Shown: positions 1-32,000 of the stretch, one piece after another
Layout: every line of letters starts with the position of its first letter
Position numbering within the stretch: position 1 is the first letter of the stretch
NCBI GenBank assembly: GCA_942492995.1
Contig: OW818653.1
Coordinates: 1,620,001 to 1,652,000 of the forward strand
Source: an uncultured Erysipelotrichaceae bacterium
GTDB taxonomy: Bacteria > Bacillota_I > Bacilli_A > Erysipelotrichales > Erysipelotrichaceae
Direction of reading: 5' to 3'
Length of the DNA: 32,000 nt
Notes under the pieces: generated by a model
The model's input: the letters and a program-made list of their open reading frames with translations, nothing else
What the model was told of the DNA's origin: nothing
The model's database searches: none
Position numbers and translations under genes: made by a program

Positions 1-1
1 A

Positions 2-2206
2 GTACGTCTCAAACAAACGAAGAATCCTCAACTTATTATCTTAAACCAAGATTTAGATGAAGGATTTGAAATACTTGATCCACAAATACGTGTATATGGT
101 TCAAAAGAACTCTTTAATCATGCGGTTCATATTGGACGTTACCAAAGTAAATTTAAAGAAGCTGAAACCCTACATTCTTATCAAGAATTGGATAAAGGGG
201 ATTATGTCGTACATCACCAATACGGTGTTGGACAATACATTGGGACGATAACCAAAGAAGTAAATGGAATACATCGTGATTTCTTGCATATCGTCTATCG
301 TAATGATAGTAATCTTTTTGTGCCACTTGAACAATTTCAATTGGTGCGTAAATTTGTGTCGCGTGAAGGAGTAGTACCTAAACTACATACTCTAGGATCC
401 AATGAATGGAAGAAGACAAAAGCGAAGATTAGAGAGAATGTTAAGGATATAGCAGAGAGACTCATCGAATTATATGGAACACGTGAGAATGAAATCGCGT
501 ACCAATTCTCTGAAGATACCGAACTTCAAAAAGAATTTGAACGTGAGTTTGAATATCCTTTAACCCGTGACCAAGAACTTGCAGTGAATGATGTTAAAAA
601 GGATATGATGGGTAAGAAACCAATGGATCGTCTCTTATGCGGAGATGTTGGATTTGGTAAAACAGAAGTCGCACTCAGAGCTGCGTTTAAAGCGGTTAGT
701 GAGAAGAAACAAGTCGCATTCCTATGTCCAACGACCGTATTATCTGCGCAACATTATCGTACCTTCATGCATCGATTGGAGAATTTCCCAGTAAATGTGG
801 CAGTTTTAAATCGTTTCGTCCCTGAATCTCACCAAAGAGAAATCGTAAAAGCAGTTAAAGCAGGTCAAATTGACATCCTTATCGGAACACATCGTATTCT
901 ATCCAAAGATATCCAATTCAAAGACTTAGGTCTATTGGTTATCGATGAGGAACAACGTTTCGGAGTTGAACATAAAGAAAAAATCAAAGAAGTCAGAAAA
1001 TCTGTCCATGTATTATCCCTCAGCGCAACACCAATCCCAAGAACTTTACAAATGTCCTTGGTAGGAGTACGTTCACTTTCACAACTTGAAACTCCACCTT
1101 TGAATCGTTTACCGATTCTTACATACGTCATTGAAAAGAATAAATCCGTTATACGAGATGTTATTCAACGAGAATTATCTCGTAATGGTCAAGTTTTCTA
1201 CCTCTATAACAATGTCTCAGAAATTCATAATATCGCCCTTCAAATTGAAAAGGATATTCCAGATGCGAAAGTAGCGGTTGCGCATGGGCAGATGCATCGT
1301 GATGATATCGAAGATGTCATGTTAAGATTCACCAGTAATCAAGCCAATGTACTCGTTTGTACAACCATCGTAGAAACGGGGATTGATATACCGAATGCGA
1401 ATACCATTATCATCGATCAAGCCGATAAATTCGGATTATCACAGCTCTACCAAATAAAAGGTCGCGTTGGACGTAGTAATCGACTAGCTTATGCCTATTT
1501 AATGTATCAACCGAAAAAAGCACTCACAGAGATTGCCCAAAAACGTCTTCAATCAATTAAAGAATTTACTGAACTTGGAAGTGGTTATAAAATTGCGATG
1601 CGTGACTTAACCATTCGTGGAGCAGGGGAAATGTTAGGAGATATGCAGTCTGGATTCATCGACACCGTTGGGATTGATATGTACATTGAGATGTTAACGC
1701 AAGCAATTGAAGAAAAACGCACCGGAATTATTGTCGAAGATACAGAACCAGTAATCAAACAAACCATTCAAATCGATGGATACATTCCGCAACAATTCGA
1801 ACCGAAAGACTTTGAGAAACTATCCCTGTATCAACGCATTGATGATGCGAAGACGCAAAGCACTTTAGCTAAACTCCAGGAAGAAACGAAAGATTTATAT
1901 GGTAAACTCCCTAAATCAGTCGTATTATTGTTTGAAAAGAAACGTTGGGAACTATTATTAGAATCACCGTTTGTCCAAAGCTTCAAAGAACTTAAATCTG
2001 AATTACAACTCATTTTCACGAATGATTGGTCCAGTAAAGTGGATGGCGTAAAATTCTTTGAGATGGTTTCTAAATTATCCAATGAAGTAAAATTAAAGTA
2101 TACGGGTGGAAATATCGTATTAATCATACCTAAGATGGAAGATTGGTTATTCTTAGCCACTTCAATCTTAGATAAGACAATGACTGTACCACTTAAAAGG
2201 AGTTAA
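2..2206 (+). CDS. mfd: Transcription-repair coupling factor Mfd, 5'-truncated by the window edge (C-terminal ~735 aa present)
   Basis: Frame 2 is open from nt 2 through the track ATG at 188, so the gene begins upstream of the window. It has LDKGDYVVHHQYGVGQY (CarD/TRCF RNAP-interaction module). SF2 helicase motifs are GDVGFGKTEVA, VIDEEQRFG, SATPIPRTL, TTIVETGIDIPNANT and QIKGRVGRS, followed by a C-terminal TRCF domain. Confidence 0.95.
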   Translation, partial: VRLKQTKNPQLIILNQDLDEGFEILDPQIRVYGSKELFNHAVHIGRYQSKFKEAETLHSYQELDKGDYVVHHQYGVGQYIGTITKEVNGIHRDFLHIVYRNDSNLFVPLEQFQLVRKFVSREGVVPKLHTLGSNEWKKTKAKIRENVKDIAERLIELYGTRENEIAYQFSEDTELQKEFEREFEYPLTRDQELAVNDVKKDMMGKKPMDRLLCGDVGFGKTEVALRAAFKAVSEKKQVAFLCPTTVLSAQHYRTFMHRLENFPVNVAVLNRFVPESHQREIVKAVKAGQIDILIGTHRILSKDIQFKDLGLLVIDEEQRFGVEHKEKIKEVRKSVHVLSLSATPIPRTLQMSLVGVRSLSQLETPPLNRLPILTYVIEKNKSVIRDVIQRELSRNGQVFYLYNNVSEIHNIALQIEKDIPDAKVAVAHGQMHRDDIEDVMLRFTSNQANVLVCTTIVETGIDIPNANTIIIDQADKFGLSQLYQIKGRVGRSNRLAYAYLMYQPKKALTEIAQKRLQSIKEFTELGSGYKIAMRDLTIRGAGEMLGDMQSGFIDTVGIDMYIEMLTQAIEEKRTGIIVEDTEPVIKQTIQIDGYIPQQFEPKDFEKLSLYQRIDDAKTQSTLAKLQEETKDLYGKLPKSVVLLFEKKRWELLLESPFVQSFKELKSELQLIFTNDWSSKVDGVKFFEMVSKLSNEVKLKYTGGNIVLIIPKMEDWLFLATSILDKTMTVPLKRS

Positions 2207-2207
2207 T

Positions 2208-2504
2208 ATGCGTATTGATCAATACTTAAAAATAGCGAGAATTGTTAAAAAACGTCCTGTTTCGAAAGAATTAGCGAATCAGGAACGTATTCTTATCAAT
2301 GGTAAAACCGCAAAACCATCCAGTGATGTTAAAATCGGGGATGAAGTCGATTGTGTGTTTGGGAATCGACACCTAAAAATACGCGTTTTAGCCATTGCGG
2401 AGAATATTAAGAAGGCTCAAGCACTTACGTTGTATGAAATTATCCAAGAAGAACGCATTCTATTGAATCAAGAAAATAGAGTGAATGAATTGAATAAAGA
2501 ATGA
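2208..2504 (+). CDS. rqcP: S4-domain RNA-binding protein, YabO/RqcP type (ribosome quality control)
   Basis: 98 aa, MRIDQYLKIARIVKKR...INGKTAKPSSDVKIGDEV is an S4 fold. It closely resembles B. subtilis YabO and has the same position, after mfd and before divIC. It starts 1 nt after the mfd stop. Confidence 0.8.
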   Translation: MRIDQYLKIARIVKKRPVSKELANQERILINGKTAKPSSDVKIGDEVDCVFGNRHLKIRVLAIAENIKKAQALTLYEIIQEERILLNQENRVNELNKE

Positions 2505-2528
2505 ATGAGGGTATAATAAACTTACATC

Positions 2529-2837
2529 ATGAAAAAGAAAATTAAGAATCGATTTAACACGATTGTGATTAGTGCCGTTCTATTGTTTGGGACCGTCTTT
2601 TTGATGATTCCAGTTGTCGAAGAAATTGGGAATACACTTCGTTTAAGTGAGAGTTTAAAACAAGTTCAAGCAGAGCTTGTCGTACTTGAACAAGAGAATA
2701 ATACACTCAATGAACAGAAGACAAAATTATTGGATCCAGAGTATGTTAAAAGTTACGCACGTGCGAATTATATGTTAACTAAAGAAGGTGAACAGATTTA
2801 TTATCTTCCTAAGGATGATTCAAACGATACGGATTAA
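2529..2837 (+). CDS. divIC: Septum formation initiator, FtsB/DivIC family
   Basis: 102 aa with one N-terminal TM helix (IVISAVLLFGTVFLMIPVV), then a coiled coil (LKQVQAELVVLEQENNTLNEQKTKLLDPEYVKSYARANYML) typical of the family. Bacillus-like position after yabO. Confidence 0.75.
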   Translation: MKKKIKNRFNTIVISAVLLFGTVFLMIPVVEEIGNTLRLSESLKQVQAELVVLEQENNTLNEQKTKLLDPEYVKSYARANYMLTKEGEQIYYLPKDDSNDTD

Positions 2838-2860
2838 GAAGGGAGACCTTCTTTTAGTTT
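2836..2860 (+). terminator. Intrinsic terminator after divIC
   Basis: AAGAAGG-gaga-CCTTCTT hairpin (7-bp stem) followed by a T-rich run. It overlaps the divIC stop codon. Confidence 0.7.
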
Positions 2861-2909
2861 TCTTTAAAAAAGATTAATGATATTATAAAAAAGCAAAAAG
2901 GAGATTAAT

Positions 2910-4481
2910 ATGAAAAGACCTGTTGTGTTTGTCGTTATGGATGGCATTGGGCTATCCGAAAATATTGTTGGGAATGCGGTAAAAGCATCGTATACACCAA
3001 CCCTTGACCGTTTAATGAGTACACTTCCTTACGCATCCATCCAAGCTCATGGAGTTGCGGTAGGCTTACCAAGTGATGAAGATATGGGGAATAGTGAAGT
3101 TGGACATAATGCGATTGGGTGTGGTCAAATCTATGCTCAAGGTGCGAAATTAGTAAATGCGTCGATTGAGACTGGAGATATCTTTACCTCTGAGACATGG
3201 GTTAAGGCAACAACTCAAGCTCAAACATCCACCATGCATTTTATCGGGTTATTATCCGATGGAAATGTTCACTCACATATTAACCACTTAATCGCTATGG
3301 TTAAACAAGCGAAAAAAGATGGTGTTAAAAAAGTTCGTTCACATATTCTATTAGATGGTCGTGATGTACCTGCGACTTCTGGATTAATCTATGTAGAACA
3401 ATTAGAAAATGAATTTAAAGCACTTAATGACAGTAACTTTGATGCGAAAATTGCGTCTGGTGGCGGCAGAATGCTTGTCACAATGGACCGTTATGATGCG
3501 GATTGGTCGATGGTTGAACGTGGTTGGAATACACATGTATTAGGCGAAGGACGTCAATTTACTTCCGCAAAAGAAGCAATTGAAACCTATCGTACTGAAC
3601 TTGAATGTAACGATCAGTTCTTACCTGCATTTGTTATCGCAGAAAATGGTGAACCTGTTGGTAAGATTGTGGATGGCGATACCGTTATCTTCAATAACTT
3701 CCGTGGTGACCGTGCCATTGAAATCACTAAAGCGTTTGAATTTGCGGAAAAAGATTTCCCTTACTTCGATCGTAAGTTTGTCCCTAATGTCTTCTATGCT
3801 GGTATGTTACAGTATGACGGAGATTTACAAATCCCTAAAAACTTCTTAGTAACGCCTCCTCGTATTAAAAATACGTTGAGTGAAAAGTTAGTCAAAGAAG
3901 GTGTAAATCAATTCGCAATCAGTGAAACACAGAAATTCGGTCACGTTACCTACTTCTGGAATGGTAATCGTACTGAAAAGTTTGATGATAAATTAGAAAC
4001 ATACGTTGAAATCAAATCTGACTTAGTTCCTTTTGAACAAAGACCTTGGATGAAAGCAGCTGATATTACTGATAAACTAATTGAAGCAATCGAATCTCAA
4101 GAATATGGTTTCTTACGTTGTAACTTCCCGAATGGGGATATGGTTGGACATACTGGTAACTTCTTAGCTACCATCATCGGTGTTGAAACTGTTGATTTAC
4201 AATTAAAACGTATCATGACGGCAGTTGAAAAAGTTAATGGTATCTTGGTTGTGACAGCTGACCATGGTAATGCGGATGAAATGTATGAGAAATCAAAAGA
4301 TCCAAGTGCTACACCTAAACCTAAGACAAGTCACACATTAAATCCTGTCCCATTCTTCATTATTGGACAAGATGTAAAGTTTAAAGAAGGTAACTTTGGT
4401 TTAGCGAATATCGCTTCTACCATTACTGACTTAATGGGAATTGAAAAAGATCCTGCTTGGTTAGAAAGCTTAATTAAATAA
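2910..4481 (+). CDS. gpmI: 2,3-bisphosphoglycerate-independent phosphoglycerate mutase
   Basis: 523 aa. N-terminal VVMDGIGLS...MGNSEVGHNAIG (catalytic Ser/metal site) and C-terminal VTADHGNADEM are iPGM hallmarks. SD AAAGGAG lies 6 nt upstream. Confidence 0.93.
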   Translation: MKRPVVFVVMDGIGLSENIVGNAVKASYTPTLDRLMSTLPYASIQAHGVAVGLPSDEDMGNSEVGHNAIGCGQIYAQGAKLVNASIETGDIFTSETWVKATTQAQTSTMHFIGLLSDGNVHSHINHLIAMVKQAKKDGVKKVRSHILLDGRDVPATSGLIYVEQLENEFKALNDSNFDAKIASGGGRMLVTMDRYDADWSMVERGWNTHVLGEGRQFTSAKEAIETYRTELECNDQFLPAFVIAENGEPVGKIVDGDTVIFNNFRGDRAIEITKAFEFAEKDFPYFDRKFVPNVFYAGMLQYDGDLQIPKNFLVTPPRIKNTLSEKLVKEGVNQFAISETQKFGHVTYFWNGNRTEKFDDKLETYVEIKSDLVPFEQRPWMKAADITDKLIEAIESQEYGFLRCNFPNGDMVGHTGNFLATIIGVETVDLQLKRIMTAVEKVNGILVVTADHGNADEMYEKSKDPSATPKPKTSHTLNPVPFFIIGQDVKFKEGNFGLANIASTITDLMGIEKDPAWLESLIK

Positions 4482-4485
4482 AATG

Positions 4486-4508
4486 AACCTCCTTCGGGAG
4501 GTTTTTTG
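4486..4508 (+). terminator. Intrinsic terminator after gpmI
   Basis: AACCTCC-ttcg-GGAGGTT hairpin followed by TTTT. Confidence 0.85.
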
Positions 4509-4571
4509 TTTAACAGGATGTCAATTTTATAGATATAATGATGCTAATTAGTAATAAAATAATTTATTTAA

Positions 4572-4590
4572 TAATTACTAATAGTAATTA
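4572..4590. promoter_or_regulatory. Perfect 19-bp palindrome (candidate operator) upstream of the zinc-ribbon membrane gene
   Basis: TAATTACTA-A-TAGTAATTA has 9-bp perfect arms and a 1-nt spacer. A third TAGTAAT half-site lies at 4549-4555. Confidence 0.4.
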
Positions 4591-4662
4591 ATTCTTTACA
4601 TAAAATAAATTAACATAATATTAATGTAAAAAGTGATAGGATTTCTAAGTGGGGGGGGAAAT

Positions 4663-5346
4663 ATGATCAATTCATGCCCAAATTGTGGTTCAAAATTACC
4701 ACTTAGTTTACATTTTCATTTGGTTAGAAAACATTGTCCAAATTGTCATTCAACATTAGTTTATAAGCGAAAATTACGTATAATATTAGCAATCTTTATA
4801 GTTATATTAATGTTATTTGCTAAAGATAATTTCTATCTTTATCCGGTTATCTTAGTAATTACATTTGTATTTCAACCTTTAATCTCTGTTTTTATTGGTT
4901 ATGATATTCATCAAAAAATAACTGCAGAATATGTATTTGAGTATTCAAAAGGAGCTTCAGCGATTTTCTTACTTTATTTAATTGGGATTATCTTTGCTGG
5001 GGGCTATTTTTTTGTTTTTAGTCTTGGATTGTCAGCGTCTTATCGACTACTACTTTTAGCGCTTATAAATTTAATTGTTTTTTATATCTTTCAATTAATA
5101 TTAATTATTCTAATTAAGTTTGATTTAGTAAGGAAAATCGCAGCAAACCCAAAACACTATCTTGGGTATATTCTTAGTTGGTTGTTAATGAGTTCAATTG
5201 CTTTAAATGTGTTTGATATGTTGTATCAAACCGCAATGAGACCATATCTAAAATGGACTTTCATAGTATTTGGGTTACTATCAATTATATTTACGACGAC
5301 TCAATATTTATTTAATAAAATAGTACGTGAAGAAAATTTAATTTAG
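4663..5346 (+). CDS. Membrane protein with an N-terminal CxxC...CxxC zinc ribbon and about six TM helices, function unknown
   Basis: I prefer the ATG at 4663 (227 aa) because GGGGGGGGAA lies 4 nt upstream. The track start at 4633 is a GTG with no SD. N-terminus CPNCGSKLPLSLHFHLVRKHCPNCHS, then six hydrophobic segments. Confidence 0.7.
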   Translation: MINSCPNCGSKLPLSLHFHLVRKHCPNCHSTLVYKRKLRIILAIFIVILMLFAKDNFYLYPVILVITFVFQPLISVFIGYDIHQKITAEYVFEYSKGASAIFLLYLIGIIFAGGYFFVFSLGLSASYRLLLLALINLIVFYIFQLILIILIKFDLVRKIAANPKHYLGYILSWLLMSSIALNVFDMLYQTAMRPYLKWTFIVFGLLSIIFTTTQYLFNKIVREENLI

Positions 5347-5347
5347 C

Positions 5348-5371
5348 AAAAACGCTCAATCGAGCGTTTTT
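5348..5371. terminator. Bidirectional terminator between the membrane gene and nudF
   Basis: AAAA-ACGCTC-aatc-GAGCGT-TTTTT has an A-run on one side and a T-run on the other. It overlaps the nudF stop codon. Confidence 0.8.
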
Positions 5372-5900
5372 ATATGTGTTTCTGTAATCGTAGTATTATC
5401 GCAATTGTTTTGGAATCATTAATAATCCCATTATGAACCATATCCAATAATTCAGGATAGGTATATGTTTTAACATTCAAGAATTCACCTGGATCAAGAT
5501 CTTGACCAACAAAAGTTGTTTGAGGTGCAAAGTAGATATAGATAATTTCTGAGAGATAACCAACAGACGGATAAACTAAACCTAAAGGGATAACCTCTAA
5601 CGCTTCATACCCTGTTTCTTCAATCAATTCACGTTTTGCGGCTTCGAGTGGGTCTTCATTGGGTTCAAGTTTACCAGCTGGGAATTCTAACATGACGGTA
5701 GAAAAAGGATAACGGTATTGTTCAACTAACAAGAGTTCACCTTTCTCATTGAATGCGGCGATACAAGCGCCACCTGGATGTTCCACAACTTCACGCATTG
5801 CGAGTCTGCCATCTGGAAGTTCAATCTGATCATGACGAACATTGATAATACGTCCGTTAAATTTAATTTGTGTGCTAAGTGTTTTTTCGATTAGTTTCAT
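5370..5900 (-). CDS. nudF: NUDIX hydrolase, ADP-ribose pyrophosphatase type
   Basis: 176 aa with Nudix box GKLEPNEDPLEAAKRELIEETGY. The layout is typical of ADP-ribose pyrophosphatases (N-terminal beta region, FPAGKLE). Confidence 0.8.
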   Translation of the reverse strand: MKLIEKTLSTQIKFNGRIINVRHDQIELPDGRLAMREVVEHPGGACIAAFNEKGELLLVEQYRYPFSTVMLEFPAGKLEPNEDPLEAAKRELIEETGYEALEVIPLGLVYPSVGYLSEIIYIYFAPQTTFVGQDLDPGEFLNVKTYTYPELLDMVHNGIINDSKTIAIILRLQKHI

Positions 5901-5984
5901 AGTGTCACCATAGTGCGATTATATCATGAGCTTCATTGTTAAACGCAAGCTAGAATGTTAAAATAGGCATACGAGGGAATTGGC

Positions 5985-6617
5985 ATGAAACAAGGATTAT
6001 TTATCACATTTGAAGGACCTGATGGAAGTGGGAAGTCAACCGTTAGTCGATATGTCTACGAATCACTTTTAAAATTAGGTTATCCTGTTATATATACACG
6101 CGAACCAGGCGGAATTGATATTGCGGAACAGATTAGACATATTATCTTAGATCCTAAAAATACCGCAATGGACGCTAAAACTGAAGCATTACTGTATGCG
6201 GCAAGTCGTCGTCAACACTTCGTTGAGAAGATACTTCCTGCGTTAAATGAAAATAAAATTGTCTTATGTGATCGTTTCGTCGATAGTTCTTTGGCGTACC
6301 AAGGAATTGCGCGTGGCATTGGTTTTGATGAAGTCTTGAGTATCAATGAATTTGCGATTGAAGGACATTTCCCAGATTTGACCTTATATTTAGAGATTGA
6401 TGCACATAAAGGCTTAAGTCGCATTGAACGTAGAGCCTTCCTTGATCGTTTAGACCAAGAACCTTTATTGTTTCATGAAAAAGTAGTGGAAGGTTTTCAG
6501 AGTGTTATGGAACACTTTAGTCATAGAGTTACTCGTATTAATGCGGATCAAGATGTACTAAAGGTTCAAGAGGATGCGTTTGAAGTTGTCTTAAATAAGG
6601 TAAAATCCTATGTTTAG
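5985..6617 (+). CDS. tmk: Thymidylate kinase
   Basis: P-loop FITFEGPDGSGKST, TREPGG motif, DRFVDSSLAYQG. SD GAGGGA upstream. Confidence 0.95.
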   Translation: MKQGLFITFEGPDGSGKSTVSRYVYESLLKLGYPVIYTREPGGIDIAEQIRHIILDPKNTAMDAKTEALLYAASRRQHFVEKILPALNENKIVLCDRFVDSSLAYQGIARGIGFDEVLSINEFAIEGHFPDLTLYLEIDAHKGLSRIERRAFLDRLDQEPLLFHEKVVEGFQSVMEHFSHRVTRINADQDVLKVQEDAFEVVLNKVKSYV

Positions 6618-7590
6618 TGAGCAGTTAAAAGAACGCCAAATGATTGTGGAAAAAGTTCTTTTTAATGCGCTAAAGTATAAACAACCATCACATGCCTATC
6701 TATTTGTTGGACCTAAAGGTTCTAAGATGGTTGAAACAGCGATTTTATTGGCTCAAAGTTTAGTGTGTAAACACGCGAATCCATGGGCTTGTGAAACATG
6801 TGATTCATGTCATCGTATTAAAGATGGAATCTATGCGGATTTAGTTATTCTTGATGGATCAGAGAAATCCATTAAGAAAGAAGATGTTCTACACATGCAG
6901 GAACAGTTTTCTAAGACTGCGCTTGAGAGTTATGGGAAGAAGATATATATTATCATCTCTGCAGAGAATGCCTCTACAGAGGCTTTAAATAGCTTATTGA
7001 AGTTTCTTGAAGAACCAAGTGGGTATGATACATATGCCATCTTGATTAGTGAGAAACCAGAGCGATTACTGGAAACGATTGTGTCACGTTGTCAAACCTT
7101 AACATTCAAAGCACAAGATCGTGAAACCTTAATGGAGACATTAAAGGATAGTGAATTAGAACCGTATGAACTTCATTTATTAACCCAAATGGTGAATGAT
7201 AAAGAAGAATTAATGGTTTTAAAGGATAGTGAAGACTTTAGACAATGTCTAAATCATTTCGGTGAATTTATTGATGAATACAATAAAGCACCGTATTTAG
7301 GTGAATTATATCTACAAAACAGTGTATTATGTCGTAAAGACGCACAAAGTGACCGACAACGTTTGACACTCTTTTTAAACATAGGTATGATGTTTTTTAA
7401 GGATGTCTTATTTAAAACGAATACGACATCTATTGTATGGAAGAATCGTATGAATCAATTACCAAGGCAACTCAAGCCTTTGACAGCGTTTACGCTATTT
7501 AATGACAGTGTTCATAAAATCACCACCAATGCGAACTTAGGCTTACTAATTGACGCATTGCTCTACCAACTCAAGGAGGAAGAAGTATGA
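6610..7590 (+). CDS. holB: DNA polymerase III delta-prime subunit
   Basis: AAA+-like N-terminus (HAYLFVGPKGSKM), zinc module C-x8-CETCDSCHRI, SRC motif (IVSRCQTLTF). Overlaps tmk by 8 nt. Bacillus-like synteny. Confidence 0.88.
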   Translation: MFSEQLKERQMIVEKVLFNALKYKQPSHAYLFVGPKGSKMVETAILLAQSLVCKHANPWACETCDSCHRIKDGIYADLVILDGSEKSIKKEDVLHMQEQFSKTALESYGKKIYIIISAENASTEALNSLLKFLEEPSGYDTYAILISEKPERLLETIVSRCQTLTFKAQDRETLMETLKDSELEPYELHLLTQMVNDKEELMVLKDSEDFRQCLNHFGEFIDEYNKAPYLGELYLQNSVLCRKDAQSDRQRLTLFLNIGMMFFKDVLFKTNTTSIVWKNRMNQLPRQLKPLTAFTLFNDSVHKITTNANLGLLIDALLYQLKEEEV

Positions 7591-8456
7591 CCGAAACCGT
7601 GTCACACGAGTATAAATATGTTTTTTCAGTACGTTTTCATGGGAATCAGAAAGCGTATAGTTTTGGAAGTGATGAACCGATCTACGCACATGAAGAATAT
7701 GTGGTTGTAGAAACGGCAAGAGGATTAGAATTAGGCCAAGTTATCAGTGAAGCTCGATTAAAGGCTGAATTGAATCTAACTACTGAATTAAAACCAATTC
7801 TTCGTAAGGCGACTGAGAAGGATGTGAATAGTTATCATAAGAACCAAGATGAAGCAAAAGAGGCATTAAAAACCTGTAATGAGTTGATTCAAAAGTTAAA
7901 ACTTGATATGAATTTAATCAGTGCAGAATATACCTTAGATCGTTCTAAGATTATATTTGTGTATGTTGCGGATGAAAGAGTTGATTTTAGAGAACTCTTA
8001 AAAGATTTAGCAGGACAATTAAAGTGTCGTATTGAACTTAAACAAATCGGACCTCGTGATAAAGCCAAGATGATTGGTGGTATAGGACCGTGTGGGTTAG
8101 AGACTTGTTGTTCAAAGTTCTTGAATAACTTTGATGTCGTATCCATTAATATGGCTAAAAACCAACTATTAGCACTTAACATTTCCAAGTTATCTGGACA
8201 ATGTGGAAAGCTAATGTGTTGTTTGAAATATGAGGACGAGAACTACAAAGATATGCGTAAAGGTTGTCCTAAGATGAATGAACAAATTGATCATGATGGT
8301 AAACGTTACCGTGTGACGAGTATGAATGTAATTACGGGACAAGCTAAGTTAGAGAATCGTGAAGAAGCGCATTTCTTACCGTTTGAAGAAGCATTTAAAG
8401 ATTATCGTAAGAAGGAAAATTCAACCAATGAAGAGACAAAAGAGCTTTCAGAATGA
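7587..8456 (+). CDS. ricT: PSP1-domain protein RicT/YaaT
   Basis: 289 aa with a PSP1 C-terminal domain and the Cys clusters GPCGLETCCSKF and CGKLMCCLKYE. ATGA overlap with holB. Position after holB as in Bacillus. Confidence 0.88.
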   Translation: MTETVSHEYKYVFSVRFHGNQKAYSFGSDEPIYAHEEYVVVETARGLELGQVISEARLKAELNLTTELKPILRKATEKDVNSYHKNQDEAKEALKTCNELIQKLKLDMNLISAEYTLDRSKIIFVYVADERVDFRELLKDLAGQLKCRIELKQIGPRDKAKMIGGIGPCGLETCCSKFLNNFDVVSINMAKNQLLALNISKLSGQCGKLMCCLKYEDENYKDMRKGCPKMNEQIDHDGKRYRVTSMNVITGQAKLENREEAHFLPFEEAFKDYRKKENSTNEETKELSE

Positions 8457-9297
8457 AATCTGTAGTCTTTATCTAGTCGCAACACCCATCGGTAATTTGG
8501 AAGAAATGACGCCTCGTGCGATTGAAATTCTAAAAGATGTGAGTGTTATTGCGGCAGAAGACACACGGAATACCGTTCGTTTACTTCAACATTTCGAAAT
8601 TAAGACGAAACTTATTGCGCATCATTCGCATAATGAACATGATAGTGCGTCTGGAATTATTAAGTTACTTCAAAGTGGTCAGGATGTTGCGTTGGTAAGT
8701 GATGCAGGTTATCCTCTCATAAGTGATCCAGGTTCATATCTTGTACAGTCGGTTATTGATGCAGGCTTTAATGTGGTTCCTATCTCAGGTAGTAGTGCAG
8801 TATTGAACGCACTCGTTGCGTCTGGATTATCTCCTCAACCATTCTTGTTTTATGGGTTTCTACCGTTACAAGATAAAGAGTGTAATCAAGAGTTGAATCA
8901 ATTAAAGGCATACCCTTATACACTTGTATTCTACGAAGCACCGCATCGTATCCAGAAAACCATCCAAAAGATGATTCCAGTGATGGGTGATCGTAAAGCA
9001 TGCCTTGCGCGTGAGATTACGAAGATGTATGAAGAGTTTATGCGTGGCACATTAAGTGAGATTCTAGAAAATAGTGAAGATCTTAAAGGTGAATTAGTGT
9101 TGATTGTGGAAGGAAATACTGAAGACAGAGAGAAAGCCATTGATTTAACAGAGATTCACCAAAGAATCAAAGTGTATATCGAAGGTGGTGTCAGTGCTTC
9201 GCAAGCGATTAAACAGGTCGCAAAGGATACAGGTATGAATAAGAATGATATCTATTCGTTCTATCATTCCAAGGATATTAAAAACGAGCATTCTTAA
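8428..9297 (+). CDS. rsmI: 16S rRNA (cytidine1402-2'-O)-methyltransferase
   Basis: LYLVATPIGNLEEMTPRA, AEDTRNT and FYEAPHR motifs. I prefer the ATG at 8428 (289 aa; AAGGAAA 8 nt upstream) because the conserved N-terminus begins just after it. The track start at 8359 lies deep inside ricT. Confidence 0.9.
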   Translation: MKRQKSFQNEICSLYLVATPIGNLEEMTPRAIEILKDVSVIAAEDTRNTVRLLQHFEIKTKLIAHHSHNEHDSASGIIKLLQSGQDVALVSDAGYPLISDPGSYLVQSVIDAGFNVVPISGSSAVLNALVASGLSPQPFLFYGFLPLQDKECNQELNQLKAYPYTLVFYEAPHRIQKTIQKMIPVMGDRKACLAREITKMYEEFMRGTLSEILENSEDLKGELVLIVEGNTEDREKAIDLTEIHQRIKVYIEGGVSASQAIKQVAKDTGMNKNDIYSFYHSKDIKNEHS

Positions 9298-9321
9298 GGG
9301 ATAAAATATTATCCCTTTTTT
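9298..9321 (+). terminator. Intrinsic terminator after rsmI
   Basis: GGGATAA-aata-TTATCCC hairpin followed by TTTTTT. Confidence 0.85.
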
Positions 9322-9332
9322 ATAATATATCA

Positions 9333-9384
9333 TTCTACAAATGTAGAAATAATTGTTGATATTTATAAACTACAGATGTAGAAT
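9333..9384 (+). promoter_or_regulatory. Promoter of the blaI-like operon with two BlaI/MecI-type dyad operators
   Basis: Dyad 1 is TTCTACA-AA-TGTAGAA (9333-9348). Dyad 2 is CTACA-GA-TGTAG (9370-9381). The -35 TTGATA (9356-9361), a 17-nt spacer and the -10 TAGAAT (9379-9384) place dyad 2 over the spacer and -10. The TACA-N2-TGTA core matches the staphylococcal bla/mec operator core. Confidence 0.7.
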
Positions 9385-9474
9385 GAAATTAGGAAGTATT
9401 TGGGTGGGGGGAGTGAGTGACGTTAAACAATAAATAATGTGTATTTATTTGTATAAAAATAAAGGAGAATCAAA

Positions 9475-9840
9475 ATGAAGAAACTATCTGAATGTGAATT
9501 TGATGTAATGAAGGCAATTTGGGAAAGTGATGGATATATCGCTTCATCAGAGATTGTAGAAAAATTAAGTAACCGTTGGAAACAAACCACTGTCTTAACG
9601 TTCTTATCGCGTTTATGTACGAAGGGCTTTCTTGAATCAAAGAAAAAAGGTAAAGAGAACTTATATAAGAGATTAGTCGAATCATCAAACTACTTAAAGT
9701 TTGAAGGGGATGATTTAATGCGTCGATACGATAAATCGAGTGCGTTAAACCTTATTCAATCAATGTATCAAGATGAGCCGATTAGTGATGATGAATTGAA
9801 TGAAATTATAGATTGGGTTAAGAATCGGAGACAAGAATAA
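9475..9840 (+). CDS. BlaI/MecI/CopY-family winged-helix transcriptional repressor
   Basis: 121 aa. LSECEFDVMKAIWESDGYIASSEIVEKL...TTVLTFLSRLCTKGFL is the family signature. SD AAAGGAG upstream. Followed by an M56 sensor-protease gene. Confidence 0.88.
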   Translation: MKKLSECEFDVMKAIWESDGYIASSEIVEKLSNRWKQTTVLTFLSRLCTKGFLESKKKGKENLYKRLVESSNYLKFEGDDLMRRYDKSSALNLIQSMYQDEPISDDELNEIIDWVKNRRQE

Positions 9841-11810
9841 TGAAGGATCTATTTCAAATCATTCTTATTAACAGTATCCAAATAGCTTTGTTAATGATGA
9901 TGGTACTTGGAATTAATACACTTTTAAAGAATTACTCTGAACAATTAAAGTTTACATTCCTTAAATGGGTATTAGTTCTATCGTATATCCCAATTAAGTT
10001 TTCATTTAATCTATTCCGCTTTGACACAACATTATCAAACACGATTAATACGACACTCCAAAACGTTGCACAATCGATGACAATGGTTCGATCAACCCTT
10101 GAAAGAGTACAGTTCAATAGTGCAATTAATGTGAATGTATCTCTGTTGGATGGTGTTATTGGAATATGGGTACTAGGTGCACTCATAACCACAATAATTA
10201 GTGTAATAAAGCTTATAAAAACACATCGATTTATCCAACGATGGGGGATAGAAGTTGATGATGAGAAGAAAGAATTATTTAATCAATTAGTGAATGAGAA
10301 ACAATTAAATAATATCAAACTCATTCAATGTGATACGAATCTATATGCGTTTACATATGGACTATTTAATCCAATTATTGTGGTGAATAAGAATGTTAGT
10401 ATTCAAGATTTTAAGTATATTATTAAACACGAATTAGAGCATATTGTGAGTAAGGATTATCTATTTAACAGTTTAATGTTAATTAGTTTATCGATTCATT
10501 GGTTCAATCCTATCTTCTGGATTTTCTCTAAACAATTAACGAAACAAATGGAACTTAAATGTGATGAATGTGTCCATCAAGACTTGGCGATTGATCAAAA
10601 GAAAGAATACAGTCAAACCATACTTACCATCGCAAAACAATTACGTTTAAATGAATCGAACTATTTACTTTCTTCAATTACCCAAAAAAAGTTAATAAAG
10701 GATCGCATTCAAACCATCTTTAGTAATAAAGAGAATCGTTTTAAGACGATTATTCAGATATCAGTTGTACTAATTATCATTGTAGTTGGGACATTTAATC
10801 TACTAACTGATACAGTAGAATCTATCTTGATAAAACCGTTGGAATACGCCAAACTTTATTCGTTTAATATTAGTGATGAAAAGATTAGTGTTTATAAAAT
10901 TAAAAATGATTTATCGATGAACTATTTAAAAGATTATATGAATCAAATGTCTGGAAATGATGAATTGTTCGATGATTATCTTATGAATTATGTTGAAAAG
11001 AAGTTAGTGATATACAATGACATCACTTCTCAAGTTGGTTTTACTTATTTACCAAAGGCAAATGAATGTACGATTGATTGGATAGAAACGATTGATAATA
11101 AAGCGTATTCAAATTCAATTAAACTATCATTTCTACCGATTGAACCGAATACTTTAGCTGTAAATGAAGTATTTAGTGAAACAATTAGATTAAGAGATGA
11201 ATTATCAAAGCACTTCATCTCTACAAAGATAAGTAGTCTAAATGATAAAGAATTAGCCTCAACAATCACTTCTGTGTTAGTATCGTTGAACTCAAGTTTA
11301 AAACTTGATTCTGTAAGTAAAAATAATCCAAATGAAGTATATATTAATCATACAAATGAAGTTTTAAATTTTAATGATTATGTTGAAGAAGAAGGTTTGA
11401 AATTCTATATTGCGGATATGAGTTATTTAGAATTATCGAAATTATCTAAATCTGAAATCTATCAATCAGTTGGGGCTGAATTGTCTGAAGATATTTTATT
11501 AGAAACCAGCGATAAACAGTATGTACGCTTAAGCAATCAAGATATTGCGAATATTGTTGAACCGATTGAGATTAATGAATGGATTATGTCTGTTGGAGTA
11601 AAGCTAAATCAAAATAAGAGTTTGGAAAAGATTAAGGATTCAAAGGAATATGAGAATACAATTCGGGAAATAGTAAATACGATATTAAATCATGAATTAT
11701 CAATCGATTTATTAAGTAGTAGAGTAGATAAGATAAAAAATCAATTGTCCAACGCATTTGATATTAATCGATCCGATTTATATGTGGAAATAATCACAGT
11801 AACTGATTAA
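9840..11810 (+). CDS. BlaR1/MecR1-like M56 membrane metalloprotease with a non-canonical ~330-aa extracellular C-terminal domain
   Basis: 656 aa. The start overlaps the blaI-like stop (TAATG). It has N-terminal TM helices, the zinc motif KHELEHIVSKD (HExxH), and a further TM (FKTIIQISVVLIIIVVGTFNLL). The C-terminal domain is Asn/Ser/Glu-rich and has no K[TS]G box. Confidence 0.8.
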   Translation: MKDLFQIILINSIQIALLMMMVLGINTLLKNYSEQLKFTFLKWVLVLSYIPIKFSFNLFRFDTTLSNTINTTLQNVAQSMTMVRSTLERVQFNSAINVNVSLLDGVIGIWVLGALITTIISVIKLIKTHRFIQRWGIEVDDEKKELFNQLVNEKQLNNIKLIQCDTNLYAFTYGLFNPIIVVNKNVSIQDFKYIIKHELEHIVSKDYLFNSLMLISLSIHWFNPIFWIFSKQLTKQMELKCDECVHQDLAIDQKKEYSQTILTIAKQLRLNESNYLLSSITQKKLIKDRIQTIFSNKENRFKTIIQISVVLIIIVVGTFNLLTDTVESILIKPLEYAKLYSFNISDEKISVYKIKNDLSMNYLKDYMNQMSGNDELFDDYLMNYVEKKLVIYNDITSQVGFTYLPKANECTIDWIETIDNKAYSNSIKLSFLPIEPNTLAVNEVFSETIRLRDELSKHFISTKISSLNDKELASTITSVLVSLNSSLKLDSVSKNNPNEVYINHTNEVLNFNDYVEEEGLKFYIADMSYLELSKLSKSEIYQSVGAELSEDILLETSDKQYVRLSNQDIANIVEPIEINEWIMSVGVKLNQNKSLEKIKDSKEYENTIREIVNTILNHELSIDLLSSRVDKIKNQLSNAFDINRSDLYVEIITVTD

Positions 11811-11817
11811 AATGAGA

Positions 11818-11842
11818 AAGAAGCGAAATAGCTTCTTTTTTT
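11818..11842 (+). terminator. Intrinsic terminator after the blaR1-like gene
   Basis: AAGAAGC-gaaata-GCTTCTT hairpin followed by TTTTT. Confidence 0.8.
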
Positions 11843-11924
11843 GTTAAAAAATTGTAGTGTAAATATATTGCGATATAGTACATTAAAAACTAATATAATG
11901 AGATAGTAAGAAACAAGGTGTAGT

Positions 11925-12359
11925 ATGAAAAAAGTACTGTTTTTTGGTATAGCTTTGATTATTGTTGTTTCAACTTACGGGATTATTACGAACTATAATC
12001 AAAAATATACATCAGTTATTAAAAAAGATTGGTCTATTGATCTTCCCAACTCATATGTAGAACTATATAGTATCGAAAGCGAGACTAATTTAAACGGGGA
12101 TAGTCAAAGATTTCATGTATTTAATTATGAAAATGATAGTGACTTAAGTAAAATATTAAATTGGAAAACAATTCGAGATACTAAACTAGAAAACGAAATA
12201 AATCGAATATTAGAGAAATTAAGTGTTGTGGAAGAGTACACAATAAATTTTGAGAATAAGTATAGTTACTTTACAAAAGTTAAAGCGGATTTCTCCAAAA
12301 TATATTTAGTCTTTATAGAAGAGTCTAAATTACTATATGTTGTCGAGGATAATTACTAA
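11925..12359 (+). CDS. Small membrane-anchored or secreted protein, function unknown
   Basis: 144 aa. N-terminal hydrophobic segment MKKVLFFGIALIIVVSTYGII with no lipobox Cys. SD AAGGTG upstream. It has its own terminator. Confidence 0.6.
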   Translation: MKKVLFFGIALIIVVSTYGIITNYNQKYTSVIKKDWSIDLPNSYVELYSIESETNLNGDSQRFHVFNYENDSDLSKILNWKTIRDTKLENEINRILEKLSVVEEYTINFENKYSYFTKVKADFSKIYLVFIEESKLLYVVEDNY

Positions 12360-12372
12360 TAAGTTATTCAAA

Positions 12373-12396
12373 GGAAGTCCAAAAGACTTCCTTTTC
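12373..12396 (+). terminator. Intrinsic terminator after the 144-aa gene
   Basis: GGAAGTC-caaaa-GACTTCC hairpin followed by TTTT. Confidence 0.8.
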
Positions 12397-12445
12397 TATC
12401 CAGTAATTATAATATTACATGTCTTTTAATTAATACTTTTGGTAA

Positions 12446-12472
12446 ATAAAAAACTACTCTATAAAGAGTAGT
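12446..12472 (-). terminator. Intrinsic terminator after the sulfatase gene (minus strand)
   Basis: ACTACTCT-ataa-AGAGTAGT hairpin. On the minus strand it is followed by a T7 run (A-run 12446-12452 on the + strand). Confidence 0.8.
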
Positions 12473-12477
12473 CAATA

Positions 12478-13944
12478 TTATCTTGAATCTCTACGATTGG
12501 GGACATAATCTCCTGTTTCAATCATAAATTGGAGTAAACGCTCTTTGAAACGTTGAACATATTCTTTATAAGATTCATCATAAATCAGATTATTCAGTTC
12601 AAGAGGGTCCTTATCCAAGTCATATAATTCATGTGTTTCATATAAACGATACGTATACTTCATGTTTCCCATTCGAATCATGATAGCTTTAGTATGTTCT
12701 GGACCTTCACTGTATTGCGTAGATAATCTAGGCCAGTAAGGGGAGTTCTCGTTATGTCCGAGCTCCATGGCTTGTTTTTCTCCATGTATTCGGCCACCTT
12801 CACAGAATACCGCATCTTTATGGAATGGGTTACCTGCAATTGCTTGCCGTAATGATTTACCAAACTGAGTATAGGGTAATTCAATGTCTGCCATATCAGT
12901 TATAGAGGCACATAAATCTACGAGTTCAACTAAAGCATTTGATATACCTACTTTAACATCGAACTGTTTAGCAGGTTTTACAAGAAGCGGCACATTACTA
13001 ATTGGGTTCTCAAATAAGTTTTGAGCTTTTTCTGCGACATCATAGTCTGTTGTAAAATCGCCGTGATCACTAAAGACAAAGATTGAAGAATCATCATAGA
13101 AATTATGTTCTTTAAGCTTATCTCTAATTAATCCATATTGATGATCAAATCGCGATACCATCGCAAGATAGGTCGCACGAAGTTCGGTAAACATTTCTTC
13201 ATCCCAAACATCTAATCCTTGTTTGCGAGCAATTTCATTTAACATACTTGCTTTATTTTTAAGTGTAGAAACACTTGGGCGTCTAGGATCAAGTTTAGAT
13301 CGATCAATAGAACTATACCAAGGGTCTTCACAAACATAAGGTGGATGAGGAAACATAAGCGTGATGTATAAGAAGAATGGTTTATCATCTTTCTTCTGAG
13401 CTTTACGATCAAGATAGTTTAATGCATTTTCAATACATACCCAATCTTGATTAACGAAGGTCATCGAACGATCCGCTTTACCAATGTAAAACGAATATAA
13501 ATCTGGTCCAATATCAACTGATTGAGAATGTGATGAGAAATGAGTTGGTTTTTGAGGTTCAACTTTGTTTAAGTGATCATTCCCATCGTAGTATTCATCA
13601 CAATAATCGGATTTTGATTTATTCGCTGGAACTACATCATTACGACCAACCCAAATAACTTCGTAGCCATTTTCTTTCATAACTTTTAAAATATTCGGAT
13701 CATCATCTCCTTGTAAGAAGTGCATTGTACGATGACCAGTTGTATGTGGATATAAACCTGAAAGAAAACTATTGCGGGACGGAACACAAACCGGATTTTG
13801 ACAATAAGCATTTCTAAAGGATACACCATCATTTTGTGCTAGCGAATCAAGATTTGGGGTTATGGATGCGTCATTTCCCATGTGATGCATGGAATCTGAG
13901 CGCATTTGATCAGCTACGAAGTATACAATATTGGGTTTTTTCAT
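12478..13944 (-). CDS. Cys-type sulfatase (formylglycine-dependent), apparently cytoplasmic
   Basis: 488 aa. Sulfatase signature CVPSRNSFLSGLYPHTTGH (C-x-P-S-R). The N-terminus PNIVYFVADQMRSD starts directly in the catalytic domain, with no signal peptide or TM helix. SD AAAGGTGA upstream, 24 nt after the EIIC stop. Confidence 0.9.
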   Translation of the reverse strand: MKKPNIVYFVADQMRSDSMHHMGNDASITPNLDSLAQNDGVSFRNAYCQNPVCVPSRNSFLSGLYPHTTGHRTMHFLQGDDDPNILKVMKENGYEVIWVGRNDVVPANKSKSDYCDEYYDGNDHLNKVEPQKPTHFSSHSQSVDIGPDLYSFYIGKADRSMTFVNQDWVCIENALNYLDRKAQKKDDKPFFLYITLMFPHPPYVCEDPWYSSIDRSKLDPRRPSVSTLKNKASMLNEIARKQGLDVWDEEMFTELRATYLAMVSRFDHQYGLIRDKLKEHNFYDDSSIFVFSDHGDFTTDYDVAEKAQNLFENPISNVPLLVKPAKQFDVKVGISNALVELVDLCASITDMADIELPYTQFGKSLRQAIAGNPFHKDAVFCEGGRIHGEKQAMELGHNENSPYWPRLSTQYSEGPEHTKAIMIRMGNMKYTYRLYETHELYDLDKDPLELNNLIYDESYKEYVQRFKERLLQFMIETGDYVPNRRDSR

Positions 13945-13968
13945 TATGTCACCTTTTTCTATTCGAAA

Positions 13969-15270
13969 CTAAACTGATTTTTCGTCTGCTAATGCCTTTT
14001 TATCTAGCATAAGCGCAAATGGGTAGTAAATAAAGAAGCATACAACAATTAATCCAAGTTGAACTAAAGCATGTAACCATCCACCAGCAATAAATGCGGA
14101 GAAGATAACTGGAGTTCCAGTAGGAATATTTACGCCATTAAGTGGAGTTAAGATTCCAACAACTCTTAATAGATAGGAAATACCGAAACTAACAAGTGGT
14201 GCTAATGTAAATGGAATGATAAGTAGAGGATTCATTACAACAGGAGCTCCAAATGTAATTGGTTCATTGATTCCAACTAAACTTGCAGGAAGTGCTAAAC
14301 GACCAAGAGATTTATAACGTTTGCTCTTCGCAAAGAATGCCATCCAAATCGCGAAGCCTAGGGTAGCACCACCACCACCAATCATACCGAAGATAAACCA
14401 GTCTGATTGAACAATCATATTTGGCATAGCTAATCCTGCTTCTAAAGCAGCTAAGTTTTCTAGGTTTAATGGTGTATATAGAGCAGTGATAATTGGCATA
14501 ACAATTAGACCACCATGGATTCCAAAGAACCAGAAGAATGATACTAAGACTAAAGCTAACATAAATGTAAATGGACTAGCTGCTAATGATTTTAACGGTG
14601 ATTGAATAACAGTATATAAGAATGTGTTAAAGTTACCGAAATCAGTCAAACTAAATCCATATCGAACAAACGCAAAGAGTATCGCAATAATAAATGTTGG
14701 AATTAAACTTGAGAAAGAGTTAGCGACCATTGGAGGAACGCCTTCAGGCATTTTAATAATCCAATTACGATCAATTATGAAACAATAAATACGAGGAACA
14801 ACCAATCCAAGTAAGATAGCTGTGAACAATCCTGGAGATCCAAGGAATGTTGTGGATAATGCTCCAGCAATTGTGACTGCTTCTTTACTTTCAGCCGCAA
14901 CACCAGATACACCAAGAGGAATCATCATTAAGAATACGAATAATGTGACGATACCAGCTGTTGTACTATGTTTTTCATGACCAAGTTTTTCAGCCATTGC
15001 TTTCGCAATAGAGTAAACAGCGTAAAGTGCTAACATATTTGTTGTTACACCTGGGACATAACCGAAGATAACTTTAAGTCCAACAGATGTAATAAATTCT
15101 TGGTAAACAGGAATCTGTAAACTTCCTAATAATGTTCCAATCGCTCCAAGAATAGTAATAGGCAAAATCGTCATAAATCCAGACATGATAGCTTGTAAAG
15201 ATTTGTTATTCGCTACTTTATCAGCGAAAGGTAAGACATACTTCTCTAAAGATGCTGTAAATTTATCCAT
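13969..15270 (-). CDS. PTS EIIC component, lactose/cellobiose (type 3) family
   Basis: 433 aa polytopic protein. The N-terminus MDKFTASLEKYVLPFADKVANNKSLQAIMSGFMTILPITILGAIGTLL is typical of cellobiose/chitobiose-type EIIC. No EIIA or EIIB gene lies in the locus. Confidence 0.85.
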   Translation of the reverse strand: MDKFTASLEKYVLPFADKVANNKSLQAIMSGFMTILPITILGAIGTLLGSLQIPVYQEFITSVGLKVIFGYVPGVTTNMLALYAVYSIAKAMAEKLGHEKHSTTAGIVTLFVFLMMIPLGVSGVAAESKEAVTIAGALSTTFLGSPGLFTAILLGLVVPRIYCFIIDRNWIIKMPEGVPPMVANSFSSLIPTFIIAILFAFVRYGFSLTDFGNFNTFLYTVIQSPLKSLAASPFTFMLALVLVSFFWFFGIHGGLIVMPIITALYTPLNLENLAALEAGLAMPNMIVQSDWFIFGMIGGGGATLGFAIWMAFFAKSKRYKSLGRLALPASLVGINEPITFGAPVVMNPLLIIPFTLAPLVSFGISYLLRVVGILTPLNGVNIPTGTPVIFSAFIAGGWLHALVQLGLIVVCFFIYYPFALMLDKKALADEKSV

Positions 15271-15293
15271 TTAATTCTCCTTTAAGTAATTAT

Positions 15294-15316
15294 GAATGCT
15301 GGTACCGGTTACATTC
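15294..15316. promoter_or_regulatory. Candidate operator in the EIIC-sulfatase leader
   Basis: GAATG-CTGGTACCGGTTA-CATTC is an inverted repeat flanking a GC-rich core (overlapping GGTACC and ACCGGT) inside an otherwise AT-rich spacer. It sits just downstream of the predicted -10. Confidence 0.35.
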
Positions 15317-15323
15317 TACATAA

Positions 15324-15352
15324 CTTATACCGTGCATTTTATTCACTGTCAA
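15324..15352 (-). promoter_or_regulatory. Sigma-A-type promoter for the EIIC-sulfatase operon
   Basis: On the minus strand: TTGACA (15352-15347), 17-nt spacer, TATAAG (15329-15324). Confidence 0.65.
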
Positions 15353-15423
15353 TAACTTTTTGAAATATATTTTAGTATTATGAATAAAATGAAATACATT
15401 TTAGTTTGTGAGAGTAAATAATG

Positions 15424-15432
15424 TGATAAAAT
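15424..15432 (+). promoter_or_regulatory. Extended -10 element immediately upstream of rpiR (possible leaderless transcript)
   Basis: TG-A-TAAAAT. The hexamer ends at 15432 and the A of the rpiR ATG is at 15439, the expected +1. No Shine-Dalgarno sequence is present. Confidence 0.45.
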
Positions 15433-15438
15433 ATTTAC

Positions 15439-16209
15439 ATGAACAATTCACCAATCGAGCTAATTAATTTAAACCTATATAAAATGACAAAGAAGGAACG
15501 AGTTATTGCGGAATACATCCTTGAAGATCCACATAAGGCGATTCAATTTTCTGCAGAAATGATTGCGGAACAAACGCATACTTCAAAAGCTGCTTTTATT
15601 CGTTTTTGCCAGAAGCTTGGGTTTAATGGATACGCTGAATTCAAATTTGCATTATCTAGATCACTAGTTGCATATGTGAACTATGTCGATGATAATAATC
15701 CAATAAACCAAATTACCCAATCGTATTCGAATTTTATCCTTCAAATTAATTCAATGGTTACAAAGGAACAAGTCTCAACAATATCGAAACTTGTAATTTC
15801 GGCACGAAAACTTAAAATATTCGGTATAAATCGTACTGCCTTTAGTGCACATCAATTTAGAATGCGATTAGGAAAGATAGGATTTGATGCGGAGTTTTGT
15901 GATGATACAGTCACAATGCGAGACATTATTGAATATCTTGGACCAGAAGATGTTTGTATTATATTCTCGATAAAGGCAATGCCTTCAACTTATGGAGATA
16001 TTATTCCAGAACTAGTTAGTAATGGTGTAAAAGTTGTCTTATTAACGATGACTCCAAACAATAAGTTTGCTGAAGATGTTACACATATGGTAACGCTCCC
16101 TTATATTTCAAAATCATCATCAAAAGCATTTCTAGATGATCAAGCTATTTTCTTTGTATTTATTGAAATCTTACTTAATGAAATAGCTAGAGAGAGTAGT
16201 AATGTCTAA
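15439..16209 (+). CDS. RpiR/MurR-family regulator (HTH_6 plus SIS phosphosugar-binding domain)
   Basis: 256 aa. ERVIAEYILEDPHKAIQFSAEMIAEQTHTSKAAFIRFCQKLGFNGYAEFKFAL is the RpiR HTH. The C-terminal half is SIS-like (KLKIFGINRTAFSAHQF...). Divergent from the PTS-sulfatase operon. Confidence 0.85.
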   Translation: MNNSPIELINLNLYKMTKKERVIAEYILEDPHKAIQFSAEMIAEQTHTSKAAFIRFCQKLGFNGYAEFKFALSRSLVAYVNYVDDNNPINQITQSYSNFILQINSMVTKEQVSTISKLVISARKLKIFGINRTAFSAHQFRMRLGKIGFDAEFCDDTVTMRDIIEYLGPEDVCIIFSIKAMPSTYGDIIPELVSNGVKVVLLTMTPNNKFAEDVTHMVTLPYISKSSSKAFLDDQAIFFVFIEILLNEIARESSNV

Positions 16210-17296
16210 CTATTCATATTTAATAAAACCTGCTTCTTCTGCATGTAATCTGATGTGTACGTACTGTTTCTACCATGATGTCGCAAATCATCGAGAAATA
16301 AAATCATACGGAAATATGAGTGAAACAACTCAAGATTCAGTTATCAATAAAACGTTAGATGTGGAAGATAATGCGTTTATTAGTTATGCTTTTCAAGGTG
16401 GAGAACCAACATTAGTTGGTTTACCTTTTTTTATTGAATTTACTAATAAAGTAAATCAAACAAAAAAACCAAATCAAATGATTCAGTATAGTATTCAAAC
16501 AAATGGGACATTGTTAAATGATGATTGGGCGCAATTCTTTAAAGAGAATCAATTCTTAGTAGGATTATCGCTTGATGGGTATAAAGAGAATCATGATTAT
16601 TTTAGAATTACCAATCAGAATACGGAGACATATCAAAAAGTATTTAAATCACTTGAGTTATTACGTAAATATGAGATTGAGTTTAATGTATTAACTGTTC
16701 TAACTGAACAATTAGCTAAACATCCATTGAAGCTTTATAACTTTTACAAAGATAATAAAATATCTCATATCCAACTCATTCCATGTCTTCCAGATTTAAG
16801 TTCATTATCCACATTCTTTGCCTTAACACCTAAACGCTTTGCGTCATTCTATAAGTCATTCTATGATCTTTGGTTAAATGATCTTCAAAAAGGAGATTAT
16901 ATGAGTGTTGGATTATTTGACAATGTGATACCGATGTACAGAGGTGTTCCACCCCAACAATGTGGAATGGTAGGAAACTGTGCATTTCAGTTTGTAATAG
17001 AAAGTAATGGGAGTGTCTATCCTTGTGATTTCTTTGTGTTAGATGAGTATAATTGTGGAAATATCAATACTGAAACCATTCGAGAGATTGCGAAGAATAA
17101 GATTATTCATTCATTTATCCATGAACCTAAGAGAATGTGTAAAGAATGTAGTATTTGTCCATTCTTAGAAATGTGTCATGGTAATTGTAAGAGATTAAAT
17201 GTGACTTATTTTGATGAAGAGTATTGTGGTTACAAAGAATTTCTTCTTCATACTCAATCATCGATGAAAGAAATCGCATCTAGAATAAAAATATAA
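16202..17296 (+). CDS. Anaerobic sulfatase-maturating enzyme (radical SAM / SPASM)
   Basis: 364 aa. LIKPASSACNLMCTYCFY (CxxxCxxC radical-SAM cluster), plus C-terminal SPASM cysteines (CGMVGNC...YPCDFF, CKECSICPFLEMCHGNC). Overlaps the rpiR stop by 8 nt. Confidence 0.9.
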   Translation: MSNYSYLIKPASSACNLMCTYCFYHDVANHREIKSYGNMSETTQDSVINKTLDVEDNAFISYAFQGGEPTLVGLPFFIEFTNKVNQTKKPNQMIQYSIQTNGTLLNDDWAQFFKENQFLVGLSLDGYKENHDYFRITNQNTETYQKVFKSLELLRKYEIEFNVLTVLTEQLAKHPLKLYNFYKDNKISHIQLIPCLPDLSSLSTFFALTPKRFASFYKSFYDLWLNDLQKGDYMSVGLFDNVIPMYRGVPPQQCGMVGNCAFQFVIESNGSVYPCDFFVLDEYNCGNINTETIREIAKNKIIHSFIHEPKRMCKECSICPFLEMCHGNCKRLNVTYFDEEYCGYKEFLLHTQSSMKEIASRIKI

Positions 17297-17322
17297 AAGG
17301 AACTCATTGAGTTCCTTTGTTT
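17295..17322. terminator. Bidirectional terminator between the maturase gene and chrA
   Basis: AAAA-GGAACTC-att-GAGTTCC-TTT hairpin with an A-run on one side and a T-run on the other. Confidence 0.7.
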
Positions 17323-17879
17323 TAAATAAAATAGAGTATTGCGCCAATAGCAGCGCCAATTGATACAACGATTAATGTATCCCATTTTGTCTTCATACTT
17401 ATTATGAGGGAAACGATAAACGCAATTGTTGCGGTGAATTCTACACCAAGGAATGTTCCTTCTGGATTAAACAGAAATATTGATGAAACAATTAGACTAA
17501 GTGCCGCAACCCATATGAGCCCAACGATTGTTGGTCTTAAACCTTTCATAATGTTTTGGATGAAATGTAGATTACCATGTTTAGCGAAGAGATAACCAAG
17601 AATTAGAACTAATATGAATGAAGGTAGAACCGAACCAAGTGTTGCGATTAATCCGCCTAAATTGCCGCCAACTTTAATACCAACGAATGTGGCCGCATTA
17701 ATCATAATCGGACCTGGGGTCATTTGTGATAAAGAGGTTATATCAGCTAATTCTGTTAATGTGATCCACTGTTGTTTTTCGACGATAAAACTTTGAATAA
17801 GAGGCATAACTGCATATCCACCCCCAAAGGCAGATAACCCAATTAATAAGAAGGTATAGAATAGTTCAAAGTAAATCAT
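17322..17879 (-). CDS. chrA: Chromate transporter (CHR) family protein, short-chain, second of a pair
   Basis: 185 aa, about five TM helices, motif AFGGGYAVMPLI. ATGA-type 4-nt overlap with the upstream paralog. Confidence 0.8.
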   Translation of the reverse strand: MIYFELFYTFLLIGLSAFGGGYAVMPLIQSFIVEKQQWITLTELADITSLSQMTPGPIMINAATFVGIKVGGNLGGLIATLGSVLPSFILVLILGYLFAKHGNLHFIQNIMKGLRPTIVGLIWVAALSLIVSSIFLFNPEGTFLGVEFTATIAFIVSLIISMKTKWDTLIVVSIGAAIGAILYFI

Positions 17880-18436
17880 GATTGTACCCAGTTCTTAATA
17901 TAGCCGAAATACAAGAAGCCGATTAAACCAGCACATAACATGATATATCCAACTGAGATATTGGTAAACCAACCAATCCCAAATGCGATAAACATTAAGC
18001 TTAATGAGAAAGTACGATTTGTTTTAAGTAAGGATTTAAACATTTGATATGCTGAGAATAACATTACAGCACTTACTGCGCCACGCATACCACTAAGAAT
18101 CGATTGAATTAATAAATTGGTTTGGAAGAGTTCATAGAAAACATAGACAATAGATATAACTAAAAGTGGAGGTAAGAATGCGCCAATCAATGAAACTATT
18201 GCGCCAGGTACACCTTTTAACTTGTAGCCAACTAACATAGATGTATTAATTGCCATTGCGCCAGGAATGGATTGGGCTAAAGCGATGATATCTAACATAT
18301 CATTTTCGACTAAATAACCTTTCTCATCGACATAGTACTTTTTGATAATCGGCATTATGGCATAACCACCACCGAAGGTAACCATATTAATTTTAAAGAA
18401 AGAGAAAGCGAGTTCTAAATAACTTGGTTTTTTCAT
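17876..18436 (-). CDS. chrA: Chromate transporter (CHR) family protein, short-chain, first of a pair
   Basis: Motif TFGGGYAIMPII and multiple TM helices. I prefer the ATG at 18436 (MKKPSYLE, 186 aa) over the track GTG at 18442. Confidence 0.8.
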   Translation of the reverse strand: MKKPSYLELAFSFFKINMVTFGGGYAIMPIIKKYYVDEKGYLVENDMLDIIALAQSIPGAMAINTSMLVGYKLKGVPGAIVSLIGAFLPPLLVISIVYVFYELFQTNLLIQSILSGMRGAVSAVMLFSAYQMFKSLLKTNRTFSLSLMFIAFGIGWFTNISVGYIMLCAGLIGFLYFGYIKNWVQS

Positions 18437-18443
18437 AAACACG

Positions 18444-18452
18444 ATTATAGCA
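18444..18452 (-). promoter_or_regulatory. Consensus extended -10 (TGCTATAAT) immediately upstream of chrA (possible leaderless transcript)
   Basis: The minus strand reads TGCTATAAT-CGTGTTT-ATG. There are 7 nt between the hexamer and the start codon, and no SD. Confidence 0.45.
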
Positions 18453-18513
18453 CTTAAAATTTATTTTAAAATACTTTTTTGTTTGAAACGCAAGATTATG
18501 TAATTTATCTTTC

Positions 18514-18542
18514 TTTACAAAAGTCTAACATATTTCTATAAT
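18514..18542 (+). promoter_or_regulatory. Sigma-A promoter of the metG T-box leader
   Basis: TTTACA (18514-18519), 17-nt spacer, TATAAT (18537-18542). Confidence 0.75.
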
Positions 18543-18548
18543 AGGAAT

Positions 18549-18741
18549 GAAAAGCGATGAAAAGTTAAGTAAATTGCGTTAATTTACCAGAGAATAAGCG
18601 GTTGGTGAAAGCTTATGGTTAACACAAAAGAAGATGGACTTGGAGCTGGTAACCGTAGATCTGCGTTAAAGATATCGAGTGCACTGAAAGGTGAACTAAG
18701 GTGGTACCACGTGAAAGCGTCCTTAGAGGATGCTTTTTTAT
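18549..18741 (+). promoter_or_regulatory. T-box transcription-attenuation leader, methionine specifier
   Basis: Stem I elements: AGAGA bulge (~18593), then the distal stem ATAAGC-ggttggtgaaa-GCTTAT. The specifier-loop context is AAAGAAG-ATG-GA, with ATG at 18634-18636. The GTGAAC box and the T-box sequence AAGGTGGTACCACGTG (18697-18712) follow. The terminator AGCGTCC-ttaga-GGATGCT plus T6 spans 18716-18741. Confidence 0.88.
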
Positions 18742-18754
18742 TTAGGAGAACAAG

Positions 18755-20668
18755 ATGACTAAACCAAAAAACAATTATTACATGACGACAGCGATTGCCT
18801 ACACATCCGGCAAACCACACATTGGGAACATTTATGAAATCGTCTTAGCGGATAGTATCGCACGATACAGACGCAATGATGGACATAATGTGTACTTTAT
18901 GACAGGTACTGATGAACATGGGCAAAAGATTGAAGAGAAGGCATTAGCTGCCAATAAGACACCGCAAGTATTCGTAGATGAAGTTGCGGGAGTTATTCGT
19001 GGTCTTTTCGATTTAATGAATACAAGTTATGACAAATTCATTCGTACAACCGATCCTTACCATGAACTTCAAGTACAGAAGATGTTTAAGAAACTCTATG
19101 AACAAGGGGATATCTATAAATCAGAATATGAAGGTTGGTACTGTACCGCATGTGAATCCTTCTATACTGAAACACAATTAAAAGATGGTAAATGTCCTGA
19201 TTGTGGAGGACCTGTACATAAAGCGAAAGAAGAATCGTATTTCTTTAAGTTAAGCAATTACGCAGATCGTTTAGTAAAACACATTGAAACACATCCAGAA
19301 TTCATTCAACCTGAGAGTCGTAAGAATGAAATGATTAATAATTTCATCAAACCTGGTCTACAAGATTTAGCGGTATCACGTACATCCTTTAAATGGGGAA
19401 TACCGGTTGATTTCGATCCAAAACATGTTGTCTATGTTTGGATTGATGCGCTAAGCAACTATATTACTGGGATTGGATACGATGCGGATGGGAATCATGA
19501 AGAGCGATTTAAAGAATTCTGGCCAGCTGATTTACATTTGATTGGTAAAGACATTCTACGTTTCCATACGATTTATTGGCCAATTATGTTAATGGCATTG
19601 GATATTCCTCTACCTAAACAAGTCTTTGGACATCCGTGGTTATTGGTTGGGGAAGGTAAGATGAGTAAGTCTAAAGGGAATGTCATCTATGCGGATGATT
19701 TAGTTAAACTCTTTGGGGTTGATGCGGTGAGATACTTGATGTTACATGAAATGCCATTTGCACAAGATGGTACATTAACCTATGACATCATGGTTGAGAG
19801 AATTAATTCTGATTTAGCGAATATCTTAGGTAACTTAGTGAATCGTACTTTGGCTATGACCAATAAATATAACAATGGAGTTGTTTCAAATCCAAAAGTA
19901 GTTGGTGAATTTGACCAAGAATTGATTGATTTAGCTGTTTCAACACCTAAAAAGGTTAATGAACACATGGATAAACTACGTGTTCAAGATTCCATTGATG
20001 ATATCTTTGATCTACTCAAACGTTGTAATAAGTATATCGATGAAACTAGTCCGTGGGCACTTGCGAAAGATGAAGCGAATAAAGATCGTTTAAATACTGT
20101 GCTTTACAACTTACTTGAGTCCATTCGTATTAGTGCAGTCTTACTTGAAGCGTACATTCCTGAGACATCTAAATCAATTCTTGATCAATTAAATACACAA
20201 GCTAGAGACTTTAGTTCTATTGAAACATTTGGACAATTAGAAGATGGCGTAAAGATTACTGATAAACCAACCATTCTATTTGCACGTTTAGATGCGGCAG
20301 AAATCATGGAAAAACTTCAACCAGCGCCTAAGAAATTGGAGACTAAACCTGAAGTTACGATTGATGATTTCAGTAAACTTGATTTACGTGTTGGTAAAAT
20401 ACTCAGCTGTGAGAATCATCCAGATTCAGATAAACTATTGATTTCTCAAGTTCAAATTGATGGGACAGTACGTCAAATCGTCAGTGGATTAAGACCTAAA
20501 TTTGAGGCAAGTGATTTAGTCGGGCTAAATATTGCGGTAGTCGTAAACTTAAAACCGGTTAAATTAAGAGGTGTTTTATCTGAAGGTATGATTCTTGTTG
20601 GAGAAAAAGAGAATAAGATGGAACTCGTACACTTCCATAGTGTCGAAGATGGCGCAATCATTCGATGA
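18755..20668 (+). CDS. metG: Methionine--tRNA ligase with a C-terminal Trbp111/EMAP-like tRNA-binding domain
   Basis: 637 aa. HIGH-type motif (GKPHIGNIYE), KMSKS (GKMSKSKGN), zinc knuckle CTACESF...CPDCGG, and C-terminal DLRVGKILSCENHPDSDKLLISQV. Confidence 0.96.
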   Translation: MTKPKNNYYMTTAIAYTSGKPHIGNIYEIVLADSIARYRRNDGHNVYFMTGTDEHGQKIEEKALAANKTPQVFVDEVAGVIRGLFDLMNTSYDKFIRTTDPYHELQVQKMFKKLYEQGDIYKSEYEGWYCTACESFYTETQLKDGKCPDCGGPVHKAKEESYFFKLSNYADRLVKHIETHPEFIQPESRKNEMINNFIKPGLQDLAVSRTSFKWGIPVDFDPKHVVYVWIDALSNYITGIGYDADGNHEERFKEFWPADLHLIGKDILRFHTIYWPIMLMALDIPLPKQVFGHPWLLVGEGKMSKSKGNVIYADDLVKLFGVDAVRYLMLHEMPFAQDGTLTYDIMVERINSDLANILGNLVNRTLAMTNKYNNGVVSNPKVVGEFDQELIDLAVSTPKKVNEHMDKLRVQDSIDDIFDLLKRCNKYIDETSPWALAKDEANKDRLNTVLYNLLESIRISAVLLEAYIPETSKSILDQLNTQARDFSSIETFGQLEDGVKITDKPTILFARLDAAEIMEKLQPAPKKLETKPEVTIDDFSKLDLRVGKILSCENHPDSDKLLISQVQIDGTVRQIVSGLRPKFEASDLVGLNIAVVVNLKPVKLRGVLSEGMILVGEKENKMELVHFHSVEDGAIIR

Positions 20669-21285
20669 ACATCGAAATGAAGGTTACAGATGAGGCAATC
20701 GCTTATCTTAGCGAAAAAGATCCTATTCTCGGCAAATATATTGCGTCAGTAGGACCTTTAGCACGTACAGGGATTGATGATCCATATATTGCGACAGTTG
20801 ATTGTATTTTATCGCAACAGATTTCCGCAAAAGCGTACCAAACCATTGCGGGACGATTCTATGCACGATTCAAAGATGCGGATCCCCATTTAATACTTGA
20901 TGCCCCATTTGAAGATATTCGTGCCGTAGGACTATCAACTCCTAAATCAAATTATGTTAGAGGAATTGCCCAGGCACGAATAGATAAAACCATCGATTTT
21001 GATTCATTGTCGGATAAAAGTTTCGAAGAAATAAAAGAAATACTCACAACCCTTAAAGGTGTTGGTCGATGGACCGTTGAGATGGTAAGTATCTTCTCAC
21101 TTCATCGCTTAGATGTGATTAGTTATGATGATTTAGCTATACGAAATGGGATAAAACGTTTATATCATAAAGAAGAAGTCACTAAGGACTTCTTCAATGA
21201 ATTAAGTATTCGTTATGCCCCATATCAATCGTATGCGTCCTTCTATTTATGGCACGCAAGTCAATTAAAAGAAGACTTTCAGTAA
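20665..21285 (+). CDS. HhH-GPD superfamily DNA glycosylase (3-methyladenine DNA glycosylase II-like)
   Basis: 206 aa. Helix-hairpin-helix LKGVGRWTVEMV followed by the catalytic-Asp region VISYDDLAIRNG. ATGA overlap with metG. Confidence 0.75.
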   Translation: MNIEMKVTDEAIAYLSEKDPILGKYIASVGPLARTGIDDPYIATVDCILSQQISAKAYQTIAGRFYARFKDADPHLILDAPFEDIRAVGLSTPKSNYVRGIAQARIDKTIDFDSLSDKSFEEIKEILTTLKGVGRWTVEMVSIFSLHRLDVISYDDLAIRNGIKRLYHKEEVTKDFFNELSIRYAPYQSYASFYLWHASQLKEDFQ

Positions 21286-21299
21286 GCGCAAGCTTACTG
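21280..21299. terminator. Hairpin shared by convergent genes, with both stop codons inside the stem
   Basis: CAGTAAGC-GCAA-GCTTACTG is an 8-bp stem with a GNRA loop. The glycosylase TAA (21283-21285) and the permease TAA (complement of 21294-21296) lie in opposite arms. A T-run follows on the + strand. Confidence 0.7.
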
Positions 21300-23543
21300 T
21301 TTTATTTGTGTAAACGCGTATGGATCAGTAATTGTAAGGCGTGGATTATCCTTAATCAATTCAAGAACGGTATCCGTATATTCAGGAAGAATTAATGTAT
21401 TTCCTCTGAATGTATATTCAGTTGTATAGGTAATGGATTCTCCAACCATTAAACTCAATAATGGCTCATCAGAAATACCACCATTACTTGTGTAAGGAAG
21501 AATCATATTGAACTGTTCTTCACTCAATTCGACATAAGTTGCCTTATAATTACCTAATTTATCATAACCACCAAAACCATTCATATTACTGTTCATGCCC
21601 ATTGCGCTATAGAATTTATAGTCATCAGTCGAATTGTCTTGAGGAATGAATAAGATGGTTTTTAATGATTCGTAGTTTGTTTGATCAGGGAATGTCACAT
21701 TAATCGAATTAAGGTAAGCTAAACTATTTGTAAATAATTCGTTGATTAAGATACTGCTAGAAATACAATTTGATAAATTATTCAATGTCTTACATGATGT
21801 TAAATTCACATAACCTAATGTGACAGGTTGTAAGTCATTGATATTACGATTTGCTAATTTCGCAAAATCTTTTTCATATGCTTGACTAAACGCTTCATAA
21901 TCAAAGTTCTTTAAACTTAATTTAGTTAGATTAGGCGTAAACGCATTCTGTACACTAACTTCTGTTAAATTAGAGAAATCTTTTCTTAGTGCTACATTTG
22001 GCGCAAAGTTCTTCATCATGCCTTCGTTATACATCAATTCTTGTAAGCTCTTTGTCCATTCATATGGAATCGTGTATGAGCGTGATATAACACTACCTGA
22101 ATCTAGAGTATAGGTGAATCGAACGGTTAGATTACTGCCTTCATAGGCAATGATAGAATAGTCATAATCTTCATAGGATTTAACATAACCTAGTTTAGTT
22201 TCGATACGATTAATCAAGGTTGTATCATACATGTATAAGTTACGATTCGAATAATCGACCCATTTGTATTCACTTAAGATAATCTTATGCATGTTTTGTA
22301 CAATTTCAATTCCACGTTCATCTTGAATGAGATAACCCATTGAATTATTATCGTAGTACATGTAATCGTTAATATTATTACGCGGTAAGATAACTCCGTT
22401 ATAATCTTCTAACTTAAACTCAACGGTTTTAATCTGATCAATTTCAGGAATCTTTGTAATATAACCAAAACCCTTAGAGAATAACCCAAATAACAATAAG
22501 CCAAATCCAATTGCCGCAATAATCAAATACCTTAACATTGCTTTATACATATTCTTAAAGCTACGTTGTGAAATGGTATCCATCACAAGATAGATAACAC
22601 CGGTAAAGAAGAATGGGAAGATAAAGTTTAATGGATTAAAGAAATTCTGATCAATGGATTCATTTAAACTATAGAAACCAGCGTACATTAAGAAGACGAG
22701 TACTACTGACACAAATGCACTAATCGTTGGGAAGAAATACGCATTGGTAAAGGGTGATTCAGCTTTATCATGACGACGAATCTTATAAAAGTAACGACTC
22801 GCAATCAATAATACGACAGAAATAACCAACCAATATAACCCATTTAATAATGAACTATCCCATAAGCGTGTCTCAACTTCGAATAAATTTTCGAAGAGTG
22901 ACCAAATCGGGAAGATTAACCCAATATAACGTGCAATGTAGTCTCCGTTAAATCCTAACAATACGATTGCGCTAAACGCAGTATATGCGGCATAGGTAAG
23001 AATCGGTAAGAAGTTTAGGACCATTCCATAGAGTAATCCATCAATACTGGTTCCTGTATGCATAAGCGTAAACACGATAATTGAGAAGATAGCAGACACA
23101 ATCATTAAACTGGTTAGCCATGTCTCAAAGACATTGAATATTGTAAATTCATACGATAGAACAACAAATCCACCCGCAAACCAAGCGACAGTAAATGGAA
23201 TAACCATGATAATAAATGCCGCAACGACATTCACAATTAATAGATCACTCCGTTTAATCGGTAACGCATGATAGGTATCCAAATGTTTCTTACTGTTGAT
23301 ATAGCCTAAGGTAAGAAACGGAATGGAAATCGCGGACACAATCAGTAGAATCAACGCAAAGACTTGTCCAACACCACGGATATCATCCATGTAAATATTA
23401 GGATTAATCAAACGTAATGTAAGAATGAGAACAGGGTATAGAACAATCATCCCAAATCCCATTAACATCATAAATCTACGATTGCGTTTCAATAAGAAGC
23501 GTAAATAATCGAGGTTGTTGCTTAATCTAAATTGATGAGCCAT
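21294..23543 (-). CDS. ABC-transporter permease, ~10 TM helices plus a ~390-aa C-terminal extracytoplasmic domain of unknown fold
   Basis: I prefer the ATG at 23543 (MAHQFRLS, 749 aa), with GGAGG 9 nt upstream. The track start at 23603 lies far inside the ATPase gene. About ten hydrophobic segments occur in the first ~360 aa. The rest is a hydrophilic Asn/Tyr/Ser-rich domain with a single Cys pair (SCKTLNNLSNC). Confidence 0.8.
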   Translation of the reverse strand: MAHQFRLSNNLDYLRFLLKRNRRFMMLMGFGMIVLYPVLILTLRLINPNIYMDDIRGVGQVFALILLIVSAISIPFLTLGYINSKKHLDTYHALPIKRSDLLIVNVVAAFIIMVIPFTVAWFAGGFVVLSYEFTIFNVFETWLTSLMIVSAIFSIIVFTLMHTGTSIDGLLYGMVLNFLPILTYAAYTAFSAIVLLGFNGDYIARYIGLIFPIWSLFENLFEVETRLWDSSLLNGLYWLVISVVLLIASRYFYKIRRHDKAESPFTNAYFFPTISAFVSVVLVFLMYAGFYSLNESIDQNFFNPLNFIFPFFFTGVIYLVMDTISQRSFKNMYKAMLRYLIIAAIGFGLLLFGLFSKGFGYITKIPEIDQIKTVEFKLEDYNGVILPRNNINDYMYYDNNSMGYLIQDERGIEIVQNMHKIILSEYKWVDYSNRNLYMYDTTLINRIETKLGYVKSYEDYDYSIIAYEGSNLTVRFTYTLDSGSVISRSYTIPYEWTKSLQELMYNEGMMKNFAPNVALRKDFSNLTEVSVQNAFTPNLTKLSLKNFDYEAFSQAYEKDFAKLANRNINDLQPVTLGYVNLTSCKTLNNLSNCISSSILINELFTNSLAYLNSINVTFPDQTNYESLKTILFIPQDNSTDDYKFYSAMGMNSNMNGFGGYDKLGNYKATYVELSEEQFNMILPYTSNGGISDEPLLSLMVGESITYTTEYTFRGNTLILPEYTDTVLELIKDNPRLTITDPYAFTQIKQ

Positions 23544-24417
23544 ATCCATTTGCCTCCATTTCATACACAAAGACTTCTTCCATCGTAATCGGAATTTCTT
23601 CACATAGAACAGGTTGAGTATCTTTAATTTGTTTCATCTTATCATCCAATTCACCTTTTAATACGATCATATAAACATTTCCACGTTTATCAAAGTACAT
23701 TGGATTTAGATCATGTAAGACCTTATCATCAATTGGGTTGGTATACGCCAATTGTATTTTATGGTATTGATTACGAATACTTTCAATTTCATCTTGGATG
23801 GTAATTGTATGATTATTTAACAACGCAATACGATCACAGATATCTTCTAATTCACGTAAGTTATGCGAAGAAATAATTACTGTCATTTCACGATTAAGAA
23901 GTTCATTCGCAATAATACGTTTTAGATTCAAACGCATAACAGGATCTAATCCATCAAACGCTTCGTCTAAAAGTAAAATATCAGGACTACAGGACAACGC
24001 TAAGATAATACTAGCTTGTCGTTTCATCCCTTTAGAGAAATCATTAATCTTATCGGTATCATTTAACCCGAATTTCTTCAGTAATGAATGATACATACTG
24101 TCATTGAAGCTAGGATAAAATAATTCATAGAATTGACGCATTTCTTTGATGGTCGATTGAGGTAAAAAGAACGGATCATCCGACACAAAGAGAATGTGTT
24201 TCTTGATACTTGGATTGTCATACACATCTACACCATTCACAAGAACAGATCCTTCATCTGCTTTTAGAACACCTGATATAATACGTAATAATGTACTTTT
24301 ACCAGCCCCATTAGGACCTACTAAGCCATAAATACTCGCTTTAGGTATTTCCCAATTGATGTGTTCTAGGACTTTTTTAGTGTCAAATTGTTTATTTATA
24401 TTCTTTAGATTAATCAT
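23527..24417 (-). CDS. ABC transporter ATP-binding protein (ABC-2/YtrB-like subfamily)
   Basis: 296 aa. Walker A GPNGAGKST, signature FSKGMKRQ, Walker B ILLLDEAFDGLD, H-loop SSHNL, and a C-terminal accessory domain. SD AGGAG upstream. Confidence 0.92.
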   Translation of the reverse strand: MINLKNINKQFDTKKVLEHINWEIPKASIYGLVGPNGAGKSTLLRIISGVLKADEGSVLVNGVDVYDNPSIKKHILFVSDDPFFLPQSTIKEMRQFYELFYPSFNDSMYHSLLKKFGLNDTDKINDFSKGMKRQASIILALSCSPDILLLDEAFDGLDPVMRLNLKRIIANELLNREMTVIISSHNLRELEDICDRIALLNNHTITIQDEIESIRNQYHKIQLAYTNPIDDKVLHDLNPMYFDKRGNVYMIVLKGELDDKMKQIKDTQPVLCEEIPITMEEVFVYEMEANGYGSSI

Positions 24418-24438
24418 GGTTAGACTCCTTTTGGTTAA

Positions 24439-25107
24439 TCATAATGAGAGACTTTCTTTCTTAATATACGGGAAATTCAAGATAAACTGCGAACCTTCAT
24501 TCATTTGACTTGTCACATGGATCTGTCCTTTGTGCATCGACACAATGGATTGAACCATAGCCAAGCCTAATCCAATGCCTTCTTTATTGGTCTTTTCACA
24601 ACGATAATATGGCTCAAAGATTTTATCAATCTTTTCATTTGGAATGCCAATTCCATTATCGAGTATTTTAATTGAGTAATTCTTTTGGCTTGATGAACAA
24701 TGCATTTCAACACTTCCACCTGTCTGATTATATTTTATGGCATTTTCGACTAAATTGTATAAACAACGATACATAAGAATAGGATTGCCATAGGATTCAG
24801 GATGTCCATCGATACGATAACTTAGCTTAATCTCTTTACGTTGTGCAATCACATTTAAGTCTTCGATTACGTCTATGATGATTTCTTCGATATTCAAGAC
24901 TTCGGTTAAACATGATTTCTCAGGATTTGACTCTAGTAAAGTATCCAATAATTCACTCATTTTATTAACGGTGCGATTGATCACATTAAGTGTAGCTTGA
25001 TATTCTTCTACAGAAACCGTTGATTGTTGGTTAAGCACATCAATTTGAGCTTTGATGATTGTAAGGGGTGTTTTAAGTTCATGGGCAACACTCGATGATT
25101 TATTCAT
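24439..25107 (-). CDS. Histidine kinase core only (DHp plus HATPase_c); no TM, HAMP or sensor region
   Basis: H box VAHELKTPL, N box LVENAIKYN, G1 DNGIGI, F FEPYYR, G2 GIGLGL. I prefer the ATG at 25107 (222 aa), with GGAGAA 7 nt upstream, which overlaps the GntR gene by 8 nt. The phosphoacceptor His is then about residue 9. Confidence 0.75.
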   Translation of the reverse strand: MNKSSSVAHELKTPLTIIKAQIDVLNQQSTVSVEEYQATLNVINRTVNKMSELLDTLLESNPEKSCLTEVLNIEEIIIDVIEDLNVIAQRKEIKLSYRIDGHPESYGNPILMYRCLYNLVENAIKYNQTGGSVEMHCSSSQKNYSIKILDNGIGIPNEKIDKIFEPYYRCEKTNKEGIGLGLAMVQSIVSMHKGQIHVTSQMNEGSQFILNFPYIKKESLSL

Positions 25108-25474
25108 GAGGTTTCTCCGTACTAAAAACTTTATCAATGAGTTCAAGAATTCTATCTTTCTTTATCCCTAACTGATTTAATATACCCAAGTCTTTCTCAA
25201 CTTCCTCTAATTTAATTAGTACTAAATTAGAATCACCTTCACGTTTCTTAACGAAAGATCCTTTACCTTGAAGTGAATAGATATACCCGTTATTCTCTAA
25301 CTCGGCATAGGCTTTCACAACGGTATTGGGATTAATGCCCAAATCATTGGCTAGATTACGCACGCCAGGCAACTGTTGGTCTGGTTGAAAAGCACCACAC
25401 GCGATCTGTGCAAGCACTTGTTCAATGATTTGTTGATAAATCGGTGTACGACTTAATGAACTTAGACTTATCAT
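25100..25474 (-). CDS. GntR-family transcriptional regulator, short YtrA-like subfamily
   Basis: 124 aa. PIYQQIIEQVLAQIACGAFQPDQQLPGVRNLANDLGINPNTVVKAYAELENNGYIYSLQGKGSFV is the GntR winged HTH. The short ~50-aa C-terminus is typical of YtrA-type proteins. SD AAGGAG upstream. Confidence 0.9.
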   Translation of the reverse strand: MISLSSLSRTPIYQQIIEQVLAQIACGAFQPDQQLPGVRNLANDLGINPNTVVKAYAELENNGYIYSLQGKGSFVKKREGDSNLVLIKLEEVEKDLGILNQLGIKKDRILELIDKVFSTEKPHE

Positions 25475-25484
25475 ATTGTCTCCT

Positions 25485-25516
25485 TAATGTACTACTGTAC
25501 TATTATAGTAGTACAT
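25485..25516. promoter_or_regulatory. 32-bp near-perfect palindrome (candidate YtrA-type operator) upstream of the GntR operon
   Basis: AATGTACTACT-GTACTATTAT-AGTAGTACATT has perfect 11-bp arms. On the coding (minus) strand, TATAAT (25506-25501) sits at the centre. The palindrome begins 1 nt past the SD. Confidence 0.6.
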
Positions 25517-25634
25517 TCGAAGTGACTATGCAAGGAAATTACACTTTAACTATAAAATGAGTGAGATTAAGTTAGGATTAAGTTTATAAAACGAGTATAA
25601 ATGTTTATAGATATTATTGATTAAACAATTTAAA

Positions 25635-25656
25635 TACATCAAATATGATGTATAAT
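25635..25656 (+). promoter_or_regulatory. Palindrome overlapping the -10 of the XRE gene (candidate autoregulatory operator)
   Basis: TACATCA-AATA-TGATGTA (25635-25652) overlaps TATAAT (25651-25656), about 24 nt upstream of the XRE start. Confidence 0.5.
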
Positions 25657-25679
25657 TTAGTTAAATAAGAAGGTACATT

Positions 25680-25964
25680 ATGCCATTTAAAAAAGTTGAA
25701 ATAAAACCATTATTGGAAAATGAAATGAATAATTTAGATTTTAAATCTAATTTCAATCAAATCAAAAAAGAATATGAGTTGATTGAGCAAATCGTTATGA
25801 TGAGAAAAAAACTAAATATCACCCAAGCTGAACTAGCTATAAAAGTTAAAGTCTCTCAACAAGCCATTTCAAGACTTGAGAATGAAAAGCATATACCTAA
25901 TATGAATACATTAATGAGAATTGTGGATGGTTTAGGTTTAAATTTAATATTAGTTGAGAGGTAA
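25680..25964 (+). CDS. XRE-family HTH protein with a ~40-aa N-terminal extension (antitoxin-like architecture)
   Basis: 94 aa. The C-terminal LNITQAELAIKVKVSQQAISRLENEKHIPNMNTLMRIVDGLGLNL is a Cro/C1 HTH. SD AAGAAGG upstream. No partner ORF lies on either side. Confidence 0.8.
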   Translation: MPFKKVEIKPLLENEMNNLDFKSNFNQIKKEYELIEQIVMMRKKLNITQAELAIKVKVSQQAISRLENEKHIPNMNTLMRIVDGLGLNLILVER

Positions 25965-26164
25965 TTTATATTAGTATAGAAAATGTGCTAAAATCACAGG
26001 TTTTTTAAAGAAGAAGCGTTGATTAGATTAAAATGAATCTTTAAGCATGGATGTGATTAAGATAAATAGTTAAATAAGCTGATTGATTGATAATGATTTG
26101 ATGTGATGCTAAGATGAAATTAAATTAATCACTTGTATATCCCTGATGATAATTTGGAGGGCGT

Positions 26165-26503
26165 ATGGAGAAATTTGTTGTATTATATTTTTGTTCTATG
26201 GAAGATCAAATGGCAGTAAGCCAACAACCTCAAGAAGAACGAGAAAAAGGTATGGCTCTTTGGTTTGAATGGCAAAAAGAATTAGGAGATAAATTAGTTG
26301 ATTTTGGGGCACCATTATTTGGTAGTGCTCGAATCAATAAGAATGGTTCATTTACTGAGAGTGCTTTAGAACTTACAGGCTATTCAATTATTCAAGCTGA
26401 GGATTTAGATGAAGCGAAAGAATTAGTGAAGAATCATCCACATTTTACGTATGGGGATAGTTGTGCAGTTGAAGTCCATGAAATAATGGATATGGGAATG
26501 TAA
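26165..26503 (+). CDS. Small soluble protein, probably YciI-like (dimeric alpha/beta barrel) family
   Basis: 112 aa. The pattern FVVLY...W..W...LGDKLVDFGAPL...GYSIIQAEDLDEAKELVKNHPHF...VEVHEIM resembles YCII-related domains. SD GGAGGG upstream. The family call is tentative. Confidence 0.5.
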   Translation: MEKFVVLYFCSMEDQMAVSQQPQEEREKGMALWFEWQKELGDKLVDFGAPLFGSARINKNGSFTESALELTGYSIIQAEDLDEAKELVKNHPHFTYGDSCAVEVHEIMDMGM

Positions 26504-26528
26504 TTCTTACGTAATTGATACATTTAGA

Positions 26529-26566
26529 AGGAACAATTAGCTAATATCCGCTTTTGTTCCTTTTTA
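26529..26566 (+). terminator. Probable terminator after the YciI-like gene
   Basis: AGGAACAA ... TTGTTCCT is an 8-bp stem with a 17-nt loop, followed by TTTT. Confidence 0.55.
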
Positions 26567-26635
26567 ATAAATTACTAATCAATGAGAATTATGGATAGAA
26601 TAGGTTTAAAATTAGTGTTAATAGAGAGGTAATCT

Positions 26636-27436
26636 ATGACAATCGAGAAAAAGTATCAAGCAATTGCACCAGAAACACAATATTTTAAAGAAGAAGCGTT
26701 TACGTCAATTAATCATACCGAAATACGGTGGTTAGGAAATTCGAGTCATCTTATTAATTCACATGGAACATGTATTATGATTGATCCATTACTAAAAGGT
26801 TTTGATATGAAGCTCTTGAGAGAAGCACCAATTCAACCTGAAGATGTTCCTCATTTAGATGCGGTATTAATAACACATGATGATAATGATCATTTAAGTC
26901 GACCAACAATTGAAGTCTTAAAATCAGTCACAACTGAATTTCATGCGCCACATTTTGTGTCTAGTTTACTTGAAGAAGAATATCCATCATTTGGACATGG
27001 GATATGGGAAACATTCAAGATTAAAAATATACAGGTAAAACTAACGCCTGCAGATCATGCATGGAAAAACGAAAACCCTAAATACAAACGTAAATATGCT
27101 TTTGAAGATTATTGTGGGTATTGGTTAGATACACCAGATGGTAGTATTTGGGCAATTGGAGATTCTCGATTACTCCCTGAACAATTAACAATGCCGCATC
27201 CAGATGTCATCTTCTTTGATTTCTCTGATAGTTCTTGGCATATTGGTTTCGATAATGCGGTTAAGTTAGCGAATACCTATCCGAACAGCGAATTATTACT
27301 GTGTCACTGGGGAACGGTTGATGCGCCAGATATGACACCGTTTAATGGGGATCCAAAGAATCTTATGGATAAAGTTGTAAATCCAGAACGTATTAGAATA
27401 CTTGCGCCTGGAGAAATATATCGATTGAATCGTTAA
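26636..27436 (+). CDS. MBL-fold metallo-hydrolase
   Basis: 266 aa. The metallo-beta-lactamase motif region is LDAVLITHDDNDHLS, a variant of HxHxDH. The later ADHAW, GDS and CHWG segments are plausible additional ligands. SD AGAGAGG upstream. Confidence 0.75.
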   Translation: MTIEKKYQAIAPETQYFKEEAFTSINHTEIRWLGNSSHLINSHGTCIMIDPLLKGFDMKLLREAPIQPEDVPHLDAVLITHDDNDHLSRPTIEVLKSVTTEFHAPHFVSSLLEEEYPSFGHGIWETFKIKNIQVKLTPADHAWKNENPKYKRKYAFEDYCGYWLDTPDGSIWAIGDSRLLPEQLTMPHPDVIFFDFSDSSWHIGFDNAVKLANTYPNSELLLCHWGTVDAPDMTPFNGDPKNLMDKVVNPERIRILAPGEIYRLNR

Positions 27437-27442
27437 ATAGTT

Positions 27443-27471
27443 AAACTCTAAGACATAACTTAGAGTTTTTA
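27443..27471 (+). terminator. Intrinsic terminator after the MBL gene
   Basis: AAACTCTAAG-acataa-CTTAGAGTTT is a 10-bp stem followed by a T-run. Confidence 0.85.
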
Positions 27472-27480
27472 TTAATCCAA

Positions 27481-27501
27481 TAAAAAAGCGCCGAAGCGCT
27501 T
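27481..27501 (-). terminator. Intrinsic terminator after the VIT1-family gene (minus strand)
   Basis: AAGCGC-cgaa-GCGCTT hairpin overlapping the stop codon. A T-run follows on the minus strand (A6 at 27482-27487). Confidence 0.75.
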
Positions 27502-28372
27502 ATACATCAATTCCTAATACTTGTTTAACAATAACCCCAATCACGAATGCGATAGCCGCAACAGAGATAGAGATTGTGGCCATTTCCAAGAAACGTTTTC
27601 TAAACGGTAAATCTTGGGCAACCGATACATAATAGGTAAAGACTAAGATAATCAATAATACGATCACTAACATTGTCGCAAGTGCCCATAAGTAGTGTTG
27701 AGAATCAAACAAGAGATACGGTAAGACAAGTAATACAACTGCCGCAATGTACATAATACCTGTATAAGATGCGGCTTTAAATGGATGTTCAGCGCCTTCA
27801 CTACGTGAGGATAGATATTCACTACTCATCATGGAGAGCGTTGCGGATATCCCAGTAATTAATCCAGATAAGGCAATTAGTTTAGTGTTTTGTAGAGCTA
27901 AACTCAATCCAGCCAATGTACCAGTTAATTCAACTAAGGCATCATTTAAACCTAGAACCATCGAACCAACGTATTGAAGACGTTCTTCATCTAACATTGC
28001 GATGAGTTCTTTTTCATGTGCTTCTTCTTCAGCGGATATGTGTTTCGCCTCAGGAAGATCAACACTGTAATCTTCATACAATTGATTAGCCTTATCTTCT
28101 AATTTTTCCATAATCTTTAAGGTAAACGTAAACCCAAAGACTAAATTAGAAAGAGAATAGATAAAAAGTTGAACACGATTTGGTTTAACATCTACATTCG
28201 TATAGGACTTCCAGATGTGGTAATGTTTCATCTCTTCACCAGCCATCTTTAAGATAAGAGCTTTATTATGCGAATCTTTCACTTTTTTTGCGATCATTTG
28301 GTAGGCATGATAGCCTGTAATCTCTGCTTTTTGCATAGACTTTACGACATTTAATAATTTTTCACTTAACAT
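27500..28372 (-). CDS. Ferritin-like (CCC1_N) domain fused to a VIT1/CCC1 iron/manganese transporter domain
   Basis: 290 aa. The N-terminal four-helix region has ExxH pairs (GEEMKHY, EEEAHEK). The membrane domain follows with the VIT1 motif LGLNDALVELTGTLAG and C-terminal TM helices. Confidence 0.8.
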   Translation of the reverse strand: MLSEKLLNVVKSMQKAEITGYHAYQMIAKKVKDSHNKALILKMAGEEMKHYHIWKSYTNVDVKPNRVQLFIYSLSNLVFGFTFTLKIMEKLEDKANQLYEDYSVDLPEAKHISAEEEAHEKELIAMLDEERLQYVGSMVLGLNDALVELTGTLAGLSLALQNTKLIALSGLITGISATLSMMSSEYLSSRSEGAEHPFKAASYTGIMYIAAVVLLVLPYLLFDSQHYLWALATMLVIVLLIILVFTYYVSVAQDLPFRKRFLEMATISISVAAIAFVIGVIVKQVLGIDV

Positions 28373-28473
28373 TTGATTAACCTCTTTAACTAGTTTAACA
28401 CTTTATCAAAAGAGTGTCATATGCGATGAACTCTTGACGTTTATGATATTATAATAAGGCAAAAGGTGAACAT

Positions 28474-30345
28474 ATGCATATCGTTGTAATTGGAGCAGGA
28501 CACGCTGGCGTCGAAGCCGCACTATCAAGCGCAAGAATGGGCGTAAAGACCAGTCTTTTAACCATGGATGCGTCGCGAATTGCGATAATGCCATGTAATC
28601 CATCGGTTGGTGGACCTGCAAAAGGAATTGTTGTACGTGAAATTGACGCATTAGGTGGTCAAATGGGAATTACTGCGGATAAAACTGCGTTACAGTTTAA
28701 ACTCTTAAACTCAACCAAAGGACCAGGTGTTCAATGTTTACGTGTACAATCCGATAAAATCGAATATTCAAAAATGATGCACGATATCGTACATCATACA
28801 AATAACTTAGACGTTGTGGAAGATTTAGTCGAAGGAATTGTGGTTGAGAATGGTGTTGTGAAGGGAATTCAATGTGAGAAACGTGGATTTATGGCGGCTG
28901 ATGCGGTTATATTGACCAGCGGAACATACATGAGTTCGAAGATTTTGGTTGGATCTACCGCTACAGTAAGTGGACCAGATGATCAACGTACAACGAATAA
29001 GCTATCTGAATCACTACGTGAATTAGGCTTAAGAACATTTAGATTAAAGACAGGAACACCTCCTCGTATTAAGACAAACTCGATTGATTTTAGTCATGGA
29101 TTAATTCAACCAGGGGATGAAAAGTTTATTCACTTCTCATTGGATATGAAAGTTGAAGAGTATCCGAAAGAACAAGTACCGTGTTACTTGATTTATACAC
29201 AACCTGAAACACATGAAGTTATTAAACTTAACTTAAATAAATCCGCTATGTATTCTGGTTTAGTTGAAGGGGTAGGACCACGTTATTGTCCATCCATTGA
29301 AGATAAATTAGTACGTTTCAGTGATAAAGAGCGTCACCAAATCTTCTTAGAACCTGAATCGAGACATTTAGACACAACCTATATCCAAGGTTTTTCGACT
29401 TCCATGCCACATGATATTCAGGATAAAATGATTCGTTCATTACCTGGATTTGAAAACTGTGTCATTGATAAATACGCATATGCGATAGAATACGATGCGA
29501 TTGATCCGACTCAACTCTATCCAAACTTAGAAGTGAAAACGATATCTGGTTTATTTAGTGCAGGTCAAATTAATGGGACAAGTGGTTATGAAGAAGCGGC
29601 AGGTCAAGGCTTATTGGCTGGAATCAACGCAGTCCTTAAACTACAAGGCAAAGATGCACTTATCTTGAAACGTGATGAAGCATACATTGGGGTTATGATT
29701 GATGATTTAGTCACAAAAGGTGTTGTGGAACCGTATCGTTTACTTACATCACGAGCTGAACATCGTCTTTTATTGCGTCATGATAATGCGGAAATGCGTT
29801 TGAGCGAATATGGACATCAGGTAGGGTTATTAAGTGAAGAGCGGTATGCGAACGTATTACAAATGAAAGCTGATTTAAATCAGTTAATCGAAGAATTAAA
29901 AGTTAAACGTTTTACTAAGAAAGATGGTATTCATCCGTTCTTAATCGAAAAAGAATATCCTATCTTCAATGAAGGAATTACGGCGTATGAAGTACTAAAA
30001 CGTCCGAGAATTACTATTGATGAACTTAAACCTTATATTGAAATCGAACACTATTCTGTCGATGTTTTAAACATGGCAGAAATTGAAATAAAGTATGAAG
30101 GTTATATCCAAAAAGCAATTCGTGAAGTTGAACGTCTACATAGTTTAGATAATGTGAAGATACCAACTGACTTGGACTACAATGATATTCCTCACCTTTC
30201 GATTGAAGGTAAACAACGTATGACTAAGATTAAACCTTTGACTTTAGGACAAGCATCGCGTATTTCTGGGGTAAATCCTGCAGATATGGTCGTCTTAAAG
30301 ACGCATCTCAATAAAGGTAAAAAGACGGACAGTCACACTTCTTAA
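28474..30345 (+). CDS. mnmG: tRNA uridine-5-carboxymethylaminomethyl modification enzyme MnmG (GidA)
   Basis: 623 aa. FAD motif VIGAGHAGVEAA, plus GPRYCPSIEDK and AGQINGTSGYEEAA. Confidence 0.96.
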   Translation: MHIVVIGAGHAGVEAALSSARMGVKTSLLTMDASRIAIMPCNPSVGGPAKGIVVREIDALGGQMGITADKTALQFKLLNSTKGPGVQCLRVQSDKIEYSKMMHDIVHHTNNLDVVEDLVEGIVVENGVVKGIQCEKRGFMAADAVILTSGTYMSSKILVGSTATVSGPDDQRTTNKLSESLRELGLRTFRLKTGTPPRIKTNSIDFSHGLIQPGDEKFIHFSLDMKVEEYPKEQVPCYLIYTQPETHEVIKLNLNKSAMYSGLVEGVGPRYCPSIEDKLVRFSDKERHQIFLEPESRHLDTTYIQGFSTSMPHDIQDKMIRSLPGFENCVIDKYAYAIEYDAIDPTQLYPNLEVKTISGLFSAGQINGTSGYEEAAGQGLLAGINAVLKLQGKDALILKRDEAYIGVMIDDLVTKGVVEPYRLLTSRAEHRLLLRHDNAEMRLSEYGHQVGLLSEERYANVLQMKADLNQLIEELKVKRFTKKDGIHPFLIEKEYPIFNEGITAYEVLKRPRITIDELKPYIEIEHYSVDVLNMAEIEIKYEGYIQKAIREVERLHSLDNVKIPTDLDYNDIPHLSIEGKQRMTKIKPLTLGQASRISGVNPADMVVLKTHLNKGKKTDSHTS

Positions 30346-30373
30346 TAGAAGTATAATTTGTTATAATACAACC

Positions 30374-31081
30374 ATGGAAAATGGATTAACCCAAGAAAAT
30401 TTTTATCACTTTTTACTGTCTTTGTATCCAAATCGGGCAAAACAGTTAAGTGAAGCTTTTGAAATCTACTTAAATCTTCTAATAGAAGTTAATAAAGTAA
30501 TGAATTTAACAGCGATTGATCAAGAAGAAGCGGTGCGTGAGAAACATTTCATGGACTGTTTATTGATTGAGCCTTTATTACCGCTGAATGTGAATGTTGC
30601 GGATGTAGGGAGTGGAGCTGGATTTCCAGGTTTATGTCTTGCCATCGTACGTGATGATTGTCAATTTGATTTAATTGAACCGACAGGGAAACGTTGTCAG
30701 TTCTTGAATAATGTCGTACAAACATTAAATTTAAAGAATGTAAAAGTAATTAATCGTCGAGCAGAAGAATGTTTAGATCTAAAAGAGATGTATGATGTAT
30801 GCACATCAAGAGCGGTAGCGAAGTTAAGTGTTCTAATGGAAATATCGGTACCACTACTAAAAGTTAACGGTAAAATGATTGCGATGAAGGGCTTAAATGC
30901 ACAAGAAGAAGTCGATGACGCAAAGAATGCGATAAAATTACTTAAAATGAGTGATACAATCTATCATGCACATACTTTACCTACAGCTGGTCAACGTATG
31001 AATTTAGAATGGACTAAATTGGATAAAACGCCAAGTCAATATCCTCGTGCTTATGCACAAATTAAAAAGAAAGCACTTTAA
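30374..31081 (+). CDS. rsmG: 16S rRNA (guanine527-N7)-methyltransferase RsmG (GidB)
   Basis: 235 aa. SAM motif DVGSGAGFPGL. Position after mnmG. Confidence 0.93.
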   Translation: MENGLTQENFYHFLLSLYPNRAKQLSEAFEIYLNLLIEVNKVMNLTAIDQEEAVREKHFMDCLLIEPLLPLNVNVADVGSGAGFPGLCLAIVRDDCQFDLIEPTGKRCQFLNNVVQTLNLKNVKVINRRAEECLDLKEMYDVCTSRAVAKLSVLMEISVPLLKVNGKMIAMKGLNAQEEVDDAKNAIKLLKMSDTIYHAHTLPTAGQRMNLEWTKLDKTPSQYPRAYAQIKKKAL

Positions 31082-31082
31082 T

Positions 31083-32000
<918 letters not shown>

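Follow-up and report, generated by a model that had tools for sequence, protein, structure and literature searches.

How did a histidine kinase core with neither an input module of its own nor a response regulator beside it come to lie within an ABC exporter operon, and what may it do there? The question is raised by four tightly packed minus-strand genes, encoding a YtrA-type GntR repressor, a kinase core, an ABC ATPase and a permease, in the 32,000-nucleotide stretch of Erysipelotrichaceae DNA analysed here (hereafter the window). An earlier note, made from the sequence of this stretch alone, offered two readings: (i) a new wiring in which the transporter senses through its ectodomain and the kinase transduces the signal to a distal regulator or an unconventional target, and (ii) a kinase left stranded by the loss of a two-component system.

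Organization of the operon and of its control region

The repressor gene (25100..25474, minus strand; 124 aa) is followed on the same strand by the genes of the soluble histidine-kinase core (24439..25107; 222 aa counted from its ATG), the ATPase (23527..24417; 296 aa) and the permease (21294..23543; 749 aa). The GntR and kinase reading frames overlap by 8 nt (ATGAATAA), with GGAG 7 nt upstream of the kinase start; the kinase and ATPase genes are 21 nt apart, with AGGAG inside the gap; and the ATPase and permease genes overlap by 17 nt, with GGAGG 9 nt upstream of the permease ATG. Every junction thus combines a common strand, an overlap or gap of at most 21 nt and a ribosome-binding site, and the layout given in the earlier note is confirmed. 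The gene arrangement predicts co-transcription of GntR with the ATPase and the permease, and the 8-nt overlap predicts that the kinase is translationally coupled to GntR. The order of the operon genes is kept across 43 loci.

The repressor is made of a winged helix-turn-helix and a short C-terminal tail: the Pfam GntR domain covers residues 13-75 (E 2e-13), only about 50 residues lie beyond it, and there is no large effector domain. Its length falls within that of the short, YtrA-type GntR proteins (about 120-130 aa). Its best matches among the NCBIfam short regulators are the PmtR and Rv1152 families, both below cut-off, the Rv1152-family model covering it with positions 3-117 of its 120 and the PmtR model with positions 3-80. 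GntR orthologues are present in all surveyed loci. The ATPase (Pfam ABC_tran, E 1e-28) has PmtA, GldA and DrrA as its best NCBIfam matches, all below cut-off; it belongs to the ABC-2/DrrA/PmtA-like class and is extended at its C-terminus.

Promoter and putative operator occupy 25486..25533 (minus strand), as delineated by an inverted-repeat search, reading of the sequence and conservation in 43 loci. The -35 box TTGCAT (25533-25528) is separated by a 17-nt spacer from the -10 box TACTAT (25510-25505), which lies within a 32-bp palindrome (AATGTACTACTATA-atag-TACAGTAGTACATT, 25517-25486; 14-nt arms of 93% complementarity, 4-nt spacer) that overlies the -10 box and the likely transcription start. 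The search thereby recovered the palindrome that had been described ahead of the operon. The promoter, which a simple sigma-70 scan did not call, was assigned by eye and by conservation across the 43 loci, in which the -35 box and the TGTAyTA...TArTACA palindrome keep a constant spacing from the GntR start, whether or not the kinase is present. We take the palindrome to be a putative operator bound by the GntR protein, which is predicted to be autoregulated through this site at its own promoter. At the other end of the operon, a hairpin with an 8-bp stem (CAGTAAGC-gcaa-GCTTACTG, 21280..21299, no strand assigned) encloses the stop codon of the permease gene; the plus strand has the better T-tract, the tail on the minus strand being AAAGTCTTCTTTT. 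It is therefore a candidate bidirectional terminator common to the permease gene and a convergent HhH-GPD gene: the hairpin proposed to close the operon is present, but is not the operon's alone.

A soluble kinase core under purifying selection

The kinase consists of DHp and CA domains only (Pfam HisKA, E 5e-10; HATPase_c, E 9e-26). An N-terminal input module, whether TM, sensor, HAMP or PAS, is absent, and no hydrophobic segment was found in the protein (maximum Kyte-Doolittle score 1.29), which starts 8 residues before the phospho-accepting His9 of the motif AHELKTPL. All NCBIfam kinase models align only from residues 2-7 of the kinase on, to the C-terminal half of the model, and PDB chains of 217-258 aa align across the entire protein. 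In its AlphaFold2 model (pLDDT 83), two helices (2-27 and 33-60) and an alpha/beta domain (69-213) make up a minimal DHp hairpin and a full ATP-binding domain. The H, N, G1, F and G2 boxes of a class I (HisKA) kinase had been read as intact, and both the Pfam matches and a comparison with relatives agree: the N box (N118/E121/N122), G1 (D150/G152/G154), the F box (F164) and G2 (G177-L182) are invariant or near-invariant, with H9, N118, E121, N122, D150, G154 and G179-L182 invariant across 59 short and full-length relatives. The claim that the 32 kb encode no receiver domain likewise held, a Pfam scan for Response_reg being empty for all 31 ORFs of at least 100 aa and tblastn with an OmpR-type regulator giving no match in the window. 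Nor was a receiver domain found within 10 kb of the operon in relatives.

The kinase is 221-222 aa long in 10 of the 10 operon loci examined, which represent two subclades, and keeps all catalytic motifs in each; 25 protein clusters of 221-229 aa were found at 67-100% identity. In comparisons with dS near or below 1, to which the estimate is confined, its dN/dS is 0.05-0.13, in the same range as for GntR and the permease, and the DHp and CA domains are each constrained (0.02-0.17). The earlier note had proposed this ratio as a check; the outcome is purifying selection and not neutral evolution. A pseudogene was rejected on the intact ORFs, the kept motifs and these ratios. Taken at the level of sequence, the kinase is most probably a functional soluble core maintained by purifying selection.

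Distribution and probable origin of the four-gene form

The ATPase gene comes immediately after GntR in 32 Erysipelotrichaceae loci, giving a three-gene form without the kinase, and the distance from GntR start to ATPase start is 368-374 nt there versus 1027-1069 nt where the kinase is present. Operator, GntR and permease with its ectodomain are of the same kind in these 32 loci, and the length and architecture of GntR are unchanged whether the kinase is present or absent. Since GntR directly precedes the ATPase in so many loci, the kinase is a later insertion: the three-gene YtrA-type GntR/ABC-2 exporter operon, widespread in Erysipelotrichaceae, is the ancestral form, and one monophyletic subclade has gained a 666-bp kinase gene exactly between repressor and ATPase. 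By the same token the ectodomain, being present in loci without the kinase, evolved independently of it.

Kinase-bearing loci form one clade in the ATPase tree, with ATPase identities of 94-96% inside the window-type subclade and of 52-68% against loci without the kinase. The kinase ORF begins at the same alignment position in both subclades. In the second of these (L012-type) the kinase and ATPase genes overlap by ATGA, and the short kinases are only 37-40% identical to the window type and to full-length kinases. The neighbourhood survey advised in the earlier note thus does find the kinase recurring between GntR and ABC genes at a constant length, within one subclade; such recurrence reflects the vertical inheritance of a single insertion, or of two at the most, and not repeated independent assembly.

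A permease with a large predicted ectodomain

The permease has no match in Pfam (FtsX included) or NCBIfam, and its family was seen only in Erysipelotrichaceae-like genomes. An amphipathic helix at its N-terminus precedes six TM helices of type V (ABC-2) fold; three more TM helices follow, and an alpha/beta domain of ~390 aa (about residues 360-749) forms the C-terminus. Its AlphaFold2 model (pLDDT 83, pTM 0.75; helices 2-20, 22-46, 52-79, 98-127, 135-162, 166-194, 200-221, the last being two short helices, and 231-255) and hydropathy give 9 TM helices besides the amphipathic one, correcting an earlier count of 10. The model displays the amphipathic helix, the six TM helices and the short re-entrant helices between TM5 and TM6 of ABC-2/type V exporters, the NBD being a separate protein, and the N-terminal transmembrane domain matches NosY, ABCG2 and CcmB in Foldseek. 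Target TM-scores are 0.53-0.73 for NosY and CcmB and lower for the longer ABCG2 chains; the NosY chains reach 0.65-0.73 with probability 1.00, but with E only about 0.03. The canonical fold accounts for neither the remaining three TM helices nor the ectodomain. Because of the 9 TM helices and the positive-inside rule, the C-terminal domain is predicted to lie outside the cell, in agreement with the ~390-aa ectodomain described previously.

A full-length paralogue and a candidate distal regulator

The nearest relatives of the kinase are proteins of 360-372 aa (48-53% identity) paired with an OmpR-type regulator, and the window-type short kinases are sister to the full-length kinases in the tree. 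The full-length kinase co-resident with the short one has 365-370 aa and two TM helices, its OmpR-type regulator has 223 aa, and their locus reads htpG-RR-HK-HAD (L005, L053-L058, L060). Short and full-length kinases have the H box AHELKTPL in common and are ~52% identical, with homology starting 3-5 residues before the His; the short form is without paralogue residues 1-147, which comprise TM1, a ~45-aa loop, TM2 and a HAMP-like linker. These features mark the short kinase as a 5'-truncated paralogue of the resident two-TM OmpR-class sensor kinase.

Regulator and operon lie on common contigs of 716,585, 337,446, 771,854 and 85,658 bp in relatives. On one 85.7-kb contig of a relative the full-length pair is 67-70 kb from the operon, and a direct check of JGI contig Ga0645783_02601 placed the operon at 70.5-78.8 kb and the htpG-RR-kinase locus at 0-4.4 kb. 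The distal regulator postulated for the kinase thus has a concrete candidate in the 223-aa OmpR-type protein, seen on contigs of close relatives of the 2.0-Mb genome that contains the window; its role as the kinase's target is presumptive.

Helix alpha1 of the short kinase is 77% identical to that of the co-resident full-length kinase, compared with 52% overall, while helix alpha2 (46-54%) and the loop (20-60%) are less so. The positions expected to contact the regulator, His+7, +8, +11, +12 and +15, are S, I, T, H and V without exception in full-length kinases and T/A, I/V, A/T/V, Q and V in the short ones. For the same genome pair, alpha1 is 86% identical between short kinases versus 100% between full-length ones, and alpha2 71% versus 89%; the 223-aa regulator is 96% identical in this pair, in which the short-kinase DHp diverged more. 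Such divergence would be expected if the short kinase were insulated from the paralogue's regulator or served another partner.

Possible roles of the kinase

The account that we tentatively put forward, at somewhat less than an even chance, is that of a soluble kinase/phosphatase dosed by YtrA derepression and acting on the regulator of its distal paralogue. Once the repressor leaves the operator, exporter and kinase core would be produced together and, because the core has no input domain, its output would be set mainly by the amount made. It would then serve constitutively as the kinase of a distal response regulator or, because the HExxT motif is intact, might act instead as a phosphatase; the regulator paired with its full-length paralogue would be the most likely target. 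Autoregulation and pairing with ABC transporters are typical of YtrA-type regulators, and in characterised relatives the trigger is a membrane-active peptide or a cell-wall antibiotic: clnRAB is induced by LL-37 (PMC6117091) and ytrGABCDEF by cell-wall antibiotics (PMC7828314). An engineered FasB consisting of DHp and HATPase domains only complements a fasB mutant (PMC12675982). In our kinase only two turns of helix alpha1 are left ahead of the His, a shortening that could interfere with dimerisation or with autokinase activity, and the varying contact positions and a DHp that diverged faster than the paralogue's argue against the distal regulator as target. If the proposal is true, the signal of a one-component regulator passes into a two-component regulon, and a sensor-less kinase captured in an exporter operon would be an unusual putative link between two kinds of bacterial signalling.

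It is unlikely, in our estimate, that the core instead binds to the ATPase, or to portions of the permease exposed in the cytoplasm, and monitors transport activity as BceS does with BceAB, the ectodomain binding the substrate. Flux sensing of the Bce type is an established principle (PMC7828314), the permease carries the large predicted extracytoplasmic domain that it would use, and the kinase gene lies directly upstream of the ATPase gene (by the ATGA overlap in L012-type loci and 21 nt here), although this order is equally explained by where the insertion landed. However, permease, ectodomain, ATPase and operator are conserved in the 32 loci without the kinase, the kinase lacks a membrane segment through which it could touch the permease, the permease fold is type V and not of the FtsX/BceB type, and the operon encodes no regulator. 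Sensing by the ectodomain is unsupported because the ectodomain predates the kinase. Reading (i) survives in part: the combination recurs, the soluble core is maintained and a distal regulator has a candidate, but its sensor lacks support, 32 kinase-less loci having the same ectodomain and the defining Bce features being absent.

We also doubt that the core pairs with the 365-370-aa kinase into DHp heterodimers, or competes with it for the regulator, so as to tune or block that pathway upon operon induction. Both kinases are encoded in the same genomes, the DHp is their most similar region, above all in alpha1, and regulation of one kinase by another through a DHp interface is documented for RetS-GacS (PMC8498467); yet a pure inhibitor could do without an intact ATP-binding domain, whereas the N, G1, F and G2 boxes persist and purifying selection acts on the CA domain. 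The alpha2 and loop segments that shape the dimer interface have also diverged. Quite improbable is a regulator-independent, ATP-dependent accessory of the operon that would, for example, phosphorylate or sequester GntR or regulate the ATPase. Its coupling to GntR, regulator-facing DHp positions more variable than in the paralogue, and a strong divergence of the two subclades that would fit co-evolution with a lineage-specific partner have to be set against a GntR of the same length and architecture with or without the kinase, and against an H box and HExxT phosphatase motif strictly kept, as expected for classical phosphotransfer. It further counts against such a role that we know of no HisKA kinase acting on a GntR protein. 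One might also see in the kinase a non-functional remnant of a disrupted two-component system, or an artefact of annotation: its gene clearly derives from a longer kinase by truncation, and truly decayed kinases do occur in related metagenomes, such as the 233-aa P0044 beside a fragmented regulator. The intact ORF of 221-222 aa in all ten loci, the clusters of 221-229 aa down to 67% identity and a subclade at 39%, the complete set of catalytic motifs and the low dN/dS make this hardly credible, and reading (ii) is abandoned, the more so as a complete regulator and kinase pair is present on relatives' contigs.

Comparison with known systems

As in C. difficile clnRAB, S. aureus pmtR-pmtABCD and B. 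subtilis ytrGABCDEF, a short GntR gene (about 120-130 aa) comes first and ABC genes follow; the palindromic putative operator over the operon's own promoter would be a further likeness. Those three systems are without a histidine kinase, and the permease here differs from theirs in being a single 749-aa, 9-TM protein with a ~390-aa C-terminal ectodomain and no curated family. A Pmt orthologue was ruled out because the scores against PmtR and PmtA fall far short of the equivalog cut-offs. With BceRS-BceAB the operon has in common a large-ectodomain ABC transporter encoded beside a kinase without its own sensor domain. BceS, however, is encoded together with BceR and is an intramembrane-sensing kinase with two TM helices, and BceB is a 10-TM FtsX-type permease with its loop between TM7 and TM8 (PMC7828314), whereas the present operon has a soluble kinase, no adjacent regulator and a GntR repressor predicted to control it, and its permease is of type V fold with 9 TM helices, a C-terminal domain and no FtsX match. 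A Bce-type module was accordingly rejected for want of an FtsX permease, a two-TM kinase and an adjacent BceR-like regulator.

Compared with the co-resident full-length kinase, the short one belongs to another operon, behind a putative GntR operator, and its DHp evolves faster. Its domain content is that of engineered DHp-CA cores such as the HK853 cytoplasmic domain and truncated FasB, but these are laboratory constructs, most with 20-25 residues before the His, whereas this natural kinase has only 8; in the HK853 alignment its residue 6 corresponds to chain residue 26. As with RetS-GacS and KinA, the latter governing sporulation by its threshold level, the effect of the kinase would depend on another kinase, or on how strongly it is itself expressed, and not on a ligand-binding domain. 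The RetS-GacS and KinA kinases nevertheless keep sensor or PAS domains, and none of them is, like the kinase described here, a truncated paralogue within a transporter operon.

Organization of the operon

The operon occupies 25474-21294 on the minus strand and comprises four ORFs: a 124-residue GntR regulator (Pfam GntR), a 222-residue kinase starting at the ATG at 25107 (Pfam HisKA and HATPase_c), a 296-residue ABC ATPase (Pfam ABC_tran) and a 749-residue permease that starts at the ATG at 23543 and is unmatched in Pfam and NCBIfam. A 235-residue, TTG-initiated form of the kinase listed by the ORF finder finds no support among the orthologues. The junctions are as tight as the earlier note had described them: the GntR and kinase genes overlap (ATGAATAA), a GGAG lies 7 nt upstream of the kinase start, the ATPase gene is preceded by a 21-nt spacer containing AGGAG, and the ATPase and permease genes share 17 nt, the ATG of the permease having a GGAGG 9 nt before it. 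The 32-bp palindrome said to precede the operon was found at 25486-25517. The hairpin thought to close it (21280-21299) is present and has 8 bp, but it is not the operon's alone; since it contains the permease stop codon and has its better T-tract on the plus strand, it appears to be shared with the convergent HhH-GPD gene. Rfam and tRNA scans returned nothing within the operon. The claim that the window is devoid of receiver domains also holds, as none was detected by domain scan in its 31 ORFs of at least 100 aa and an OmpR-type regulator used as tblastn query had no match anywhere in the window.

On sequence grounds, the kinase is a genuine catalytic core of the HisKA class, soluble, motif-complete and without an input domain, whose translation is coupled to that of the YtrA-type repressor. 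NCBIfam kinase models align to it from residues 2-7 on and with their C-terminal half only (model positions 176-390 of 390 in the case of PnpS), the phospho-accepting histidine is preceded by 8 residues (MNKSSSVA-H9-ELKTPL), and no hydrophobic segment was found in the 222 residues. In the AlphaFold2 model (pLDDT 83), residues 2-27 and 33-60 form a helical hairpin, and residues 69-213 an alpha/beta ATP-binding domain that is predicted with confidence. In alignments to solved structures, residue 6 corresponds to residue 26 of the HK853 cytoplasmic construct, so that the natural kinase begins about 20 residues later than the HK853 laboratory core.

The permease model (pLDDT 83, pTM 0.75) shows an amphipathic N-terminal helix, nine transmembrane (TM) helices, the first six of which resemble the type V (ABC-2) fold of NosY, ABCG2 and CcmB, and a C-terminal alpha/beta domain (about residues 360-749). 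The ten TM helices counted earlier are therefore one too many, while the large ectodomain stands as a prediction: positive charge at the N-terminus and in the loops after TM2, TM6 and TM8 is expected to place the C-terminal domain outside the cell. Only Erysipelotrichaceae-like genomes and metagenomes yielded homologues of the permease. The locus defines a conserved Erysipelotrichaceae exporter family made of a GntR regulator, an ABC-2 ATPase and a nine-TM permease, whose predicted ectodomain of ~390 aa has no match among curated models.

Genomic surroundings

The region between the operon promoter and VIT1 (25680-27436) encodes an Xre-type HTH protein, a YCII protein and a metallo-beta-lactamase-fold protein. 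In the related loci L001 and L002 the GntR gene is preceded instead by genes for MpsC, PEPcase_2, MFS, GGDEF and AAA proteins and a Gp49/HTH toxin-antitoxin-like pair, and in L059 VIT1 abuts GntR directly. Variable as it is among close relatives, this region is a putative insertion hotspot beside the conserved operon. Further on, the succession of mnmG (GIDA), rsmG (GidB) and a ParB/Noc-type gene (28474-31844, plus strand) places the operon close to the chromosomal replication origin region.

On the other side of the operon, a T-box leader (18548-18727, plus strand; Rfam RF00230, 99 bits, above the gathering score) directly precedes a gene for a 637-residue methionyl-tRNA synthetase with a C-terminal tRNA_bind domain (18755-20668). 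Two half-size Chromate_transp genes (185 and 188 aa, 4-nt overlap; 17322-18442, minus strand) form a split ChrA-type transporter whose synteny is kept in L001-L003. At 12478-17296, minus-strand genes for a sulfatase (488 aa) and a PTS EIIC component (433 aa) diverge from those for an RpiR/SIS regulator and for a protein of the radical-SAM/SPASM type (364 aa), probably an anaerobic sulfatase-maturating enzyme; the cluster resembles a locus for the utilisation of sulfated sugars. A BlaI/BlaR1-like pair (9475-11810, plus strand), in which the genes of a Penicillinase_R repressor (121 aa) and a BlaR1-type membrane sensor-protease (Peptidase_M56, 656 aa) overlap by one base, is a predicted second envelope- or antibiotic-sensing module within the same 32 kb.

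Distribution and conservation of the kinase gene

The neighbourhood survey consisted of a tblastn comparison of 43 genome loci together with metagenome loci. In 32 loci the ATPase gene directly follows GntR, with 368-374 nt from one start to the other and a permease 26-43% identical to that of the window. Presence of the kinase is confined to loci with a permease identity of 57% or more (the window, L001-L004, L009-L014, L023 and L059; 1027-1069 nt between the GntR and ATPase starts), and these loci form a single clade nested among kinase-less lineages in the ATPase tree. In the 43 loci examined, with or without the kinase, the promoter keeps a -35 box and, over the -10 box, a TGTAyTA...TArTACA palindrome. 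Taken together, the survey, the tree and the shared palindrome indicate that the ancestral unit was a three-gene, YtrA-type exporter operon, probably autoregulated, and that the kinase is a later insertion brought under YtrA-type control. The combination noted in the window recurs, with the kinase beside YtrA-type GntR and ABC genes at near-constant length, in one clade only.

Searching with the kinase gave 25 protein clusters of 221-229 aa with 67-100% identity, and in 10 of 10 loci examined the ORF encodes 221-222 aa and has its start at one and the same point of the alignment. Among these loci are members of a second subclade (L012, L013, L014 and L023; kinase at 8462-9130 in L012), whose kinases are only about 37-40% identical to the window type, with an ATPase 80% and a permease 58% identical to those of the window. 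Neither subclade has lost the HExxT phosphatase motif or any of the H, N, G1, F and G2 boxes. Wherever synonymous divergence is near or below 1, pairwise dN/dS of the kinase is 0.05-0.13 (for example 0.06 for the window and L001, 0.08 for L002 and L011, and 0.06 for L012 and L014), similar to that of GntR (0.05-0.13) and the permease (0.03-0.12), and the DHp and CA domains are constrained separately (0.02-0.17). Purifying selection is also strong within the L012 subclade (0.05-0.07).

The kinase lacks the canonical pairing of a sensor with an adjacent regulator, and the earlier note had considered that it might be the stranded, decaying remnant of a lost two-component system. The near-constant length, intact boxes and low dN/dS speak against this reading, and we regard a dead remnant as highly improbable. 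Three other proteins of similar size were discarded as short kinases: P0044 (233 aa), a candidate for a second family of short kinases, is a broken full-length gene, separated by short ORFs from a fragmented regulator, in contrast to the maintained short kinase; P0061 and P0062 (223 and 228 aa) lie on contigs of less than 1 kb and are probably end-cut. A genuinely decayed two-component pair is found in another organism, near an AgrB-type gene (L006-L008; about 6850-8700 in L006). Its OmpR-type regulator is whole in L006 and split in L007 and L008; next come a 34-aa ORF and a kinase fragment of 233 aa, and the 160 nt just upstream of this fragment still align to the full-length kinase.

A full-length paralogue in the same genomes

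The nearest longer relatives of the short kinase are kinases of 360-372 aa, 48-53% identical, with two TM helices, a ~45-aa loop and a HAMP-like linker. Their genes follow that of a 223-aa OmpR-type regulator (RR) in a conserved htpG-(PTP)-RR-HK-HAD...secA-prfB locus; in L053 (570-2110) and L054 (82-1622), an IS200/IS605 element (Y1 transposase and TnpB/OrfB_IS605 gene) lies ~6 kb upstream of this locus, and it is absent from L055-L057. Homology between short and full-length kinases begins 3-5 residues before the histidine. Neighbour-joining makes the window-type short kinases the sister group of the full-length ones and puts the L012 type on a long, unresolved branch. The two short types are only 37-40% identical to each other and equidistant from full-length kinases, which raised the possibility that two different cores were captured independently. 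A single insertion with rapid divergence afterwards is considered more likely, because boundaries, length and host-operon monophyly agree; the divergence of the L012 type may reflect either a burst after insertion or replacement by another kinase core.

A regulator search and the members of the clusters it hit placed regulators with 88-90% identity to the one in L005, a full-length paralogue locus, on contigs of 716,585, 337,446, 771,854 and 85,658 bp, which match in exact bp size contigs carrying the short-kinase operon. One case was verified directly: JGI contig Ga0645783_02601 (85,658 bp) carries VIT1-GntR-kinase(222)-ATPase-permease-HhH-GPD-MetRS at 70.5-78.8 kb and htpG-RR-kinase at 0-4.4 kb, the two-TM kinase being cut by the contig end. 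Relatives with the short kinase therefore also keep a complete paralogous two-component system. So do kinase-less ones, with regulators on the 1,659,681-, 2,032,407- and 1,242,185-bp contigs that hold L025, L018 and L034. We hold this descriptive and evolutionary account of the locus with high confidence.

Possible role of the kinase core

The mechanism that we favour is put forward tentatively, as possible rather than probable. The output of the core would be governed by its expression: a constitutively active, input-less kinase would be synthesized under a one-component sensor, the YtrA-type repressor, whose release would lead to exporter and core being made together. The core would then phosphorylate, or, if it is a phosphatase, dephosphorylate, a distal regulator, and a cytoplasmic one-component signal would thereby enter a two-component regulon via gene dosage. 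There are precedents for parts of this scheme. The YtrA-type operon clnRAB of C. difficile is induced by LL-37 (PMC6117091) and ytrGABCDEF of B. subtilis by cell-wall antibiotics (PMC7828314), and a fasB mutant is complemented by an engineered FasB made of the DHp and HATPase domains alone (PMC12675982).

Among targets, the regulator of the full-length paralogue is the best candidate, because the same genomes carry it and the two paralogues share 77% identity in docking helix alpha1, versus 52% overall. Two observations point away from it. At the expected regulator-contact positions the full-length kinases all have S, I, T, H and V, and the short ones T/A, I/V, A/T/V, Q and V. Within the same genome pair, short kinases are less conserved than full-length ones in alpha1 (86% versus 100%) and alpha2 (71% versus 89%), while the CA domains are equally diverged (77% versus 80%). 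These differences in DHp could indicate partial insulation from the paralogue's regulator or a different partner. The fully specified form of the proposal, an "expression-gated" kinase that wires the YtrA signal to the paralogue's regulator by dosage and not by allostery, or, in a stronger variant, reads the activity of the ABC ATPase, strikes us as rather unlikely.

Other roles deserve even less credence. The presence of both kinases in one genome would also allow the core to heterodimerise with, or compete against, the full-length kinase in a RetS-GacS-like manner, a distinctly unlikely scenario. We give similarly little weight to a Bce-like coupling of the core to the ATPase. Both genes belong to one tightly packed operon, but this is not a Bce-type module: the permease is of type V and not of the FtsX/BceB type, the kinase is soluble where Bce-type kinases are two-TM intramembrane sensors, and the operon, unlike a Bce-type module, has no adjacent regulator. 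Less likely still is a regulator-independent role, in which the core would act on GntR or the transporter.

Relation to known systems

The usual view of two-component kinases is that they are sensors and that, once duplicated, they are guarded in their specificity and insulation. Orphan or soluble kinases, YtrA-ABC operons and duplicates that lose domains are all familiar in themselves. In the full-text literature searched, whose coverage is incomplete, neither a GntR-kinase-ABC operon nor a natural, truncated DHp-CA-only paralogue kept in a transporter operon was found described. The locus offers a natural case of a duplicate kinase that is without its whole input half, now stands under a different kind of regulator and is kept by purifying selection despite near-saturated synonymous sites and protein identity down to 39%. 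Should the core still address the paralogue's regulator, this would represent a simple evolutionary route joining one- and two-component signalling and provide a minimal natural DHp-CA kinase to study; because the organisms are uncultured, practical impact will be modest until heterologous protein tests. As to its closest known counterparts, the operon is not an orthologue of Pmt, Cln or Ytr, since its scores lie far below the equivalog cut-offs, and its three-gene core matches YtrA-type GntR/ABC operons in the short GntR and the closely linked ABC ATPase and permease genes, with the palindrome as a putative operator.
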